Below, in pieces: positions 1 through 64,000 of a DNA stretch of 64,000 nucleotides; the first letter of the stretch is position 1, and every line of letters starts with the position of its first letter. The position numbers and the translations under genes were made by a program. This stretch comes from Gaiellales bacterium (GTDB taxonomy: Bacteria; Actinomycetota; Thermoleophilia; Gaiellales; JAICJC01), in contig JAWVEN010000004.1 in assembly GCA_033856675.1 (NCBI GenBank), forward strand, positions 93,532 to 157,531. Reading direction: 5' to 3'. The notes beneath the pieces are model-generated. The model was not told where the DNA came from. It saw only the letters and a list, made by a program, of their open reading frames with translations, and searched no databases.

Positions 1-203
1 CGACCGCGGTGCGACGCGCCATCGAGGAGATCCGTCCGGCGCTCTCGCTGCACGGTCACATCCACGAAGCACGCGGGCACACACGCATTGGCCCCACCCT
101 CTCGATCAATCCGGGCAGCGCGTACGAGCAGGGGGAGCTGCTCGGAGCCCTGATCGAGCTGGATGGAAAGAAGGTCAAGAACTTCGTCCTCACCAGCGGC
201 TGA
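1..203 (+). CDS. Metallophosphoesterase, C-terminal fragment (5' end off window)
   Basis: Frame of ORF 9..203 stays open to the left edge. The motif LHGHIHE is the terminal GH.H motif of calcineurin-like phosphoesterases. Stop is TGA at 201-203. Confidence 0.55.
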   Translation, partial: TAVRRAIEEIRPALSLHGHIHEARGHTRIGPTLSINPGSAYEQGELLGALIELDGKKVKNFVLTSG

Positions 204-266
204 AAGGAGGCTCCTGCCGGGCGCAACCGGCGAGTGTAGTTCCTTGGTCATTGAAAGGAGGGGTTC

Positions 267-1919
267 ATGGCAGCGGCTGACGTTCCGGCTGAAAGCACGC
301 TGTTCGTTCGCAAGGCGACCGGCCTCGTCAAGGGTTGGTCTGTGTTCGACGCCTTCATCTACTCGGCGTTCGCGATCAACCTCATGGCGCTCGGGTTCGG
401 GTACGCCTTCACCACGATCGCGTTCATACCGAAGGGCGCGATCATCGCCGGCGTCATCCTGTCGGCGCTGTTCATCATCTTCGAGACGCTTGTCTATGCG
501 TCGCTGATCGCGGTCATGCCCAGGGCCGGGGGTGACTACATCTGGCAGAGCCGTGTGCTGCACGGCAGCGTCGGGTTCATCTTCGCGGCCACCGGCTGGT
601 GGTTCATCCTCTGGCACTGGGTTCCGATCTACGCCAACATCCTCGTGCTCGAGGTGATCCAGCCGATCATGGTCATCCTCGGCAACACCGGCACCGGCTT
701 GTTCGAGTCGGACTGGTGGGTCTACTCGCCGACGCACGGCGCCGGCATCTTCGTGGCGTCACTCCTCACGGCGGCCATTGCGACCGTCGTGGTTGCCGTC
801 GGCATGCGCACCTACGCCCAGTTCCAGAAGTGGTGCTTCTACGGCGGCATGGTGGGCCTCGTGATCATCCTGCTGGTGTTCGCCTTCCACTCGAAGTCGG
901 ACTTCATCAGCGCGTTCAACCGCAGCGCGCAGGACCTGTACGGCTACACGGGAACGAACGCATTCCAGGAGCTCCAGGCGGCGAGCGACGAGGCGGGCAC
1001 GTCGTCCTATCCAGGCTTCAGCTCGTTCCCGGTGAAGGAGACGTTCCTGCTCATACCGTTCCTGGTCTTCTACAACCTGTGGCCGAACTGGGGCGCAACG
1101 CTCTACGGTGAGGTGAAGGGGGCCAGCGACTTCCGTCGCAACATCTACGCGATGGCTGGAGCCCTGATCTTCACCACCCTCGTGGTCATCGTCACGTTCG
1201 CGGCGATGTCGCATGCGATGGGCTTCGAGACCTACGGGATCATGAGCTCGGCGTTCTGGGCCTACTTCGAGGCGCCGATCGCACCATTCCCCTACCCGGG
1301 GACGCTTGCTGCGTTCTTCTTCGAGAACGCCTTGGTGCAGCTCGTCATCATCGTGTTGCTCTCACTGTGGTTCTTCGGCTGGGCGGGGAGTGTGTTCCTG
1401 TCGAGCACGCGGATGATCTTCGCCGCGGCGTTCGACCGCATCCTGCCGGAGCGTGTGGCGCAGGTTCAGGGCCGAAGCGGGGTGCCGCTCGTGGCCCTGG
1501 CGTTGATGGTGCTTCCATCCATTCCCATCAGCTACTTCTATGCCTACAACACGACCTTCTACAAGTCCACGCTCGACGCCACGCTCGTGATCGCCGCGAC
1601 GTTCGCCGTGACGACATTCTCGGCAATCCTGTTGCCGTGGCGGCGACCTGACATCTACAACCAGTCGCCGATCGCGAAGTACAAGCCATTCGGGATCCCG
1701 CTGATCACGCTCTCGGGCGTGGTGTTCCTCGGGTTCCTGCTGTTCTGCCTGTACAAGTGGCTGTTCGACGACATCTACTTCGTCAACAACAGCACCTCGT
1801 TGAAGTACATGGCCGGGCTGTACGTCCTGGCGGCCGTCATCTACGTCGGCTCTCGCATCATGCGCAAGCGAGAGGGCATCGACCTGGACAGGATCAACGC
1901 AGAGATCCCTGTCGAGTGA
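267..1919 (+). CDS. APC-superfamily amino acid/polyamine permease
   Basis: 550-aa polytopic hydrophobic protein with about 12 predicted TM stretches. The N-terminal pattern (KGWSVFDAFIYSAFAINL...) is typical of APC permeases. A strong SD (GAAAGGAGGGG) precedes the ATG. Confidence 0.75.
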   Translation: MAAADVPAESTLFVRKATGLVKGWSVFDAFIYSAFAINLMALGFGYAFTTIAFIPKGAIIAGVILSALFIIFETLVYASLIAVMPRAGGDYIWQSRVLHGSVGFIFAATGWWFILWHWVPIYANILVLEVIQPIMVILGNTGTGLFESDWWVYSPTHGAGIFVASLLTAAIATVVVAVGMRTYAQFQKWCFYGGMVGLVIILLVFAFHSKSDFISAFNRSAQDLYGYTGTNAFQELQAASDEAGTSSYPGFSSFPVKETFLLIPFLVFYNLWPNWGATLYGEVKGASDFRRNIYAMAGALIFTTLVVIVTFAAMSHAMGFETYGIMSSAFWAYFEAPIAPFPYPGTLAAFFFENALVQLVIIVLLSLWFFGWAGSVFLSSTRMIFAAAFDRILPERVAQVQGRSGVPLVALALMVLPSIPISYFYAYNTTFYKSTLDATLVIAATFAVTTFSAILLPWRRPDIYNQSPIAKYKPFGIPLITLSGVVFLGFLLFCLYKWLFDDIYFVNNSTSLKYMAGLYVLAAVIYVGSRIMRKREGIDLDRINAEIPVE

Positions 1920-1981
1920 TCGTCTCGGGTGGGGTGGGGCGAACGCCTCACCCCACCGCATTCCCGCGGTAGAACTCGCTG

Positions 1982-3310
1982 ATGGCCGCCGATCCCCGGA
2001 TGCCGCGCGATCGCGAGATCGTCGCCATCGCGCTGCCCGCGCTCGGTGCGCTCACGGCCGGGCCCCTGTACGTGCTCGGCGACACGGCGGTCGTGGGGCA
2101 CCTCGGCACGGTGCCACTGGCCGGCCTGGCTGTCGCGGGGCTCCTGCTGGCCGAGGTGCTGGCGTTCTGCACGTTCCTCGAGTACGGCACGACCGCTCGG
2201 GCTGCGCGTCTCTACGGTGCTGGAGCGCACGAGGACGCCCTCGACGTCGGTGTGCAGGCCACGTGGCTGGCGCTCGCGATCGGCCTGGCCCTGACCGTCG
2301 TGCTCGAGATCGTCGCGGGCCCGGCAGTGCGGCTGATCGCGGGCGGGGACACGCCGGCGGCGCGCCAGGGGATCGAATGGATGCGCATCGCCGCTCTGGG
2401 AGCGCCGTTCGTGCTGATCACGGCCGCGGCGCAGGGGTGGCTGCGAGCGTTCCAGAACACCCGCACGCCGCTCTACGTCCTTGCAGCCGCAAACCTTATC
2501 AGCATTGGGCTTTCGGTGCTCCTGATCGTCGGCCTGGGGTTCGGCATAGAGGGCTCTGCCATCGCGAACGTGGTGGCCCAGGCCGCTTCGGCGCTCCTCT
2601 TCCTCAGGCTGCTCGCACGCCGCAGGGTGCCGCTCGCGCCCTCGTGGCCTCGCATTCGGGCCCAGTTCCGTGCCGCGGGCGACCTCACCGTCCGAACGGG
2701 GGCCTTCTTCGTCGCGTTCACCGTCGCGGCGGCGGTCGCAGCGAGGATGGGCGATGCGCAGGTGGCGGCACATCAGATCGGCGCCCAATTGTGGGTCTTG
2801 GGCGCGCTGTTCCTCGACTCGACGGCGATCGCCGCGCAGGCACTGGTCGGCAAACTGCTCGGCGCGCATGCTGTCGATGTGGCGGAGGCCCTGGCGCGCC
2901 GGATCGTCACTGCGGGGCTGGGGCTTGGCCTCATCTTCGCGGGCGTGCTCGCGGCCGGCCACGACGTGATCCCGGCGCTCTTCACCGGAGACGAAGAGGT
3001 GCGCCGCCAGGCAAGTGAGCTGTGGCCCTGGCTTGTGCTGATGATGCCGATCAACGGCGTGCTGTTTGCCCTTGACGGCGTGCTCATGGGCGCCGGCGAC
3101 CTGAGGTACATGCGCAATGTGACGATCGCCGCGGCGCTGCTCGGATACCTGCCCCTGTCGCTTGCCACCGCGGAGTTCGACTGGGGCCTGACCGGCATCT
3201 GGCTCGGACTTTCTGCGTTCGTTTGGGTCCGTTTTGCCGTTGGGCTCGTACGATGGATGAGCAGACGCTGGTTGATCGGCGGTACCCGGACGGTGGACGA
3301 GTCCCGATGA
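1982..3310 (+). CDS. MATE family efflux transporter (DinF-like)
   Basis: 442-aa, 12-TM-like protein. The N-terminus (REIVAIALPALGALTAGPLYVLGDTAVVGHLG) is the characteristic MATE/DinF opening. Confidence 0.8.
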   Translation: MAADPRMPRDREIVAIALPALGALTAGPLYVLGDTAVVGHLGTVPLAGLAVAGLLLAEVLAFCTFLEYGTTARAARLYGAGAHEDALDVGVQATWLALAIGLALTVVLEIVAGPAVRLIAGGDTPAARQGIEWMRIAALGAPFVLITAAAQGWLRAFQNTRTPLYVLAAANLISIGLSVLLIVGLGFGIEGSAIANVVAQAASALLFLRLLARRRVPLAPSWPRIRAQFRAAGDLTVRTGAFFVAFTVAAAVAARMGDAQVAAHQIGAQLWVLGALFLDSTAIAAQALVGKLLGAHAVDVAEALARRIVTAGLGLGLIFAGVLAAGHDVIPALFTGDEEVRRQASELWPWLVLMMPINGVLFALDGVLMGAGDLRYMRNVTIAAALLGYLPLSLATAEFDWGLTGIWLGLSAFVWVRFAVGLVRWMSRRWLIGGTRTVDESR

Positions 3311-3413
3311 CTTACCATCCTTACGAACTTCGTACAGTCTGTCCCCTCTTTGGGGTACATCTCCAGCGGGGGCATGTGCGAATCTGTAATCGCGGAAGGA
3401 GTGAGTCGAAACT

Positions 3414-4583
3414 GTGCGGCCCAGCGGGCCTCCTGACAACAGCCGAGGAATGATCACGCGGTCGCGCGGAATGGGCGCCTCGGCGATGCTTGGCATCGCC
3501 GTGATCGCCAGCTATGGCGCCCTGGGCGCCGTCGCGCTGAACGCCGTTGAGCTCGGCAGCGTGCTCAGCTTCCCGGGTCGTGCGGTGGACGCCGTGATCA
3601 GGGTCGACGCGCATCCCTTCAGCGCCGAGCCGCCGTCGACCGGCGGCTACGCAAATCCCGGCGGCGGCGAATCGAGCGGCGGCGGGGGTGGCGGCTCAGA
3701 TGGCGGCAGCGGCGGTGGCGGTAGCGGTGGCGGTGACCAGGGCGGCGGCTCCGGCACGCCTCCGACACCTCCGGCTCCTCCGGGCGGTGGCGGTGGCGGC
3801 AACGACGGCGGCGGTAACGGTGGCGGCGGTAATGGTGGCGGTGGGGGTGACGGCGGCGGCAATGGTGACGGTGACGGCGACGGTGACGGCAACGGAAACC
3901 CGAGGCCGAGCCCGCCGGTCTGTCCCGTCGACAACCCGTGGCACCACGATGACGAGTCTGACGATCTCGAGCTCGCCGGCGAGGCGGCAAGCCTTGGGCT
4001 CACGCTGCAGCGCTGGGGCGGCTGGGATGGCGGCAACGACGAGTGCAAGCCCGACGACGACGACGATCACGGCCACCAGGACGGTGATGGCGGCGACGGG
4101 GGCGATCATGGCCGCGGCGATGACGACAACGACCACGGTGGATGGTGGAAGAAGCGCCACCATCATCGTGGGCACGGCCACCATCATGGGCATGGCAAGA
4201 AGCACCATGGGCATGGCAAGAAGCAGCACGGGCATGGCCAGAAGCAGCATGGCCAGTGGAAGAAGCGCCACGGCCACCACAAGAAGCACGATCGGCACGG
4301 CACGAAGCGCCACGGCCAACACCGCAAGCACGATGGCCAGTGGAAGCAGCGCCACGGCCACCACCGCAAGCACGATGGCCACGGGAAGAAGCGGCACGGG
4401 CATCGTCATGGCTCCGGGCATCACCGGCACGGCGACAATCGCAGCGAAGTGAAAGACAAGCACTCCTCGCGGAGCGGGCACGGCGACCGGAAGCATCAGC
4501 GCGCCGACCGGCATCATCGCGGGGACGGCGGCCACGGGACGTCGAAGCACCGCCATCGCGGCGGCAAGCACTGGCGTGGCTGA
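3414..4583 (+). CDS. Membrane-anchored low-complexity protein (Gly-rich, Asp-rich, then His/Lys/Arg-rich repeats)
   Basis: GTG start 12 nt after GGAAGGAG. One N-terminal hydrophobic helix (MLGIAVIASYGALGAVALNAV). This is followed by poly-G/S/D/N, an acidic DDDDDHGH block and about 150 aa of HGHGKK/HGHHRKHD-type repeats. All six frames are open here, so the frame choice rests on the SD and the TM helix. Confidence 0.5.
   Translation: MRPSGPPDNSRGMITRSRGMGASAMLGIAVIASYGALGAVALNAVELGSVLSFPGRAVDAVIRVDAHPFSAEPPSTGGYANPGGGESSGGGGGGSDGGSGGGGSGGGDQGGGSGTPPTPPAPPGGGGGGNDGGGNGGGGNGGGGGDGGGNGDGDGDGDGNGNPRPSPPVCPVDNPWHHDDESDDLELAGEAASLGLTLQRWGGWDGGNDECKPDDDDDHGHQDGDGGDGGDHGRGDDDNDHGGWWKKRHHHRGHGHHHGHGKKHHGHGKKQHGHGQKQHGQWKKRHGHHKKHDRHGTKRHGQHRKHDGQWKQRHGHHRKHDGHGKKRHGHRHGSGHHRHGDNRSEVKDKHSSRSGHGDRKHQRADRHHRGDGGHGTSKHRHRGGKHWRG
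3650..4560. repeat. Codon-level low-complexity repeat tract (GGY/GAY triplets, then CAY-GGC-AAG-type imperfect tandem units)
   Basis: Directly visible runs of ggc/ggt/gac triplets at about 3660-3900. Imperfect repeats such as ggccagtggaag(a/c)agcgccacggccaccac recur at about 4250-4370. Confidence 0.6.
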
Positions 4584-4805
4584 CTAGATCGCTTCGACCC
4601 GCTCGACGTACCACACGATCCAGGCGCCCTCGGTCTTCTCGGCCTGGACAACCCGCGCCCCAGGAGGGAACGGCACCTCGGTCCACTCGCGGCTGAGCCC
4701 GCGGACCCCGCTCAGTTCCTCCCTTTGCACCATCATGAACGGGATCACGATCCTCGAAAGGACCGCATTCTCCGTCGAACCTTCAAGATCGTCGGCATCA
4801 GTCAT
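4584..4805 (-). CDS. Hypothetical small protein (73 aa)
   Basis: Internal ATG of ORF 4584..4976, preceded by GAAGGA 7 nt upstream. GC3-rich codons. This start avoids overlap with moeA. No recognisable family. Confidence 0.4.
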   Translation of the reverse strand: MTDADDLEGSTENAVLSRIVIPFMMVQREELSGVRGLSREWTEVPFPPGARVVQAEKTEGAWIVWYVERVEAI

Positions 4806-4848
4806 GGGCGATCCTTCGCCGCGGCCCATCACTATCCTTGATGTCGAG

Positions 4849-6066
4849 ATGAGCGAGTTCTTCACGGTGCGGACGGTGTCCGACGCGATCGCCGGCTTTC
4901 GCCCGCCGCACCGCACGGCCGTCGAGCAGATCGGAGTCGCCGACGCATTCGGCCGAGTCGTCGCCGCCACGGTCACCGCGCCCGGGCCTCTGCCTGGCTT
5001 CTCTCGCAGCGCCGTTGACGGCTATGCCGTCCGCTCGGCCGACACGCATGGCGCCGGCGAGGGCCTTCCGGCTTACCTCGATCTCAACGGCGCCGTCCGC
5101 ATGGGTGAGCTGCCCTCGGACGGCGTGGGTCCAGGGAGCGCCATGGAGATGCCGACCGGCGGAGCGCTCCCGGAGGGAGCCGATGCCGTGGTCATGGTGG
5201 AGCACACGGCGGCGGTCGACGAGCGCCGGATCGAGGTCACGCGGTCGGTGGCCTCGGGAGACAACGTCATCAGGATGGACGACGACGTCGCAGAGGGCGC
5301 CACGCTCGTTCGCGAAGGGCATCGGCTGCGCCCGCATGACATCGGGCTGCTGGCGGCCGCGGGCGTCGTCGAGGTGTCGGTGCATCGACCCCCTGTGGTC
5401 GCACTGATCTCGACGGGGGACGAGGTGGTCGACGCAGCTGAAACACCCCAGGGTGCGCAGGTGCGAGACGCCAATGCCCCCGCGCTGTCTGCGCTGGTGC
5501 GCGAGCTGGGCGGCGAGGCGCTGGCCTTCGGCATCGTGCCGGACGACCCCGAACACCTCGAGCGTGTCTGCCGTGAGGCGCTCCAGCGCAGCGACGTGGT
5601 GGTTGTGTCGGCCGGCTCGTCGGTGGGAGCACGGGACGCGACGGCCACCGTCGTCGAGCGCCTCGGCGAGCCTGGGGTGTGGTGCCACGGGCTCGCCTTG
5701 AAGCCGGGCAAACCCACGCTGCTGGCCGATGTCGGCGGCAAACCGGTGATTGGCCTTCCCGGCAATCCCGTTTCCGCTCTCGTCGTGATGCGTCTGGTGG
5801 GCGGTCCGGTAGTGGCCCGAGCCGGCGGACAGACCGAGGATCCGGTGCCGCCGCTGGTCCACGCCAGACTGGCGCGGAACGTCGCCTCGACCGCCGGTCG
5901 CACGGACGTCGTGCAGGTGGCGTTGCGGGGCGACGAAGCGGTGCCGCTGTTCGGGAAGGCCGCGTTGCTTTCGGTGATGACCCGTGCAGACGGTTTTCTC
6001 GTGATCCCCGAGGACGTCCAGGGCTTTGCCGAGGGCACGGTCGTCGACGTGGTGCCCTACCGGTGA
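4849..6066 (+). CDS. moeA: Molybdopterin molybdenum/tungsten transferase MoeA
   Basis: MoeA N, linker and C-terminal domain motifs (SAVDGYAV, MPTGGALPEGADAVV, LISTGDEVV, GLALKPGKPT, GLPGNPVSA). Start trimmed to the ATG at 4849 (MSEFF...); in-frame alternatives exist at 4735 and 4804. Confidence 0.85.
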   Translation: MSEFFTVRTVSDAIAGFRPPHRTAVEQIGVADAFGRVVAATVTAPGPLPGFSRSAVDGYAVRSADTHGAGEGLPAYLDLNGAVRMGELPSDGVGPGSAMEMPTGGALPEGADAVVMVEHTAAVDERRIEVTRSVASGDNVIRMDDDVAEGATLVREGHRLRPHDIGLLAAAGVVEVSVHRPPVVALISTGDEVVDAAETPQGAQVRDANAPALSALVRELGGEALAFGIVPDDPEHLERVCREALQRSDVVVVSAGSSVGARDATATVVERLGEPGVWCHGLALKPGKPTLLADVGGKPVIGLPGNPVSALVVMRLVGGPVVARAGGQTEDPVPPLVHARLARNVASTAGRTDVVQVALRGDEAVPLFGKAALLSVMTRADGFLVIPEDVQGFAEGTVVDVVPYR

Positions 6067-8003
6067 GCGGGCGCCATCCGTTCGGCGGCGCGGGCGGCCG
6101 CCACTACCTCGAGGACGTTCCGCTGCCCGAGGCGCGGGCGCGTTGGGCGGCCGCGTTCGAGCGTGGCGGGGTGACGCTGCCGCTCCCCGTCGAGCGTGTG
6201 CCGGTGGAGGAGGCTCTGGGACGAGTCACCGCGGAGCCCGTCTGGGCGACCCGGTCGTCCCCGCCGTTCGACTCGGCCGCAATGGACGGTGTGGCGGTCA
6301 GGGCGTCCGACACGGTGGGTGCCAGCGAGACAACGCCCGTGCTGCTGCGCCTGGGCGAGGACGCCGTCCCCGTCGACACGGGTGACGCGATGCCTGCGGG
6401 CCAGGACGCCGTGATCATGCTGGAGCACCTGCAGCGGCGCGGCGACGAGGTGGAGATCCTGACCGCGGTACCGCCGTACCAGCACGTCCGCCACATCGGG
6501 GAAGACGTCACCGCAACGGAGCTGTTGCTGCCGGAGGGTCACCGCCTGCGGGCGCCGGATCTTGCGAGTGCGGCGGCCGCCGGTGCCACGAAGATCGCAG
6601 TGCGGCGCCGCCCACAGGTCGGCGTCCTGCCGACCGGGGACGAGCTTGTGCCCATCGGCGAGCAGCCCGGCCCCGGCCAGATCGTCGACACCAACGGGCT
6701 GATGCTGGCGGCACAGGTGCAGGAGGCAGGAGCGGTGGCCGAGCGGCATCCGATCGTGCGCGATGACCGCGAGGCGCTGAAGGGGGCCATCCTCGATCTC
6801 GCCGGCCGATGCGATCTCGTGCTCGTGAACGCCGGTTCCTCTGCCGGCGCCGACGATCACACCGCCGGGCTGATCGAGGAGCTTGGGGATCTCGCCGTGC
6901 ACGGAGTTGCGGTGAAGCCGGGCCACCCGGTCGTGCTCGGCGTCGTTTCGGGGACGCCGGTAATCGGCGTGCCCGGGTACCCGGTCTCGGCGGCCCTCAC
7001 CTTCGAGATCTTCGCGCTCCCGCTGCTTGCACAGATGGAGGGCGCGCCGCAGGTCGAGCGCCCACGGGTCTCCGCCCGCCTTGCCCGCAAGCTCGCCTCC
7101 TCGCTGGGCGAGGACGAGTATGTCCGCGTCCGGCTGGGGCGCGTCGGCGCGGGACTGGTGGCAGCGCCGCTCTCCCGTGGCGCTGGAGTGCTGACCTCGC
7201 TGGTGCGCGCCGACGGGCTCCTGCGCGTGCCCGCGGCGGAGGAAGGGCTTCACGCCGGCAGCATCGTCGACGTCGACCTGCTGCGCGCCATGGCCGAAGT
7301 CGAGCACGCCATCATCGCCGTCGGCTCCCACGACCTCGTGCTGGATCTCGCGAGCAGCGCGCTTCGGCGCCGCGATCCGCGGTTGTCGCTTGCGTCCAGC
7401 AACGTCGGCAGCCTGGGTGGGCTGATCGCCGTTCGGGACGGCCTCTGCCACCTTGCGGGGAGCCATCTGCTCGACCCCGACACCGGCCGCTACACCTGGC
7501 CCGACGTCCACCGGGTGCTGGGCGATCGTCCCGTGGAGATCGTACGGCTCGCCCGCCGGCAGCAGGGGCTGATCGTCCCGCCCGGCAACCCCGCGGGCCT
7601 GCGCAGCCTCGAGGACATCGTCGGCTTCGACGTCACCTACGTCAACCGCCAGCGCGGGTCCGGCACCCGCGTGTTGCTGGATCACGAGCTGGAAAGGCTG
7701 GGCGCCGGGGCCGACGACGTGCGCGGATACGTCCGGGAGGAGTACACGCATCTGGCGGTGGCAGCCGCTGTGGCATCCGGCCGTGCGGACTGCGGCCTCG
7801 GCATTCTGGCCGCAGCCCGCGCCTTCGGCCTCGGGTTCGTCCCGGTTGCGTGGGAGCCCTACGACCTCGTCATCCCTGAGCGAAGCCCGGTGCTCGAACC
7901 GCTGTTCGACCTGCTGGCCGACGAGCGATTTGCCCGGGAGGTCGAGGAGCTCGGCGGCTATGACGCCTCCGAGATGGGCGATGCCGTGCCCGACAACGCA
8001 TAA
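6063..8003 (+). CDS. moeA: MoeA paralog fused to a C-terminal PBP-like (periplasmic-binding-protein fold) domain
   Basis: GTG at 6063 overlaps the upstream TGA (GTGA). MoeA motifs are present (AAMDGVAVRA, VLPTGDELV, GVAVKPGHPV, GVPGYPVSA). An extra domain of about 230 aa follows (AVGSHDLVLDL...NVGSLGGL...NRQRGSGTR), resembling the PBP_like domain seen on some MoeA and ModE-type proteins. The ORF-track N-terminal extension (5679-6062) is an Arg-rich alternate frame of the upstream gene. Confidence 0.8.
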   Translation: MSGRHPFGGAGGRHYLEDVPLPEARARWAAAFERGGVTLPLPVERVPVEEALGRVTAEPVWATRSSPPFDSAAMDGVAVRASDTVGASETTPVLLRLGEDAVPVDTGDAMPAGQDAVIMLEHLQRRGDEVEILTAVPPYQHVRHIGEDVTATELLLPEGHRLRAPDLASAAAAGATKIAVRRRPQVGVLPTGDELVPIGEQPGPGQIVDTNGLMLAAQVQEAGAVAERHPIVRDDREALKGAILDLAGRCDLVLVNAGSSAGADDHTAGLIEELGDLAVHGVAVKPGHPVVLGVVSGTPVIGVPGYPVSAALTFEIFALPLLAQMEGAPQVERPRVSARLARKLASSLGEDEYVRVRLGRVGAGLVAAPLSRGAGVLTSLVRADGLLRVPAAEEGLHAGSIVDVDLLRAMAEVEHAIIAVGSHDLVLDLASSALRRRDPRLSLASSNVGSLGGLIAVRDGLCHLAGSHLLDPDTGRYTWPDVHRVLGDRPVEIVRLARRQQGLIVPPGNPAGLRSLEDIVGFDVTYVNRQRGSGTRVLLDHELERLGAGADDVRGYVREEYTHLAVAAAVASGRADCGLGILAAARAFGLGFVPVAWEPYDLVIPERSPVLEPLFDLLADERFAREVEELGGYDASEMGDAVPDNA

Positions 8004-8034
8004 ATCCCGCGGCGATCGGGTATCGTCTGAGGCG

Positions 8035-8415
8035 ATGGAACGCTGGCATATCCCCTCGATCGAGGCGACGGGCAGGCGCGAGCCGCGGGTGCTCTTCTCC
8101 ACCCCCGAGTGCAGGGCGGTGGTGCTCGATCTGCGTGACGGCGAGCGCCTCGGTGACCACAGCGTTCACGAGCGCGCGGTGCTCCAGGTGGTGGCCGGCC
8201 GCGTGAGGATCTCGGCGGGTGGCGAGGACGTTACCTGCGAAGCGGGAACACTGGTTACCTTCGCACCCGGTGAGCGACACTCCGTGGTGGCCAACGGCGA
8301 TGCGCGGCTGCTGCTGATGCTCGCCCCATGGCCGGGCGACGGGCACTACCGGGACGGCACGCTCGTCGACTCGGAGCGGACTCCGGCGAACGCCACCGCC
8401 CGCCCGATGTCCTGA
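8035..8415 (+). CDS. Cupin domain protein
   Basis: 126 aa from the internal ATG. Two-motif cupin pattern (GDHSVHERAVLQVVAGRVRI ... FAPGERHSV). Confidence 0.7.
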   Translation: MERWHIPSIEATGRREPRVLFSTPECRAVVLDLRDGERLGDHSVHERAVLQVVAGRVRISAGGEDVTCEAGTLVTFAPGERHSVVANGDARLLLMLAPWPGDGHYRDGTLVDSERTPANATARPMS

Positions 8416-8637
8416 CGTTCAGCGAGGTGCCTGGCACCTTCGTGAACACGAAGGAACTGGGCCGCGGTTGCCGAAGGGTTACCTTCGCGTTCTTCGCCGG
8501 TGACAAGGACGCGGGACGATTCCCGTTATGGCAACCATCGCGACACGACTCCCAAAGCTCTCCCGCGTCGAGCGGATGTGGCTCCGCTACCTGATCGCCG
8601 ATCTCGAAGGTGACACCGACCGCATGCGGCGCGTCGG

Positions 8638-9600
8638 TCACATCCTCGACACGCGACGCTGATCGGGATCCAGCGGCTCACCAGGCCATCCCAGGCTTGC
8701 GGCGGCCGTGCGGACCGCCGCCAGCACCGCCTGGACGGAGGGACGCCTGGCATCTGCGGTGCGCGTTGCGGTGAAGATCGTTCGGTGCACCGAGCCCTCG
8801 GCGATGGCTCGCACGGTGATTCCCGGATGAGCATCGGGAGCGACGAGCTGCGGTAGCAGGGTGACCGCCTGTCCGTGTGCGACGGCGGCCAGTGTGGTGA
8901 CGCTGTCGTTCGTCCGGTGGCGGATGTCGGGGTCGAACCCGCCGAGCTCGCGGCAGGTTCGCTCGGTCATCTCCTCCCAGCCGGTGCCGCGATGGCCGGT
9001 CGCCCAAGCTTCGCCGCCGAGCTCGGCAAGGGGGACCGCGTGGCGATGGCGGCGCGCCGCAGGGTGATCCTTGGGCAAGATGAGGTGGACCGGGTCGCGG
9101 TGCATGTCCTGGCGATCCACGCCGAGGGGCCGCGAATGCGGATGGTGCTGCCATTCGTCGGCCAGGACCACGTCCACGTCGCCAAGCGCGAGCGCCGGCA
9201 GCGACTGCTCGGGCTCGGCCTCGAGCAGTTCGCATCGCAGCCCGGGCGCTTCCAGCGAGAGCGCCTGTATCGCCGGAACGGCGAGGCGGAGCGCGACGGA
9301 CTGGAAGCAGGCGATCCGCGCCCGCCCGGCGACGGCGCCCATGGCCTCGGCCAGTTCGGCCTCGGCGAGCTCCGCGCGCCCGAGCAGTGCCTCGGCGTGG
9401 CCCACGAGGACGATCGCGGCGTCGGTGAGCCGCACGCCTCGGCCGGCGCGCTCGAGCAGCGCGAGCCCGGTTTCGCGTTCCAGCACGGCAAGCTGCTGCG
9501 AGACGGCCGACGGGGTGAACTGCAGCGCTTCGGCGACAGCGGCAATGGTGCCGCGGGCGTGAAGCTCATGCAGCAGGCGCAGGCGGCGGAGATCCAGCAT
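8638..9600 (-). CDS. LysR family transcriptional regulator
   Basis: N-terminal wHTH (LRRLRLLHELHARGTIAAVAEALQFTPSAVSQQLAVLE) followed by a LysR substrate-binding domain. Divergent from an EamA transporter gene. Confidence 0.9.
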   Translation of the reverse strand: MLDLRRLRLLHELHARGTIAAVAEALQFTPSAVSQQLAVLERETGLALLERAGRGVRLTDAAIVLVGHAEALLGRAELAEAELAEAMGAVAGRARIACFQSVALRLAVPAIQALSLEAPGLRCELLEAEPEQSLPALALGDVDVVLADEWQHHPHSRPLGVDRQDMHRDPVHLILPKDHPAARRHRHAVPLAELGGEAWATGHRGTGWEEMTERTCRELGGFDPDIRHRTNDSVTTLAAVAHGQAVTLLPQLVAPDAHPGITVRAIAEGSVHRTIFTATRTADARRPSVQAVLAAVRTAAASLGWPGEPLDPDQRRVSRM

Positions 9601-9611
9601 CGTTAAGACAA

Positions 9612-9631
9612 TCTACCGGATCAACAGTAGA
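9612..9631. promoter_or_regulatory. Candidate LysR-type operator (TCTAC-N10-GTAGA dyad) in the divergent intergenic region
   Basis: Perfect 5-bp inverted repeat, seen directly, sits in the AT-richer 75-bp gap between the LysR and EamA starts. It fits the T-N11-A LysR box logic. Confidence 0.35.
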
Positions 9632-9675
9632 AATCACTATCGCTTCTGGACGATGCGGGAGGCAGAATCCGCGGT

Positions 9676-10587
9676 ATGCCCTCCGCCGGCGCCATGCTCT
9701 GTCTTGCCTCCGCGGCCGCGTTCGCTACGTCGGCCATCTTCGGGAAGCTCGCCTACGAGCAGGGCGCGACCGTCGGCACGCTGCTGGCCTCGCGATTCGT
9801 GCTCGCCGCCGCGCTTTTCTGGCTGTTCATGGGCGCCACCGGGCGCGTCCGGCGCCTGCGCGAGTTGTCTCGCCGTGACGTGGGCATCGCCCTCGCCCTT
9901 GGCATCGTGGGCTACAGCGCGCAGTCCGGAGCCTTCTTCGCGGCGCTTCAACGTCTTGACGCCTCGCTGCTGTCACTGCTCCTCTATACGTTCCCCACGA
10001 TTGTCACCGTGGCGGCGGTTGTGCTCGGACGCGAGCGCGCCACCCGGCGCACCGCTCTGGCCTTGGCGCTTGCATCGACCGGCCTCGCCCTCGTCCTGGC
10101 CGGAGCGCGCGACGGGGCGCTGGACCTCGTCGGTGTGGGGCTCGGGCTGACGGCCGCCGTCGTCTACAGCGCGTACATCCTGACCTCCGAGGGCGTCGCC
10201 TCGCGTCTCGGGGCCCTCACCATGAGCGCGCTGGTCTGCACCGGCGCGGCGGTGAGCCTGACGTTCGGCGGCTTCGCTCTCGGCGATCTTCACCCCGGCG
10301 ACGTGAGCGCCGCAGGGTTCGGTTGGCTGGGCGGCCTCGCCGTTGTCTCGACGGTCGGCGCCATCGCCCTCTTTTTCGCCGGTCTGCAACGCGTCGGCCC
10401 GACAGCTGCGTCGATCCTGTCGACCCTGGAGCCGGTGGTCACCGTGGTGCTGGCGTTCCAGATCTTCGGGGAGTCGCTCGGTGCCGTGCCGCTGGCGGGC
10501 GGCGCGCTGGTCATCGTGGCCGTGCTCGCAGTTCGAGCCCCCATGCGCCTCGCCACTGAGCCGGCCGCCGCCGAGGCGCGCGCATAA
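9676..10587 (+). CDS. EamA/DMT family transporter
   Basis: 303 aa with 10 TM-like segments and a duplicated EamA architecture. Confidence 0.85.
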   Translation: MPSAGAMLCLASAAAFATSAIFGKLAYEQGATVGTLLASRFVLAAALFWLFMGATGRVRRLRELSRRDVGIALALGIVGYSAQSGAFFAALQRLDASLLSLLLYTFPTIVTVAAVVLGRERATRRTALALALASTGLALVLAGARDGALDLVGVGLGLTAAVVYSAYILTSEGVASRLGALTMSALVCTGAAVSLTFGGFALGDLHPGDVSAAGFGWLGGLAVVSTVGAIALFFAGLQRVGPTAASILSTLEPVVTVVLAFQIFGESLGAVPLAGGALVIVAVLAVRAPMRLATEPAAAEARA

Positions 10588-10588
10588 C

Positions 10589-11515
10589 GTGGGTGCTGTG
10601 TCGGGCCTGCTCGCCGGCAAGGTGGCGCTCGTCGCCGGCGCGACGCGCGGTGCCGGGCGTGGCACAGCGGTCGCGCTGGGAGAGGCGGGAACGACGGTCT
10701 ACTGCACCGGTCGCACGACGAGGCAGAAGCGTTCGGAGTACGACCGGCCCGAGACGATCGAGGAGACCGCCGAGCTCGTCAGTGCCGCAGGTGGCGAGGG
10801 GATCGCGGTCGAGGTCGACCACCTGGAGCCCGCGCAGGTCGAAGCGCTCGTCCGGCGCATCGACGCCGAGCAGGGCCGCCTCGATGTGCTGGTCAACGAC
10901 GTCTGGGGCGGCGAGCTGCTCATCCAGTGGAACACGCCGGTCTGGGAACACGACCTCGAGGGCGGTCTGCGGATGCTGCGGCTGGCGATCGACACGCACC
11001 TGATCACGAGCCATTTCGCGTTGCCGGTGCTGATCCGCCGGCCGGGTGGCCTGGTCGTCGAGATGACAGACGGCACGCGCGCATACAACGATCAGAACTA
11101 CCGGCTCTCGACGTTCTACGACCTTGCCAAGACGGGGGCCATCCGGCTCGCGTTCACCCAGAGCAAGGAGCTCGCGCCGCGCGGGTGCACCGCCGTGGCG
11201 CTGACACCGGGGTGGATGCGGTCGGAGATGATGCTCGACATCTACCAGGTCACCGAGGACAACTGGCGTGAAACGACCGTCGGGAGCCCGCATTTCGTGG
11301 CGATCTCCGAGACGCCGCGGTTCGTCGGGCGGGCGGTCGCCGCGCTGGCCGCCGACCCGGACGTGCATCGTCGAAACGGCGGGTCGTTCTCCTCAGGCGG
11401 CCTGGCACGCGAGTACGGCTTCACCGACGTCGACGGCTCTCAGCCCGACTGCTGGCGCTACATGGTCGAGGTGCAGGACCCCGGCCTTCCGGCGGACTCG
11501 ACCGGCTACCGCTGA
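10589..11515 (+). CDS. SDR family oxidoreductase
   Basis: Starts at a GTG just after the upstream TAA. Rossmann motif (KVALVAGATRGAGRG) and a YxxxK catalytic pair (YDLAK). The ORF-track 5' extension is out-of-gene. Confidence 0.8.
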   Translation: MGAVSGLLAGKVALVAGATRGAGRGTAVALGEAGTTVYCTGRTTRQKRSEYDRPETIEETAELVSAAGGEGIAVEVDHLEPAQVEALVRRIDAEQGRLDVLVNDVWGGELLIQWNTPVWEHDLEGGLRMLRLAIDTHLITSHFALPVLIRRPGGLVVEMTDGTRAYNDQNYRLSTFYDLAKTGAIRLAFTQSKELAPRGCTAVALTPGWMRSEMMLDIYQVTEDNWRETTVGSPHFVAISETPRFVGRAVAALAADPDVHRRNGGSFSSGGLAREYGFTDVDGSQPDCWRYMVEVQDPGLPADSTGYR

Positions 11516-13086
11516 CCGACGGGCTCGCCCGCCGGGAAGTTCCGAAGGACGCTCAGCACCGGCCCAAGGGCCACCTGACCGAGGCCGCAGATCGAGGTCA
11601 GGCGCAGTGCCTCCTCGAGCTCGGTGACCGTCTGCTCCCAGTCCTCGCGGGCCGCCGCGCCCGCACCCTCCAGGAGGCGCACCGCCTTGTGGCTGCCCAC
11701 CCGGCAGGGCACGCACTTGCCGCAGCTCTCGTTGGCGAAGAAGCGCAGCACGTTCGTCGCCAGCGCCAGCACGTCGGTGCCCTCCGCGACCGCCACCATG
11801 GCGCCCGATCCGAGCATGCTTCCGGCCTCCTGCAGCGTCGCGAAGTCGAGTGCGACGTCGGCATGGTCGGCGGGGAGGAAGTTCGACGATGCACCGCCCG
11901 GCGCGAACGCTCCCAGCGTATGGCCATCGAGCATGCCACCGGCGACATCGATCAGCTCCTCCACCGTCGTCCCCATCGGCACGCAGTAGACGCCCGGGGC
12001 CGACACGTGACCGGAGACGGAGATGAACTTGACGCCGGCGTGGCCAGGGCGGCCCAGTGCCTTCCACCGCTCCACGTCGTCGACGATCGCAGGGACGTGG
12101 TGGAACGTCTCGACGTTGTTCATCAGCGTCGGCATGCCCCACAGGCCGACGGTGCCCGGGAACGGCGGCTTGTTGCGCGGCTCGCCTCGGCGTCCCTCGA
12201 GACAGTCCAGCAGCGCTGTCTCCTCGCCCAGGATGTAGCCGCCCGGTGAGGTGAAGATCTCGATGTCGCGGTCGCCGCCGATCAGTCCCAGCTCACGCGC
12301 GCGGTTCAGCTCGGCAGCCAGCGCGTGTTCCTCGGGACCGTACTCGTGGCGGACGTAGACGATGCCCTCCTGCGCCTTCACCACCCACATGGCGAGCAGC
12401 ATGCCCTCCACCATCAGATGCGGGAGCTGGCGGAGGATCTCGCGATCCTTGAAGGTGCCTGGCTCCGACTCGTCGGCGTTGCAGATCACGTACTTCGGGC
12501 CGCGCTCCTCGGCGGCCACGAGCTTCCACTTGAGACCGGTCGGGAAGCCGGCGCCGCCCATTCCGCGCAGTCCGGAAGCCTCGAGGGTCGTAATGACGCC
12601 CTCCGGGGTGAGCTTGCCGGCCAGCGCCCGCCGGAAGACGCCGTAGTGCTCGTCGGGCGATGAGTAGGGGTCGCTGGGCCAGGTCTGGAGCGGGGTGTCG
12701 AGCGGTTCCACAGGGCGACCGTCGACGAGGTCGAGCACGTCGACCATCCGGCACGGCTCGTCGTTCACCGTGGCAGCGGGTGCACAGTCGCAGCGCCCGA
12801 TGCACGAGACGCGGCGCACCTTCACGCCCTCGCGGCCGGCCAGCGCCGCCTCGACGGAGTCGGCCTGCGCTTCACCGTCGCGGAGCCAGCAGCTCATGTC
12901 GCGGCACAGCGTCACCTCGTGTGTTGCCGCCGGCTCGGTGCGGTAGTGCGGATAGAACGACAGCAGCCCCTGTAGCTCGTAGAGCGGCCGCTGCGTCCGT
13001 CGTGACAACGCCTCGAGGTCCTCGCGGCGGAGCCAGCCGTGCTCGCTCTGGAGGTCGTTCAGGTCGTGGATCAGGGTCCGTCTCAC
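11506..13086 (-). CDS. NAD-linked formate dehydrogenase beta subunit (fused NuoE-like + NuoF-like)
   Basis: N-terminal thioredoxin-like 2Fe-2S region (CRDMSC...VSCIGRCDCAP). FMN/NADH site (GLRGMGGAGFPTGLKW) and 4Fe-4S site (ESCGKCVPCRVG). GTGA overlap with fdsA. Confidence 0.85.
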   Translation of the reverse strand: MRRTLIHDLNDLQSEHGWLRREDLEALSRRTQRPLYELQGLLSFYPHYRTEPAATHEVTLCRDMSCWLRDGEAQADSVEAALAGREGVKVRRVSCIGRCDCAPAATVNDEPCRMVDVLDLVDGRPVEPLDTPLQTWPSDPYSSPDEHYGVFRRALAGKLTPEGVITTLEASGLRGMGGAGFPTGLKWKLVAAEERGPKYVICNADESEPGTFKDREILRQLPHLMVEGMLLAMWVVKAQEGIVYVRHEYGPEEHALAAELNRARELGLIGGDRDIEIFTSPGGYILGEETALLDCLEGRRGEPRNKPPFPGTVGLWGMPTLMNNVETFHHVPAIVDDVERWKALGRPGHAGVKFISVSGHVSAPGVYCVPMGTTVEELIDVAGGMLDGHTLGAFAPGGASSNFLPADHADVALDFATLQEAGSMLGSGAMVAVAEGTDVLALATNVLRFFANESCGKCVPCRVGSHKAVRLLEGAGAAAREDWEQTVTELEEALRLTSICGLGQVALGPVLSVLRNFPAGEPVGQR

Positions 13087-15902
13087 GCCGGCTCGACCCG
13101 CACCGCACAGAACTTGAACTCGGGGATCTTGCCCGTCGGATCGATGGCGTCGTTGGTCAGCACGTTCGCCGCCGCCTCACGGAAGTGGAACGGGATGAAG
13201 CATGCCCCTTCGTTCTCACGATCGGACACCTTCGCCATGATGCGAATGCTGCCGCGCCGCGACGTGACGCGGACGTAGTCGCCGCTGCCGACGCCGATCC
13301 GGGCCGCATCCGCCGGGTGGAGCGACACCTCGGCGTGCGGTGCGATCGTGTCGAGCGCGTAGCTTCGCCGCGTCATCGACCCCGTGTGCCAGTGCTGGAG
13401 CAGCCGGCCCGTGGTGAGCACGATCGGGTACTCCTCGTCGGGTAGCTCGTTCGCCGGCAGCCACTCCGCCGGCACGAGCTTCGCGCGCCCGTCGTCGGTG
13501 CTGAAGACCCGGTCGAACAGCACGACCTTGCCGTCCGGGTTGTCCTCGTCGAGGGGATACAGCTTGCCCGGCCCCTCGATCGCTTCGTAGGACATGCCCG
13601 CGTAGCTCGGCATCATCGTGACCAGCTCGTCGAACACCTCGGAAGGCGACTCGTACTCCATCGGGTAACCGAAGCGGTTCGAGATCTCGCAGATGATCTC
13701 CCAGTCCTGACGCGCCTCGCCGGGGGGCTTCATGGCCGGCCGGCCGATCTGAACGCGCCGGTCTGTGTTCGTGTACGTGCCGACCTTCTCGAGCGCCGTC
13801 GTGGCGGGGAGGACGACATCGGCGAACTCGGCCGTCTCGGTCAGGAAGATGTCCTGCACCACCAGGAAGTCCAGGTTCGCCAGGCCCTTGCGCACCTTGT
13901 TGACGTTCGGGTCGGAGAGGAAGGGGTTCTCGCCCATCATGTACATCCCGCGCACGTCGCCGGCCAGCGCGGCCGCGACGATCTCGGTCACCGTCAGCCC
14001 CGCGTCGGGGTCGAGCTCGGCGTCCCACGCGCGCTCGAACTTCTCGCGGACATCCTCGCGGACGACGTGCTGATAGTCGGGGTACATCATCGGGATCAGG
14101 CCGGCGTCGGAGGCGCCCTGCACGTTGTTCTGCCCCCGCAGCGGGTGCAGGCCGGTGCCGGGGCGGCCGACGTTGCCCGTGATGGCGCACATCGCGATCA
14201 GGCAGCGGGCGTTGTCGGTGCCGGTGGTGTGCTGCGAGATGCCCATGCCCCAGTAGATGACGCCCGCACCGGCGCGGCCCCAGATGCGGCCGACGTCACG
14301 GATCGTGTCTGCGTCCACGCCGCAGATCTGCGCCGCCAGCTCGGGCGGATAGCGCAGCACCAGCTCGCGCAGCGCCTCGTAGTTCGACGTGCGGCCGGCA
14401 ATGAACTCCTCGTCGACGAGACTCTCGCTGACGATCACGTTCATCACGCCGTTGTAGAAGGCCACGTCGGTTCCGGGCTTGATGCGGCAGAAGATGTCGG
14501 CGTGGTCGGCGATCCGCTCCTCGCGCGGGTCGACCACGATCAGCGTCGTGCCGCGCTTGCGCGCGCCCTTGAAGAAGCTCGATGCGACGGGGTGGTTCGC
14601 CGTCGTGTTGCTGCCGGCGATGATCGCGACATTCGCGTTCTCGATGTCGCCGTATGTGGTCGACACGGCGCCGGAGCCGACACCTTCCAGCAGCGCGGCG
14701 ACGGATGACGCGTGGCACAGCCGGGTGCAGTGGTCGACGTTGTTCGTGCCGAAGCCGGCGCGGATGAACTTCTGGAAGAGGTACGCCTCTTCGTTCGTGC
14801 ACTTCGCGGAGCCGAAGCCGGCCAGCGCGCCGGGGCCGTGCTCGTCCTTGATCCCGCGCAGGCGCGAAGCCACGAGGTCGAGCGCCTCCTCCCAGGTCGC
14901 CTCGCGGAAATGCGGCAGCACCTGGTCGTAGTCGACGAGACCACCTGGCTTGCGGCCTTTGCGGGTGCCGTCGTGCTCGCCTCGCACGTCATCCGAAAGG
15001 GCGCCCTTGGGGTATGACTCCTCGCGGCGGATCAGCGGCACCGTCAGACGCTGCGAGGAGAGCGAGTAGTCCCAGCCGTAGCGGCCCTTCACACACAGCC
15101 GGCTCTGGTTGCCGGGCTGGTCACGGCCCTCGGCGAAGACGATCAGCTCGTGCTCGGGGTCGACGTGGTAGGTCAGCGCACAGCCGACGCCGCAGTACGG
15201 ACAGACCGAATCAACCTGCTTCAGCTCCGACCGTGGCCGCAGCGGCAGCGTGATGGCCTTGTTGGTCAGGGCGCCGGTCGGGCAGGCGGCGACGCACTCG
15301 CCGCAGGTGACGCAGGTGGAGTTGCCCATCGGGTCGTCGAGGTCGAAGCCGATCCGGGCCGTGTAGCCCTTCCCGGTGCGGCCGATCACGTCGTTCGACT
15401 GGATGTCGTCGCAGGCCCGCACGCAGCGGTCGCACATGATGCACGCCTGGTGGTCGACCGCGATCACGGGGTTGGAGAAGTCGTCCGGGCGGCCGTTCTC
15501 GTGCAGCAGCCGGTTCTGCCGCGGGACGCCGTAGCGGTCGGCCAGCTCCAGCAGCTCGTTGTCCGCAGTGGTGGTCTGCTTCGGATCGACCTCGGGCTGA
15601 TCCGACATCAGCATCTCGGTCAGCATCGCGCGCTGCTTCTCGACCCGCTCGGAGGCGGTCTCGACCTCCATCCCCTGCTCGCACGCCCGGACGCAGGACG
15701 CGGCCAGCACGCGCTGGCCGATGTCGACGACGCACATGCGGCAGACGCCGACGGGGTCGTAGCGAGGGTCGTGGCACAGCACGGGCACCTCGACGCCGGC
15801 CTGGCGGGCGGCGTCCCAGATCGTCGTCCCCTCGGGGACGGTGACCTCCTGGCCGTCGATGGTCAGCGTCACCGTTGCTGTGGTGGGGAGCGTCGTGCTC
15901 AT
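13083..15902 (-). CDS. Formate dehydrogenase alpha subunit (Mo/W-bis-MGD, NuoG-like Fe-S N-terminus), Cys-type
   Basis: 2Fe-2S and 4Fe-4S N-terminal modules, then a MopB formate-DH domain with active-site context HCTRLCHASSV (Cys-His). 939 aa. ATGA overlap with aor. Confidence 0.9.
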   Translation of the reverse strand: MSTTLPTTATVTLTIDGQEVTVPEGTTIWDAARQAGVEVPVLCHDPRYDPVGVCRMCVVDIGQRVLAASCVRACEQGMEVETASERVEKQRAMLTEMLMSDQPEVDPKQTTTADNELLELADRYGVPRQNRLLHENGRPDDFSNPVIAVDHQACIMCDRCVRACDDIQSNDVIGRTGKGYTARIGFDLDDPMGNSTCVTCGECVAACPTGALTNKAITLPLRPRSELKQVDSVCPYCGVGCALTYHVDPEHELIVFAEGRDQPGNQSRLCVKGRYGWDYSLSSQRLTVPLIRREESYPKGALSDDVRGEHDGTRKGRKPGGLVDYDQVLPHFREATWEEALDLVASRLRGIKDEHGPGALAGFGSAKCTNEEAYLFQKFIRAGFGTNNVDHCTRLCHASSVAALLEGVGSGAVSTTYGDIENANVAIIAGSNTTANHPVASSFFKGARKRGTTLIVVDPREERIADHADIFCRIKPGTDVAFYNGVMNVIVSESLVDEEFIAGRTSNYEALRELVLRYPPELAAQICGVDADTIRDVGRIWGRAGAGVIYWGMGISQHTTGTDNARCLIAMCAITGNVGRPGTGLHPLRGQNNVQGASDAGLIPMMYPDYQHVVREDVREKFERAWDAELDPDAGLTVTEIVAAALAGDVRGMYMMGENPFLSDPNVNKVRKGLANLDFLVVQDIFLTETAEFADVVLPATTALEKVGTYTNTDRRVQIGRPAMKPPGEARQDWEIICEISNRFGYPMEYESPSEVFDELVTMMPSYAGMSYEAIEGPGKLYPLDEDNPDGKVVLFDRVFSTDDGRAKLVPAEWLPANELPDEEYPIVLTTGRLLQHWHTGSMTRRSYALDTIAPHAEVSLHPADAARIGVGSGDYVRVTSRRGSIRIMAKVSDRENEGACFIPFHFREAAANVLTNDAIDPTGKIPEFKFCAVRVEPA

Positions 15903-17668
15903 GCAGGCACCAGATCCTTCGCCTCGACCAGTGGGAAGCCCTGCTCATCCCAGCCGCGGCGGAGGTTGTACTCGCGCACCATGCCGGCGAGCCGCTCGCG
16001 GGGCAGGGTCACCGTCGTCCCGGCACCCGTCTGCAGCGGCTCGTCGAGGAACCGGTCGGGCAGGGTGTCCTGGTCCGGCGTCCAGCCATGGCTCACATTG
16101 AACAGCTTCTTGGTCGTCACGATCCTCCCCGCCACCTGGCCCAGCTCCTCGGCGTCATAGTCGCAGCCGGTGACAGCGTTGAGCAAGGTCGCCCATTCGA
16201 TTCTGGCATCAGTGAACACTCCGCGAAGGAATTTGCAGAGGATCATGCTGTCTATCAGGGCGGCGTTGTCCTCGGTGTCGATTGCCGCGACGACGGAGTC
16301 CGTTCCGCCGTGCAGACGGTCGACTCGCTGCGAGAAGTCGGCCTCGTACGCGCCCGAGCGATTGTGGTCGGCGCCGCGGGCGTTGACGGCCAGGCCGAGC
16401 GCCATCGACTGCAGCGTCCGCGGCTCGTAGCCGGGCAGCTCCAGGCCCTTGACCTGGGCCGCAAACGAGATCGCATCACCGCCGAGGTGCTCCGCCAGGC
16501 GGCGCGACCCCATGCGAAGGAGCGGGCCGATCCCCTCACCGCTGCCGATCTCGCCGAGCGCGCGCAGCAGCGCCTCACCCGAGCCGAAGCGGAGCCACGG
16601 CGCGTCCAGCAGCCCGCGTTCGACGCACTCCATCGCAAAGGCGATCGTCCCTCCGGCAGAGATGGTGTCGATGCCGAGCGTGTCGCACAGGCGGCTGGCC
16701 TCGACGACCGCGGCCGGGTCACCCACGCCGCACAGTGGCCCCAGGGCAAAGGCGTTCTCGTATTCGAGCCGAGCGCCGTTGCCGTCGGCGGTCTCGTAGA
16801 TGTGCCCGCAGCCGATGGTGCACGAGGCACAGGAATGGCGCGTGCGCTGCTTCAGCTCGGAGGCCTGCTCGGCGGAGAGCGCCGCGGCTCCCTCGAAGGT
16901 GGCAGCCTGGAAGTTGCGGGTCGGAAGCGTGTTCAGGGCGTTGAAGGCAAGGAGGTTTGCAAGCGTCCCGAGCTCGCGGTACTTCTCGGTGGCCGGCCCG
17001 AATGAGCGAGTGCGCAGGTCTGCGGCGATCTCGAGCACCCGTTTGGGGTCAGCCAGCGGGACGGGTGTCCTGCCGCGCACCGCGATGGCCTTGACGTTCT
17101 TCAGTCCGAGCACCGCGCCGTGGCCGCCGCGGCCGGCGTGGCGACCATCGTGCGACACCGTGGCAAAGGGCACCAGCCGCTCGCCCGCCGGGCCGATGGC
17201 GGCGGCGCGAAATCCGCGCCCGAGCCGGGCGCGCAGATGCTCTTCTGCGTCGCCGGCGGCAAGCCCCATCAGATCGCCGGCCGGTTCGAGCCATGTGGCG
17301 CCGTCGTCGATCACCACCACGCTGGGCTCGGCCGCACGGCCGGTCAGCACGATGGCGTCGTGCCCGGTCATCTTGCCCTGGATCGCGAAATGGCTCGACG
17401 CGAGGGCATCGTTCAGCAGGCCCGTCAGCGGCGAGCGCGCTACCACCGCGAACTTCGCGCTCGTGGTCAGCGGCGTCCCCACCAGCGGCGAGAAGACGAA
17501 GGCGATCGGGTCGCCCTCCGGCTCGGCGGTGGTCAGGATCCAGGCGCCGAGCCCGGCCCCGCCGATGAAGCCGCGGCGCACAGCGTCGGGAATCGGCATG
17601 CCCTCGGCGGTGCCGGTGTCGAGGTCGACCCGCAGATACCGCCCAAACCCGCCGCCGATACCGCTCAT
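15899..17668 (-). CDS. aor: Aldehyde:ferredoxin oxidoreductase family protein (tungstopterin type)
   Basis: AFOR N-terminal opening (GRYLRVDLDTG...GGAGLGAWIL) and a 4Fe-4S ligand cluster (HSCASCTIGCGH). 589 aa, typical of the AOR family. Confidence 0.85.
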   Translation of the reverse strand: MSGIGGGFGRYLRVDLDTGTAEGMPIPDAVRRGFIGGAGLGAWILTTAEPEGDPIAFVFSPLVGTPLTTSAKFAVVARSPLTGLLNDALASSHFAIQGKMTGHDAIVLTGRAAEPSVVVIDDGATWLEPAGDLMGLAAGDAEEHLRARLGRGFRAAAIGPAGERLVPFATVSHDGRHAGRGGHGAVLGLKNVKAIAVRGRTPVPLADPKRVLEIAADLRTRSFGPATEKYRELGTLANLLAFNALNTLPTRNFQAATFEGAAALSAEQASELKQRTRHSCASCTIGCGHIYETADGNGARLEYENAFALGPLCGVGDPAAVVEASRLCDTLGIDTISAGGTIAFAMECVERGLLDAPWLRFGSGEALLRALGEIGSGEGIGPLLRMGSRRLAEHLGGDAISFAAQVKGLELPGYEPRTLQSMALGLAVNARGADHNRSGAYEADFSQRVDRLHGGTDSVVAAIDTEDNAALIDSMILCKFLRGVFTDARIEWATLLNAVTGCDYDAEELGQVAGRIVTTKKLFNVSHGWTPDQDTLPDRFLDEPLQTGAGTTVTLPRERLAGMVREYNLRRGWDEQGFPLVEAKDLVPA

Positions 17669-18492
17669 CCGCCGGCCTCCGCCGTCAGCAGGGACAGCCG
17701 GTCGCCCGAGACCAGCGGCGTCTGCGGGTCGGCGTGGAACCGCTCCCCGTTCAGGGCCACGAGCGAGTGGGGCAGCAGTGCCGCCAGGCCGTCGAGTCGC
17801 TCGATCGCATGGCCGACGGTCGCTGCGGGCACCGTGGTTCGCGCGAACCCGAGCCGCTCGCGCAGGGTGCCGAACGCCTCGACCTCGATCTCGGGCTCCG
17901 GCTCGGCCAGCGCGGCCTCGTACTCCTCGCGGGTGTTCAGGTTGCGTAGCGACCCCGGCTCGTCGATGTCTCCGTCCTCGAGCCGGCGCACCGCCGCGCC
18001 GTCGAACAGGAAGGCCGGCCGCAGCCGGTCCTGGGCCAGCAGGCGCTCGACGGACGCAAGCAGCGACAGGCGGTAGGCCGCCGAAAGTGGGTGGTTGTGG
18101 CCGTCGGCCACCGGCAGCACGACGTCGTGCCCGTTCAGCGCCCGGGCGATGCTGCGCACGAAGCGCGGATGCAGGAGCGGGACGTCCACGCTCGAGACGA
18201 ATGCGACGTCACAGCGGCCCTCCAGCGCACGCATGCCGGCGGCGATGCCCTCCAGCGGGCCCCGGCCCGGGTTGCGGTCGACGATCAGCTCGACGCCCGG
18301 CAACGGCGGCAGTTCCTGGCCTTCGGCGTGCACCACGACGACCGGCGACGCCACGCGACCCAGCAGCCCGGTGACGCGGCGAACCAGCGGAGCTCCGTGC
18401 CAGTCGAGCATCGCCTTCGAGGCCCCCATCCGGGTTGAGCGGCCACCGGCGAGGACGATCGCCCCCAGCTCGATGTGTTCATCCGGCCTCAT
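17665..18492 (-). CDS. mobA: Molybdenum cofactor guanylyltransferase MobA fused to a C-terminal MoaD/ThiS-like domain
   Basis: MobA motif (LAGGRSTRMGASKAML). The last ~80 aa (IEVEAFGTLRERLG...LVALNGERF...VSGDRLSLLTAEAGG) have the MoaD/ThiS beta-grasp pattern and end in Gly-Gly immediately before the stop. Confidence 0.75.
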   Translation of the reverse strand: MRPDEHIELGAIVLAGGRSTRMGASKAMLDWHGAPLVRRVTGLLGRVASPVVVVHAEGQELPPLPGVELIVDRNPGRGPLEGIAAGMRALEGRCDVAFVSSVDVPLLHPRFVRSIARALNGHDVVLPVADGHNHPLSAAYRLSLLASVERLLAQDRLRPAFLFDGAAVRRLEDGDIDEPGSLRNLNTREEYEAALAEPEPEIEVEAFGTLRERLGFARTTVPAATVGHAIERLDGLAALLPHSLVALNGERFHADPQTPLVSGDRLSLLTAEAGG

Positions 18493-18535
18493 GGCGTTCC
18501 TCCGGCACCAATGGTATCGGTGAACGCGCTGCTTC

Positions 18536-20023
18536 TCAGTCGGTCAGCTCCCGCCCACGGCGCCGGAGAACCCGCTCGTCGCCGGTTCGGCGGGTGATTC
18601 CGTCGGCGTCGAGGCGTTCCAGGATGGCCTGTGCGTAGCGCCGCGACACCCCCAACCGGTCGCGCAGGGAGGCGATCGTGAGCGATCCGCTCCCGGTTGC
18701 GATGTCGACGGCCGCACGCCGCGCTTCGGCGAATGCGTCGGCGGTGAAGGCGAGGTCGCGCCCGCAGCGCACGATCCGGCCGGTCCCGGCGAGGTGCGCC
18801 GCCGCGGCCTGCTCGGCGGCCGTCAGCGGCGGGGGCGAGAGCGGCTCGGCGGCAAGGCGGGGATACAGCTCGTCGGCTCCTTCCGGCGACGGCAGCCGTG
18901 GAGGTGGCGCGGCTACGGCCGCCGCAGGCTCCGGGCGCGGCCTGCCGCTTCGGGTCGGCGCCGGGTCGAGCACCACACCGCCGGCCACCGTGGTGCGAGG
19001 CGCGGTCGAACGGATCACGACGCGGTCGCCGGCGGCGGCCACGGCCGGCCGCTCCAGGCGCAGCTGGACGACCCCCTCGGACCCACGTTCGACCGCGTCG
19101 CCGGCTCGGACGGCAACCCGTGCCGGCAGCTCCGCGGTTGCATGGTGCACCGTCACGGGCTCGCCGTGACGAAGCCCACCCACGACCTCGGGCAGCACGG
19201 TGATCCGGCACTCGAGGCGGTGCGACAACGACAGCGTGCCCGCGGTCAGGACGACATCGCCGCGAGTGACCTTCGTGCGCTCCACGCCGACCAGCGCCAG
19301 GGCCACCCGCTGACCGGCGCCGGCCGCATCGACGGCCTGATCGTGCACCTGCACGCTTCGCACGCGCACCTCGCGGCCGCCCGGCTCGATCGTCAGCATG
19401 TCCCCGGGCCGCACGGTGCCCGACCACAGCGTGCCCGTCACCACCGTGCCGATCCCGCGCAGGGTGAAGGAACGGTCGACCGGGAGCCGCACCGGGCCGT
19501 CGCCTCCGCGTGTCACGGCCCCGCCGGCCAGCCGGTCCAGCTCGGCGCGCAGCTCGTCGATCCCCTGCCGCGTGGTCGCAGAGACCTCGACCACGCGGAG
19601 GCCTGGGAACAGCTCCTCGACCTCCATGCGCACGATTTCGGCCGTCTCTGCGTCGACGAGGTCACGCTTGGTCAGCGCGACCACCCCGCGGTCGAGGCCA
19701 AGCAGGCGAAGGATGGCGAGGTGCTCCCGTGTCTGGGGCATGACCCCGTCGTCGCAGGCAACGGCGAGCAGAAACAGGTCGATCCCGGTCGCACCGGCCA
19801 CCATCGTGCGTACGAACCGCTCATGCCCGGGAACGTCGACCACCGAGAGCCTGCGCCCCGAGGGCAGCTCGAGCGGGGCGTAACCGAGCTCGATCGAGAT
19901 ACCGCGTGACTTCTCCTGCGGCAGGCGATCGGTGTCGACGCCGGTGAGCACGGCTACCAGTGCCGTCTTGCCGTGGTCGATGTGGCCGGCCGTGCCGAGC
20001 GTGAGGGGACGACTGTCGCTCAT
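18536..20023 (-). CDS. selB: Selenocysteine-specific elongation factor SelB
   Basis: GTPase motifs ([21 protein letters not shown]), EF-Tu-like domains II/III and C-terminal winged-helix repeats. Sits 5 nt downstream of selA. Confidence 0.9.
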
Positions 20024-20028
20024 GCCGC

Positions 20029-21336
20029 TCAGCCCCGAGTGATCTGCTCGGACTCCTCGTCGGTGAGCGTCCGGCAGTCCAGCAGCACCCGGCCTTCCTG
20101 GACGCGGGCGATCACCGGCGGGTCGGCGGCGCGAAGCTCCGCGGCCAGCTGATCCCCACCTTCGAGCGCGCAGGCAAAGCTCTCCAGCTCCAGCAGCGGC
20201 AGCGCTCCGCCTCCCACCCGGGCGTTGGTCTGCACGACCTCGCCTCCCAGCCGGGCGGCGAGCCGCTCGGCCCGTTCCCGCACGGTCTCGGCCGGCGCAG
20301 CGGCCATCGCGAGCACGGGGACGCGGGCGACCGCCCTGGCGGGATCGCCGTACAGCTCGAGCGTTGCCTCGAGGGCCGCGAGCGAGAGCTTGTCGATGCG
20401 CACTGCTCGAGCCAGCGGGTGTCCCCGAAGCTTGGAGATTGCGTCCGTGCCGCCGGCGACGATGCCTGCCTGCGGACCGCCCAGCAGCTTGTCGCCCGAG
20501 AAGCAGACCAGGGTCGACCCCGCCTCCACGCTGGCGCGTGCGGTCGGCTCGTCGAGCAGGTCGGGGAGGTCGATCAGCGCACCCGAGCCGAGGTCGTCGA
20601 TCAGCGCGAGATCGTGCCGGGCGGCAAGGTCGGCGAGCTCGCCGAGCTCCGGGCGCGACGTGAAGCCGATCATCCGGAAGTTCGACTGGTGCACGCGCAG
20701 CACCGCCCGCGTCTCCTCTGTGATCGCCCGGTCGTAGTCCGCGAGTGTCGTGCGGTTGGTGGTGCCGACCTCGACCAGCCTCGCGCCGGAGCGGGCGAGG
20801 ATGTCGGGGATGCGAAACCCGTCCCCGATCTCGATCAGCTCACCGCGGCTGATCACCACCTCGCCCCCGGCGGCGAGCGCGGCGAGCGACAGCAGCAACG
20901 CGGCGGCGTTGTTGTTCACGGCCAGCCCGGCGTCGGCGCCCGTCAGCCGGGCGAGCAGACCGGAGAGGTGATCGTGCCGCGAGCCGCGCCGCCCTTCGCC
21001 GAGGTCGTACTCGAGCGTCGAATAGCCGGAGGCCACCTGGCGCACCCGCTCGAGCGCCTCTTCTGCCAGCGGCGCCCGGCCGAGGTTGGTGTGCACGATC
21101 ACGCCGGTTGCGTTGATCACCCGTCGTAGGCTCGGCGCGGTATCGAGCCGGGCCCCTGCGTCGGCCAGGAGCTCGGCGGGTGATCGTGGTCCCCCACTCG
21201 CTCGCGCGGCGGCCAGTGCGTCGCGCAGCGCGGCGACTGCAGCAGGCCGGCCATGACGGCCGATCAACCCCGTTGCCTCGGGCGTCCGCAGCAGTGCGTC
21301 GACCGACGGCAGCTCGCGAAGCGGGTTCGCCGTCAT
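20029..21336 (-). CDS. selA: L-seryl-tRNA(Sec) selenium transferase SelA
   Basis: N-terminus [16 protein letters not shown] and the PLP-lysine motif [13 protein letters not shown]. Start trimmed to the ATG at 21336; the ORF-track extension to 21555 is R/P/A-rich and overlaps the divergent gene. Confidence 0.9.
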
Positions 21337-21359
21337 GAAGCCGATTGTAGGCTGTACAC

Positions 21360-22364
21360 GTGGCGACCAGCAGGCGGCCCCCTCTCTACACGATGCAGGC
21401 CGGCCCTCCGCGCCGGCGCCGGCGCCCATTCCTCTCGCCTTTCCGGCTGGCCGCGCTGATCGTCGTGCTGGTGGTGCTCGGCGCGTTCGCGGTGATGGTC
21501 TGGCGTGTGTTCCCACTGACGGATCGCGAGGCGGGCGCCATCCCCTCGAGCGCACTGACGGGCAGGGGCGCGCCGTCGAACGGTGGAGCCGAGCCGGCGC
21601 CCGCCGGGATGGCGCCGCTTGAGCTTCGCGGAGCGTCGAAGCGGGCGCTGCCGGGCGTGCAGGCGACGTCCGCCATCCTGGTGGATGCGGAGAGTGGTCA
21701 GGTGCTGTGGGCTCGCAGGCCGCATGCGAAGCAACCGGTCGCGAGCCTGACGAAGTTGATGACGTCGCTCCTTGCCGAGCGCGGCGGCGGCCTGCGGCGC
21801 GAGGTCACGATCACCGAAGCGATGACCAATGACCTCGGCTACACGATCGGCCTCAATCCAGGCGACACGATCAGCGTTCGCGACCTCCTGGCGGCCACGA
21901 TGATTGCGTCGGCGAACGATGCCTCTGATGCCCTCGCGGTCTACCGGTCCGGGTCGATCAATCGCTTCGTGAAGCTGATGAATGCGGAGGCGAAGAAGCT
22001 CGGCCTGTCGGACAGCCGCTACTCCAATCCCTCCGGGATCATCGACACCGGCAACCACAGCTCGGCGTGGGATGTCGCCGACCTGTCCCGGCTGTACATG
22101 ACTCGGCCCGTGCTGGCACGAATGGTGGGCATGAAGCTCTACCGGCCGGCGACCGGCTCGTCGTACGTCAGCCGCAACCGGCTCCTGTGGGACGAGCCGA
22201 CCGCGATCGGTGTCAAGACCGGCAGCACCGACCTGTCCGGCAAGTGCCTTGCGGCAGCGGCGCGGCAGGACGGACGACTGCTGATCGCCGTCGTGCTGGA
22301 TGCGAACGGCGACGAGTTCGCGCAGGCGCAGACGCTGCTACGGTGGGGCTTCAGGCAGCCGTGA
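21360..22364 (+). CDS. D-alanyl-D-alanine carboxypeptidase (S11, PBP5-like)
   Basis: SxxK (ASLTK), SxN (SAN) and KTG (VKTGST) motifs plus an N-terminal TM/signal segment. Start is GTG 21360 or ATG 21393. Confidence 0.85.
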   Translation: MATSRRPPLYTMQAGPPRRRRRPFLSPFRLAALIVVLVVLGAFAVMVWRVFPLTDREAGAIPSSALTGRGAPSNGGAEPAPAGMAPLELRGASKRALPGVQATSAILVDAESGQVLWARRPHAKQPVASLTKLMTSLLAERGGGLRREVTITEAMTNDLGYTIGLNPGDTISVRDLLAATMIASANDASDALAVYRSGSINRFVKLMNAEAKKLGLSDSRYSNPSGIIDTGNHSSAWDVADLSRLYMTRPVLARMVGMKLYRPATGSSYVSRNRLLWDEPTAIGVKTGSTDLSGKCLAAAARQDGRLLIAVVLDANGDEFAQAQTLLRWGFRQP

Positions 22365-25294
22365 GCTCGCCGGCCGGATTGTTCGACGGGTACCGCATCC
22401 TGGCGCCACCCTTCGGTGCAGAAGACGGTCGCCGGCTGGCCCGGGAGCTGTTCGGGGTGGATGGCGAGTCGACGGAGCTCGGCAGCCACCAGGACCGCAA
22501 CTTCAGGATCGTCCCAGCGGATGGCGACGCCGTCGTTCTGAAGATCGCGAACCCGCACTTCGGGCGCCCGTCGCTGGAGATGCAGAACGCCGCGATGGGG
22601 TACCTGGCCGGCGCCGGCCTGCCATTCGCAACCCCGCGGCCGGTGCCGTCACTCGACGGACGGCTGATCGTGCCGGTGGAGCGCGACGGGCTCGAGTACG
22701 ACGTGCGGATGGTGGGCTACCTGCCGGGTGAGCCGCTGACGGCGTGCGGCCATGTGTGCCCGTCGGCGCGCGTCGCCTACGGCAGGATGGCAGGCCGGAT
22801 TGCCCTCGCGCTCGCGCCGTTCGACCATCCAGCGGCCGACCGGGTCCTGCAATGGGATTTGAAGCATGCCCGCGCGGTGGTGGACGAGCTCGTTCGCTAC
22901 GTTGCCGATCCCGAGCGGCTGGCGCTCGTCGATCGCGCGATGCGGACGCACGACGCCGCCATGGAGCGCCTCGCGCCACAGCTCCGTGTCCAGGTGATCC
23001 ACGGCGACGTGACCGACTACAACGTGCTTGGGGAGCGCGACGCCGCGGGGCGGCTCCAGCCCACCGCGGTGATCGACTTCGGCGACATGACCCGGTCATT
23101 CCTCGCCGGAGAGGCGGCCGTGGCCGCGGCGGCGCTGGCCGGCCGTGACCCCGAGACGGCGCTCCAGACCATCGCCGACGTCGTGCGTGGCTTCCACGCC
23201 GAGCTGCCGCTGAGCGAGCCGGAGCTCGCGGCGGTGTTTCCGCTCGTCCTCGGCCGGGCGGCGTCCGGGGCGGTTTCGACAGAGCAGCAGGCGGGTCTCG
23301 AGCCCGAAAACCGCTATGCGAACGACCTGATCGACATCGACTGGGGCAATCTCGCCGCGGTCGCAGGGATCGATCCGGCCCTCGCCGAGGCGGCGATCCG
23401 AGCGGCCTGCGGGCTCGACCCCCATCCCGGCGCCGCGGGCGTGCACGCGTTCCTGCGTGGACGGCGGTTCACGCCGCCGGTCGATCCCGCGGGGCGGCGC
23501 CTGACACTGGCCGACCTCGGCGTCGCGTCGGGCAGCTACGCGTTCGGCGAGTGGGAGACAGCCGAGGGTGTCGCCCGCGCAGCCGGTTCGGCCCCCGGCG
23601 AGCTTTCGATCGGCCGTTACGGCGAGGCGCGGCTGCACCGCTCCGTGACGGGTGATGCCGCTGAGCCGCAGACCGTGCATCTGGGTGCCGACGTGTTCGC
23701 AGCCGAAGGTGAGCCGGTGCGGGCGCCACTCGCGGGCATGGTGATCTCGGTCGAAGGGGACCGGCTGACGATGCTGCTCGAGCCCGACGGCGTGCCGCCG
23801 GTGTACCTCCTCTTCGAGGGGATCAGGGCGAGCGCCCCACCGGGGCCGGTGTCCGAGGGCGAGCGGCTCGGCGAGGTGGCCCCCGCCGGGGGCCGGCCGC
23901 TTCCGCACCTGCATCTCCAGCTCGCCCTCGCCGACGTCGAATCGCTTCCGGGATGGGCCCCGCCGTCGCTTCGGGATGCCTGGCTGGCACTCTGCCCCGA
24001 CCCTTCGCCGCTGCTTGGCATTGACACGGCCGTGCACGAACCGCGTGCGTCCGACCTGCTCGTCCGCCGGCGCGGCGTTGTGGCGGGAGCCCAGCGCACG
24101 TACTTCGAGCAGCCGCCGGAGATGGTGCGTGGCTGGCGCAACCGGCTCTACGACGCCGACGGGCGTGAGTACCTCGACATGGTCAACAACGTCGCGGTGC
24201 TCGGGCACAGCCACCCGGCCGTCGCCGACGCGGCGACCCGCCAGATGCGCCTGCTGAACACCAACTCCCGGTTTCTGCTGAGCAGCATCACCCGGTTCGC
24301 CGAGCGGCTCGCCGAGCTCGTCCCCGACCCGCTCGGCGCGGTTTTTCTGGTCAGCTCGGGCAGCGAGGCGAACGAGCTGGCGCTTCGGATCGCCCGTACC
24401 GTCACCGGCCGGACGGATGTCCTGGCGGTCGAGGGCGCATACCACGGGTGGACGAGCGCAACCTTCGGGGTCAGCACCTCACCGGCCGACGATCCCGATG
24501 ACCCGCCCTCATGGCTTCGCGTCGTGCCGCAGCCGAACCCGTATCGGGGGGCACTCGGCACGCAGGCGGCTCCGTACGCCGATGCCGTTCGCGACCGAGC
24601 CGCGGGCGCCGCGGCGCTGATCTCCGAGCCGGTGCTCGGCAACGCCGGCGGGGTCATGCCACCGAAGGGCTACGTCGAGCAGGCCTACGCGCACGTGCGC
24701 GAGGCGGGAGGCCTGTGCATCGCCGATGAGGTGCAGGTGGGCTACGGCCGGCTGGGCCACTGGTTCTGGGCGTTCGAGGGACAGGGCGTCGTGCCCGACA
24801 TCGTCACGGTCGCCAAGGCCACCGGCAACGGTCATCCACTCGGCGCTGTGATCACGACGCGCGAGATCGCCGACGCGTTCGGCGACCGGCACAGCTTCTT
24901 CAGCTCCGTCGGCGGCTCACCCGTGTCGTGCGAGATCGGTATCGCCGTGCTCGACACCATCCGCGACGAGCGCCTGCAGCAGAACGCGCGTGACGTCGGC
25001 GCGCGCCTGCGCGCCGGACTGGAGGAGCTGGCGGAGCGCCACGCCCTGATCGGCGCCGTGCACGGCACCGGCCTCTACCTCGGTGCCGAGCTGGTGCGCG
25101 ACCATGGCACGCTGGAGCCGGCCACCGAGGAGGCCTACGCGATCTGCGAGCGGTTGCGCGAGCTGGGCGTGATCGACCAGCCGACCGCCGACCACGAGAA
25201 CGTCCTCAAGGTGAAGCCGCCGCTCTGCATCAGCGCCGAGGACGCGGACGCGTTCGTGGCGCGGCTCGACCGGGTGCTCACCGAGGGGTGGTAG
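22361..25294 (+). CDS. Triple-fusion protein: APH/hydroxylysine-kinase-like phosphotransferase + M23/LytM-like domain + class-III (AGXT2L-like) PLP enzyme
   Basis: GTG at 22361 overlaps the upstream TGA. Kinase motifs (HQDRNFRIV, IHGDVTDYNVL, VIDFGDM). M23 motifs HLGAD (23678-23692) and HLHLQ (23906-23920). Aminotransferase-III motifs (DEVQVGYGRLG; PLP Lys in VAKATGNGHPLG at 24815-24817). Confidence 0.8.
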   Translation: MSSPAGLFDGYRILAPPFGAEDGRRLARELFGVDGESTELGSHQDRNFRIVPADGDAVVLKIANPHFGRPSLEMQNAAMGYLAGAGLPFATPRPVPSLDGRLIVPVERDGLEYDVRMVGYLPGEPLTACGHVCPSARVAYGRMAGRIALALAPFDHPAADRVLQWDLKHARAVVDELVRYVADPERLALVDRAMRTHDAAMERLAPQLRVQVIHGDVTDYNVLGERDAAGRLQPTAVIDFGDMTRSFLAGEAAVAAAALAGRDPETALQTIADVVRGFHAELPLSEPELAAVFPLVLGRAASGAVSTEQQAGLEPENRYANDLIDIDWGNLAAVAGIDPALAEAAIRAACGLDPHPGAAGVHAFLRGRRFTPPVDPAGRRLTLADLGVASGSYAFGEWETAEGVARAAGSAPGELSIGRYGEARLHRSVTGDAAEPQTVHLGADVFAAEGEPVRAPLAGMVISVEGDRLTMLLEPDGVPPVYLLFEGIRASAPPGPVSEGERLGEVAPAGGRPLPHLHLQLALADVESLPGWAPPSLRDAWLALCPDPSPLLGIDTAVHEPRASDLLVRRRGVVAGAQRTYFEQPPEMVRGWRNRLYDADGREYLDMVNNVAVLGHSHPAVADAATRQMRLLNTNSRFLLSSITRFAERLAELVPDPLGAVFLVSSGSEANELALRIARTVTGRTDVLAVEGAYHGWTSATFGVSTSPADDPDDPPSWLRVVPQPNPYRGALGTQAAPYADAVRDRAAGAAALISEPVLGNAGGVMPPKGYVEQAYAHVREAGGLCIADEVQVGYGRLGHWFWAFEGQGVVPDIVTVAKATGNGHPLGAVITTREIADAFGDRHSFFSSVGGSPVSCEIGIAVLDTIRDERLQQNARDVGARLRAGLEELAERHALIGAVHGTGLYLGAELVRDHGTLEPATEEAYAICERLRELGVIDQPTADHENVLKVKPPLCISAEDADAFVARLDRVLTEGW

Positions 25295-25354
25295 TGCGGC
25301 CGTCGCGTGATACGAATCGATTTTCGCCCGCCATTCCAACCTCCTGGCGCAACG

Positions 25355-26047
25355 TTACCCTGCGGAGTTCGGTGACTCTACCGGGTGCTCACCGAGGGCT
25401 GTAGGCCGGTCGGGCCGGATCTGCCGCGGGTAGAACCCGAGACGGGCGAGCGGCTCGACGAGCTCGTGCTCTTCGTAGGAAAGGTGCGAGATCAGCGAGT
25501 CGGTCAGGAAGTCGATCGCCGCCTGGAGACCGCTGTGGTCGCCGGGGTGATTGATGTTCTCGACGAGGGCTCGGTCGACCGCCTGGATGGCGTCGTGGAT
25601 GACGAGATGCTCGTCCGTCAGCCGGTCGATGACCGGCGCGAGCTCCGGCTCGCTGCTCGCGAGGTGGGGGAAGATCGCTGTGTCCTCGAGGCCGTGGTGA
25701 GCAGCGACCACGCCGCAGTAGCGAGAGCAGAAGGCTCCGAGCGTCCAGTCGTTCTGGCGGAGCGCCATCTCGTTCAGCGCCGAGCGGGCGTCTGCGGCAC
25801 TCGTCACGTCGTCGTGCACCTCGGCGAGGATCTCGCGCAGCTCACCGAGCTCCTTGCGGAGCATGTCGTGGACGTCGATCAGGTGCTTCCCCACGAGGCG
25901 TCCGCGAGTCGTGTAGGCCACGTCCTCCCCCGACTCCTGACGGTGTGGGCGGGTCGACTCGTCCCACGCCGGGGTGGGGCTGTGGCGGGTGCCGTCGTCG
26001 GGTGTCGGCGTGACGCCGAGCCGGCCGTACTGCGACTCCTCAGCCAT
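25355..26047 (-). CDS. Hemerythrin (HHE cation-binding) domain protein
   Basis: Repeated H...E and HHxxE spacing (HLIDVHDMLRKE, AAHHGLEDTAIFPH, TDEHLVIHD, ISHLSYEEHEL). Confidence 0.65.
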   Translation of the reverse strand: MAEESQYGRLGVTPTPDDGTRHSPTPAWDESTRPHRQESGEDVAYTTRGRLVGKHLIDVHDMLRKELGELREILAEVHDDVTSAADARSALNEMALRQNDWTLGAFCSRYCGVVAAHHGLEDTAIFPHLASSEPELAPVIDRLTDEHLVIHDAIQAVDRALVENINHPGDHSGLQAAIDFLTDSLISHLSYEEHELVEPLARLGFYPRQIRPDRPTALGEHPVESPNSAG

Positions 26048-26059
26048 CGGGACGAGGCC

Positions 26060-26911
26060 CTACAGCTCGCGCTTGATGTATGACGCCTCCATACCTGCCA
26101 CCAGCACCACGATCAGCGCGATGTAGACCGTCCCGACGATCACGCGCTGCTGCCAGCTGGTCTGGTGGTAGGCGCGCGATTCCGGGTCGTTTCGCTTCGA
26201 CCAGCGGCTGTACAGCTCGTAGCCGCCGAGCAGCAGGATCAGCAGCAGGATCAGGTTGTGGTGCAGGAAGAACAGCAGCGCCACGACGAACAGGCCGACG
26301 AACCAGAACACGGGATGAAACGCTGCGGCGGCCCGGCCGCCGTCGAGCGGCAGCACGGGGATCAGGTTGAGCAGGTTGAGGAAGAAGCCGGTGTAGGAGA
26401 TGGCACGCAGCAGGTCGCTGTCCATGGTCACCGCGAGCGCGAAGCACGCACCCGCGCCGAGCGTGCCGATGACCGGGCCGGCGAGGCCGACCTTCGCCTC
26501 CACGAAGGCGTTCTTCGGCAACTGCTTCATGCCCACGAACGCGCCCAGGAATGGGATGAACAGCGGTGCCGTGAAAGGAACGCCCTCGCGGCGCAGCTGA
26601 AGCACGTGCCCCATCTCGTGGATGAACAGCAGCACGGTGAAGCCCACGGCGAAGCGCCAGCCCCAGATCGTTGCGTAGGCGGCGATCGACACCAGGAACG
26701 TGACGCCGGTGCTGAGGAACTTGATGCCCTTGAGCGCGATCAGGAGTGGGCCGGCGACCTTCCACAGCAGCAGCCCGCCGGCGATGACCGGCGCCAGGAG
26801 GCGGCGCAGCCAGTGGCGCTGCGGAGGCGACGGGTGCGGGACCGGCTCCGGATCGGCCGGCCGCCACTCGGTCTTCGTGGGGCGGTCGAAGTGATTCGGG
26901 TCCCAGCTCAC
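26060..26911 (-). CDS. M50 (site-2 protease family) membrane metalloprotease
   Basis: HEMGH zinc motif inside a TM helix, plus NLLNLIPVLPLDGG as the second motif. Start trimmed to the GTG at 26911, which forms a GTGA overlap with the moaD::moaE stop. Confidence 0.8.
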   Translation of the reverse strand: MSWDPNHFDRPTKTEWRPADPEPVPHPSPPQRHWLRRLLAPVIAGGLLLWKVAGPLLIALKGIKFLSTGVTFLVSIAAYATIWGWRFAVGFTVLLFIHEMGHVLQLRREGVPFTAPLFIPFLGAFVGMKQLPKNAFVEAKVGLAGPVIGTLGAGACFALAVTMDSDLLRAISYTGFFLNLLNLIPVLPLDGGRAAAAFHPVFWFVGLFVVALLFFLHHNLILLLILLLGGYELYSRWSKRNDPESRAYHQTSWQQRVIVGTVYIALIVVLVAGMEASYIKREL

Positions 26912-27552
26912 CCGGTGCCCTCCCGTCCAATCCACTCCTCGCCGCCCTCGAACACTTCCTTCTTCCACACCGGGACGGTCTGCTTGAGCGTGTCGATGGC
27001 CTCGCGGCAGGCGTCCATCGCCGGGCCGCGGTGGGCCGCCGAAACCGCGATCACCACGCTCGCCTCGCCGATCGGTACGTGGCCGGTGCGGTGTGCCATG
27101 GCCACGTGCAGGATGTCGTAGCGGGCCCTGATCTGCTCGGCGATCTTCGCCATCTCGGCCTCGGCCATCTCGGGATAGGCGTCGTATTCGAGATGGGTGA
27201 CAGTGCGCCCCCGGTTCGTCTCCCGGGTGGTGCCGATGAACGTCGCGATCGCGCCCGCCGCAGGATCGGCCACCTCGGCGATCACGGCGGTCACCTCCAG
27301 TGGAGCCGACTGCAGCCGAAACCCTCCACCCGAGACAGGCGGGATCACGGCCACCTCGTCGCCATCGGCGAGCGGCTGATCGCGGTTTGCGTACTCGCGG
27401 TTGCGGGCGTAGGCCAAGCCGGGGGGTTCCTCACCGAGGCCGAGCGCCTGCCACACATCCCCGACGCGCGCGCCGCTGCTGAGATCCACCTGGAGCGAGC
27501 CGGCGTCGGCGCGCTCGCGGAGGGCGGCGAACAGCCTGACAGTGATTTTCAT
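26908..27552 (-). CDS. moaX: Fused molybdopterin synthase MoaD::MoaE (MoaX-like)
   Basis: This is only the 3' 214 codons of the 832-aa ORF-track entry. MKITVRLFAALRE...VAVIPPVSGGG is MoaD with its GG motif (codons 27322-27330). It is followed directly by a MoaE domain (ATFIGTTRE...HLEYDAYPEMA...VPVWKKE). Confidence 0.85.
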   Translation of the reverse strand: MKITVRLFAALRERADAGSLQVDLSSGARVGDVWQALGLGEEPPGLAYARNREYANRDQPLADGDEVAVIPPVSGGGFRLQSAPLEVTAVIAEVADPAAGAIATFIGTTRETNRGRTVTHLEYDAYPEMAEAEMAKIAEQIRARYDILHVAMAHRTGHVPIGEASVVIAVSAAHRGPAMDACREAIDTLKQTVPVWKKEVFEGGEEWIGREGTG

Positions 27553-27651
27553 ATGGGGAACCGTAGCGGTGCGCATCGGCACGGGACCGTGCGTGCCCCA
27601 CCGCGACAGCATCGAAGCGTTCACGCGCCACCTCGCCGATAGGATGGCCGC

Positions 27652-29232
27652 ATGGAAGGGGACAACGCGGAGCGCCAGACCGACTCGGGGATTCCGATTG
27701 CGTCGTTCTACACCGCGGCGGACGCCGATGACCAGCCTGATCCGGGGCAGTTCCCGTACACGCGGGGCGTCCGCGCCGATGGCTACCGCTCCCGCCCGTG
27801 GACGATGCGCCAGTACGCCGGCTTCGGCTCGGCCGAGGAGACGAACGCACGGTTCCGGTTGCTGCTCGAGCGCGGGCAGACGGGTCTTTCGGTGGCGTTC
27901 GACCTGCCGACGCAGCTCGGCCTCGACTCCGACGCCCCACTTGCCACAGGGGAGGTGGGCCGTACCGGCGTCGCCATCGACTCGCTGGAGGACATGCGCA
28001 CGCTGCTGCAGGGCATCCCGTTGGGGGACGTCTCCACCTCGATGACGATCAACGCTCCCGCCTCGCTGCTGCTGTTGCTGTACGAGCTGGTGGCGGAGGA
28101 GCAGGGCGTGGCGCCCGAGCAGCTCTCGGGCACGGTGCAGAACGACATCCTCAAGGAGTACATCGCCCGGGGCAACTACATCTTCCCGGCTCGGCCGAGC
28201 ATGCGGCTGACCGTCGACACGTTCCGCTATTGCACCGAGCGGCTGCCCCGCTGGAACACGATCTCGATCTCCGGGTACCACATCCGGGAGGCGGGCTCGA
28301 CGGCTGCCCAGGAGCTCGCATTCACGCTGGCCAATGGCCTGGCGTACGTTGCCGCTGCGGTCGACGCCGGCCTCGAGGTCGATTCGTTCGCCCGCCGCCT
28401 GTCGTTCTTCTTCAATGCCCACAACGACTTCTTCCAGGAGGTCGCGAAGTTCCGCGCCGCCAGGATCCTCTGGGCAGAGATGATGCGCGAGCGGTTCGGC
28501 GCCGCCGACGAGCGCAGCCTGATGCTCCGGTTCCACGCCCAGACCGGTGGATCGACGCTGACCGCCCAGCAGCCCGAGAACAACATCGTCCGGGTCGCCA
28601 TCCAGGCGTTTGCCGCAGCGTGTGGCAGCGGGCAGAGCCTGCATACGAACGCATTCGACGAAGCGCTGGCGCTGCCCACCGAGCGCAGCGCCACCATCGC
28701 TCTGCGGACGCAGCAGATCCTCGCCACGGAGGCCGGCGCGACCGACACGGCCGACCCGCTGGCGGGCAGCTACTACATCGAGCGCCTGACGACGGAGCTG
28801 GCCGATCGCGCCCGGGAGATGATCGCCGAGATCGACGGGATGGGCGGAGCGGTGGAGGCCGTGGAGTCCGGATGGGTGCAGGATCAGATCGAGCAGGCGG
28901 CGTTCGATCACCACTCCCGGGTGCAGTCGGGCGAGCAGGTGATCGTCGGCGTCAACCGCTGGACCGAGGAAGGCGGCGAGCCGATCGAGCTGCACCGGCT
29001 CGACCCCGAGATCGAGCGGCGGCAGATCGAGCGCACGCAGGCCGTCCGCGCCCGCCGGGACACCGCCGCCGTCGAGTCCGCACTGGCCGCTGTCGCCCGC
29101 GCCGCGGAGGGCGAAGAGAACCTGCTCCCGTCGATGCGCGAGGCGCTGCGCGTCGAGGCAACGGTGGGCGAGGTCTGTACGGTGCTGCGCGAGCGGTGGG
29201 GCACGTACGACGCGCTGCGTGCGCGACCGTGA
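27652..29232 (+). CDS. Methylmalonyl-CoA mutase family, catalytic (TIM-barrel) large-subunit domain without B12-binding domain
   Basis: FPYTRGV, WTMRQYAGFGSAEETN and LSVAFDLPTQLGLDSD motifs. At 526 aa it ends before any B12-binding module. Confidence 0.85.
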   Translation: MEGDNAERQTDSGIPIASFYTAADADDQPDPGQFPYTRGVRADGYRSRPWTMRQYAGFGSAEETNARFRLLLERGQTGLSVAFDLPTQLGLDSDAPLATGEVGRTGVAIDSLEDMRTLLQGIPLGDVSTSMTINAPASLLLLLYELVAEEQGVAPEQLSGTVQNDILKEYIARGNYIFPARPSMRLTVDTFRYCTERLPRWNTISISGYHIREAGSTAAQELAFTLANGLAYVAAAVDAGLEVDSFARRLSFFFNAHNDFFQEVAKFRAARILWAEMMRERFGAADERSLMLRFHAQTGGSTLTAQQPENNIVRVAIQAFAAACGSGQSLHTNAFDEALALPTERSATIALRTQQILATEAGATDTADPLAGSYYIERLTTELADRAREMIAEIDGMGGAVEAVESGWVQDQIEQAAFDHHSRVQSGEQVIVGVNRWTEEGGEPIELHRLDPEIERRQIERTQAVRARRDTAAVESALAAVARAAEGEENLLPSMREALRVEATVGEVCTVLRERWGTYDALRARP

Positions 29233-29257
29233 ACCCTGTAGGTAACCTTTGCGCGCA

Positions 29258-30196
29258 ATGCCGTCCCGACTCGCCTTCATGCTCGGTACCGGCCGTTGCG
29301 GCTCCACGATCGTCGGCCAGGTCGTCGCAATGCACCCGGACGTCGGGTTCATCGCCAACGTCGACGACCGCTTCGCCGGTCTGAACCGCAAAGGTCGCCT
29401 CAACAACCGGATCTACCGGTCGCTTCCGGCAGAGCTGCAAAAGCAGGGCGGCCGCCGCGGCGGGCGGCCGCACAGCCAGATCGGCGCGGCCGTCCGAAGC
29501 GTCGCGATGACGCCGTCGGAGGGCTACAGGCTGCTCGACCGCCACGTGTCGCCGATGCTGTCGGCGCCGGTCCGCGACCTGGTCGCCGAGGACGCGTCGG
29601 CGTGGCTGTCCGCTCGGCTGCGCCGGTTCTTCGACGACCGCGCGGAGGCGCAGGGGCGCGATCTCTTCCTCCACAAGTTCACCGGCTGGCCGCGCGCGCG
29701 CCTGCTGCACGCCGTCTTCCCCGATGCCCGGCTCGTCCACGTCGTGCGCGACGGCCGCGCCGTTGCCAGCTCGCTGCTGCAGCAGCCGTGGTGGGCCGGG
29801 TTCGGCGGCCCGGAGGCGTGGAAGTTCGGGCCGCTGGCCGAGGCCGACAATGCGCTTTGGCATGAGTCGGGGCGGTCGTTCGCAGTGCTTGCCGGCCTTG
29901 AGTGGAAGCTCCTCATGGATGCGTTCGACGACACCCGCGCGGCTGTGCCCGACTCGAGCTGGCTCGAGGTGCGATACGAGGACGTCGTCACCCGGCCCCG
30001 GGACGAGATCGGCCGGTTGCTCGATCACCTCGGGTTGCACTGGACCGACGACTTCGAGCGCCTGTTCTCGGCACTCGAGATCAGTCCGGGACGCAAGGAC
30101 GCCTACCGCGACGAGTTGTCGGAGCCCGACGTCGAACTGCTCGAACGGGCACTGGAGCAGCAGCTCCGCGCTCACGGCTACACCGTCTCCGGGTGA
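29258..30196 (+). CDS. Sulfotransferase family protein
   Basis: PAPS 5'-phosphosulfate-binding loop (GTGRCGSTIVG) near the N-terminus, in a size typical of bacterial sulfotransferases. ATG at 29258, with an alternative TTG at 29249. Confidence 0.7.
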   Translation: MPSRLAFMLGTGRCGSTIVGQVVAMHPDVGFIANVDDRFAGLNRKGRLNNRIYRSLPAELQKQGGRRGGRPHSQIGAAVRSVAMTPSEGYRLLDRHVSPMLSAPVRDLVAEDASAWLSARLRRFFDDRAEAQGRDLFLHKFTGWPRARLLHAVFPDARLVHVVRDGRAVASSLLQQPWWAGFGGPEAWKFGPLAEADNALWHESGRSFAVLAGLEWKLLMDAFDDTRAAVPDSSWLEVRYEDVVTRPRDEIGRLLDHLGLHWTDDFERLFSALEISPGRKDAYRDELSEPDVELLERALEQQLRAHGYTVSG

Positions 30197-30228
30197 TACC
30201 GCCCCGTCCGAAGCGGCCCCGGCGCTCG

Positions 30229-32148
30229 ATGACGGTCGGCGGCCTGCCCGGGCTTCTGCTCGCGCTTGTCCCCGTGCTGGCAGCGATTCGCCTGGCAGGC
30301 AACGGTGGGGGCTACACGGTCGATCAGTGGGGGATCTGGGGCGTTATCACACTGATCGCGGCCGGCGTGGCGATCGTCGCCCAGCCCTGGTCGACCCTGA
30401 CAGGCGTCCAGCGCCTGCTCCCTCTCGCGCTGGTCGGGCTCGGCGCCTGGAGCCTGCTCTCGGTGAGCTGGGCTCAATGGCCGCAGAGCGCGCTTGTGGA
30501 GGCCGGCCGGTACTTCTTCTACGCGGCCGCGGCGACGCTTGGGCTGGTCGCGCTGACGGGTCAGTCGTGGCGGCGGCTGCTGGTGGCGGGCGTCGCCTTC
30601 GGCACGGCTGTGCCGGCTCTGGTGGTTGCCGCGAAGCTCTGGTCTTCCCCGAACGCGGCCTCGCTCTTCGCCGACGGGCGACTGGTGGGGAACATCGGGT
30701 ACGGCGGCGGCCTGGCGGCGGCGGTGGTGCTCGGGTTCTGGCCGTTGGTCGCGCTTGCGTCCGACCGTACGGTGCCAAGAGCGCTCCGGCCATTGGCCGC
30801 GTTCGGCGCCGGCCTGGTCTTCGCGACGGTCGTCCCCACGGAGGCCCGGGCCTCGGTCTGGGCGCTGGCACTGTCGGCGCCGGTCTTCTTCGCGCTCTGT
30901 CCAACCCCGATCCGGAGCGCCGTGATTGCACTCGGGGCAATGGTTCCGGCGCTGGCGCTCTGGTCCGACCTGAACCTGGCGTTCTCGTCGGGGCTTGCGG
31001 CCGCGAACGCGGATGTCGTCGGCGGTGCCATCGTGCGCATCGCCGTGATCTCCGCCGTCGTCGGCCTCGGGCAGGTGCTCCTCGACGAGGTGGTCGAGCT
31101 GGGCGAGGCCGGCCGGCGACTCGTCGCGGGTGGCGCGGTCGCAGTCACTCTCGTCGTGTTCGTCGGCGGTGGCACTGTGGCGCTTGCGGCGACCGACGGA
31201 AATCCCATCGCGTGGGCCCGCCACTCGCTGCAGAGGACGGTCGACCGGGTCGGCGGCGAGGCGGGGCAGTCGCCGGCCAAGGGGACGGCGGGAAGCCGTT
31301 TCGGATCGCTCGACACCGGCCGCTATGACCTGTGGAAGGTTGCCGTGCGGGGATTCCGAGCCGATCCCGCAAAGGGCGTCGGCGCGGGCAACTTCGGAGC
31401 CCTGAACGTCCGCATCGGACAGCCGTTCCTGTTTCCCTACCAGGCACACAGCCAGATGCTCGAGGAGATGTCGACGCTCGGCCTCCCCGGCCTGGCGTTG
31501 TTCCTGCTCGTGCTCGGCCTGCCGCTGGCGGCGTGCATCCGGGTGCGCAGATCGGGTGCCCCGCGCCCGGATCAGCTGCTCGCGGCGGGGATCGCCGGAT
31601 CGCTGGTCTACTTCGCCGTCCACGGGCAGGTGGACTGGATCTGGCAGATCGCCTCCGTTGCCCTCCCCGCCATCCTTCTCTCGGCGGTCGCCGTGGGGAT
31701 GCTCCCAGGGACGGCGCGGCGCCGGCGCCCGCTGTGGCTCTCAGCGCCGGCCGGGGTCGCTGCGCTGCTGGCCGCGGTCGTCCTGGTGCTCCCTGCAGCT
31801 CTGGCCGAGCGCTACCTGGAGCGCTCCTACCGTGAACCGATGGACGAGGCTGTGACGGACGTGCGCCGCGCGCAGTGGCTGGACCGCCTCTCCGGACGAC
31901 CGCATCTCGCCCTGGCCCGCGCGCGGCTTCGCAACGGCGACACCGCCGGTGCGCTCGCCGCTGCGAGACGTGCGGCCGGTGCCGAGCCGGGCTTCTGGGT
32001 GGCGTGGCAGGTGCTTACCATCGCGGCGGCGCGCGACGGACACCGCCTCGAGGCCGCGCAGGCCGAGCGCCGGGTGTCGCAACTGGCACCGAACCTCCCG
32101 CTGGAGCTGCGGGACGAGGTGCCGCCGCCCAGCTTCGATCACTACTGA
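30229..32148 (+). CDS. O-antigen ligase/polymerase-like (Wzy_C) membrane protein with C-terminal TPR-like region
   Basis: Internal ATG with about 12 TM segments. Wzy_C signature (YQAHSQMLEEMSTLGLPGLALFLL). The soluble alpha-helical tail has A/L/R-rich repeats. The ORF-track 5' extension overlaps the sulfotransferase. Confidence 0.7.
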   Translation: MTVGGLPGLLLALVPVLAAIRLAGNGGGYTVDQWGIWGVITLIAAGVAIVAQPWSTLTGVQRLLPLALVGLGAWSLLSVSWAQWPQSALVEAGRYFFYAAAATLGLVALTGQSWRRLLVAGVAFGTAVPALVVAAKLWSSPNAASLFADGRLVGNIGYGGGLAAAVVLGFWPLVALASDRTVPRALRPLAAFGAGLVFATVVPTEARASVWALALSAPVFFALCPTPIRSAVIALGAMVPALALWSDLNLAFSSGLAAANADVVGGAIVRIAVISAVVGLGQVLLDEVVELGEAGRRLVAGGAVAVTLVVFVGGGTVALAATDGNPIAWARHSLQRTVDRVGGEAGQSPAKGTAGSRFGSLDTGRYDLWKVAVRGFRADPAKGVGAGNFGALNVRIGQPFLFPYQAHSQMLEEMSTLGLPGLALFLLVLGLPLAACIRVRRSGAPRPDQLLAAGIAGSLVYFAVHGQVDWIWQIASVALPAILLSAVAVGMLPGTARRRRPLWLSAPAGVAALLAAVVLVLPAALAERYLERSYREPMDEAVTDVRRAQWLDRLSGRPHLALARARLRNGDTAGALAAARRAAGAEPGFWVAWQVLTIAAARDGHRLEAAQAERRVSQLAPNLPLELRDEVPPPSFDHY

Positions 32149-32176
32149 CCGAGGCGGCGCAGTCTACCCTTCAGGT

Positions 32177-33361
32177 GTGGGCCGTCTGGGTGTGATGGCC
32201 GCTTCGGCGGCGCTGTGCCTGGCCGTCGCCGCGTGCGACGGCGGCTCCGCCGACCCTCCACGAGCGTCCCAGCCGCCGGTCCCGACAACCACCGAGAACC
32301 CCGACGAGATGCCGCAGGTGATCGTGGATGGCGCCCGGTTCGTCGACAAGGACGGACGCACTGTGCAGCTCCGCGGCGTCAACGTGCATTCGCTCGAGCC
32401 GGCGGTCTACGAGCGTGCCCATGAGATGGGCGCCAACCTGATCCGCGTGACCGTTCCCTGGGACCAGTTCGAGCCGGCGGCCCCGGTGGGCGGCGTCAGG
32501 ACATGGGATGAGAGCAGGCTCGAGGCGCTCGACCAGCTGGTCGACTACTGCCGGCAGTACGACATCCAGGTGCTGCTCGATCTTCACCAGTACGGATGGT
32601 CGCCCTACTTCTCCCACCTCCAGTCGGGCGGCCGCGCGAACGGGATCCCAGGCTGGTTCTATACCGGTCGCCGGTTCCAGCCAACCGACGAAGGGCGCAA
32701 GCTGGCGCAGGCGCGCTTCTACGGCGATGCCCGCGGGATCGAGCTCTACTCCGGGTTTGCGGCCATGCTCGCCGAGCGGTATCTGGAGTCACCGAACGTG
32801 CTCGGCTACGAGATCCTGAACGAGCCCCCGACCGGTGTGATGCCGCGGAAGCCGTGGGTCGCGAAGCGCGTGCTCCGCTGGCAGGGCCAGATCCGCGAAG
32901 CGATCCTCCGCGTCGACCCGGTGCGCACGGTGTTCTTCATGGTGCCGCCTCGTGTCGACCTGCGGAAGGTCGACCTCTCGCCGCTGGGACGTCCCGGCGG
33001 TCTGGCCTTCGACTTCCACGACTACTACGCCGGAACCGGCGAGCGCGGCCGCACGACGCTGCAGGGCGGCGACTACGAAGGCACGGCGTTCGCCCAGGGG
33101 GCGCACCTCGAGCCGGCGGTCGGGGCCGCGAAGGGGTGGGGCGTGCCCATGATCGTCGGTGAGTGGGGCGTGTTCGCCGACACCGTCGGGGCCGACGTCT
33201 ACCAGCGCCAGATGGTGGCGCTGTTCGAGTCTGTCGGCGCCGGATGGGCCCGGTGGAGTCTCGACCGGCGCGAGCGCCTCTCGCTGCTCGGCCCGGACGG
33301 CCGGCTCAACTCTGCAGGGATTCAGCTGCGCGAGCTGATCTCAGCTGCCGCTGAACGCTAG
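32177..33361 (+). CDS. Glycoside hydrolase family 5 lipoprotein
   Basis: Lipobox (LAVAAC). GH5 acid/base (EILNEPP) and nucleophile (VGEWGVF) motifs. Start is GTG 32177 or ATG 32195. Confidence 0.75.
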   Translation: MGRLGVMAASAALCLAVAACDGGSADPPRASQPPVPTTTENPDEMPQVIVDGARFVDKDGRTVQLRGVNVHSLEPAVYERAHEMGANLIRVTVPWDQFEPAAPVGGVRTWDESRLEALDQLVDYCRQYDIQVLLDLHQYGWSPYFSHLQSGGRANGIPGWFYTGRRFQPTDEGRKLAQARFYGDARGIELYSGFAAMLAERYLESPNVLGYEILNEPPTGVMPRKPWVAKRVLRWQGQIREAILRVDPVRTVFFMVPPRVDLRKVDLSPLGRPGGLAFDFHDYYAGTGERGRTTLQGGDYEGTAFAQGAHLEPAVGAAKGWGVPMIVGEWGVFADTVGADVYQRQMVALFESVGAGWARWSLDRRERLSLLGPDGRLNSAGIQLRELISAAAER

Positions 33362-34938
33362 GCCGCACCGCGCGTCTTGCCCATCAGCGCGGGGATGGTG
33401 CGGGCGACCAGCTTGATGTCGCCCCAGAGAGTCCAGTTCGTGACGTAGAGGTAGTCGAGCACCAGCATCTCCGAGAACGGGATCTCGCTGCGCCCGAACA
33501 CCTGCCAAAGACCCGTCAACCCGGGAGTCAGGTCGAGGCGGCGAAGTCCCCAGTCAGCGACGTACTGGTGCTCGTGGGGGATCAGCGGCCGTGGGCCGAC
33601 GAGGCTCATCTGGCCTCGTAGCACGTTCCAGAGCTGCGGCAGCTCGTCGATCGAATACTTGCGGAGCACGCGGCCGACCGAGGTGACACGCGGGTCGTCG
33701 GGGATCTTGAACATGCGCGGGTCGTCGGCGAGATGGGCGTTCAGGTGCGCCAGGTCGGCCTTCCGCGCCTCTGCGTCCTCACCCATCGTGCGGAACTTGA
33801 GAATCGTGAACGGCTGCTGGCCACGGCCGATGCGAGTCTGCCGGAAGAGCACCGGGCCCTTGCTGTTCAGCTTGATCGCGATCGCGCATGCAAGGAAGAG
33901 CGGCGACAGGAGCGCAAGGCCGAGCATCGCACCGGCGATGTCGATCGATCGCTTTGCGATCCGGTGGCTCACGGAGAGCACCGGCGGCGTCAGCCCCAGC
34001 AGCGGCGTCCCGAGCAGTGAGTAGAACTGCGCCCGGCTACCCACGACCTCGAACAGACGCGGAACGATGTCGAGCTGCACGTCGAGGTCGTTGCACGTCC
34101 GCACCACGTCGAGCCCGGCGTCGTGGCCGTCTCCGGTGAAGGCGAGCATGACGTGTTCGATCGACTCGCGTTTGATGATTTCGGGCAGCTGCTCCGTCGA
34201 GCCCAGCACCGGCAGGTCTCCGAGCTCGTGGTGGAGCGGAAGCGGGTCGGCGTCGACGAAGCCGACAACCTCGAGCCCATAGCCCGGGTTGCGCCGCAGC
34301 TTCCGCGCGATCTCCTGACCGACCAGCCCCGCTCCCACGATCAGGGTCCGCTGCCGGAACGACAATCGGCTGCGGATGAACACGCGTGTGATGCCTCGCA
34401 CGACGGGCAGCAAAATCACGGCTGCAGCCCAGAAAATAATCAGCCGGCGCTCGCTCGCTTTGACGATGTCGGTGAGACGGAACGCGACGAAGGTGACCCA
34501 GACGCCAACGGTGACTGCATGGAAGAGCGGCCAGAAATCGTCAAGTGTCGTGTTGTCAGCACGCAACCGGTCGCCCTCATAGAGCCCGTACAGCCCGGCG
34601 AGCGCCATCCAGCACGGCACCGAGATCAGGAAGAGGACGAGTTCCTTGGCGGTCGTGAAGCCGGTGGCCGACGTGCCGACCACCCAGTGCACGAGCGCGA
34701 ACGTCGCGGCCAGGCCGACGACGTCGGACACGATCAGCGCACGGCGAACAAGCGTGCGCCGGGCGTGCCGCGTGAACGGCGGGCCGGCCGGTTCGACAGG
34801 CGTGATCTCTACAGTGGTCTCGACGTCGCCGTTCGTCTCGACGGGGGTGTACGCTTCGCCCTCGTCGACGGCTGTTCGGCGATCATCTCGCCTCTGTTCA
34901 TTCACAGCCAGTGCCCTCCCCTTTCCCCTGCCTCGCAC
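33358..34938 (-). CDS. Polyprenyl-phosphate glycosyl-1-phosphate transferase (priming sugar transferase, WbaP/EpsB type)
   Basis: N-terminal TM block, central NAD-like domain and the C-terminal Bac_transf motifs (FRQTRIG...PFTILKFRTM...DELPQLWNVLRGQMSLVGPRP). Confidence 0.85.
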   Translation of the reverse strand: MRGRGKGRALAVNEQRRDDRRTAVDEGEAYTPVETNGDVETTVEITPVEPAGPPFTRHARRTLVRRALIVSDVVGLAATFALVHWVVGTSATGFTTAKELVLFLISVPCWMALAGLYGLYEGDRLRADNTTLDDFWPLFHAVTVGVWVTFVAFRLTDIVKASERRLIIFWAAAVILLPVVRGITRVFIRSRLSFRQRTLIVGAGLVGQEIARKLRRNPGYGLEVVGFVDADPLPLHHELGDLPVLGSTEQLPEIIKRESIEHVMLAFTGDGHDAGLDVVRTCNDLDVQLDIVPRLFEVVGSRAQFYSLLGTPLLGLTPPVLSVSHRIAKRSIDIAGAMLGLALLSPLFLACAIAIKLNSKGPVLFRQTRIGRGQQPFTILKFRTMGEDAEARKADLAHLNAHLADDPRMFKIPDDPRVTSVGRVLRKYSIDELPQLWNVLRGQMSLVGPRPLIPHEHQYVADWGLRRLDLTPGLTGLWQVFGRSEIPFSEMLVLDYLYVTNWTLWGDIKLVARTIPALMGKTRGAA

Positions 34939-35162
34939 TATCGACCGTACCCCCCGTTCGGGTGGGCGTCAAGGCGGGCGGAAACGGTCATGGAGTGGAG
35001 CCTAGCCCGTTTGCCCAGAGTGCAGGATGCTCGATATTTCTTTGACATTGGTTGATTATGGGACTTGCCACCCAAATGGCCGCCGGTACACTGGCCTAGG
35101 GCTCTTGCTCGGGCAGGGCGCGGGCTCCGTCCCGACATGGCACCGAGGAGTGTGGGTACGAC

Positions 35163-36587
35163 GTGAAGCCTGAACTGACCTTCCGCCGCTCGCTGCGGCT
35201 CATCTTCCAGCGATGGTGGTTCGTGCTTCTTTGTGGAGTGGGGGTCGCGGCGCTCGCGTTCGGCATCGTGGGGACGCAGAAGGACAAGTACGACGCGACG
35301 ACGGTGCTGACGATCAATGACCTGAAGCTCTCGACGAACAACTCGGGCCTCACCGTGCTCGAGTCCGTCGAGCGCCGAACCGCGACGGACTGGATCCAGC
35401 AGGACATCCTCTCGGCTCCCATTGCGCAGGCCGCGTCGAAGGAGCTCGGCGGGAATCCGTCTGCCGCGGCGCTCCTCGACGACCTGACGATGACGTCGTT
35501 TTCGGGTGCACGGGTGCAGCTGCGCTACAAAGGCGCGTCGGATGAGAAGCGCGCCGGCGAGATTCTGGGCGCCTATGCAACAGCGTTGATCGACGACAGG
35601 GTCACCAATCTCACCAATGAGATCAGGGACGCCCTGACCCGGGAAACTCCGCCCGCCGGAACGACGCCCGGGGCGGCTCTCGCCGGCTCGATCTCGGCGT
35701 TGACGAACGCCCTGGACACCGTGCCGGGCAACTTCTCCTACAACCCGAAGCCGCCGGCGACGGCGAAGGAGAAGTCGAACCTCCCGCCAGGGCCGTTGGC
35801 CGCAGCGGGCGGTTTGCTCGCGGGCCTCGCAGGCGGGGCGCTCCTGGCGCTCATGTTCGGCCGGATGGACCGCTTCGTCCGCAGGCCGGACGACATCGAG
35901 ATCACCGGTGTGCCGCTGGTCGACGTCGATGCCGAGCTCGATCCGGCGTCGGTGCAGCTGCTTCGCTCCGAGCTCGAGCTCGGCGGGGTCGGCACCAGGC
36001 TGGCTGTGATCGCTGTGACAAGGCCGACGCGGTCGGAGGGCAAGAGCGTGCTCTCGCTCGAGCTCGCCCGTGCATTCTCGGGCGTCGGCACGCCCACGCT
36101 GCTCGTCAGCGCCGATCTTCGCGGCCGCGGGGCGCGGAGCGAGCCAGGCCTCTCACGGCTGCTCGACGGCAGCGAGAAGTCGCTGCGGCCGATCCGGCTC
36201 GAGGAGAATCTCGCCTGGCTGCCGGAGGGCGACAGCACCGCGCCTCCCGAGACGCTGTTCTCGGCGCCCAGAGTGGAGCGGATTATGCGCGAGGCGCGCG
36301 AGATCGCTGCTGTGATCGTCGTCGACTGCCCGGCGGTGCTCGAGGACCCCGAGGCGCTTCCGTTGATCGCCTGCTCCGACATTGTGCTTCTGACGGTTCA
36401 CCAGGGCCGCACCCGGTGGAATCCGCTCGGCTCCGCAGTCGCGCTGATCCAGCGTGTCGCGAAGCGCCCGTTGCACGTCTGCTTCGACCGTTCCGACCGG
36501 GGCTCCTCGGTTCCCACGACGGCCGCGGCGCCGGCCGAGTTCAGCCAGCGCGTGCCGTCCACGGTCGAGGTTCCGCTGCGGTCATGA
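35163..36587 (+). CDS. Wzz chain-length-determinant domain fused to a BY-kinase-like P-loop domain (atypical)
   Basis: GTG 11 nt after GAGGAG. Two TM helices flank a periplasmic-type domain. The C-terminal domain has Walker A' (LLVSADLRG) and Walker B (VIVVDCP), but a degenerate Walker A (TRPTRSEGKSV) and no Tyr-rich tail. Confidence 0.65.
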   Translation: MKPELTFRRSLRLIFQRWWFVLLCGVGVAALAFGIVGTQKDKYDATTVLTINDLKLSTNNSGLTVLESVERRTATDWIQQDILSAPIAQAASKELGGNPSAAALLDDLTMTSFSGARVQLRYKGASDEKRAGEILGAYATALIDDRVTNLTNEIRDALTRETPPAGTTPGAALAGSISALTNALDTVPGNFSYNPKPPATAKEKSNLPPGPLAAAGGLLAGLAGGALLALMFGRMDRFVRRPDDIEITGVPLVDVDAELDPASVQLLRSELELGGVGTRLAVIAVTRPTRSEGKSVLSLELARAFSGVGTPTLLVSADLRGRGARSEPGLSRLLDGSEKSLRPIRLEENLAWLPEGDSTAPPETLFSAPRVERIMREAREIAAVIVVDCPAVLEDPEALPLIACSDIVLLTVHQGRTRWNPLGSAVALIQRVAKRPLHVCFDRSDRGSSVPTTAAAPAEFSQRVPSTVEVPLRS

Positions 36588-38215
36588 CGCGTTTGCTCGT
36601 GGTGGGGCTCGATGGCGGCACGGAGTCGGTCATCGGGCTCCCGGACGCCAACCTTCCGAACATCGCCGAGCTTCGCCGCAGCGGCGCCGCGGCGGAGCTC
36701 GAATCGACGGTGCCGCCGATAACCGCCGCAGCGTGGCCATCGATGATGACGGGCTGGAACCCCGGCCGCCACGGCATGTACGACTTCCGAACGCTCGGGA
36801 TTGAGAAGTATTCGCGCCTCTGGGGAGCGGGCCATTCGGCCGCCTTCGAGGACGGTCGCGAGTTCGTCAACTCCCGGCGCTGGGCGGGCAACGCCTTCTT
36901 CGACGATCCGCAGGCGGGTCGAGTCGCCGTGCTGTCCGTCCCCATGACATATCCGGTGTGGCCCGTGGAAGGGCGGATGGTCGCGGGCTTCCCGCTGCCC
37001 GATTACGCGCGCAATCACAGCCATCCCGCCGAACTGGGCGACGACCTGCCGCCCCTGCTCGAGTTTGCCGGCCAGATCGCCGGCCTCTCCGACGAGGAGG
37101 TGGCCGAGCGCTGCACACGCCTTGTCGAGCAGCAGCGGGAGATCGTGCTCCGCTGGCTCGAAGAGGACGAGCACGACGTCGTGGTCGTCGTCTTCCAGAG
37201 CACCGACTTCGCGCAGCACCGCCTGTGGAAGTACCTCGAGGACACCGGCCACCCGCTGCGGGAGCGGCTGCTCGACATGTACCGGCAGATCGATGGGCTC
37301 GTCGGCGAGGCGAGAACCATTATGGGCGAAGACGGTGTCGTAGCCGTGGTCTCAGACCACGGGTTCGGCCCGCACCCGAGGACGTTTGCGCGCACGGATG
37401 CCGTGCTGGCCGGCGCGGGACTGCTGGCCGCCACCGGCGGGCCGTCCACCGGGCAGCGCATGAGCGGTGCGCTGCGCCGGTTCCCGGCCGTTCGGCGAGT
37501 CCTTCGCCGGATCATCGGCGGTCTGCCGGGCAGGGCGCGCGACCGCATCGCCGCAGTGGCCTCAGGCGCGAGCCAGGTCGACTGGTCGCGCACGCAGGCC
37601 TACCGGATCCCGCTGTACGCGCCTGCCGAGGGCATCGCGGTCAATCTCCGCGGGCGACAGGAGCTCGGGTGCGTCGAGCCTGGCGAGGAGTACGAGCAGG
37701 TGCGCGACCGCATCATCGACGCTCTCACCGCCCTGCGAAATCCGGACGGGCAGTCCGTGTGCATGTGGGCGAAACGGCGCGAGGAGCTCTACAGCGGTGA
37801 CTACCTCGCTGAGGCGCCCGACGTCGTCGCGCTCTTCGACTCGGCGTACAAGGGCCAGGGCGGGCTCGGGCAGATCTTCGAGCCGGTGCCCGATTCGATC
37901 CTCCAGGAGTACTCCGGCGTGCACGCGATGGAAGGCATCTTCGCGGTCGCCGGGCGCGGAGTTCGCGAGGGGGTCGACCTCGGGCGGCGTGGCATCCTCG
38001 ACGTGGCTCCGACACTTCGCGCCCTGCTCGGCATCGCGGTGCCGTCCGACGCCGACGGCGCGGTGATGCGCGACGCGCTGGCCGACGCCGTCGCCGTGCG
38101 TGAGGGCGAGGCGTCAACACCTGCCGCCGGCGCACAGCAGGAGCAGCCGGCGCTGACCGCCGAGGAGGAGGCGACCCTCGAGGAGTCGCTTCGCTCGCTC
38201 GGGTACCTGGAGTAG
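36584..38215 (+). CDS. Alkaline-phosphatase-superfamily protein, type I phosphodiesterase/nucleotide pyrophosphatase-like
   Basis: ATGA overlap start. LVVGLDGG...TVPPITAAAWPSMMTGWNPGRHGMYDF carries the NPP-type Thr nucleophile context. DHGF metal site (VVSDHGFG). Confidence 0.7.
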   Translation: MTRLLVVGLDGGTESVIGLPDANLPNIAELRRSGAAAELESTVPPITAAAWPSMMTGWNPGRHGMYDFRTLGIEKYSRLWGAGHSAAFEDGREFVNSRRWAGNAFFDDPQAGRVAVLSVPMTYPVWPVEGRMVAGFPLPDYARNHSHPAELGDDLPPLLEFAGQIAGLSDEEVAERCTRLVEQQREIVLRWLEEDEHDVVVVVFQSTDFAQHRLWKYLEDTGHPLRERLLDMYRQIDGLVGEARTIMGEDGVVAVVSDHGFGPHPRTFARTDAVLAGAGLLAATGGPSTGQRMSGALRRFPAVRRVLRRIIGGLPGRARDRIAAVASGASQVDWSRTQAYRIPLYAPAEGIAVNLRGRQELGCVEPGEEYEQVRDRIIDALTALRNPDGQSVCMWAKRREELYSGDYLAEAPDVVALFDSAYKGQGGLGQIFEPVPDSILQEYSGVHAMEGIFAVAGRGVREGVDLGRRGILDVAPTLRALLGIAVPSDADGAVMRDALADAVAVREGEASTPAAGAQQEQPALTAEEEATLEESLRSLGYLE

Positions 38216-38217
38216 CG

Positions 38218-39594
38218 ATGAGCGTTCATGTCGCACGGGCCGACCTGCGAGCACTGCGTCCGGTCCGCCTGGGGACCGTGCCCGGCGGTGACCTGACCTG
38301 GCTCGCCGCCATCGTGGTTGCCATCACGGCCATGACGTTCGGGGTGGTACAGCGGGATGCTCCCTTGTTCTTCGCGGCCGCGGCCGGCGCGACGTTCGGG
38401 ATCGTGTTCGCGATTCGCCCGATGCTCGGTGTGGCGCTGATCGTGATCGCGCGGCCGAGTCTCGACCTCTGGGCCGACCGCCATCTGACGAGCGTCAGCA
38501 GCGTCGATCTCAACCCCGCGTCGCTGATGGCGCTGATGTTCATCCCGGTGGGCGGCGCGTACGTGATCGAGCGATGGTCGGAGGCACGAGGAGCGCCGTC
38601 GACGCGGCCCTACATCCTCTTCGTCCTGATCGCGCTGGCCGGTGTGGCAGTAGCGCCATCGGCAGGGGGTGCGGCGACAGAGGTGATGCGCCTTGTCTCT
38701 GTGATGGTGCTGTACCTGACGGCGTACACGGTGATCCGCGACCGCCGCGGCGTGGCGCGGATGGTGGCGGCCGTGATCCTCTCGGCCGCGTTGCCGACCG
38801 CGGTCGCGTTGTGGCAGTTCGCCCACGGCGGGTCGACGGTGATCGGCGAGATCGGCCGGGCCACCGGGACGTTTCTGCATCCCGATCCGTTCGGCATCTT
38901 CCTCGGCTTCATGGCCGCCTTCCTGGTGCCGCTGTTGTTGTGCCGCGAGCTCCAGGCCCGATGGGTCGTGATCGTTGCCTCACCGCTGGTGCTGGTCGCG
39001 CTGGTCGGCTCCTACACGCGGAACGGCTGGCTCGGCTTCGTGGTCGGCCTGGCGGTGGTCGCGGCGGTGCGCTACCGCTCGCTGCTCCTCGCCGGGCCGC
39101 TGCTCCTGATCGTGATCGCCATGGCGTTCCCGAGCACGGTTCACCGATTCAGCGACCTCGGCGCAGAGCGCACCCAGTACGGCCCCGGCAACTCGCTCCG
39201 CGCACGCTTCGACCTGTGGCGCGACAACCTGCCGAAAGTGCAGCACAATCCGGTGCTCGGCAAGGGATTCAAGTCGATCATCGAGGAAGGGCCCAAGCGG
39301 GCGAATGTGCACAGTGACATCGTCAGGGCGGTCGTCGAGACCGGGATCCCAGGCCTCGCGGCGTTCCTGTGGCTGCTGGTCAGCATGTGGGTTGCCTGCC
39401 GGCGCTCGTTCCGGCGGGCTGTCCGCTCCCGCGACCCGGTGGTCGCGGCCGTTGCGCTTGGCGGGCTCGCCGCCGCATCGGGGTACATCGTCATGACGCT
39501 CGACTCGAATCTGATGACCCAGGTCGCGGTTGCCGGGACCTTCTGGACACTGGCCGCCATCGTCCACGCCGCGGGCCGCATCGACCTTGCCTGA
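38218..39594 (+). CDS. O-antigen ligase/polymerase family membrane protein (Wzy-like)
   Basis: About 11 TM segments. Wzy_C signature (VHSDIVRAVVETGIPGLAAFLWLL). Confidence 0.75.
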   Translation: MSVHVARADLRALRPVRLGTVPGGDLTWLAAIVVAITAMTFGVVQRDAPLFFAAAAGATFGIVFAIRPMLGVALIVIARPSLDLWADRHLTSVSSVDLNPASLMALMFIPVGGAYVIERWSEARGAPSTRPYILFVLIALAGVAVAPSAGGAATEVMRLVSVMVLYLTAYTVIRDRRGVARMVAAVILSAALPTAVALWQFAHGGSTVIGEIGRATGTFLHPDPFGIFLGFMAAFLVPLLLCRELQARWVVIVASPLVLVALVGSYTRNGWLGFVVGLAVVAAVRYRSLLLAGPLLLIVIAMAFPSTVHRFSDLGAERTQYGPGNSLRARFDLWRDNLPKVQHNPVLGKGFKSIIEEGPKRANVHSDIVRAVVETGIPGLAAFLWLLVSMWVACRRSFRRAVRSRDPVVAAVALGGLAAASGYIVMTLDSNLMTQVAVAGTFWTLAAIVHAAGRIDLA

Positions 39595-39601
39595 AGCCGT
39601 G

Positions 39602-40846
39602 ATGACAGGCGCGCCCGAACGCATCCTCATGATCAACAAGTTCCACTACGCCCGAGGCGGAGCGGAGCTGTACATGCTGCGCCTCGCCGCGCTCCTCGAG
39701 CAGCATGGGTCGCACGTCGACTACTTCGCCATGCACCACCCGCGGAACCTGCCGTCCGAGACCGACAGGCATTTCGTCTCGGAGGTCGACTTCGAGGATC
39801 CGCCCAAGGGGTTTCGGCGTCTCGGCATGGCCGGCCGAACCGTCTACTCGCTGGAGGCGCGGCGCAAGATGCGCGACCTGCTCGCCGAGCGGCCCGCCGA
39901 CCTGGCGCACCTCCACAACATCTACCATCAGCTGTCGCCGTCCATCCTGTCGTCGCTGCGCAAGCGCAACGTCCCGGTCGTGATGACCGTGCACGACTTC
40001 AAGCTGGTGTGCCCGGTCTACACCCTCCAATCCCACGGCGAGATCTGCGAGCGGTGCGTCGGCAACGGGTTCTCGCCCGCCGTTAAGCACCGGTGCAACC
40101 GTGGCTCGCTGGTGGGGAGCCTGCTGGTCGCCGGTGAGACCTGGACGCACAAGAAGTTCGGCCTCTACCGGAACGGCATCGACATCTTCATCACGCCGAG
40201 CGTCTTCGCACGCGATCGCCTGGTCAAGGGCGGCTACCCCGCGGAGCGGATCCGGGTCATTCCCAACTGCGTGACGGCTGCGGTGTACGAGCCGCAGTAC
40301 GAGCCAGGGGAGAAGATCCTGTATCTCGGACGGCTATCCCGTGAGAAGGGTCTCGACGTGCTCGTGCGCGCGTCGGCATTGTCGGGAGTGCCGGCACAGA
40401 TCGCCGGCGAGGGGCCGCAGCGCGCGGAGCTGGAGCGGCTGATCGCCGAGACGGGCGCCCCGGTCGAGCTGCTCGGATTCCGGCAGGGCAACGAGCTCGC
40501 CGAAACCGTGCGGGCGGCCCGGGCGGTCGTGATGCCGTCACGTTGCCACGACAACGCCCCGCTGGCCGTGATCGAGGCGATGGCGTGGGGCAAGCCTGTC
40601 GCCGGCAGCCGCGTTGGCGGCATCCCTGAGATCGTGCGCGACGGCGTCGACGGGCTGCTCGTCCCCTACGACGACCCGGTGGCGCTCGGCGAGGCGATGA
40701 CGCGCCTTTCGGGCGATGACGACCTCGTGGCGAACATGGGCCGGTCGGCACGGGCGCGGGTCGAGGAGCGCTTCGACGCTCCTGCCCACTACGCGGCGGT
40801 GGTCGAGGCCTACGGCCTGGCACGGGAGCTCCGGAGAGCTGCATGA
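39602..40846 (+). CDS. Glycosyltransferase family 4
   Basis: GT-B fold with E-x7-E region (NAPLAVIEAMAWGKPVAGSRVGGIPEIV). Start is the internal ATG at 39602 (MTGAPERILMINKF...). Confidence 0.85.
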   Translation: MTGAPERILMINKFHYARGGAELYMLRLAALLEQHGSHVDYFAMHHPRNLPSETDRHFVSEVDFEDPPKGFRRLGMAGRTVYSLEARRKMRDLLAERPADLAHLHNIYHQLSPSILSSLRKRNVPVVMTVHDFKLVCPVYTLQSHGEICERCVGNGFSPAVKHRCNRGSLVGSLLVAGETWTHKKFGLYRNGIDIFITPSVFARDRLVKGGYPAERIRVIPNCVTAAVYEPQYEPGEKILYLGRLSREKGLDVLVRASALSGVPAQIAGEGPQRAELERLIAETGAPVELLGFRQGNELAETVRAARAVVMPSRCHDNAPLAVIEAMAWGKPVAGSRVGGIPEIVRDGVDGLLVPYDDPVALGEAMTRLSGDDDLVANMGRSARARVEERFDAPAHYAAVVEAYGLARELRRAA

Positions 40847-41949
40847 GGATTGCGATGGTGGGACAGAAGACCAACGTCACTCGCTTCGGCGGCATCGAGC
40901 GGCATGTCGGCCTGCTCGCAGACCGGCTGGCCGAGCGTGGGCACAAGGTGACGGTCTTCACGCGCGGCCATTACGGGCAGCCGATGGCTCCTGCCGACGG
41001 CGTCACGCTGACGCGGCGCCCGTCCATCCCGGCCAAACACCTCGAGGCGATCACGCATTCGTCCATCTGCTCGCTCGAGTCCGGGCTGCGGGGCTACGAC
41101 GTCATCCACTTCCACGGCGTCGGTCCCTGCCTGGCGATTCCCTTTGCCAAGCTCGGGCGGCGCTCCGCGGTCTGCGCCACCGTTCACGACCAGGACTACA
41201 ACAAGGACAAGTGGTCGCCCTTCGCGCGCCGCATGTTGCGGGCCGGTGAGCGAACCGCCTGCCGCTATGCGGATGGCGTCATCTCGGTCGCGCACTACCT
41301 GGAGCGGCATCTGAAGGACACCTATGGCCGCGACGCCGCCTACGTGCCCAACGGGAACGACCCGCTCACCGTGCGCCCTGCCGGTGAGACGCTCGAGCGG
41401 TTCGGGCTCGAGCCCGGGCGCTACCTGCTCTTCCTGGCGCGGCTCGTCCCCGAGAAGGGGTGCGACGTCCTGATCGAAGCCGTGCGTGCGAGCTCCACGG
41501 AGCACCGGCTGGCGATCGTCGGCGGCGCCAGCCATTCCGACGACCACGTGGCCTATCTGCGACGCCTTGCGGGCGCCGACCCGCGGATCGTGTTCCTCGA
41601 CTTCCAGAGCGGGGATGCGCTCGACGAGCTGCGCTCCAACGCCGCCGCCTACGTGATGCCCTCGCGGCAGGAGGGGCTCCCGCTCTCGCTGCTCGAGATG
41701 CTCTGGTACGGCATGCCGGTGATCGCGAGCGACATCCCGGCGGTGCACGAGACCGACGGGGCCGTCGAGGACGGGCGCATCACGCTCGTTCCGCCAGGCG
41801 ACGGGGAAGGCCTGCGCCAGGCGATCGAGCGGCTGCCCTGGCCCGCCCCACCGACGACGACCGGCCGCCTCAGTTGGCCGACGTGGGCCGATGTCGCCGA
41901 AGAGGTCGAGGGCGTGTACGAAGCGATTACCCGCCGTAAAACACGCTGA
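40843..41949 (+). CDS. Glycosyltransferase family 4
   Basis: ATGA overlap start. The N-terminus MRIAMVGQK...GGIERHV and EGLPLSLLEMLWYGMPVIASDIP are typical GT4 features. Confidence 0.85.
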   Translation: MRIAMVGQKTNVTRFGGIERHVGLLADRLAERGHKVTVFTRGHYGQPMAPADGVTLTRRPSIPAKHLEAITHSSICSLESGLRGYDVIHFHGVGPCLAIPFAKLGRRSAVCATVHDQDYNKDKWSPFARRMLRAGERTACRYADGVISVAHYLERHLKDTYGRDAAYVPNGNDPLTVRPAGETLERFGLEPGRYLLFLARLVPEKGCDVLIEAVRASSTEHRLAIVGGASHSDDHVAYLRRLAGADPRIVFLDFQSGDALDELRSNAAAYVMPSRQEGLPLSLLEMLWYGMPVIASDIPAVHETDGAVEDGRITLVPPGDGEGLRQAIERLPWPAPPTTTGRLSWPTWADVAEEVEGVYEAITRRKTR

Positions 41950-41999
41950 CAAATCGGCAAATTGACCATAGCGCGAACGCAGGTCGGCTCGTACACTCG

Positions 42000-44498
42000 A
42001 TGGATGCGCCGCGGGGGCGCCGCGCCCTGTCGCGATCGTTGCCACTTTTGAGAACGTTGGGAGAGCAGTTGATTCGCAATCGCCGTCTTCATCACCGGCT
42101 CGGATACTCGTTGCGCCGGCCGGCGGTGCTGCTCGCCGTGCTCGTGGCCTCTCTGATCGGCGTGCCCAGCGCGCTCACCGCGCCGGTGACGACCCAGTTC
42201 ACCGGGTCGGTGTCGTCCACGGGGGTCAAGTTCAAGAACCACCCGATCACGGTGACCGAGGCGGGCACGATCACGGCGACGCTCGACTGGGCAACGCCGA
42301 CCGCGAACCTTTCGCTGTTCCTGACCGACCCAGCCGGCGTCCAGGTGAAGTCCGTCGCCGGCGCGGCGAAGCCGAAGACGTTCACATTCGCGGCGACGGC
42401 GACCGGCGTCTACAAGGTCGGTGTCAAGGCTGTCACCGGGACATCGGCGTACACCCTGAACGTCACGTTCCCGGGTCAGGCGCAGACGGGCAGCGGGCTT
42501 GTGACGTTCCAGAAGGCGATCGGCTTCAGCGGCAGCGCGGGCCTCTACGCGTATGGCATGGACTGGGATCCCACCGACAACACGATTTTGGTCGGCGACT
42601 ACTGGAACTACCGCGTCTGGCGCTACACGACCGCCGGCGTCAAAGTTGGAGTGGTGTCCCAACATGCCCTCGGCGGCATGCGCGGTGGCATCAGCGCGCC
42701 ATATGACGTCGAAGCCGACCCGACCGATCTCGACGCGGGCGCAAAGGCGTCGCTGTGGGTTGCCGACCAGGGCAGCTCGCGCATCGTGCAGTTCAGCCAC
42801 AACGGCGCGTGGCTGCAGACCATCGGCAAGTCGAACACGGGCGAGCCCACCGGCACCGACGCCGCGCATCCCGGCAAGAGCTACGCGATGGGCTGCGGAG
42901 CGGGTGCCATGCAGATTCCCACGCACATCGTGGTCGACACGGTTCGGCCCTCGCACCTGATCTACGTGTCCGATCCGCGTTGCCGCGCCGTGTACATCTT
43001 CGACCACCAGGGCGGGTTCCAGGGGCAGCTCGACTGGACCGGATCGGGCGTCGGACAACCCATCCCGCGCGGTCTTGCGCAGGACGCGGCCGGGAACATC
43101 ATCGTCACCGAGTTCAACAGCCGGCGGATCTTCTTCTTCGACCCGGTGACCCGCAAGATCAAGGGCTCGATCGCCGCGCAGAGCGATATGAACGACGTCC
43201 GCGGCCTCGACGTCGATCCGGTCCGGAACTTCGTCTATACGGTCGGGGCATTCTGGAACCGCGTCTACCAGTTCTCATACGACCCGGCCCAGGTGGCCGC
43301 CGGGACGGGTGCGGGGAGCGTCGTCGGCCGGTTCGTGAACGAGTGGCGCAACAACGACGGCACGAACTTCGCCAACAACCACCAGCCGTTCGACTCGATC
43401 CGCTTCCCCACCGTCGATGGGGCCGGGAACGTGTACGTCGGCGAGACGTGGGGCTGCGATGCCTCGTGCACCGGCACGCCGTACGGCTACGGGGTCGAGA
43501 AGTTCTCCCCCGGAGATGTCGCTGCCAACCCCAGCTGCACGGTGGCGAATGCCACGACAGCGCAAGCGTCGTGCGCAGGCGCGACCGCGATGCCATGGGC
43601 CACCGGCCCTCAGCCTCCGCCGCCTGGTGGCTTCAACCAGCAGAACGGCATCGCGATCAACCCGGCCGACAACTCGCTGTTCGTGATCGATACCTTCGAG
43701 CAGAGGGTGCAGAAGTTCGATACGTCACAGTCCTGTGACTCCGATCTGAACTGCCCAGGCTTCGTCCTCCAGTGGGGCTCGCGAGAGCCCGCGAACCCGA
43801 ACTCGAAGGGCCTCGGCTATCCCAGGGCGCTGACGTTCGGCGAAGGGATGGTCTGGGTCGGCGACAACAACAACGCCGTGCTGGCGTTCAACCCGGATGG
43901 AAGCTTCGTGCACCGTTATGGCGCGCAGGGCGGGGCGGCCGGCCAGTTCAAGGGCGGCGTCCAGGGTATCCATGTCGAGGGCAACCGGGTGTACGCGACC
44001 GATGTGGCCGGCTGCCGGTTGCAGATCTTCGACAAGACGGCGCTCCTGTCGGCAACCAGCGGCCTCACTCCGCTGGAGAACCTCGGAGCATGCGGCACCG
44101 GAGTCAACCAGATGTCCGCCCCGCGCGGCATCGCGGTCGACGAACCGAACAACGTCGTCTACGTCGCCGAAACCGGCACCAGCCGGATCTCGAGGTGGAA
44201 CCTCGCCACCGACACCGCCACCACGATCAAGCCGACCTGCGGCGGCAAGGCCCTTGCGCAGCCGTGGGGCCTGACGTGGGATCCCGCAAAGACGTGGATC
44301 TACATCGGTGACGTCAAGAACGCGCGAATCGTGCGATGGAACCCGTCGACCGGCGTCTGCCAGGTTGTGGCCACGAGCGCCGACATGCCGTCGCAGTTTC
44401 AGATGCTGGGCTCGAACTACGTCGAGTTCGCGGGCGCGAACACCATGTACGTCAGCGACAACGCGCGCCGCGTGTACGTGTTCACGGTGACGGGCTGA
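42000..44498 (+). CDS. Secreted PPC-like domain + NHL-repeat beta-propeller protein (paralog 1)
   Basis: Arg-rich signal sequence (RRPAVLLAVLVASLIGVPSALTA). An N-terminal beta-sandwich of about 110 aa resembles pre-peptidase C-terminal domains. Repeated NHL-type blades follow (VADQGSSRIVQF, VSDPRCRAVYIF, VIDTFEQRVQKF, ATDVAGCRLQIF). The exact start is uncertain. Confidence 0.7.
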   Translation: MDAPRGRRALSRSLPLLRTLGEQLIRNRRLHHRLGYSLRRPAVLLAVLVASLIGVPSALTAPVTTQFTGSVSSTGVKFKNHPITVTEAGTITATLDWATPTANLSLFLTDPAGVQVKSVAGAAKPKTFTFAATATGVYKVGVKAVTGTSAYTLNVTFPGQAQTGSGLVTFQKAIGFSGSAGLYAYGMDWDPTDNTILVGDYWNYRVWRYTTAGVKVGVVSQHALGGMRGGISAPYDVEADPTDLDAGAKASLWVADQGSSRIVQFSHNGAWLQTIGKSNTGEPTGTDAAHPGKSYAMGCGAGAMQIPTHIVVDTVRPSHLIYVSDPRCRAVYIFDHQGGFQGQLDWTGSGVGQPIPRGLAQDAAGNIIVTEFNSRRIFFFDPVTRKIKGSIAAQSDMNDVRGLDVDPVRNFVYTVGAFWNRVYQFSYDPAQVAAGTGAGSVVGRFVNEWRNNDGTNFANNHQPFDSIRFPTVDGAGNVYVGETWGCDASCTGTPYGYGVEKFSPGDVAANPSCTVANATTAQASCAGATAMPWATGPQPPPPGGFNQQNGIAINPADNSLFVIDTFEQRVQKFDTSQSCDSDLNCPGFVLQWGSREPANPNSKGLGYPRALTFGEGMVWVGDNNNAVLAFNPDGSFVHRYGAQGGAAGQFKGGVQGIHVEGNRVYATDVAGCRLQIFDKTALLSATSGLTPLENLGACGTGVNQMSAPRGIAVDEPNNVVYVAETGTSRISRWNLATDTATTIKPTCGGKALAQPWGLTWDPAKTWIYIGDVKNARIVRWNPSTGVCQVVATSADMPSQFQMLGSNYVEFAGANTMYVSDNARRVYVFTVTG

Positions 44499-45582
44499 CG
44501 CTGCGCCCTGGCGGCCCGTACGGGGGCCTGCCGCACAGCGCACGCACCTGCGCCGCCACGCGCGGCAGCGCATCCAGGCCCATCGGCCGCTCGAGGTCGT
44601 AAACCGGCACGCGTTCGGCCAGCTCGCCGAGCTGCTCGAACGTGCGGAGGTCGTCAGCGCCTCCGGGGATCCGGAAGGTGAGGGGCCAGATGTCGCGCAG
44701 CGCGGGGCCTGCCGGCCACGCCCGCACGGCGTCGCGGCCCTCGCGCAGCAGGACGATCGCCGCGACCCGCACCGGGCCGGCGTCGCCTCGGGTGTGCTCG
44801 TCGATCTCGAGGTAGGCGTGCTGCCCGTGCCGGCCGACGAGGCGCATCCCGCGCGGGACGGCGCCGGTGTCTGCCGCCGGCCGGCGCACCACCGCCGGGC
44901 CGGGGAGCACGACGACCTCGTCCTCGAACCGGATCCGGGTGATGTCCTGCGTCAGCACACGGCAGCCCGCCTCGTGCATCGCCAGCGTGAGCGCCGTCTT
45001 GCCGAACCCTCCCGGCGCGGCCAGGATCACCGCGCGGTCGCCGTCGGCCACCGCGGCTGCGTGCAGTGACAGGTCGCCCAGGCGGGTGAACGCGAGCATC
45101 GCAGGGACGCCCCAGAGGTGCACCTCCCGAGCGATCGGATCAGCGTCCCGCGGCACCTCGATGGTGCGATCGAACGGCGCGATCCGGTACCACCCGAGAC
45201 CCTCGGCGAAGAAGTCGAAGATCACCTTGCCGCCGTAGAGCTTGCCGGCGACCCCGGTCTGCTCCGGCCATTGGAGCAGGTGCGGCTCGGCATGCACCGG
45301 TGCGCCGCCGCGCAGCTCGACGACCTCGATCACGTCGCGGCTTGCGCCGTCCCGGGTGAAGCGCAGGTCGAACGACGCGAGCGCCGAGAACCCGAAGCAG
45401 CTGCGCGACAGGTCGCTCGCTTCGCTGCTGACGAGGCGCTGCGGATGGGAGCGGCTGGCGATGTGGTCACCGAACACTGGTGCGATGTTCGCCCGAACGT
45501 GGATTTCACCTTCGGGCGCCCGCGCGAGGCCTCCACGTGGCCTCCACGTGGCCTCCGCGGCATGTCCGATTCTGGCTTCCAT
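44482..45582 (-). CDS. HPr-kinase-C-terminal-like P-loop protein (HprK-related kinase family)
   Basis: Central LHAAAVADGDRAVILAAPGGFGKTALTLAMHEAG resembles the HprK_C catalytic core and P-loop. The rest is unassignable. The 3' end overlaps the convergent NHL gene by 17 nt. Confidence 0.45.
   Translation of the reverse strand: MEARIGHAAEATWRPRGGLARAPEGEIHVRANIAPVFGDHIASRSHPQRLVSSEASDLSRSCFGFSALASFDLRFTRDGASRDVIEVVELRGGAPVHAEPHLLQWPEQTGVAGKLYGGKVIFDFFAEGLGWYRIAPFDRTIEVPRDADPIAREVHLWGVPAMLAFTRLGDLSLHAAAVADGDRAVILAAPGGFGKTALTLAMHEAGCRVLTQDITRIRFEDEVVVLPGPAVVRRPAADTGAVPRGMRLVGRHGQHAYLEIDEHTRGDAGPVRVAAIVLLREGRDAVRAWPAGPALRDIWPLTFRIPGGADDLRTFEQLGELAERVPVYDLERPMGLDALPRVAAQVRALCGRPPYGPPGRSVSPSP
45528..45560. 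repeat. 11-bp tandem repeat GGCCTCCACGT x2 plus a degenerate third copy (contains CACGTG palindromes)
   Basis: Read directly: ggcctccacgt ggcctccacgt ggcctccgcgg. It lies within the first ~20 codons of the HprK-like ORF, near the divergent promoter region. Confidence 0.6.
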
Positions 45583-45796
45583 GCCCGCGTTGAGCGAAAG
45601 GTTTCCCGAACTTCGTTCTAAGGGTCACAAGGCAGAGTGCCCGCCGTCCCAAGCCGACAGATTCCGCTCTTAGCGGTTTCTGTCGCAATTTCGAACAGTT
45701 CGCTGGCCGCTGGCTAACAGGCTCCGAACAAGTGGCGGCCAATGTTCGTGCCGGCGAACACCCACGTCCCACCCCGAATCCAGGAGGGGTTTGCCA

Positions 45797-46972
45797 GTGA
45801 CACGTCACGCTCGTCCCACGTTGACCGTCCTTGCCGTCTTGAGCACGGTGTTCGCCATAGTGCTCCTCGGTGCCTCGTCCGGCTCCGCCGCGACGACGAC
45901 CGACAGGGGCATTCCGACCTGGCTGTTCGACGGCAGCGCCACGGTCGTCACCACGGCGGCAAGGGCCCAGGCCGTCGCCAAACGACACGACGTCATCATC
46001 GGCGTGCCGCGCTACGGCACGTTCCTGAAAGACCTGAAAGCTGCGAACCCGGGCATCACGGTTGCCGAGTATCACAAGGGCACCACGGTGAAGGGCGACT
46101 TCGCGTGGGTCCAGAAGAACCATCCCGACTGGCTGCTGCGAAACCAGAGCGGCAACCTGATGAAGAGCTCGTGGGGCGGCTACCTGATCAATCCATCGCT
46201 GCCCGCGGTGCGGCAGTGGCAGGCCGAGTACGCAAAAGCACAGCAGGCCGGGGGCTGGACCGCCGTATACATGGATGCCATGGGGTCGATGGCGTTCTAC
46301 GGCTTCCCGGGTGTCCCGGTGAATCCCGCCACCAAGCGGCCGTTCACCCTCACCGAGTGGCTGGCGGCCACCACCGGGCTGGCCGAAGCGGTCGATGCGG
46401 CTGTCAGCATCCCGGTACTCCTGAACGGCTACAACAGCGGCACGCCGTACGTGAAGAACACCCACGTGCTGGCGAGTGTCGCTCAGGGCGGTGTGTTCGA
46501 GGGCTGCTTCCGCGACGCCACCGACCGCGTCACTGCTTGGCCGTCGATGACCGACTGGACGAACCAGTTGAAGGCGCTCGACGATGTCGACGCCAAGGGC
46601 CGCATGGCGCTCTGCATGACGAAGATGTGGACGGGCGGCACGGCTGCGCAGCTGAACCAGTGGAACGACTTCACGCTGGCCTCCTTCATGCTGGCGAAGG
46701 GGCCCAAGTCGTACTTCATGTTCATGGCGTCGAAGAGTCAGGACGCGATGACGTCGTGGAACGCCAGCCCACCCGCGATCGGCGCGCCGACCGGCGCGCG
46801 GACCCAGCAGGGCAGCGCCTGGGTTCGTCCGTTCGCAAGCGGGATGGTCGCAGTGAACCCGGGCACCGCGTCCGAGACCGTCTCCCTTGGAGGCACCTAC
46901 GTCACGCCGGCCGGCAGGTCCGTCACCAGCGTCACCCTGGGAGCGCACGAGGGAGTGATTCTTACGAGGTAG
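45797..46972 (+). CDS. Secreted hypothetical protein, putative glycoside-hydrolase-like TIM barrel (GH114/GHL15-like), paralog 1
   Basis: GTG 9 nt after AGGAGGGG (alternative TTG at 45791), followed by a signal peptide. Clear paralog of 51649..52857 (shared blocks such as D(A/M)(M/L)G, VLLNG/VLGNG, NP.G...VSLGG.Y). The family assignment is from memory of similar proteins and is not verified. Confidence 0.5.
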   Translation: MTRHARPTLTVLAVLSTVFAIVLLGASSGSAATTTDRGIPTWLFDGSATVVTTAARAQAVAKRHDVIIGVPRYGTFLKDLKAANPGITVAEYHKGTTVKGDFAWVQKNHPDWLLRNQSGNLMKSSWGGYLINPSLPAVRQWQAEYAKAQQAGGWTAVYMDAMGSMAFYGFPGVPVNPATKRPFTLTEWLAATTGLAEAVDAAVSIPVLLNGYNSGTPYVKNTHVLASVAQGGVFEGCFRDATDRVTAWPSMTDWTNQLKALDDVDAKGRMALCMTKMWTGGTAAQLNQWNDFTLASFMLAKGPKSYFMFMASKSQDAMTSWNASPPAIGAPTGARTQQGSAWVRPFASGMVAVNPGTASETVSLGGTYVTPAGRSVTSVTLGAHEGVILTR

Positions 46973-48488
46973 GCCGCCCGCCGGGGACGCGGGCAAGCCG
47001 GGCGACCGGCCTGGGCAGGAACCGGTCGTCTTCGTCGAACGCCCCCGCAGCAATCAGCGCGGCGGCGTAGACGATCGTCGCGCCGGTCGCCCCTACCAGC
47101 AGGGCGACCGGCGCAGGCATACCGTCGAGCAGCAGTCGCAGCCCGGATGCCGCGACGATGAAGGCCGCGAGCGCGCCGAGCACGCGAGGCGTCCAGTCGC
47201 CAAACGGATGCATCTCGAGCACCCGCCAGACCTGCCACACCCGGATGGCGTTCCACGCAATGATCGAGATGCCCCACGCGAGGCCCGCGCCTACCAGGCC
47301 GAACGGCTCGATCAGCGCCAGGCTGAGGGTCAGATTCAGCACCAGCGCGGCCAGGCTGTTCTGAAGCACGAGATCCGAGCGACCGATCATCGTCACGACA
47401 TGGCCGCACGGCCCCGTGGCGGCGCTCACGGTCTGGCCGATGGCCAGCAGCGCCAGCGGCCAGGCGCCGCGCGCGTACGAGTCGTCGTAGAACAGGTGCA
47501 GCACCGGTGTCGCATAAAGCGCGATGAAGATCAGCGCAGGGCAGCCGACCAGCGTCGACCACTTCGTCGCGAAGGAGTACATGCGCCGCAGCCCGGCGTT
47601 GTCGGAGCGGGCGTAGAGCCGTCCGATCTGCGGCTGGAATGCGATGCCGATCGGGAGGATGAACATCATCCCCAGGAGCACGGTCCTGGTGGCGATGGAG
47701 TACACCGCCACGTCGTCCGGCGGCCGCCAGTAGCCCAGCAGCAGGGTGCCCGCCCAGAGCAACCCGACGCCGGCGATCGACGCGCCCCACTGATTCGCGC
47801 TGAATCGCACCAGCTCGGGGATGTCGACTGTGACCGCCTCACGCAGGCGGCCGATCACCGGTCTCGCGGCCACCGCGGCAGCAGCCGTGGTCAGGTACGA
47901 GGCGACGGTGAAGGCGGTCGCGGTGCCGTCGAGACCGGTGCCGAGCGCCATCGCGACGGCGACGAGGGCCACACGCAGCACGCCGTCGGCAACCTGGTCG
48001 ACGACGACGAACGCCCGCATTCGCCCTGTGCCGCGGGTCGCGCCGATCAGCACCATCTGCAGCACCACCGCCGGAAGCGACAGCGCCATGATCTTCAGCA
48101 CCGTCTCGAGGTGCGCCTCACCGAAGGAGGCGGAGACCTGAGGCGCGAGGATGAAGACGACCGCGGTGATCGCGATGGACAGCACACCGGCAAGGAGCAG
48201 GGACACGACGACGGCCGCCCGCGCCTGGTCCATCTCGCCTCGCGCGCGGTGAACGGCGACGTAGCGGATGGCGGTGATGTCGAGCCCAAGGACGGCGAGC
48301 ACCGACAGCAGCCGTACCGCCGCGAACCCCTCGAAGAACACGCCCGCATCCGCGGGCGTGAGCCAGGTCGCGATCAGGAGGACGAGGCCGAACTGCAGCG
48401 CATTGGCAGCGGCCAGCCCGACGAAGTTCACCGCCGAGCGGCGTGCGAGCTTTGCGGTTTCCTGCGTCGCTTCGTGCTCTTCAGACAC
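46962..48488 (-). CDS. wzx: Polysaccharide flippase (Wzx/MOP superfamily)
   Basis: 508 aa with about 14 TM segments and a typical oligosaccharide-flippase hydropathy profile. Sits in a glycan locus directly downstream of a sulfotransferase, with an 8-nt overlap. Confidence 0.75.
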   Translation of the reverse strand: MSEEHEATQETAKLARRSAVNFVGLAAANALQFGLVLLIATWLTPADAGVFFEGFAAVRLLSVLAVLGLDITAIRYVAVHRARGEMDQARAAVVVSLLLAGVLSIAITAVVFILAPQVSASFGEAHLETVLKIMALSLPAVVLQMVLIGATRGTGRMRAFVVVDQVADGVLRVALVAVAMALGTGLDGTATAFTVASYLTTAAAAVAARPVIGRLREAVTVDIPELVRFSANQWGASIAGVGLLWAGTLLLGYWRPPDDVAVYSIATRTVLLGMMFILPIGIAFQPQIGRLYARSDNAGLRRMYSFATKWSTLVGCPALIFIALYATPVLHLFYDDSYARGAWPLALLAIGQTVSAATGPCGHVVTMIGRSDLVLQNSLAALVLNLTLSLALIEPFGLVGAGLAWGISIIAWNAIRVWQVWRVLEMHPFGDWTPRVLGALAAFIVAASGLRLLLDGMPAPVALLVGATGATIVYAAALIAAGAFDEDDRFLPRPVARLARVPGGRPTS

Positions 48489-49401
48489 CGAGTTGCTCGT
48501 CCAGCCGCCTGCTCAGGTCGTCGCAGAGGCGCCGCACCGACGGGTCGATCTCGAGCGGCTCGCGTCGTGCCGGCGGCCGCTGCTCGATGTGCGCGGAGAG
48601 CTCGGGATGGTACGGAAAGTCGAGGAAACGGCAAAGCGCCTGCATCGAGCCCTCAGGATCGCTCAGGAACCGGTCATATGACGCCAGCGCGACATCCTCG
48701 CGTGTGTTCAGGCCGCGCTCGAAGTAGAGCGAGTTGCGGATGTACCAGAACAGTGCGGCCGCCGTCTCCGGCGTCATGGCCGAATAGTCGAAGCTCTCCA
48801 CGAGTGCACGGTTCTCCGCCGACAGCCCACGGGCCTGCCAGCGATGGTCGCCGCGTCCCGAGGCGATCTCGCTCAGCACGTCGAGGTTGTTCGACCCGAA
48901 CTTCGCCAGGGCCGACCGCACCCGGCCGTCGACCGAGCGGTACGCCCAGATCGCGCGGCCGGGACTGGGTGTCCCCAGGTTGTCGAGGATCTCGTCGACG
49001 CGGTGTGAGTCGCAGAGCGGCTTGAACAGGACGTAGCGGTGGCCGCTGTGCGTGATCAGGTTGCGGATCAGCGGGTCGGGCCGCAGTTGGAACCGCTCGA
49101 ATGCGTCGTTGTCGTTCTCGTTGCGCACCTCGAACTCCGGGCTGCGCTCGAGCCCGCGGACGAGCATGTTCGTGCCCGACCGCTGCACCCCGACGACGTA
49201 CACCGGCGCCGCTTTCGGCGCCACGTCGTGCTGCCGGCGCCACTTCCACTTGCGCAGTGAGAGTGCTCCACGCTCCAGCGGGTTCAGTTGATCCTCTTCG
49301 ATCAGGCGGCGGAAGCCCTGCCGTCTGCCCCAGTCCCAGTGGCGCCGCAATCGCATTGCGATCCACCGGGCGCGCGACTCACGTCCGGTCTCGGTTTTCA
49401 T
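48481..49401 (-). CDS. Sulfotransferase family protein
   Basis: PAPS-binding loop (VYVVGVQRSGTNMLVRGL). Start trimmed to the ATG at 49401 (MKTETG...). Confidence 0.7.
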   Translation of the reverse strand: MKTETGRESRARWIAMRLRRHWDWGRRQGFRRLIEEDQLNPLERGALSLRKWKWRRQHDVAPKAAPVYVVGVQRSGTNMLVRGLERSPEFEVRNENDNDAFERFQLRPDPLIRNLITHSGHRYVLFKPLCDSHRVDEILDNLGTPSPGRAIWAYRSVDGRVRSALAKFGSNNLDVLSEIASGRGDHRWQARGLSAENRALVESFDYSAMTPETAAALFWYIRNSLYFERGLNTREDVALASYDRFLSDPEGSMQALCRFLDFPYHPELSAHIEQRPPARREPLEIDPSVRRLCDDLSRRLDEQLGV

Positions 49402-49511
49402 CCGCCGAATGGTTGCAGAACATGGAAATCGGCGTAGGATTGCGTCGTCGAAACCGGGGGCTTCGGCAGAGTTTGGCTTGCCCGGGGGACAGGCGATCAA
49501 GGGGGCACGAA

Positions 49512-51440
49512 ATGCAACGAGTGATGCTCGTTCGCGGCGCACGTAGGCGACTCACGGTTGCGGCGTTGCTGGCCATCGCCGCTCTGGCGGCGGTTCCGTC
49601 GGCAGCGGGCGCTGCCGCGAACTACCAGAAGACGTACGGCTTCAACGGACCGGCGGGGCTCTACGCCTACGGCATGGACTTCGACCCGACGGACAACACT
49701 GTGCTGGTCGGCGACTACTGGAACTACCGGGTCAAACGGTACTCGGCGGCCGGCGCGTTCCAGAGGATCGTCTCGCATACGCGTCCCGGAGGCTCACTCG
49801 GCGGCATCACGGCGCCCTACGACGTCGAGACCGACCTGCGCGACAGGAACTCGGCCGGCGAGGCGTCGTATTGGGTCGCCGATCAGGGCAGCTCGCGGAT
49901 CGTGCAGTTCACGCACAACGGCAAGTGGCTGCAGACGATCGGCGCGGGCGGCGGCGGCAGGGACGCGGATCACCCGGGCGGGAAGTACGCGGTCGGGTGC
50001 GGTGGCGGCAAGATGACGATCCCGACGCACATGTGGGTCTCGCCCAAGACCGGCAGGCTCTACGTGTCCGACCCCCGCTGCAGGGCGGTGTACGTCTTCG
50101 GGCACGGCGGCAAGTTCGTCAGCTCGTTCAACTGGTCGGGCAGCGGCGCCGGCACGCCGATCCCACGCGGCATCGCCGGCGACGGCAACGGCCACATCTA
50201 CGTCGTCGAGCACGCGACTCGTTCCATCTACGTCTTCAACTCCAATGGCACGTTCCGGAGCAAGTTCGCGCGCGTGGACGACATGAACGATCCGCGCGGG
50301 CTCGACGTCGACCCGCGCAGCAAGCGGATCTACGTCGTCAGCGCGATCAAGAACAAGGTCTACCAGTTCAGCACGGGCGGCGCCTTCATCCGCAGCTGGG
50401 GCAGCACCGGCGGAGCGGGCGGCGGCGGTCAGCCATTCGACTCGGTTCGCTTCCCCGCGGTTGACAACAAGGGCAACGTCTACATCGGCGACACCTGGGG
50501 CTACCGGGTCTGGAAGTTCAACAAGGACGGCCAGCCGCTGGGCTGGTCGGAAGGGGCTCAGCCACCTCCGAACGGCGGTTACAACCGCAACAACGGCGTC
50601 GGCGTCTCGCCCGCGGGTGACCTGTTCGTGGTCGACACGTTCGAGCAGCGGGTGCAGAAGTTCGACACCGCCTCGGCGTGCCCCAACAAGGACCAGTGCC
50701 CGGCGTGGATGGCGAAGTTCGGCTCCCGTGAGCCGGCCGGGCTCAACTCGAAGGGCTTCGGCTATCCGCGCGAGCTGATCTTCGCCGACGGCAACGTCTG
50801 GATCGGCGACAACAACAACGCGGTGCTCGTGTGGAGCGCGGCCGGCGGCTTCATCCACCGGTTCGGCTCGCAGGGCTCTGCCCCCGGCCAGTTCAAGGGT
50901 GGCGTGCAAGGGCTCGCGGTGGTCGGCGGAAAGGTCTACACGACCGACATCGCCAATTGCAGGCTGCAGATCTTCGACAAGGCAAAGCTGTTGGCGGCGA
51001 GGAGCATCGAGGACAACCCGAGCGCGCTCCTGCAGCGCTTCGGCAGCTGCGGCTCCGGAGACAAGGAGATGATCTCCCCGCGTGGCATTGCGGTCGCCGA
51101 CACAAGGATCTTCGTCGGCGAGGCCAGCGGACGCATCTCGGTCTGGAACCCGTCAACCGGCGGTCATTCCACATACAAGCCCATGTGTGGCAGCCGCCGG
51201 CTGGGGGCGACGCTGGATCTCGAGTGGAACAACGCCCACACGTGGATCTATGCGGCCGACCTCGGCAACAAGCGGGTCGTGCGCTTCAACGCCGGCATGA
51301 CGATTTGCGAGGGCGTGACCGGCGGTGGCGGCGTCCCGGGTGGCAAGTGGGATGGCCCGCACTATCTGGCGTTCGGGCCGGACGGGAGGCTCTACGTGAG
51401 TGACAACTCCCGTCACGTCTACGCCTTCACAAACGCCTAG
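49512..51440 (+). CDS. Secreted NHL-repeat beta-propeller protein (paralog 2)
   Basis: ATG after AAGGGGG, with signal peptide MQRVMLVRGARRRLTVAALLAIAALAAVPSAAGA. Collinear with 42000..44498 from GLYAYGMD(W/F)DPTDNT to the C-terminus, but lacks the PPC-like domain. Confidence 0.75.
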   Translation: MQRVMLVRGARRRLTVAALLAIAALAAVPSAAGAAANYQKTYGFNGPAGLYAYGMDFDPTDNTVLVGDYWNYRVKRYSAAGAFQRIVSHTRPGGSLGGITAPYDVETDLRDRNSAGEASYWVADQGSSRIVQFTHNGKWLQTIGAGGGGRDADHPGGKYAVGCGGGKMTIPTHMWVSPKTGRLYVSDPRCRAVYVFGHGGKFVSSFNWSGSGAGTPIPRGIAGDGNGHIYVVEHATRSIYVFNSNGTFRSKFARVDDMNDPRGLDVDPRSKRIYVVSAIKNKVYQFSTGGAFIRSWGSTGGAGGGGQPFDSVRFPAVDNKGNVYIGDTWGYRVWKFNKDGQPLGWSEGAQPPPNGGYNRNNGVGVSPAGDLFVVDTFEQRVQKFDTASACPNKDQCPAWMAKFGSREPAGLNSKGFGYPRELIFADGNVWIGDNNNAVLVWSAAGGFIHRFGSQGSAPGQFKGGVQGLAVVGGKVYTTDIANCRLQIFDKAKLLAARSIEDNPSALLQRFGSCGSGDKEMISPRGIAVADTRIFVGEASGRISVWNPSTGGHSTYKPMCGSRRLGATLDLEWNNAHTWIYAADLGNKRVVRFNAGMTICEGVTGGGGVPGGKWDGPHYLAFGPDGRLYVSDNSRHVYAFTNA

Positions 51441-51455
51441 AGGCCAAGAGCCTAC

Positions 51456-51485
51456 GGGGCGCCGGTCGGGTACGGCCGGCGCCCC
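51456..51485 (+). terminator. Intrinsic-terminator-like hairpin after NHL paralog 2
   Basis: GGGGCGCCGGTC-gggtac-GGCCGGCGCCCC (12-bp stem including one G-U pair) starts 16 nt after the stop. It is followed by a moderately T-containing tail. Confidence 0.5.
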
Positions 51486-51648
51486 GGTTCTCTGCCCGTT
51501 TCGCGTCATGGTCGTGCTGTAAGGAAACGGTAAAACTGCGCATCGGTGGTCTAACGCCGAAAGCTCCGCCGCCGATACAGAAGCCCTGGGTCAAGGGGGA
51601 TGGCGGCACCGCTGGGTGTGCCTCCCCCGCAACACACGGGGGGACAAC

Positions 51649-52857
51649 GTGAAACGGCTATTCATTGCCGCTGCTTGCATCATCGCGACCTTGGTCGCGG
51701 TCGGCACAGCGAATGGCAGCGGAACCGTCACGAGCGCGGCGGGGGCCGGGTTCGTGGACAGCTCGGCCGGTGTTCATCTGTGGGCGCCTATGCACACCGC
51801 TCCGCACACCTTCAGGAGCCAGGCGCAGGCCGAGGACGCGGCGAAGAGGTTCGACCTCATCACCGCCAATCCGCGGCAGCTGGGCGGCTACGGCAACGCC
51901 ATGCGGGCGGCGAACCCGTCCATGAAGCTGTTCGTGTATTTGAACGGCACCTATCTTTACAAGCGGCTCGTCGGCACGCTGCCGGACGCGCTTCTGTCAC
52001 ACGATGCCCGCGGCGCGATCATCCGGTCGCGTGGCTACGGCAACGTGCTGGCCAACCCGGCCAGCCCGGGGTGGGTCACCTATGTCCAGGGCGAGTGCGC
52101 GAAGCTGCTGCTCGGGAGCCCGTTCGACGGGTGCTTTCTCGACATGCTCGGCACTGGCCCGCTGTTTCCGGGCTACGGGACGGGGCTTCCGATCAATCCT
52201 GCGACCGGGAAGGTCTGGACGAAGCGGGACTGGCTGACGACCACAGCGGCGCTTGCCGCCAAGGTCGCAGCGTCCACTGGCAAGCCGGTGCTCGGCAACG
52301 GCCTCGGCAGTGGCCCGCGGTACTTCAACGCCGACGGTCCCGCGAGCCTGTTGCTGAACGGGGCGACCGGTGCGACGGCGGAGGCCTGGGTGCGGCCGGC
52401 TGGTGCGCCGCTCAGCTGGCACCAGAAGGCCTCGGCCTGGCAGCAGGAGGTCGACATGCTGAGTCATGCCCACTCGGTGGGCGGCCTCGCGCTCACGATC
52501 ACCAAGACGTGGACCGCCGGCAGCGTCGCCCAGAAGGCGAATGCCCGCAAGTTCGCCCTGGCGACGTTCCTGCTTGGGAACAACGGCAGCTCGTACTTCT
52601 ACTTCACGGCGAACCCGACCGATCCGGCCACGCTCGGCGACCCGCTGTACGACCTGCCGATCGGCTCACCGACCGGGCCGTACACAGTGAGTACGGGTGT
52701 CTACGAACGTGCCTTCACGAACGGGAAGGTGGTTGTGAACCCGACCGGCGCGCCGGTGACGGTGTCGCTCGGCGGAGCGTACGTGCGGTCTGGTGGGACA
52801 GCGGCCACGTCTGCGAACCTCGGTCCCTACGAAGCGGAGATCTTCACGGCCTCGTAG
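51649..52857 (+). CDS. Secreted hypothetical protein, putative glycoside-hydrolase-like TIM barrel, paralog 2
   Basis: GTG after GGGGGGA gives a classic signal peptide (MKRLFIAAACIIATLVAVGTANG). An alternative GTG lies at 51616. Paralogous to 45797..46972. Confidence 0.5.
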   Translation: MKRLFIAAACIIATLVAVGTANGSGTVTSAAGAGFVDSSAGVHLWAPMHTAPHTFRSQAQAEDAAKRFDLITANPRQLGGYGNAMRAANPSMKLFVYLNGTYLYKRLVGTLPDALLSHDARGAIIRSRGYGNVLANPASPGWVTYVQGECAKLLLGSPFDGCFLDMLGTGPLFPGYGTGLPINPATGKVWTKRDWLTTTAALAAKVAASTGKPVLGNGLGSGPRYFNADGPASLLLNGATGATAEAWVRPAGAPLSWHQKASAWQQEVDMLSHAHSVGGLALTITKTWTAGSVAQKANARKFALATFLLGNNGSSYFYFTANPTDPATLGDPLYDLPIGSPTGPYTVSTGVYERAFTNGKVVVNPTGAPVTVSLGGAYVRSGGTAATSANLGPYEAEIFTAS

Positions 52858-52919
52858 ACAGAAGCGAGATCACACAACGACGCCGCCTCTTCCCGTGAGG
52901 CAGAACTGGTGGTACCTTC

Positions 52920-55058
52920 GTGCCAGTCGTGCTTCGGATTCGCATGCTGCTGTCCCTCGCGGTCCTGGTCGCAGCCGCGTTGGTGCCCTCGGTGCCTGCG
53001 TCCGCAACCTTGCAGTTCGGCGGCACGGGCCTGGAGGGCGGTGGATTCCAGAACGTCGTCGCCGTCGACCCGTTCGACAGCGACGTCGTTTTGTCCGGTG
53101 GCGATGTCGCGGGGTTCCAGCGCTCGACGGATGGCGGCGTCACGTGGCGCAGCTCGAACGCCGGCCTGTCGGTGCGTCAGCAGCTCGCCGTGGCGTCGAT
53201 CCTGTTCTCTCCTACGACGCAGGGAAAGGTCTACGCCGCCGTTGGCGATGCGGGCAACTCCGGCGGCCTATTGGTGTCGAACGACGGCGGCCGGTCGTGG
53301 ACGGTGCGGTCGACGACGCCAATGTTCGCGGGCGGTAACGCCAAGACCGCGGGGATGCCGGCCGAGCATCCACGCTCGACCGGCAATCTGCTGGTCGAGG
53401 TTGGCGGGAGGCTGTATGCGGCGACGTTCAAGAGTGGCCTGATGCGGTCGGACGACGACGGTGTCAGCTGGACGACGCTCGGCCTCGCCGGTGTGCACTT
53501 GCGCACCCTCGCCGCCGACTCCTTGAACTTCGGAGTGCTGTACGTGGGGAGCTACGGCCAGGGAGCATTTCGGATCGACGACTCCGTCGCAGGCCTCACG
53601 GTCACGCCGCTCGGCTCCAGCCCTCGCGTGATCGAGGAGCTGTCGATGGTCGGTTCGACGATCTTCGCTGCCGCCGGTACGGCGGGCCTGTTCCGCTCCG
53701 ACGACGGAGGCGGCACGTGGCAGCATGTCGGTACCGGGCTCGCCGCCGGAGCGAACTGGACGTCGATCGTCGCCCGGCAGGACTGCACCGCGTCGACCAC
53801 CGTTCTTGCCGGTGCGCTTGGCCCGGGGGCCGACGATGTCGTCCGCTCGTCCGATGGCGGGACGACCTGGGGTTCGTTGACAGCTGCTCCGGCCGCGGTG
53901 AAGACAACCGTCGGTGGTCCGGCGGGCCATCCCTGGTGGCTGGCGTCGCGCACTGGTTTTCTGCTCGGCGGACCGATGTACGCGCCCGCCCAGATCGCAT
54001 TCGCGCCGTCGAGCCTCTGCGAATCTCCTGAAGTGTTCGTGGCCGGACGCTCCGGTTTGTGGGGCTCACGCGACGACGGTGGCACCTGGTATCCGATGGT
54101 CGGCCGCATGGGTGTGTCGATCGCCCAGACCATGGCCGTCGACCCGGCAAACCCGCGGCTGGTGCACATCGCTGCGACCGACTGGGGCTACGTCGGGTCA
54201 TCCAATGGCCTCGACACGGTCAGCGCCGCAGCGATCGCGGGCGCCGGTCCCACGGCGTTCGACGTCGCCGTCGACTCCGCGTCGGGGCCGTCACGTGTCT
54301 ACGTCACCACCGGGCACCGCGACAGCAACACGAAGGGGCGGGTGCTGTCGTCTTCCACCCCGTCCGTGAACTCGAGTTGGGTCGACGAGAAGCTTCCGGT
54401 TGCCGGCAAGCGTGCCCTTGCGATCGCCGTCGGGCGGCAGGGCGCAAACCGCGTGGTGATCGCCGCCGTCGACGCCGGGGGCATCTGGCGGAAGGTGGGC
54501 ACGGCGTGGAAGAAGGTGACGACGCCCGCCATGGCGGTGCGCAACCCGGCAAAGCCGATTCAACTGATCTGGCCGACGGGCACCGGGACGATCTACCTCT
54601 ACGACCACAAGACCGGCATCTGGCGCTCGACGGACTACGGCCTGAAATGGACCAAGATCTGGGCGAAGCCGTCTGCCGGCGATCTCAAGGGCTACATCGC
54701 TGCCAATGCGACGGGAACACAGCTGTGGGTGTCGACCGGCGGGTCGATCTACCGGCTCGACGGTGCCAACAGCGGCACGGTCGGGGCCGGGATCACGCCA
54801 CGGCTGACGCTGCCCTGGGCGGGGCCTGTGGGGTTCGACCATGCGAGCGGCACCGTCTACGTCGCCGAGCAGGCGACGCCCGGCCGCGCTCCGGCGCTGT
54901 GGGCCTCCACCGACGGCGGGTCGAGCTGGGAGGACGTCGCCGACGACGGGTATCGAGCGGCCGCGCTCCAGGTCTTCGACCTCGTGCCCGACCGCACCGG
55001 AGGGATCTGGGCGGCGCTCCAGGGCAACGGCATCATCCACGGCGTGCCCGGCTCGTAG
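52920..55058 (+). CDS. Secreted BNR/Asp-box repeat protein (sialidase/GH74/sortilin-like beta-propeller)
   Basis: Signal peptide, then at least eight S-x-D-x-G-x-(T/S)-W Asp-boxes (STDGGVTW, SNDGGRSW, SDDDGVSW, SDDGGGTW, SSDGGTTW, SRDDGGTW, STDYGLKW, STDGGSSW). Start is GTG 52920 or ATG 52944. Confidence 0.75.
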   Translation: MPVVLRIRMLLSLAVLVAAALVPSVPASATLQFGGTGLEGGGFQNVVAVDPFDSDVVLSGGDVAGFQRSTDGGVTWRSSNAGLSVRQQLAVASILFSPTTQGKVYAAVGDAGNSGGLLVSNDGGRSWTVRSTTPMFAGGNAKTAGMPAEHPRSTGNLLVEVGGRLYAATFKSGLMRSDDDGVSWTTLGLAGVHLRTLAADSLNFGVLYVGSYGQGAFRIDDSVAGLTVTPLGSSPRVIEELSMVGSTIFAAAGTAGLFRSDDGGGTWQHVGTGLAAGANWTSIVARQDCTASTTVLAGALGPGADDVVRSSDGGTTWGSLTAAPAAVKTTVGGPAGHPWWLASRTGFLLGGPMYAPAQIAFAPSSLCESPEVFVAGRSGLWGSRDDGGTWYPMVGRMGVSIAQTMAVDPANPRLVHIAATDWGYVGSSNGLDTVSAAAIAGAGPTAFDVAVDSASGPSRVYVTTGHRDSNTKGRVLSSSTPSVNSSWVDEKLPVAGKRALAIAVGRQGANRVVIAAVDAGGIWRKVGTAWKKVTTPAMAVRNPAKPIQLIWPTGTGTIYLYDHKTGIWRSTDYGLKWTKIWAKPSAGDLKGYIAANATGTQLWVSTGGSIYRLDGANSGTVGAGITPRLTLPWAGPVGFDHASGTVYVAEQATPGRAPALWASTDGGSSWEDVADDGYRAAALQVFDLVPDRTGGIWAALQGNGIIHGVPGS

Positions 55059-55063
55059 CCGCG

Positions 55064-55300
55064 TTACGGCTCGTCTGACCGGATCAGGTACCAGGCGGCC
55101 TGGCGGTCGACGACCATCAAGTCGTACCGGCGCCCGGCAGCACGCGCTTCGGCCCAGTCGATGACCTCACCGACATTCCGGGCTTCGGTGAGCTCGTACT
55201 CGTCCGACCGAGTGCGCTCCTCGTTCCAAAAGTAGACGCGGTAGATCGGAACGGGTGTTTCGACTTCGATGTCGCGAGGGTCCACGCCTCGAACGTTCAT
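55064..55300 (-). CDS. Hypothetical small protein (78 aa)
   Basis: ATG at 55300 forms an ATGA overlap with the RNase H stop. GC3-rich with a non-repetitive sequence. The rest of the 204-aa ORF-track entry is an alternate frame of the RNase H gene. Confidence 0.45.
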   Translation of the reverse strand: MNVRGVDPRDIEVETPVPIYRVYFWNEERTRSDEYELTEARNVGEVIDWAEARAAGRRYDLMVVDRQAAWYLIRSDEP

Positions 55301-55722
55301 GAGCGCTGCAGCGCCTCCTCCACGAGCCCGTGTGCCCTGCCGTTCTCGGCCTCGGGTATCCAGCGATAGCGGAGACGCCCAAACCGTGCGGTGAGCGCCC
55401 TCGTCTCGTCGGCGAGCGGCACGATCCGGGCGCTGCGAACCGGTGCGTCCCCCTGCATCTGGGCCACCAGGAGGCGCGAGTCGCTGCGCACCTCGATCGA
55501 CGTGATGCGCAGGCTCAGAGCGCAACTCAGCCCGGCGAACACGGCACGGTACTCGGCCATGGCCGCCGTGGCGGTGCCGATTCGGCCGGCCCCCTGCGCC
55601 AGCGTCTCTCCATCCGCCTCGAGAACGAAGCCGATTGCCGCCGGCCCGGGGTTGCCCTGCGAACCGCCGTCGCACCACACGACGGGCATGTCAGCGTCGA
55701 TCTGCGACGGCGATCGCCGCAT
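55297..55722 (-). CDS. rnhA: Ribonuclease H (type 1) family protein
   Basis: VVWCDGGSQGNPGPAAIGF, AEYRAVFAGL and IPEAENGRAHGL carry the DEDD-type motifs. Start is 55722 or 55689 (MPVVWCDGG). Confidence 0.7.
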   Translation of the reverse strand: MRRSPSQIDADMPVVWCDGGSQGNPGPAAIGFVLEADGETLAQGAGRIGTATAAMAEYRAVFAGLSCALSLRITSIEVRSDSRLLVAQMQGDAPVRSARIVPLADETRALTARFGRLRYRWIPEAENGRAHGLVEEALQRS

Positions 55723-55869
55723 GCGATGTGCTTTGGCAAGCCGTCGCCGTTCGGCGTCGCTGCGACTGCCGCCTGCCTTCCGCGGGCGTCGAGTCGAGCC
55801 CGGTTTGCCAGGGTGGGGGGCGATCTTGCAAGCCTAGCCATGCCACCCCCTTGGTAGGCTCTCGCCTCG

Positions 55870-57429
55870 ATGGCGGGCCACACCACACGCGAGCGCCTCG
55901 AGGAGCTCGAGCGGCTCCGCGAGCAGGCGCTCCACTCGGGGTCGCCGGCCGCGGAGGAGCGGCAGCGCGAACGAGGCAAGCTGCTGGCCCGCGAGCGAAT
56001 CGAGCTGCTGCTCGACCCGGGCTCGTTCGTCGAGCTCGGCCAGTTCGTGCAGCACCGCAGCCCGAACTTCAACATGATGGAGAACCGCCCCTACGGCGAC
56101 GGTGTCGTGACGGGGCATGGCACCATCGAGGGCCGTCGCGTCTTCGTCTTCTCGCAGGACTTCACGGTCTTCGGCGGCTCGCTGGGCGAGGCCTTCGCCG
56201 AGAAGATCGTGAAGGTGATGGACATGGCCCTCCAGTACCGGTGCCCGGTCATCGGCATCAACGACTCCGGCGGCGCGCGGATCCAGGAGGGCGTCGTGTC
56301 GCTCGCCGGGTACGCCGACATCTTCTACCGCAACGTCCAGGCCTCTGGTGTGATCCCGCAGATCTCGCTGATCATGGGCCCCTGCGCGGGTGGCGCCGTC
56401 TACTCGCCGGCGATGACCGACTTCGTGATGATGGTCGAGGGCACGTCGCACATGTTCATCACCGGGCCGGAGGTGGTGAAGACGGTGACGGGCGAGGAGG
56501 TCAGCTTCGAAGAGCTCGGCGGCGCGCGGACGCACGCGTCCCGATCGGGTGTGGCACACGTGACCGCCCCCGACGACCGCGCCCTGATCGAGGATTGCCG
56601 CTACCTGCTGTCGTTCCTGCCTCAGTGGAACGGCGAGCAGCCCGCGTGGGAGCCGCCCTCCGACCCGCCCGAGCGCGAGGATCCTGAGCTCGACGCCATC
56701 GTCCCGGACGAGTCGACGAAGCCCTACGACATGCACGACGTGATCCGGCGTGTGGTCGACGAGGGCGAGTTCTTCGAGATCCACGCAGCCTGGGCGGAGA
56801 ACATCATCTGCGGCTTTGCGCGCCTGGGCGGCTATTCGGTGGGCATCGTCGCCAACCAGCCGCGTTCGCTCGCCGGCGTGCTCGACATCAACAGCTCGAT
56901 CAAGGCCGGGCGCTTCGTGCGCACCTGCGACGCATTCAACATCCCGGTCATCACCTTCGTCGACGTGCCCGGCTTCCTCCCCGGCACCGACCAGGAGTGG
57001 GGTGGGATCATCCGCCACGGCGCCAAGCTGCTCTATGCCTACTGCGAAGCCACAGTGCCGAAGCTGACGGTGATCGTGCGGAAGGCCTACGGCGGCGCCT
57101 ATGACGTGATGGGGTCAAAGCACGTCGGCGCCGACTTCAACGTCGCGTGGCCGACGGCCGAGGTGGCCGTGATGGGGTCTGACGGCGCCGTCAACATCGT
57201 CTTCCGCAAGGAGCTCGAGGCAGCCGAGGATCCGGAGGCGCGGCGCGCGGAGCTCGTCGAGGAGTACCGCGAGCGATTTGCCAACCCGTTCACGGCCGCG
57301 GAGCGCGGGTACGTCGACGACGTCATCGCACCGCGCCGCACCCGTCCGGTGCTGATCACGGCGCTCGAAGCGACGCGGACGAAGACCGCGGTGGACATTC
57401 CGCGCAAGCACGGCAACATCCCGCTGTGA
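55870..57429 (+). CDS. pccB: Propionyl-CoA/acyl-CoA carboxylase carboxyltransferase (beta) subunit
   Basis: Full-length carboxyltransferase with [24 protein letters not shown] and [11 protein letters not shown] motifs. Confidence 0.9.
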
Positions 57430-57635
57430 GCGGCGAGGGGCGGATCGAGGTGCACCCGGAGCCGTCGCCCGCGGAGCGCGAAGCGGTCGTTCGCGCCATT
57501 GGGCTGCTTGCCCTCGTAGAATCCGCCGATGTTCCGCAAGGTGCTGGTCGCCAACCGAGGCGAAATCGCGATCCGCATCTTTCGCACCCTGCGGGAGATG
57601 GGGATCGCGTCGGTCGCGGTCTACTCCGAGGCTGA
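57426..57635 (+). CDS. Possible acyl-CoA carboxylase epsilon-like small subunit (overlaps accA)
   Basis: GTGA overlap with the pccB stop. The N-terminal [24 protein letters not shown] resembles the conserved start of actinobacterial epsilon subunits. The last 107 nt overlap the unambiguous accA start, so the call is weak. Confidence 0.3.
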
Positions 57636-59289
57636 CCGTGACGCACCGTTCGTCTCCTACGCCGACGACGCCTACCTGATCGGCGGCCCCTCGCCGGCGC
57701 AGAGCTACCTGCAGTCGGAGTCGATCATCCGCACCGCCAAACGGGCCGGCGCGGAGGCCATCCATCCCGGGTTCGGGTTCCTGGCCGAGAACGCCGACTT
57801 CGCGCGTGCCTGCGCCGCCGCCGGCCTCGTGTTCGTCGGCCCGCCGCCGGAGGCCATCGAGGCGATGGGCTCCAAGGTCAGCGCGCGCCGGGCAATGGAG
57901 GCAGCCGGCGTGCCCGTCATCCCCGGCACGGTCGACCCGGTCGAAACGGTGGAGGACGCCGTGCGGGCCGCCGCCGAGATCGGATACCCCGTCGCGGTCA
58001 AGGCGTCTGCGGGCGGCGGCGGGAAGGGCATCGAGGTCGCGCACAACGAGGATGAGTTGCGGCGCGGATACGAGGCGGCGCGACGCCAGGGCAAGGCCTA
58101 TTTCGCAGACGACACCGTCTTCCTGGAGCGCTACCTCGACGATCCTCGCCACATCGAGGTGCAGGTGATGGCCGATTCGCACGGGGCTGTCGTGCATCTC
58201 GGCGAGCGCGACTGCTCGATCCAGCGCCGTCACCAGAAGATCGTGGAGGAGACGCCGTCACCGGCGGTGTCGCCGGAGCTGCGCGAGCGGATCGGCCGGA
58301 TCGGCGTCGAGGCTGCCCGTGCCGTCGGCTACGTCAACGCCGGCACGGTCGAGGGCCTGCTCGACCGCGACGGCACCTACTACTTCCTCGAGATGAACAC
58401 GCGGCTGCAGGTCGAGCACACGGTGACGGAGATGGTGACGGGCATCGACCTCGTCCGCGAGCAGTTGCGGATCGCGGCCGGCGAGCCGCTCGGCTTCTCC
58501 CAGGACGGCGTCGAGCTGCGCGGTCACTCGATCCAGTGCCGGATCAACGCCGAGGACCCCATGCGCGACTTCGTGCCGACGCCTGGGCGCATCACGCGCT
58601 ACCGGGAGCCGTCCGGCCCGGGGGTTCGCGTCGACTCCGGCGTGGTCGAGGGCTCTACCATCTCCGAGCTGTACGACCCGATGATCGCCAAGCTGGTGGT
58701 GTGGGATGCCGATCGGGACCTGGCCCGGCGCCGCATGCTGCGCGCACTGTCGGAGTTCGAGATCGGCGGCGTCAAGTCGCTGATCCCGATCCACAAGGCG
58801 ATCATGGAGCACCCCGAGTTCGCCGCGGGCGGCACCCTGCGGGAGTTCGTCGAGGGGGGCGGCTATGCCCGCCACGTGGCGAGCGCCGACGGGGCGGTGC
58901 CGGCCGACGGAGCCATGCCGGACGCAGCGGCGCAGGACGAGGCGCGGACGCTCGTCACCGAGGTGGACGGCCGCAGGTTCGAGGTGACCGTCGTCATGCC
59001 GGAGCACCCGGGCCGCACACGGCTGCGTGCGCGCCGCTCACAGCTCGCCGAGCGCTCGGCGCGCCACGGCGGCGGCCAGGACGTGATCCGCAGCCCCATG
59101 CAGGGCACCGTCTTGAAGGTCTCAGTCGACGAGGGCGACGGCGTCGAAGCGGGCCAGGTGCTTGTCGTGGTGGAGGCGATGAAGATGGAGAACGAGATCG
59201 TCGCGCACCACGCCGGCACCGTCGACCAGGTATCGGTGGGAGCCGGCGACCTCGTTTCGAGCGGCCAAGAGCTGCTGCGGCTCGCCTGA
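57529..59289 (+). CDS. accA: Acetyl/propionyl-CoA carboxylase alpha subunit (biotin carboxylase + BCCP)
   Basis: [16 protein letters not shown] opening, ATP-grasp motifs and a C-terminal biotinyl-lysine motif (EAMKMENEI). Confidence 0.9.
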   Translation: MFRKVLVANRGEIAIRIFRTLREMGIASVAVYSEADRDAPFVSYADDAYLIGGPSPAQSYLQSESIIRTAKRAGAEAIHPGFGFLAENADFARACAAAGLVFVGPPPEAIEAMGSKVSARRAMEAAGVPVIPGTVDPVETVEDAVRAAAEIGYPVAVKASAGGGGKGIEVAHNEDELRRGYEAARRQGKAYFADDTVFLERYLDDPRHIEVQVMADSHGAVVHLGERDCSIQRRHQKIVEETPSPAVSPELRERIGRIGVEAARAVGYVNAGTVEGLLDRDGTYYFLEMNTRLQVEHTVTEMVTGIDLVREQLRIAAGEPLGFSQDGVELRGHSIQCRINAEDPMRDFVPTPGRITRYREPSGPGVRVDSGVVEGSTISELYDPMIAKLVVWDADRDLARRRMLRALSEFEIGGVKSLIPIHKAIMEHPEFAAGGTLREFVEGGGYARHVASADGAVPADGAMPDAAAQDEARTLVTEVDGRRFEVTVVMPEHPGRTRLRARRSQLAERSARHGGGQDVIRSPMQGTVLKVSVDEGDGVEAGQVLVVVEAMKMENEIVAHHAGTVDQVSVGAGDLVSSGQELLRLA

Positions 59290-59293
59290 TTGG

Positions 59294-59325
59294 ATTAGGG
59301 GCGGTGCCGTGGCACCGCCCCTAAT
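59294..59325. terminator. Perfect 15-bp-stem hairpin between convergent genes
   Basis: ATTAGGGGCGGTGCC-gt-GGCACCGCCCCTAAT starts 5 nt after the accA stop. There is no U-tract, as is common in high-GC genomes. Confidence 0.6.
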
Positions 59326-59421
59326 TCGTGTCAAAACGAAAAACGCCTTGGTGCCGGGGGAAGCATGCCGTCCACGTGTTGGACCGCGGTTTGGAACCCG
59401 TAAGCGGTCTGTTCGAAGGGT

Positions 59422-59449
59422 GAAAGAAAGGGTCAGACCCCGTTCTTTC
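59422..59449 (-). terminator. Hairpin overlapping the stop codon of the SEC-C gene
   Basis: GAAAGAA...TTCTTTC outer stem with an inner GGG/CCC stem. On the minus strand it begins within the TGA stop. Confidence 0.35.
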
Positions 59450-59921
59450 ATCTGCCGTGGCAGCGCTTGTACTTCTTGCCCGAACCGCACGTGCAGGGGT
59501 CGTTCCGACCCACGTTGCCGCCGCCGAACGCCGGGCCGAGTGAGGGCATGTCGTCAGGAGCCGCGCCCAAGTCGCCGAGGTCGCGTGCCGAGCGCAGCTG
59601 CTCCAGCTCCAGCACGTCGTCGTGATCGAGGGTGAGCACGAGCTCGACCGACTCCGGCGGGCCGGAGAGCAGCCCGAGGTCTGCGAGCAGCCGCTCGGCA
59701 TCCTCGGTGGTGAGCCCCTCGGCGCTCTGCGGAATGTCGATGCGTGACGGGCAGACCAGCCGGAACCGCTCCCAGCGCTCGCGGTCGGCGTCGCCCGGCC
59801 CTCGCTCCAGGCGCCGGCGGACGTCGCGGCGAGCCGCGGATCCGCCGGAGCGAGCCTCGTAGACCTCGAGCAGCTCGAACGGCAGCCATGCCGCCCAGCC
59901 TGTGTCGATGAGATTGCTCAC
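59448..59921 (-). CDS. SEC-C metal-binding motif protein
   Basis: The C-terminal [20 protein letters not shown] is the canonical SEC-C zinc motif. The N-terminal domain is unassigned. GTG start. Confidence 0.7.
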
Positions 59922-59965
59922 GCCCGCGATACTACGGTCAGATCACCCCCGAGGAGGCACCTCCA

Positions 59966-61477
59966 GTGACGACCACAGAAACCGACACCCGCCTGCTCGG
60001 CAACTACATCGGCGGGCGGTGGGTGCCATCCGCGGCCACCGAGCAGCTCGACGTCACGAACCCGGCCACCGGCGAGGTGCTGGCCCGCGTGCCGCTTTCG
60101 ACGGCACAGGACGTCGATGCCGCCGTGCGTGCGGCGCGCGAGGCATTCCCGGCGTGGCGCAGCCGCTCGACGATCGAGCGCGCCCGCTGGCTGTTCGGGT
60201 TCCGTCAGGTGATGGAGGCCCACCAGGACGAGATCGCCCAGTCGGTCACGCGGGAGATGGGAAAGACAGGGGCCGACGCCCGTGCCGAGGTCGGACGTGC
60301 AATCGAGATGATCGAGGCGGCCAGCGCTGTGCCGCAGACGATGCAGGGACGCGTGCTCGAGAACGTCGCCACGGCGGTGGACTGCGAGACGTTCCGCCAG
60401 CCGGTCGGCGTCTGCGCCGCGATCGCGCCGTTCAACTTCCCGGCGATGGTGCCATTCTGGTTCCTGCCGTTCGCGATCGCCTGCGGCAACACGTTCATCC
60501 TCAAGCCGTCGGAGCAGGTGCCGCTCACACAGGAGCTCGTGTTCGGGCTGATCCACGAGCATGGCGGCCTGCCGGAGGGAGTGGTCAACCTCGTCAACGG
60601 CTCAGCCGACGTGGTCAATGGCATCCTCGACCATCCCGGCATCGACGCGGTCTCCTTCGTCGGCTCGGCCAAGGTGGCCAAGCATGTGTACGAGCGCGCA
60701 GCGGCAAACGGCAAGCGGGTGCAGGCGCTCGGCGGCGCGAAGAACTTCATGGTCGTGATGCCCGACGCCGTGATCGACAAGACCGTGCGGAACATCATCG
60801 GCAGCGCCTTCGGAGCGGCCGGGCAGCGCTGCATGGCCGGATCGGTCGTGATCGCGGTGGGCGACGCCCGCAGGCCGCTGCTGGACGAGCTCGTACCGCG
60901 TACCCGGGAGCTCATGGTCGGCGATGGCATGGAGCCGAGCACCGACGTGGGCCCCGTAATCTCGCCGGCCGCCCGCGACCGCATCAGCGGCTGGATCGAC
61001 CAGGGCGTTGCGGCAGGAGCCGCGCTGCTCGTCGACGGGCGGCGTTCCCCGACCGATGGCGGCGGTGCCTTCGTCGGTCCGACGATCCTCGACGGCGTCA
61101 CACCCGATATGGAGATCGCGCAGGAAGAGGTGTTCGGGCCCGTGCTGGCGGTCATTCACGCCGACTCGCTGGACGATGCGATCGAGATCGTGAACGGCAG
61201 CCGCTACGGCAACGGCACGTCGATCTTCACCGAGTCCGGAGCCGCGGTCCGGCGTTATCGCCATGACGTCGAGGTTGGCATGATCGGCGTCAACATCGGC
61301 GTCGCCGCGCCGGTTGCCTTCTTCCCGTTCTCCGGATGGAAGGGCAGCTTCTTCGGCGACCTGCATGCACATGGCGCCGACGCCGTCGAGTTCTACACGC
61401 GGAAGAAGACGGTCACCTCACGGTTCTTCTCGAGTGGGCCCTCCGGCCCGTTCTTCGTCGAGGACGCCGGCCGGTGA
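59966..61477 (+). CDS. mmsA: CoA-acylating methylmalonate-semialdehyde dehydrogenase
   Basis: GTG 9 nt after GAGGAGG. ALDH superfamily with MmsA-type features (NYIGGRWV, FNFPAMVPFW, catalytic Cys in GQRCMA, C-terminal GWKGSFFGD). Confidence 0.85.
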   Translation: MTTTETDTRLLGNYIGGRWVPSAATEQLDVTNPATGEVLARVPLSTAQDVDAAVRAAREAFPAWRSRSTIERARWLFGFRQVMEAHQDEIAQSVTREMGKTGADARAEVGRAIEMIEAASAVPQTMQGRVLENVATAVDCETFRQPVGVCAAIAPFNFPAMVPFWFLPFAIACGNTFILKPSEQVPLTQELVFGLIHEHGGLPEGVVNLVNGSADVVNGILDHPGIDAVSFVGSAKVAKHVYERAAANGKRVQALGGAKNFMVVMPDAVIDKTVRNIIGSAFGAAGQRCMAGSVVIAVGDARRPLLDELVPRTRELMVGDGMEPSTDVGPVISPAARDRISGWIDQGVAAGAALLVDGRRSPTDGGGAFVGPTILDGVTPDMEIAQEEVFGPVLAVIHADSLDDAIEIVNGSRYGNGTSIFTESGAAVRRYRHDVEVGMIGVNIGVAAPVAFFPFSGWKGSFFGDLHAHGADAVEFYTRKKTVTSRFFSSGPSGPFFVEDAGR

Positions 61478-61479
61478 GG

Positions 61480-61923
61480 TCAGGCGGAGGTGCGGTAGCT
61501 CTCCTTCAGCACGGCGAGGTACCCGAACGACTCGCTGTAGCGGACCCCCGGCACCTTCCCGAGCTGCTCACCCATGAAGTCCAGCAGGTGCCGGTTGTCT
61601 CGGCAGGTGACCTCGACGAGGTAGTCGTAACGGCCGGTGCAAGCCACGAGGTACGTGACCTCGGGGAACTCGCCGAGCGCCGTTCCCGCCGCTTCGAGCT
61701 CGCCCTTCTCCACGTTCAGGCCGAGCATGCAGACCACGTCGTAGCCCAGTTTGAGCGGGTTGGTGACGGCCATGATGTGCATGACGCCATCCGCCGTCAG
61801 ACGCGCGACGCGCTGCCGTACCGAGGCCTCGGACACGCCGAGCTCCGCCGCGATGCGCACGAACGGGCGGCGCCCGTCCTGCACAAGGGCTGCAACGATG
61901 TTCTGATCGAGTGTGTCAAGCAT
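61480..61923 (-). CDS. Lrp/AsnC family transcriptional regulator
   Basis: MLDTLDQNIVAALVQDGRRPFVRIAAELGVSEASVRQRVARL forms the HTH, followed by an AsnC/RAM domain. Start trimmed to the ATG at 61923. Confidence 0.85.
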   Translation of the reverse strand: MLDTLDQNIVAALVQDGRRPFVRIAAELGVSEASVRQRVARLTADGVMHIMAVTNPLKLGYDVVCMLGLNVEKGELEAAGTALGEFPEVTYLVACTGRYDYLVEVTCRDNRHLLDFMGEQLGKVPGVRYSESFGYLAVLKESYRTSA

Positions 61924-62030
61924 CGCGTAGTCCGTTACGATATTCGCACGAAACTGCAGAGTCAACACGAATTGCGTAAACTCTCTCCTCCGCCCTCGCC
62001 GATCGGCCGTGTTTCCGGCCAGGAGACCGC

Positions 62031-64000
62031 ATGACAGCTGTCGAGACCCCGCTGCTCCGCACCGACTTGGACGGGGTATTCCGCCCGCGCTCCGTTGCGA
62101 TCTACGGCCTTTCTCAGCGCACATCGGTACGAATCGCGGAGAACATGTCCGTGCCCGGCGTGCCCTTCTTCGGGATCAATCCGACCAAGACCGAGGCCTG
62201 CGGCATCACCTGCTACCCGTCCATGGCCGACCTGCCCGAGGTTCCCGAAATGGTCGTCATGGGCGTCGGCCATGGCCGTATCGAGGCGGCGATCGACGAC
62301 GTGCTGTCGGTGCCGGGTGTCCGCGCCATCATCACGCCGGGGCTCGGCAACGAGGCGGGGCACGATGGCCCGCCGATCAGCCGGCGCGTCGGCGCGAAGG
62401 TGGCCGAGGCCGGCATTGCGATGATCGGGCCCAACTGCATGGGGGTCGCGACGCCGGGACAGCCGTCGCCGTGGATCGGCACCCTGACCGAGAACTTCGC
62501 ACCCGGTCCGGTGGCCACACTCGTCCACTCGGGATCGATCGGCGAGATCCTGGTCTCGCTCGGCCCCCGCGTCGGGTTCCGCACCGTCGTCTCTGCCGGC
62601 AACGAGACGGTGACCGACGTCGCCGACATCATGGGCTACCTCGCAGACGACCCGGAGACCCGTGTCGTGGGACTCTTCCTGGAGGGTGTCAGGCGGCCGG
62701 CCGCGTTCGAGGAGGCGCTGCGCAGGCTCGCGGAGGCAGACAAGCCGGCGATCGTGCTCAAGGTCGGCACTTCCGAGATGGGCGCCCAGGCGGCGCTTGC
62801 ACACACCGGCGCGCTGGTCGGCTCCGACCGGTCGTTCTCGGCCATGCTGCGCTACTACAACGCCATCCGCAGCGACGACTTCACCGTGTGGCTGGAGCAC
62901 CTGGAGGCGTTCTCCCGGCGCAAGCCCCCTCGCGGCAAGCGGATCGGCGTCGTCACCAACTCCGGCGGCGAGGGCGAGTACTTCGCCGACAAGGCGGAGC
63001 AGGCCGGCATCCCGCTGGAGCTCTTCTCGCAGGAGCTGCGCGACAGGATGACCGCGGAGTTCCCCAACTTCACGCATGTCGGCAACCCGGCGGACTGCTG
63101 GGCGATCGACGACGACCGCGTCGTGTTCCCGCGGATGTTCGAGCTGATGGCGCAGTCGGGCGAGTTCGACGTCCTCATCTCTGCGATCGACCATTCCAAC
63201 CACCTGGTCGGCACGGAGCGGGAGCTGGCCGCCACGATCGCCGAGGATCTGCGCAAGGCGATCGAGGGAACCGACATCTTCCCTGCGGTGATCGGCGTGA
63301 CCTCGGCCTGCCCGCCCGTTGAGGACATGCGATGGGCGCGCGAGCACGACATCCCGCTGCTGAAGGGAAGCCTGCCCGGCCTTCGCGCGCTCGCCGCCCG
63401 GCTGCACCATGAGCGTCGCGTGCCGCCGCCGCGCGACGTCGAGCCGGCCGACCGACTGGCGGGCGAGGGTGCGCTGCCCGAGCTCGACTCGGCTCGCATC
63501 GCAGCGGAGTACGGCGTGCCGTACGTGCGTGCCGAGCGGTGTGCGTCGGCCGACGAGGCTGCCGCCGCCGCGGAGCAGATCGGCTACCCGGTCGTGGTCA
63601 AGATCGACAATGTCGCCCACAAGGCGCGGGTCGGCGGTGTGGCCCTGAACCTCACCGACGCCGGCGCGGTGCGCCAGGCGGCCGAGCGGATGGGCGGCCG
63701 GGTGATCGTCGCCGAGCAGGTGTCCGGCGGCGTCGAGGTGCTGGTGGGCATGGTCCGCGACAGCGACTACGGCGCGACGGTGGTGGTCGGCGTGGGCGGC
63801 GCGCTCGCAGAGGCGCTCGACCTGGTGTCGGCAAGTCTTGCCCCGCTCGACGAGCGCGGCGCACGTGAGCTGGTGGAATCGCTGCCGGCGCTCGTGCGGT
63901 TGCTGAACGGCCGGATTCCCGAGAGCCTGGTCGACGCGATCGTCGCGGTGTCGCGGCTGGCCGCCGAGCACCCCGAGATCTCCGAGATCGATGTCAATCC
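62031..64000 (+). CDS. ADP-forming acyl-CoA synthetase family protein (CoA-binding + ligase-CoA + ATP-grasp), 3' end off window
   Basis: Not in the ORF track because it has no stop in the window. Hand translation from the ATG at 62031 (after GGAGA) is open to position 64000. It gives FRPRSVAIYGLS, GPNCMGV, HSGSIG, ALAHTGALVGS and an ATP-grasp start (AEQIGYPVVVKI). Confidence 0.75.
   Translation, partial: MTAVETPLLRTDLDGVFRPRSVAIYGLSQRTSVRIAENMSVPGVPFFGINPTKTEACGITCYPSMADLPEVPEMVVMGVGHGRIEAAIDDVLSVPGVRAIITPGLGNEAGHDGPPISRRVGAKVAEAGIAMIGPNCMGVATPGQPSPWIGTLTENFAPGPVATLVHSGSIGEILVSLGPRVGFRTVVSAGNETVTDVADIMGYLADDPETRVVGLFLEGVRRPAAFEEALRRLAEADKPAIVLKVGTSEMGAQAALAHTGALVGSDRSFSAMLRYYNAIRSDDFTVWLEHLEAFSRRKPPRGKRIGVVTNSGGEGEYFADKAEQAGIPLELFSQELRDRMTAEFPNFTHVGNPADCWAIDDDRVVFPRMFELMAQSGEFDVLISAIDHSNHLVGTERELAATIAEDLRKAIEGTDIFPAVIGVTSACPPVEDMRWAREHDIPLLKGSLPGLRALAARLHHERRVPPPRDVEPADRLAGEGALPELDSARIAAEYGVPYVRAERCASADEAAAAAEQIGYPVVVKIDNVAHKARVGGVALNLTDAGAVRQAAERMGGRVIVAEQVSGGVEVLVGMVRDSDYGATVVVGVGGALAEALDLVSASLAPLDERGARELVESLPALVRLLNGRIPESLVDAIVAVSRLAAEHPEISEIDVN

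Follow-up and report, generated by a model that had tools for sequence, protein, structure and literature searches.

Analysis of a 64-kb stretch (hereafter, the window) of a metagenome-assembled genome (MAG) from Gaiellales (Actinomycetota) suggests, with a probability of roughly 70%, that its selA-selB-mobA::moaD-aor-fdsA-fdsB array consists of two juxtaposed units, i.e. a selA-selB pair and a conserved tungsten-enzyme operon, situated in a pterin-cofactor neighbourhood of approximately 23 kb. The first-pass annotation had presented the six genes as one Se/W/Mo operon. The tight same-strand packing and the lack of visible terminators that favoured this proposal were indeed observed, but the six genes do not constitute a single conserved functional unit: selA lies by the other four genes in none of the 80 genome loci inspected, selB and mobA are split in three relatives, and the formate dehydrogenase (FDH) is a Cys enzyme in all 71 orthologues.

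All six open reading frames were found on the minus strand between positions 11506 and 21336, and their junctions are as previously described: 5 nt (GCGGC) between selA and selB, 43 nt between selB and mobA, and three 4-nt overlaps (ATGA, ATGA and GTGA). No terminator-like structure was detected between the genes; a terminator scan returned two overlapping matches only, both within the mobA coding sequence (2.4 were expected from shuffles), while shuffled sequence folds as well as the junction regions do (z ~0). GC3 ranges from 0.87 to 0.94 across the six genes, none of which contains an in-frame TGA, and their dN/dS values relative to the orthologues of the Gaiellales relative L081 are 0.10-0.17; all six are, therefore, real and constrained genes. 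The array is flanked on the fdsB side by a convergent SDR gene that overlaps the fdsB stop by 10 nt, and on the selA side by a divergent S11 carboxypeptidase gene 23 nt from the selA start, both being unrelated to it. Profile searches upheld the family assignments of all six genes, with a change of name for the two FDH genes.

Among 80 Actinomycetota genome loci, chosen by AOR similarity, the four-gene module mobA::moaD-aor-fdsA-fdsB recurs in about 70. A MobA-MoaD fusion ending in GG is encoded in 73 of the 78 loci with enough upstream sequence, and lies less than 100 nt from aor in 71, while fdsA is present in 63 of the 66 loci with enough downstream sequence, within 300 nt of aor in 52 of them (median gap 22 nt). 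Other genes (moeA, tupABC, a regulator), spanning 0.7-5.6 kb, lie between aor and fdsA in nine loci, and three loci possess aor without a nearby FDH. The carriers include named genomes of Kribbella, Nocardioides, Pseudonocardia, Kibdelosporangium, Amycolatopsis and Nonomuraea, as well as MAGs of Aeromicrobium, Nitriliruptoraceae, Solirubrobacterales, Thermoleophilaceae and Gaiellales. In Actinomycetota the module is usually followed by moeA and a moeA-PBP fusion, and sometimes by tupABC; no description of this module, conserved across soil Actinomycetota, was found in the literature searched.

Neighbourhood conservation, which the first-pass annotation had named as a check on its proposal, thus holds for the module. 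In contrast, selA-selB adjoin it only in close Gaiellales relatives; selA does so in none of the 80 loci and selB in only four. L081 possesses the identical array, packed, as here, with the tightness of a true operon, and L082 has adjacent selA-selB-mobA-aor, while L085 and L086 have kept selA-selB-mobA and are missing aor and the fds genes. An opposite-strand gene of ~810 aa (DUF11) lies between selB and mobA in L083, L084 and the P0133 contig, three of the seven Gaiellales-type relatives; in these genomes the module must thus be driven by a separate promoter. A candidate for such an element is present in the 43-nt selB-mobA spacer (18493-18535, minus strand), which holds a TACCAT hexamer (18511-18516) and a Shine-Dalgarno sequence, GGAGGA (18498-18503), and no hairpin better than shuffles. 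A TAC(A/C)(C/A)T hexamer occurs 5' of mobA in all five relatives that were read, whatever lies upstream, and is placed 17-30 nt from mobA in L081-L084, including relatives with a divergent gene instead of selB. This one short hexamer points to a putative internal promoter before mobA, and the tungsten-cofactor/enzyme operon could be transcribed independently of selA-selB; a single six-gene transcript may yet arise in this genome via read-through.

The first unit comprises selA (20029-21336, minus strand; ATG start), encoding an L-seryl-tRNA(Sec) selenium transferase of 435 aa (Pfam SelA and Se-cys_synth_N) with an equivalog-level match to TIGR00474 (519.5 bits, cutoff 267.9), and selB (18536-20023, minus strand), encoding a short, 495-aa form of the selenocysteine-specific elongation factor with the Pfam domains GTP_EFTU, D2, Beta-barrel_SelB and SelB-wing_3. 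The latter is again an equivalog-level match (TIGR00475, 363 bits, cutoff 242.25), and its top PDB matches are the SelB proteins of E. coli (257 bits) and Aquifex (225 bits), with EF-Tu at ~134 bits. Judged by their dN/dS relative to L081 (0.16 for selA; 0.16-0.17 for the sel genes), the sel genes are functional, and they would make Sec-tRNA(Sec) and deliver it to the ribosome. Actinobacterial -10 elements follow a TANNNT rule, and a TACAAT hexamer on the minus strand (21344-21349), 7 nt 5' of the selA ATG, with TACAAT or TAGAAT at the equivalent position in L081, L082 and L083, would by this rule act as a promoter; expression of selA-selB is thus probably leaderless. The 64-kb window, part of a 341-kb contig, contains no selenoprotein gene (read-through TGA candidate), selC/tRNA-Sec or selD. 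The selenoprotein client of selA-selB would be encoded beyond the window, the most likely candidate being an actinobacterial-type respiratory FDH that contains Sec.

The module begins with a MobA::MoaD-like (WorX-like) fusion of 275 aa (17665-18492, minus strand), in which a MobA guanylyltransferase domain (approximately residues 1-198; Pfam NTP_transf_3, PF12804, 1e-33) is followed by a ThiS/MoaD beta-grasp domain (approximately residues 199-275) that ends in AEAGG. The NCBIfam MobA models score under their equivalog cutoffs for the fusion (116 versus 205 bits). The C-terminal domain alone matches ThiS at 22.7 bits (cutoff 22.5) and gives weak PDB profile matches (ThiS 4e-4, MoaD 0.14-0.15); a ThiS match was obtained for 35 of 39 fusion orthologues, among which the terminal GG is invariant. 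An AlphaFold2 model of the fusion has a pLDDT of 93 and a pTM of 0.91, and its N-terminal domain superposes on E. coli MobA with a target-normalised TM-score of 0.83-0.85. The best reading of the C-terminal MoaD/ThiS-like domain is, from its sequence, that it corresponds to the protein known from AOR clusters as 'WorX', its Gly-Gly end being free.

The aor product (15899-17668, minus strand) is an AOR/WOR-family large subunit (WorL) of 589 aa without a WorS partner gene, consisting of AFOR_N (PF02730, 1.8e-52) and AFOR_C (PF01314, 1.3e-100) domains. Its best PDB match is the P. furiosus AOR (323 bits), and alignment with 1aor revealed that the catalytic residues T243, E313, Y427 and H448 and the [4Fe-4S] cysteines C288, C291, C295 and C494 (PfAOR positions), as well as the DxxGxD motif, are all kept. 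No WorS, WorN, WorABC, polyferredoxin or FAD subunit gene is adjacent to aor in the array, and neither the module nor the window holds a gene for a stand-alone ferredoxin or a WorS polyferredoxin. The bifurcating Class IV (WorABCSL) was considered and rejected, given that WorS is lacking and that the NADH_4Fe-4S domain of FdsB, which reaches residue 518 of 526, is its last. The arrangement is that of WOR Class I, i.e. WorL alone with a ThiS-like WorX nearby, the ThiS-like domain being present as a MobA fusion.

The two genes termed fdsA and fdsB are, on sequence grounds, better named fdh1A and fdh1B, as the enzyme is of the MeFDH1 type with two subunits and a NuoE-NuoF fusion as its beta subunit. 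Fdh1A (13083-15902, minus strand), with a NuoG-like Fe-S N-terminus, matches TIGR01591 at 785 bits (cutoff 666) and aligns over its full length with the alpha subunit of the Methylorubrum extorquens tungsten-FDH (7vw6/7e5z; 1038 bits). Its ligand motif, HCTRLCHASS, places Cys396, and not Sec, at the metal-ligand position, and Cys occupies this position in 71 of 71 FdsA orthologues. Fdh1B (11506-13086, minus strand; GTG start, 526 aa) fuses a NuoE-like [2Fe-2S] to a NuoF-like FMN/NAD part (Pfam 2Fe-2S_thioredx, Complex1_51K, SLBB and NADH_4Fe-4S), and its best PDB match is the MeFDH1 beta subunit (7e5z), at full length (361 bits). The array and its annotated flanks revealed no gene for an additional FDH subunit. 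The FdsABG(CD) type of Cupriavidus and Rhodobacter was rejected, since the NuoE-like part is fused to the NuoF-like part and the window has no fdhD; furthermore, Fdh1A matches the FdsA of these organisms at only 612-623 bits, over the catalytic part.

Beyond the array, the neighbourhood includes moeA, encoding a metal insertase (4735-6066, plus strand; Pfam MoeA_N, MoCF_biosynth and MoeA_C), and a moeA-PBP_like fusion of the MoeA1 type (6063-8003, plus strand; Pfam MoeA domains and PBP_like; NF011068, 724 bits, cutoff 534), which is proposed to be tungstate-specific. In most other Actinomycetota moeA is directly 3' of fdh1B; the gene cluster that includes moeA is present in 55 loci, as is the moeA and moeA-PBP pair. 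The far end of the neighbourhood is marked by a canonical MoaD-MoaE (molybdopterin synthase) fusion (26908-27552, minus strand; Pfam ThiS 61 bits, MoaE 142 bits), whose position relative to selA is kept in L083-L086. The window contains no tupABC; TupA-/TupB-like transporter genes occur inside the module in L032. MoeA-PBP is reported to co-occur with TupA and has been linked to tungsten (PMC11733289). Homology and context point to tungsten rather than molybdenum as the probable metal of AOR and FDH. The MobA part of the fusion would then provide the bis-MGD pterin cofactor to FDH, the MoaD-like part, a putative sulfur carrier, would aid pterin sulfuration for the AOR cofactor, and MoeA-PBP would insert tungstate. 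The single-subunit AOR/WOR would oxidise aldehydes, and the two-subunit, Cys-type, NAD-linked FDH of the MeFDH1 kind would oxidise formate; a common metal and a common cofactor pathway would account for the co-expression of the two.

The view of the array as a single functional Se/W/Mo operon, whose enzymes would require the Sec machinery or be co-regulated with it, draws on the tight junctions without terminator-like structures, on the arrays of L081 and L082, and on a second, distant lineage with sel genes 5' of mobA. In this Streptosporangiaceae-like group selB is upstream of mobA: L011, L020 and L044 have a selB 3' end there, and L018 has selD, selC, selB, DUF6457 and an FdhD fragment. That two distant lineages have sel genes beside the module could be due to a functional link and not to loose clustering around FDH; we propose that it arises because FDH-support genes (mobA, fdhD, sel genes and Sec-FDH) tend to cluster in Actinomycetota. 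Such clustering is supported by the L018, L011, L020 and L044 arrangements and by a Sec(TGA) FDH (NF041513, 1451 bits, cutoff 1400) that is divergent from mobA in five loci. Against the single operon stand the rarity of selA and selB beside the module, the opposite-strand gene that splits selB from mobA in three relatives, and the window's lack of selC and selD. The Cys ligand in 71 of 71 FDH orthologues, together with the lack of any in-frame-TGA gene in the window, implies that the neighbouring enzymes do not need the Sec machinery, and we consider the single operon very unlikely.

Two further alternatives concern the module itself. The AOR may dock on the FDH alpha/beta pair instead of being free and ferredoxin-linked, generating a two-headed tungsten enzyme in which a single Fe-S chain and a single FMN/NAD+ site would serve the oxidation of both aldehyde (possibly formaldehyde) and formate. 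The proximity of aor and fdsA in 52 of 66 loci, their 4-nt overlap here and in several relatives, and the lack of ferredoxin genes are compatible with such docking, and WorABCSL (PDB 9mqx; PMC12318220) and AorABC are precedents in which an AOR-family enzyme is connected to NuoF-like/FAD modules for NAD reduction. However, all NAD-linked WORs known rely on a WorS connector, of which there is none here, MeFDH1 needs no AOR to function as an alpha/beta dimer (PMC13197769), and the loci with intervening genes or without FDH do not fit, rendering docking quite improbable. Alternatively, in these mostly aerobic soil bacteria the module could be a molybdenum system whose resemblance to tungsten enzymes is ancestry only. 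Molybdenum and tungsten are not separable by sequence, the window is devoid of tupABC, the TupA-like match in L032 falls below the NCBIfam equivalog cutoff (218 versus 400 bits), and molybdenum is the presumed metal of some members of the AOR family (the E. coli YdhV class; PMC13328260). Yet the closest characterised FDH, MeFDH1, is strictly tungsten-dependent (PMC13197769), in relatives the module contains or adjoins a MoeA-PBP fusion and genes for Tup-like transporters (PMC11733289), and the AOR resembles aldehyde-oxidising tungsten AORs and not the YdhV type; a molybdenum system thus appears rather doubtful.

The reading of two juxtaposed units can be set against known systems. As in the mycobacterial selD / selC-selA-selB locus beside a Sec-containing fdhA (PMC13449736), a contiguous same-strand selA-selB pair lies near formate dehydrogenase genes; unlike in that locus, selC is not upstream of selA, selD is not nearby, SelB is of the short 495-aa form, and the adjacent FDH is a Cys enzyme of another type. 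The tandem moeA and moeA-PBP_like genes recall the MoeA1-PBP/TupA association (PMC11733289), and in relatives they directly follow the FDH genes, sometimes with tupABC-like genes, but in the window the pair is inverted and 3-7 kb from the enzymes. That report made no connection between MoeA1-PBP/TupA and an AOR-FDH operon.

The AOR resembles the Class I WORs (WorL only, e.g. P. furiosus AOR and Brevibacillus BmWOR; PMC13328260) in consisting of one large subunit that carries both AFOR domains, in retaining every catalytic and [4Fe-4S] residue, in the lack of a WorS gene and, as in those with a WorX neighbour, in having a ThiS-like protein encoded directly upstream. It differs in that the ThiS-like protein is joined to the C-terminus of MobA, and in that aor is conserved beside an NAD-linked FDH and MoeA genes, in largely soil Actinomycetota; none of the five WOR classes published so far has this context (PMC13328260). 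Linkage of an AOR-family gene to NAD+-reducing NuoE-, NuoF- and NuoG-like Fe-S/flavin proteins is shared with A. mobile WorABCSL (PDB 9mqx; PMC12318220) and Aromatoleum AorABC, but a WorS polyferredoxin is absent here, the NuoF-like subunit does not have the additional 2x[4Fe-4S] domain found at the C-terminus of the bifurcating BfuB subunit, and the NuoG-like subunit is a complete FDH. Finally, MeFDH1 (Fdh1AB; 7e5z, 7vw6) has the same two subunits, with an alpha subunit composed of a NuoG-like Fe-S N-terminus and a bis-MGD domain, a NuoE-NuoF fusion as beta, and a Cys rather than a Sec ligand. MeFDH1 requires fdhD and mobB (PMC13197769), neither of which is in the 64-kb window, and the alpha alignment begins at MeFDH1 residue 67, the first ~60 residues being without counterpart here. 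Unlike those of MeFDH1, the FDH genes described here belong to a conserved operon in which an AOR and a MobA-MoaD fusion precede them.

The six minus-strand open reading frames at 11506-21336 were recovered with exactly the coordinates and junctions of the first-pass annotation, and Pfam and NCBIfam backed every gene family assignment. Along this strand, selA (20029-21336) is separated by 5 nt from selB (18536-20023), which is followed after 43 nt by mobA::moaD (17665-18492); the latter shares an ATGA overlap with the aldehyde oxidoreductase (AOR) gene aor (15899-17668), as does aor with fdsA (13083-15902), while a GTGA overlap joins fdsA to fdsB (11506-13086), the last gene of the array. The G+C content of the window is approximately 70%, GC3 is 0.87-0.94 in each of the six genes, and all six display a dN/dS of 0.10-0.17 against their orthologues in L081, a 90%-identical relative. 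The AOR itself is identical to MDX6590949.1, a protein of a Gaiellales MAG (Thermoleophilia, Actinomycetota) encoded on a contig of 341,340 bp. Both flanking genes are unrelated to the array. On one side lies a divergent S11 carboxypeptidase gene; on the other, a short-chain dehydrogenase gene (10343-11515, plus strand) converges on fdsB and overlaps it by 10 nt at its stop (11506-11515), so that there is no intergenic room for a terminator after fdsB. This dehydrogenase gene is missing from the corresponding position in L081. A long plus-strand ORF (22067-25294) encodes a kinase domain of the APH type together with a class-III aminotransferase domain and also matches an M23 peptidase weakly; the same architecture is seen in a 977 aa protein of L081.

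One genome per species was scanned with the AOR, yielding 80 loci with 61-67% identity, almost all of them from Actinomycetota, in which the module genes were counted by tblastn and ORF analysis. The fusion of MobA and MoaD, which is 285-296 aa long and terminates in ...SADAGG, occurs in 73 of the 78 loci with sufficient upstream sequence, and in 71 of these 73 it lies no more than 100 nt from aor. Likewise, fdsA followed by fdsB was found in 63 of the 66 loci with sufficient downstream sequence, fdsA being within 300 nt of aor in 52 of the 63 (median gap 22 nt). The four-gene part of the proposed array, mobA::moaD-aor-fdsA-fdsB (hereafter the module), is thus widely conserved; its extension to the sel genes is not, as selA stands beside the module in none of the 80 loci. 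Clustering of flanking ORFs revealed a tandem moeA and moeA-PBP_like pair in 55 loci, mostly directly after fdsB and on the same strand; the pair of the window (4735-8003) is on the other strand than the module. A substrate-binding protein gene is present in nine loci and is TupA-like in that of Pseudonocardia charpentierae (L032), where moeA-related genes, tupABC-like genes and a GntR-PBP_like regulator gene are placed between aor and fdsA. The segment 13319-16911 of L032 encodes this GntR-HTH regulator, fused to a PBP_like domain, together with TupA-, TupB- and ATPase-like transporter proteins; the regulator is a candidate for tungstate-responsive control of the module.

The assignment of fdsA and fdsB to a formate dehydrogenase (FDH) was upheld, though the 'fds' naming was not, since their closest counterparts are the alpha and beta subunits of the tungsten FDH of Methylorubrum extorquens (MeFDH1). 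Full-length alignments link FdsA to the MeFDH1 alpha subunit (7vw6/7e5z; 1038 bits) and FdsB, a NuoE-NuoF fusion, to the beta subunit (361 bits), whereas the match of FdsA to the FdsABG-type enzymes of Cupriavidus and Rhodobacter is confined to the catalytic part. The metal-ligand residue of FdsA is Cys396 (HCTRLCHASS) rather than Sec. A Sec-type ancestor was considered and rejected, because all 71 FdsA orthologues carry Cys at this position; a bifurcating complex of the Bfu type was similarly discarded, as FdsB possesses no extra ferredoxin domain and WorS, the polyferredoxin partner of tungsten oxidoreductases, is absent. MeFDH1 is strictly tungsten-dependent and requires a dedicated MoeA (PMC13197769). 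For MoeA-PBP fusions, a specificity for tungstate and a co-occurrence with TupA have been proposed (PMC11733289). Taken together with the moeA pair, these links make a tungsten-cofactor and enzyme island the most economical reading of the gene content; that the module is instead a molybdenum system is compatible with the sequence, though less probable.

What, then, do the sel genes serve? Seven closer Gaiellales-type relatives were reached via the protein database, and in all seven an S11-peptidase gene and selA-selB lie upstream of mobA. The selA-selB-mobA spacing of L081 and L082 is the same as that of the window. In L083 (6329-8770), L084 (5516-7960) and the contig carrying P0133, a gene of approximately 810 aa with DUF11/CLIPPER domains is inserted on the opposite strand between selB and mobA, an insertion not present in the window, L081 or L082. 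In L085 and L086, whose contigs are long-read assemblies rich in frameshifts with fragmentary gene models, selA-selB-mobA is followed by msrB-like and other genes, without aor or FDH genes. Among the distant Streptosporangiaceae-like loci, L018 (5055-9145) carries selD (minus strand), tRNA-Sec (6094-6188), a long selB, DUF6457 and a truncated fdhD (minus strand) ahead of the module, with no selA found within 10 kb, and in three MAGs (L011, L020 and L044) the 3' end of selB lies upstream of mobA at contig edges. The long, divergent SelB of these loci was missed by tblastn with the window SelB and found only with that of L018. Furthermore, in five loci (L031, L032, L037, L055 and L060) a respiratory FDH with an in-frame Sec (TGA) codon is divergent from mobA, on the opposite strand and some 4-9 kb from aor on its upstream side, so that genes for a Sec-FDH and a Cys-type FDH1 are neighbours in these genomes. 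The Sec-FDH is of the actinobacterial type (NF041513, 1451 bits) and is accompanied by 4Fe-4S and NrfD-like subunits.

In mycobacteria, selC is located directly upstream of selA (PMC13449736). ARAGORN and an Rfam scan at gathering thresholds found no tRNA-Sec, nor any other RNA gene, in the whole 64-kb window; the detection of tRNA-Sec in L018 by ARAGORN indicates that the search method works. Queries with the SelD and FdhD of L018 and the Sec-FDH of L032 (tblastn) returned just weak, paralogous matches to fdsA, and a search of the window for TGA codons with high-GC3 open frame on either side produced only antisense shadows and gene junctions, none of them credible. The window SelB is short (495 aa), with EF-Tu-like domains I-III, a Pro/Ala-rich linker and the last winged-helix domain alone detectable. 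By comparison, the SelB proteins of L018 and Escherichia coli comprise about 690 and 614 aa, respectively. All Gaiellales relatives keep the short form (488-500 aa), on which purifying selection acts; the dN/dS values against L081 show that selA and selB are functional. Since the module FDH is of the Cys type in 71 of 71 cases, and tRNA-Sec, selD and in-frame-TGA genes are lacking from the window, the client of selA and selB is a putative selenoprotein encoded elsewhere in the genome. The best explanation of their position is that genes supporting FDHs (sel genes, mobA, fdhD and Sec-FDH) cluster loosely, rather than that the enzymes next to them require selA and selB. This serves as a caution that sel genes beside an FDH do not make that FDH a selenoprotein.

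The earlier observation that no terminator separates the array genes agrees with our analysis, in which the only two matches fall within mobA and do not exceed the shuffle level; none was credible, and folding of the junctions against shuffled sequence gave z-scores near 0, with no excess structure. A scan for sigma-70 consensus promoters, a consensus ill-suited to actinobacteria of 70% GC, found none. Actinobacterial promoters follow a TANNNT rule, and a TACAAT/TAGAAT hexamer placed 7 nt 5' of the ATG of selA, in the window as well as in three relatives, would fit a leaderless transcript under this rule. A second hexamer, TAC(A/C)(C/A)T, lies 17-30 nt 5' of the mobA start in the window and L081-L084, is kept whether the preceding gene is selB or the divergent DUF11 gene, and is followed in the window by GGAGGA. 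This second signal is weak but consistent evidence for a candidate promoter belonging to the module itself; read-through from selA into the module is possible in this genome.

The best PDB match of the AOR is the enzyme of Pyrococcus furiosus (323 bits); T243, E313, Y427 and H448 are conserved in the window protein, as are all four cysteines of the cluster and the pterin motif DxxGxD. No gene for a WorS-type polyferredoxin or a free ferredoxin was found in the array or the window. The MobA protein (275 aa) ends in a domain of about 77 aa which, taken alone, meets the Pfam threshold for ThiS/MoaD; ThiS was recognised in this domain in 35 of 39 orthologues of the fusion, and Gly-Gly is its invariable C-terminal end. 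The AlphaFold2 model has high confidence (pLDDT 93, pTM 0.91), and E. coli MobA can be superposed on its N-terminal domain. Public records annotate the fusion as plain MobA, a labelling habit corrected here. In two Planctomycetota MAGs (L054 and L070), an unfused moaD-like gene precedes an AOR 62% identical to that of the window, with no FDH nearby, which suggests that the pair moved horizontally out of Actinomycetota. The window also encodes a canonical MoaD-MoaE (molybdopterin synthase) fusion (26908-27552, minus strand), in which MoaD is N-terminal and Gly-Gly is hence internal; its gene adjoins an M50 peptidase gene, a pairing kept in L083-L086.

We favour a model in which two units, the sel pair and the presumed tungsten module, are juxtaposed. 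Judging from what is known of the families, MobA would provide the FDH with its bis-MGD pterin cofactor, the MoaD-like domain would support dithiolene sulfur supply for the AOR cofactor, and MoeA-PBP would insert tungstate, with the AOR oxidizing aldehydes and the FDH oxidizing formate with NAD+. The single functional Se/W/Mo operon envisaged by the first-pass annotation is the least supported option in view of the absence of selA from all 80 loci and the invariant Cys of the FDH. The main alternative, bolder and rather improbable, is that the WorS-less AOR docks on the MeFDH1-type FDH as a third, catalytic subunit, producing a two-headed tungsten enzyme in which oxidation of aldehyde (perhaps formaldehyde) and of formate feeds one Fe-S wire and one FMN/NAD+ site. 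The tight linkage of aor and fdsA, the missing partner gene for the AOR and the precedent of WorABCSL and AorABC (PMC12318220, PMC9304861) speak for such a complex; however, some loci have other genes between aor and fdsA, and MeFDH1 functions without an AOR. If true, the tungsten oxidoreductases would gain a sixth class, one linked to FDH and occurring widely among the aerobic Actinomycetota of soil.

The component families are all known, and the six-gene array is a lineage-specific juxtaposition; what merits attention is the conserved four- to nine-gene tungsten module of soil Actinomycetota (MobA-WorX fusion, AOR, MeFDH1-type FDH, MoeA, MoeA-PBP and sometimes Tup genes) and the fusion within it. 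Anaerobes and thermophiles are still regarded as the main users of tungsten enzymes, and it is only lately that a member of the AOR family was purified from an obligate aerobe for the first time (PMC13328260). Given the distribution of the module, soil may commonly harbour tungsten-dependent oxidation of aldehydes and formate, and cultured carriers (from Pseudonocardia, Kribbella, Nocardioides and Amycolatopsis, for instance) are available for testing this idea. Such carriers include Pseudonocardia asaccharolytica DSM 44247, Kibdelosporangium aridum DSM 43828, Nocardioides vastitatis and Amycolatopsis sp. CA-161197. No paper in the limited library of reviews and comparative genomics consulted describes an AOR-FDH1 operon from Actinomycetota. 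A 2026 classification based on gene context divides over 4,000 tungsten oxidoreductases among five classes, none of them FDH-linked; actinobacteria are unmentioned in its text, and six actinobacterial genera sought in its supplement gave no matches (PMC13328260). The same work describes WorX, a ThiS-like protein encoded beside many single-subunit tungsten oxidoreductases (PMC13328260). The MoaD-like domain of the MobA fusion corresponds to WorX; in the published systems WorX is encoded as a neighbour, whereas here it is covalently fused to MobA, which hints at what it does in the maturation of the cofactor.

Follow-up and report, generated by a model that had tools for sequence, protein, structure and literature searches.

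What does a set of predicted secreted proteins, two NHL propellers and two TIM-barrel-like proteins, do beside sulfotransferase genes, and did the two NHL-plus-barrel pairs found within 11 kb arise by a single duplication? The host is an uncultured member of the Gaiellales (Thermoleophilia, Actinomycetota), a soil actinobacterium, and the window, i.e. the whole stretch of DNA analysed, comprises 64,000 nt. With moderate confidence, we interpret the 11-kb region as forming the distal half of an exopolysaccharide (EPS) locus of the Wzx/Wzy-dependent type with sulfotransferases, in which the barrel proteins (GHL15-1 and GHL15-2) would act as self-glycanases, the propellers (NHL1 and NHL2) may bind or process the polymer, and the copies are independent.

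The Wzx/Wzy locus and its relatives

The locus type was derived from Pfam assignments for 16 genes. The main features are:

29249..41949: upstream section of this Wzx/Wzy locus (Pfam)
42000..44498, + strand: NHL1, predicted secreted, PPC-like N-terminal domain and 12-blade NHL tandem propeller (Pfam NHL, SGL, PPC)
44482..45582, - strand: HprK-related P-loop protein, between NHL1 and GHL15-1 (NCBIfam TIGR04352, below cutoff)
45791..46972, + strand: GHL15-1, predicted secreted GH168-like (beta/alpha)8 glycosidase with C-terminal beta-sandwich (Pfam GHL15, AlphaFold, Foldseek)
46962..48488, - strand: Wzx-type flippase (Pfam Polysacc_synt 1.3e-18, MatE)
48481..49542, - strand: sulfotransferase ST2, divergent from NHL2 (Pfam Sulfotransfer_3 1.8e-8)
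49512..51440, + strand: NHL2, predicted secreted 12-blade tandem NHL propeller without PPC, between ST2 and GHL15-2 (Pfam NHL 5.4e-24)
51649..52857, + strand: GHL15-2, second predicted secreted GH168-like glycosidase, of another old clade (Pfam GHL15 4e-14)
52920..55058, + strand: BNR/Sortilin-type propeller, putative glycosyl hydrolase (Pfam Sortilin-Vps10 1.3e-11, BNR)

The four ORFs of interest showed coding-type GC3 (0.83-0.88). Their products are predicted from sequence to be secreted, each having a signal-like hydrophobic N-terminal segment, which appeared as a low-confidence helix in the models. The upstream part encodes the sulfotransferase ST1, a Wzy_C/TPR membrane protein, a GH5 protein, a priming sugar transferase, Wzz, an alkaline-phosphatase-superfamily protein, Wzy and two GT4 glycosyltransferases, and it is syntenic in other loci (L003, L005, L007-L009, L036, L037 and L054). 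ST2 orthologs with 76-78% identity were found in L005, L013, L022, L036, L067, L069 and L074. PAPS and nucleotide-sugar genes were absent from the window, nor did genes of a fucose pathway turn up. The BNR/Sortilin gene starts 62 bp downstream of GHL15-2 and probably shares a transcript with NHL2 and GHL15-2. Its product matched PDB 3b7f (a BNR glycosyl hydrolase, 9e-6) and scored below the cutoff of the NCBIfam F510_1955 glycosylhydrolase model; an ortholog (57% identity) occupies the equivalent position in L069.

The initial annotation gave NHL-to-GHL15 spacings that agreed with ours (1292 bp in pair 1 and 175-208 bp in pair 2) but left unmentioned the opposite-strand ORF (GC3 0.89) that fills the 1.3-kb gap downstream of NHL1. 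A Pfam search with its product returned no match, and its similarity to HprK-related kinase A (TIGR04352, E = 1.4e-10) was below cutoff. Orthologs with 50-56% identity occurred in L003, L007, L009, L013, L022, L036, L037, L067, L069 and L074; in L067 and L069 they adjoin NTP_transf_5, Asn_synthase and ABC genes and PqqD. Relatives carry a 5-kb cassette between NHL1 and GHL15-1, and the HprK-related gene is a leftover of this lasso-peptide-like cassette. Because orthologous loci carry it, some of the sulfotransferases could act on a peptide and not on a glycan (PMC8498205).

GHL15 genes were found in many other loci with sulfotransferase and Wzx/Wzy genes (L005, L009, L013, L021, L022, L027, L029, L032, L036, L037, L051, L057, L063, L065-L067, L069 and L074), and NHL arrays lie beside sulfotransferases in L002, L010, L016, L021, L027, L029, L032, L039, L043, L044, L048, L049, L051, L062, L063 and L066. 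The two families recur jointly in such loci, in varying order and number, so the case that the initial annotation named as refuting, a lack of co-occurrence outside this genome, did not arise. GHL15 homologs in L059 and L061 and approximately half of the NHL paralogs (L001, L014, L025 and others) lie in unrelated contexts, indicating that neither family is strictly bound to EPS loci.

Comparable gene sets occur in the xss cluster (synechan) of Synechocystis 6803 and in wps-1 of Actinoplanes missouriensis, predicted sulfated-EPS clusters that likewise combine Wzx, Wzy and Wzz with several sulfotransferases (PMC8205485, PMC13390465). The wps-1 cluster is actinobacterial, like the Gaiellales locus, and its further products include a glycoside hydrolase and a kinase-like protein; however, this hydrolase belongs to GH26, unlike the GHL15 proteins, the terms 'NHL' and 'propeller' are absent from the text of the wps-1 paper (PMC13390465), and the sulfation of the Gaiellales polymer is a prediction.

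GHL15-1 and GHL15-2 as GH168-like proteins

The two proteins of approximately 390-400 aa had been described as TIM-barrel-like paralogs, and both descriptions held. They shared 32% identity over ~400 aa (E = 6e-43) and are distant members of Pfam GHL15 (PF14885; GHL15-1, 1.7e-16, 61 bits; GHL15-2, 4e-14, 54 bits; cutoff 27), which corresponds to CAZy GH168. Foldseek searching of the PDB with the (beta/alpha)8 AlphaFold model of GHL15-1 (pLDDT 89) returned GH168 endo-fucanases as all of the top 17 matches (TM 0.60-0.69), other GH families scoring ~1e6-fold worse. In profile searches, the best 10 of 16 PDB matches (all E < 0.001) were GH168-family chains, and 9nhf, deposited as 'GHL15 protein', matched the GHL15-1 profile with an E value of 6e-15. 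GH168 enzymes are retaining endo-glycanases whose characterised members cleave sulfated fucans; these closest characterised relatives reinforce the link to a sulfated polymer proposed in the initial annotation.

A putative nucleophile Asp is kept in both proteins (D162 in GHL15-1 and D176 in GHL15-2, the latter numbered from 51616, although L083 supports 51649 as the start codon). D162 was invariant and aligned with the Asp of the FMDAF motif in 9nhf and 9f9v; in hhalign against the GH168-like fragment P0162, both this Asp and the NG motif aligned. The published GH168 nucleophile is D167 in MeGH168 and D152 in Rho5174 (PMC12210190, PMC11685898). Additionally, a Glu stands at the end of predicted strand beta6 (E237 in GHL15-1, directly after strand 233-236 of the model; E256 in GHL15-2, numbered from 51616). 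In GHL15-1 it lies 75 residues past the Asp and 25 past the Asn, compared with 70 and 24 in P0162/MeGH168 and an Asp-Glu distance of 76 in Rho5174. This GH168-like spacing makes E237/E256 the putative acid/base; since the central 150 residues had no PDB match when searched alone, the assignment depends on spacing and the model. In the sister clade P0148-P0157, Gln replaces this Glu.

Overall, GHL15-1 and GHL15-2 share with the GH168 endo-alpha-1,3-L-fucanases (FunA/Fun168A, Fun168D/E, MeGH168, Rho5174 and PbFucA) the Pfam family, the barrel with C-terminal beta-sandwich, (predicted) secretion, the nucleophile Asp in a hydrophobic-(M/L)-D motif, a Glu at acid/base spacing and a link to sulfated glycans, here through gene context. 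In contrast, identity to characterised enzymes is just 14-19%, the central third cannot be matched up in sequence alignments, the proteins come from a soil actinobacterium and not from a marine member of the Bacteroidota, Planctomycetota or Verrucomicrobiota, and the genes lie in a biosynthetic Wzx/Wzy locus and not in a catabolic utilisation locus.

The NHL propellers and their possible roles

NHL1 (832 aa) and NHL2 (642 aa; its start at 49512 is supported by close relatives of 634-638 aa) are collinear paralogs, as first annotated: they shared 48% identity over 665 columns (E = 0), every identical block that had been quoted was found, and conserved DNA patches were 72-79% identical over 131-290 nt and 89% over 47 nt. 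Both the NHL and the GHL15 pair are real, old paralogs. NHL1 matched Pfam NHL (1.5e-20) and SGL (5e-13). The PPC domain was indeed confined to paralog 1 (residues 83-143; E = 8e-5; 23.9 bits, just under the gathering score of 25.9), and many homologs carry PF04151; a Cys-rich insert of ~45 aa is also specific to NHL1. The NHL2 model (pLDDT 90.3, pTM 0.84) had 12 four-stranded blades and the sequence 12 blade motifs; it consists of two NHL propellers in tandem, each six-bladed, the architecture assigned to both NHL proteins. The family has eight invariant or almost invariant Cys positions, which probably form disulfides. The family is expanded in the Gaiellales (4-6 copies per genome), and its members in sulfated-EPS loci are typically arrayed beside sulfotransferase genes.

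In blade motif and fold, NHL1 and NHL2 resemble the PknD sensor domain, TRIM71/Brat/Thin, PAL and ScyF, and they are predicted to be extracytoplasmic, as are PknD and ScyF. They differ in the 12-blade tandem fusion, the conserved Cys, the optional PPC domain, and their occurrence in arrays and in an EPS/sulfotransferase context; scores with the ScyF model were 110-149 bits, whereas its cutoff is 350.

The propellers had been related to polysaccharide lyases, a suggestion that found no echo: PL22, PL24 and PL25, like any other PL-family structure or sequence, were absent from the 50 fold and 60 sequence matches listed. The best PDB matches to the fold were tandem WD scaffolds and the non-catalytic NHL domains of TRIM71 and Thin (TM ~0.8 per propeller). 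The conserved Asp/Arg positions belong to the structural NHL blade motif, and by sequence inspection the three conserved His are distributed over different propellers, leaving no evident PAL-like Zn site. It therefore seems unlikely, though not far-fetched, that the propellers are enzymes (lyase, esterase or lactonase-like hydrolase) acting on a sulfated or uronic polymer in partnership with the GH168-like glycanases. Such a role would fit the presence of genes for three further putative secreted glycanases alongside theirs (GH5, GHL15 and BNR), their diverged paralog arrays, which look like enzyme sets for heterogeneous substrates, and a weak likeness to catalytic six-bladed propellers (SGL, 5e-13; Arylesterase; PAL 3fvz, 7e-8; DFPase).

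By analogy with S-layer glycan clusters that lie beside a structural gene, the NHL proteins might instead be surface or matrix glycoproteins that accept the glycan of the locus. The locus encodes a second protein of the Wzy_C/O-antigen-ligase-like type, which carries a TPR tail and belongs to a family that includes O-oligosaccharyltransferases; PMT-like GT-C genes adjoin NHL genes in L062 and L069, and the NHL family is multi-copy, secreted and Cys-rich. However, this idea is purely contextual, anchoring motifs and, except for one short insert, Ser/Thr-rich linkers were absent, and no known S-layer protein of such architecture was among the PDB matches listed; we regard it as improbable.

It is weakly suggested that the NHL proteins bind the anionic polymer on which the GHL15 proteins would act, or process it, most likely as non-catalytic matrix or binding proteins. 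The favoured functional analogy is with Bap1 and RbmC of Vibrio cholerae, secreted beta-propeller matrix proteins whose genes lie between the vps clusters and which both bind the polymer and form the matrix. Their repeats are unrelated to NHL (FG-GAP, eight blades plus a beta-prism lectin), so the likeness would be functional, and homology is not expected.

Origin of the copies and role of the GHL15 proteins

In the GHL15 tree, the two copies fall in two old clades, each with a conserved position: GHL15-1 is convergent with Wzx, their 3' ends overlapping, a layout kept in more than 10 loci, and GHL15-2 is divergent from ST2, which its orthologs in other loci (59-66% identity) also adjoin. Both clades flank Wzx together in the distant loci L021 and L032. 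NHL1 orthologs (70-74% identity) occupy the same slot, following GT4b, in at least 10 other loci. NHL2 orthologs (81-88% identity) were found only in the close relatives L082 and L083, and the ST2-GHL15-2 slot lacks NHL2 in the orthologous Gaiellales loci L005, L013, L036, L067, L069 and L074. In the family tree, NHL1 and NHL2 are not sisters; NHL2 clusters with paralogs from other locus types.

The conserved GHL15-1/Wzx and GHL15-2/ST2 positions, maintained in many lineages, argue for a functional tie to biosynthesis. They weigh against the secreted proteins being a foraging set for sulfated polysaccharides of other organisms, merely parked by EPS genes, as does the window's lack of a sugar transporter, exo-fucosidase or sulfatase set adjoining these genes. 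Although every characterised GH168 enzyme is a fucoidanase with a catabolic role, encoded in a polysaccharide-utilisation locus (PMC11685898, PMC11943901), and there are GHL15 and NHL paralogs away from EPS loci, we give such a catabolic role little credence.

A single ancient duplication of an NHL-GHL15 module with both copies kept, as the initial annotation proposed from the occurrence of each family twice in 11 kb in the same order and strand (an NHL-then-GHL15 order also seen in L029, L048, L051 and L066), is highly improbable: it is already contradicted by synteny (the six orthologous loci without NHL2, and the opposite-strand gene or cassette parting NHL1 from GHL15-1), by both trees, and by unequal divergence (48% vs 32% identity; dN 0.42 for the NHL pair vs 0.73 for the GHL15 pair; dN/dS was uninformative because dS was saturated under GC3 bias). 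Instead, GHL15-1 and GHL15-2 would be ancestral paralogs placed separately, with Wzx and ST2, respectively; NHL1 would be an ancestral member of the locus, and NHL2 would have entered the slot between ST2 and GHL15-2 by insertion in a single sub-lineage.

The placement of the GHL15 genes in a Wzx/Wzy and sulfotransferase locus suggests that the most likely task of GHL15-1 and GHL15-2 is to trim a sulfated polymer made by the cell itself. Secreted glycoside hydrolases are likewise encoded within the locus of their own polymer in the case of PslG, the PelA hydrolase domain (a weak fold and sequence relative of the GHL15 proteins), BcsZ, PgaB and Sph3/Ega3, whereas the GHL15 set belongs to another GH family and has two to three paralogs per locus and a monoderm host. 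After Sec export, the GHL15 proteins would cleave the polymer outside the membrane, which may serve chain trimming, release or remodelling, as with PslG, PelA and BcsZ.

Gene content of the exopolysaccharide locus

The window has a G+C content of about 69%, and its genes were mapped with a filter on third-position G+C (GC3), which missed the gene at 30229-32148. Pfam assignments placed a Wzx/Wzy-type exopolysaccharide (EPS) locus at 29.2-55.1 kb, between housekeeping genes: one for methylmalonyl-CoA mutase lies upstream, one for propionyl-CoA carboxylase downstream. The cluster contains a priming transferase, Wzx, Wzy, Wzz, glycosyltransferases and putative PAPS-type sulfotransferases, with Pfam matches to Bac_transf, Polysacc_synt, Wzy_C (two), Wzz, GT4 (two) and Sulfotransfer_3 (two). 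Homologs of the window proteins were found nearly exclusively in metagenome-assembled genomes of Gaiellales/Thermoleophilia.

Genes of the exopolysaccharide locus (window coordinates, strand, assignment)
29249-30196, +, sulfotransferase ST1
30229-32148, +, Wzy_C/TPR membrane protein (Pfam 2.9e-8)
31949-33361, +, GH5
33358-34938, -, priming sugar transferase
35163-36587, +, Wzz
36416-38215, +, alkaline-phosphatase-superfamily protein
38218-39594, +, Wzy
39530-41949, +, two GT4 glycosyltransferases
42000-44498, +, NHL1, secreted NHL propeller
44482-45582, -, gene without Pfam match (HprK-like)
45791-46972, +, GHL15-1, secreted TIM-barrel protein
46962-48488, -, Wzx flippase
48481-49542, -, sulfotransferase ST2
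49512-51440, +, NHL2, secreted NHL propeller
51649-52857, +, GHL15-2, secreted TIM-barrel protein
52920-55058, +, BNR/Sortilin-type propeller

The gene missed by the filter encodes another multi-pass membrane protein of the Wzy_C/O-antigen-ligase-like kind, ending in a TPR-like tail; its ORF overlaps that of GH5 when the latter is read from its longest-ORF start. Its product could be a ligase or an O-oligosaccharyltransferase instead of a second polymerase. The BNR/Sortilin-Vps10-type propeller protein (712 aa), a putative glycosyl hydrolase, starts 62 bp past GHL15-2; in the homologous locus L069, its ortholog (57% identity) likewise comes next after the GHL15-2 ortholog. The locus thus encodes putative secreted proteins active on glycans of four types (GH5, GHL15, NHL and BNR). 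N-terminal signal-like hydrophobic segments are present in the NHL and GHL15 proteins. Assignment of ST1 as a NoeE-like fucose sulfotransferase was rejected because the similarity was too weak (24 bits against a cutoff of 500). Elsewhere in the window, genes of the selenocysteine machinery (SelA and SelB) adjoin those for a molybdopterin oxidoreductase, a Nuo51-like protein and an aldehyde:ferredoxin oxidoreductase (13083-21555), and a small RNase H/RVT_3-like gene (55297-55722) lies directly past the EPS locus.

Family, fold and catalytic residues of the GHL15 proteins

Both barrel proteins matched Pfam GHL15 (PF14885) well above the cutoff of 27 bits (GHL15-1, 61.4 bits; GHL15-2, 53.6 bits). 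A profile built from the two proteins and 24 relatives was searched against the PDB, where the 10 best matches, which were also all matches with E <0.001, were chains of family GH168 (E 6e-15 to 4e-8). The best was 9nhf (MeGH168, deposited as 'GHL15 protein'; E 6e-15), and the others included 9f9v (Rho5174), 8rg3/8rg5 (PbFucA), 8ya6 (Fun168A), 9jom, 9jos and 9joc; PelA and alpha-galactosidase appeared at noise level only. The AlphaFold model of GHL15-1 (pLDDT 89) contains eight beta/alpha units followed by six strands at residues 338-392, the predicted fold combining a (beta/alpha)8 barrel and a C-terminal beta-sandwich. When this model was compared with the PDB by Foldseek, the best 17 matches were GH168 structures (E 1e-13 to 6e-18, TM 0.60-0.69), followed by GH27, GH36, GH13, GH191 and PelA at about 1e-10. 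The initial description of both proteins as TIM-barrel-like was therefore borne out by the Pfam matches and, for GHL15-1, by the GH168-type barrel of the model. GHL15-1 and GHL15-2 are distant members of GH168; what is new is their biosynthetic, soil and actinobacterial context. Every GH168 enzyme characterised so far is a retaining endo-alpha-L-fucanase that cuts sulfated fucans (PMC11943901, PMC12210190, PMC11685898).

The nucleophile and acid/base residues of GH168 have been reported as D206/E264 in FunA, D167/E237 in MeGH168, D152/E228 in Rho5174 and D184/E254 in PbFucA (PMC11943901, PMC12210190, PMC11685898). D162 of GHL15-1 (motif YMDAMG), whose counterpart in GHL15-2 is D176 (numbered from a start at 51616), was invariant in all 26 sequences and aligned with the Asp of the FMDA(F/V) motif in 9nhf and 9f9v, the index of which in these chains equals the published nucleophile number plus 3, corresponding to a 3-residue tag. 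Hhalign also paired D162 with the Asp of P0162, a short GH168-like fragment (a fragment query for MeGH168 gave five short fragments). As judged from these alignments, the GH168 nucleophile Asp is kept in both GHL15 proteins.

The acid/base segment was not directly aligned, since the middle third of GHL15, used as a separate profile, gave zero matches in the PDB. E237 of GHL15-1 (GVFEGCF) immediately follows the predicted strand beta6, and its GHL15-2 counterpart E256 (ATAEAWV) is likewise placed at the end of the predicted beta6. These residues lie 75-80 residues past the Asp, compared with 58-76 in the solved GH168 enzymes, and 25-28 residues past an invariant Asn-Gly of beta5. In P0162, the corresponding distances are 70 and 24, and its Asp-Glu spacing of 70 is exactly that between D167 and E237 of MeGH168. 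The hydrophobic-hydrophobic-E-x-(F/W) motif around E237/E256 resembles VIIEHF, the Glu motif of P0162, in a segment that has no direct alignment. Based on the position after beta6, the distances from Asp and Asn-Gly and the spacing in P0162 and MeGH168, E237 and E256 are likely but unproven general acid/base residues. A sister GHL15 clade (P0148-P0157) carries Gln at this putative acid/base position. The Wzx/Wzy locus around the representative of the Gln clade (L057, 10001-11224) has seven or more sulfotransferase genes and lacks NHL genes.

Origin, distribution and architecture of the paralog pairs

Several details of the initial annotation held on re-examination. NHL1 and NHL2 are collinear paralogs (48% identity over 665 columns) containing every identical block that had been quoted, the two downstream secreted proteins aligned end to end (32% identity, E 6e-43), and Pfam placed the PPC-like domain in NHL1 only, without a counterpart in NHL2. 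The moderate DNA identity described for conserved patches (72-79% over 131-290 nt) was confined to the NHL genes. The spacings between the propeller and barrel genes were as originally given, but the 1.3-kb 'gap' after NHL1 is occupied by a real gene on the opposite strand. Third-position identity of the paralog pairs was 45-55% at a GC3 of 87%, and dN/dS was discarded as a gauge of selection or age because dS was saturated (0.9-1.0).

The proposal that the two pairs arose by duplication of a two-gene module was contradicted by both locus comparison and neighbour-joining trees. The window-type locus is conserved whole in at least 12 contigs (L003, L005, L007-L009, L013, L022, L036, L037, L054, L067, L069 and L074). 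In six orthologous loci (L005, L013, L036, L067, L069 and L074), the GHL15-2 ortholog (59-66% identity) adjoins ST2; NHL2 is absent, and no NHL gene intervenes. The order ST2, NHL2, GHL15-2 was found elsewhere only in L082 and L083, two short contigs of close relatives (NHL2, 81-88% identity; GHL15-2, 86%). Because NHL2 is limited to the window and these two contigs, it is an insertion in a sub-lineage; a search for repeats flanking NHL2 as a trace of insertion found none besides the similarity between the NHL paralogs themselves. In every case, GHL15-1 orthologs converge on Wzx and overlap it (window, L009, L022, L037, L063, L067-L070, L073, L074, L076, L077 and L080), and both GHL15 clades flank Wzx in other locus types (L021, L027, L032 and L069). 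In the GHL15 tree, the two window copies fell into two old clades. In the NHL tree, NHL1 lay inside a tight ortholog clade, and NHL2 was long-branched and near paralogs from other locus types and 'orphan' copies. The pair of pairs in the window is not the product of a single duplication.

An NHL profile scan of GTDB species representatives yielded 56 loci, nearly all in Gaiellales/Thermoleophilia and often 4-6 per genome, with distant relatives (about 30% identity) in Nostocoides and Acidimicrobiia. Exact-protein look-ups and a metagenome search with an alignment of the GHL15-1 clade (15 loci) enlarged this set, and all loci were mapped against the window proteins and HMMs of both families. 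Tandem NHL arrays of 2-5 copies adjoining sulfotransferase genes were common in Wzx/Wzy loci (L010, L016, L021, L027, L029, L032, L039, L043, L044, L048, L049, L051, L062, L063 and L066), and in L063, four NHL genes occupy the slot equivalent to NHL2-GHL15-2-BNR of the window. Of the roughly 28 loci with EPS genes, about 16 had GHL15 less than 10 kb from NHL, compared with just 1-2 of the roughly 32 NHL loci lacking EPS genes; these counts are descriptive, since the loci are phylogenetically non-independent. GHL15 without NHL occurred in the sulfotransferase-rich Wzx/Wzy locus L057 and as orphan genes in L059 and L061, and orphan NHL paralogs had unrelated genes as neighbours. The expectation that the pair travels together thus stood insofar as both families share EPS loci, but copy number and order vary. 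We attribute the co-occurrence to both families being accessory parts of sulfotransferase-bearing EPS loci.

Some individual loci showed additional features. Tandem sets of 3-5 diverged NHL double-propeller genes were seen in L063 (5801-14054), L021, L027, L039, L043, L044, L048 and L049; a free-standing 96-aa PPC-domain gene interrupts one array in L063, and the arrays of Nostocoides australiense and N. veronense are on mixed strands. L010 (JBBIHW010000014.1), binned as Acidobacteriota, carries a Gaiellales-type locus with three sulfotransferase, two NHL (50% identity) and two GT4 genes, the result of misbinning or of horizontal transfer. PMT/PMT_2-type GT-C genes adjoin NHL genes in L069 (1743-3125, -) and L062 (1632-3008, +), which hints at extracytoplasmic glycosylation of the polymer or of a protein.

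The NHL proteins scored 72-83 bits against Pfam NHL (PF01436; cutoff 20). The NHL2 model (pLDDT 90.3, pTM 0.84) has 12 four-stranded blades, and the sequence has 12 blade motifs of the form hydrophobic-x-D-x3-R-hydrophobic-x2-aromatic. Foldseek matched the whole chain to tandem-propeller scaffolds and the single propellers to the NHL domains of TRIM71 and Thin (TM 0.78-0.82, normalised to target); sequence matches were also NHL domains (Pizza designs from PknD, TRIM71 and Brat). In the sixth blade region, NHL1 has a specific insert (residues ~486-530, window ~43455-43590; about 45 aa) that contains four additional Cys and is absent from NHL2.

The initial annotation had related the propellers to polysaccharide lyases, an idea that found zero support: the lyase propellers with seven or eight blades (PL22, PL24, PL25 and PL11) were not among the sequence or fold matches listed, and an obvious metal site was absent as well. 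A PAL-like Zn site and a lactonase-like Ca site were rejected on sequence inspection because the conserved His are split across different propellers and the conserved Asp/Arg belong to the structural blade motif. Catalytic propellers matched in short, weak stretches only (PAL, 7e-8; DFPase, 2e-6), and the sole NCBIfam match, to ScyF, was sub-threshold. Over an enzymatic role we tentatively, and by a small margin, favour non-catalytic matrix or binding proteins. Eight invariant or near-invariant Cys positions in the family fit a disulfide-stabilised extracytoplasmic protein.

A lasso-peptide-like cassette and a proposed model for a sulfated exopolysaccharide

Between NHL1 and GHL15-1, orthologous loci have genes for a nucleotidyltransferase (NTP_transf_5), the HprK-like protein, an Asn-synthase-like protein, an ABC transporter (ATPase and ABC-2 permease) and PqqD (L067, 1158-7866; L069, 1743-9836; L066, 1-2810, with an additional transglutaminase-core gene, Transglut_core3). 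The window retains the HprK-like gene (44482-45582, -) alone, and about 5 kb of the cassette seems to have been lost. The same gene set is carried by kinase/nucleotidyltransferase-type lasso-peptide clusters of the paeninodin/pseudomycoidin type, some of which include a sulfotransferase (PMC8498205). The ancestral system may therefore have included a peptide product, and the sulfotransferases need not all act on glycan.

As is general for PAPS-dependent sulfotransferases and Wzx/Wzy pathways, sulfation would take place in the cytoplasm, where the repeat unit is still lipid-linked. Once the units have been flipped and polymerised, exported GH168-like enzymes would cleave the sulfated chain through retaining catalysis by Asp and Glu, and this cutting might fix chain length or release or remodel the matrix, by analogy with the self-glycanases that act on Psl, Pel and cellulose. 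The same anionic polymer would be bound or processed by the NHL double propellers. Similar gene sets occur in xss of Synechocystis and wps-1 of Actinoplanes, two clusters predicted to make sulfated EPS (PMC8205485, PMC13390465), but the wps-1 hydrolase belongs to GH26 rather than being a GH168-like GHL15 protein, and the words 'NHL' and 'propeller' are both absent from the wps-1 paper's text (PMC13390465). Zero papers in the open-access literature tied NHL repeats or GH168 to sulfotransferase EPS loci. According to a 2026 paper, bacterial sulfated polysaccharides have been described from cyanobacteria only, and actinomycetes provided the first genetic hint beyond them (PMC13390465).

A specific version of this model, in which soil Thermoleophilia make a fucoidan-like sulfated EPS, the GH168-type endo-glycanases of the locus mature the polymer extracellularly and the arrayed NHL double propellers are dedicated to sulfated glycans, is a long shot. 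If true, the 'marine fucoidanase' family would gain a second, biosynthetic role in bacteria, and the arrayed double propellers would form a new class of extracellular proteins for sulfated glycans, either enzymes or matrix organisers. The value of these results lies in annotation and enzyme discovery, and leaves principles standing: the GHL15 proteins are fresh enzyme candidates for tailoring sulfated glycans, and gene context now supplies a testable hypothesis for a large family of secreted NHL double propellers. GH168, so far marine and catabolic, is extended to a biosynthetic setting and a new phylum. Gaiellales are abundant soil bacteria that are almost uncultured, and from the conserved locus combining Wzx/Wzy, sulfotransferase and GH168-like genes they are predicted to produce a sulfated polymer for their matrix and to remodel it.
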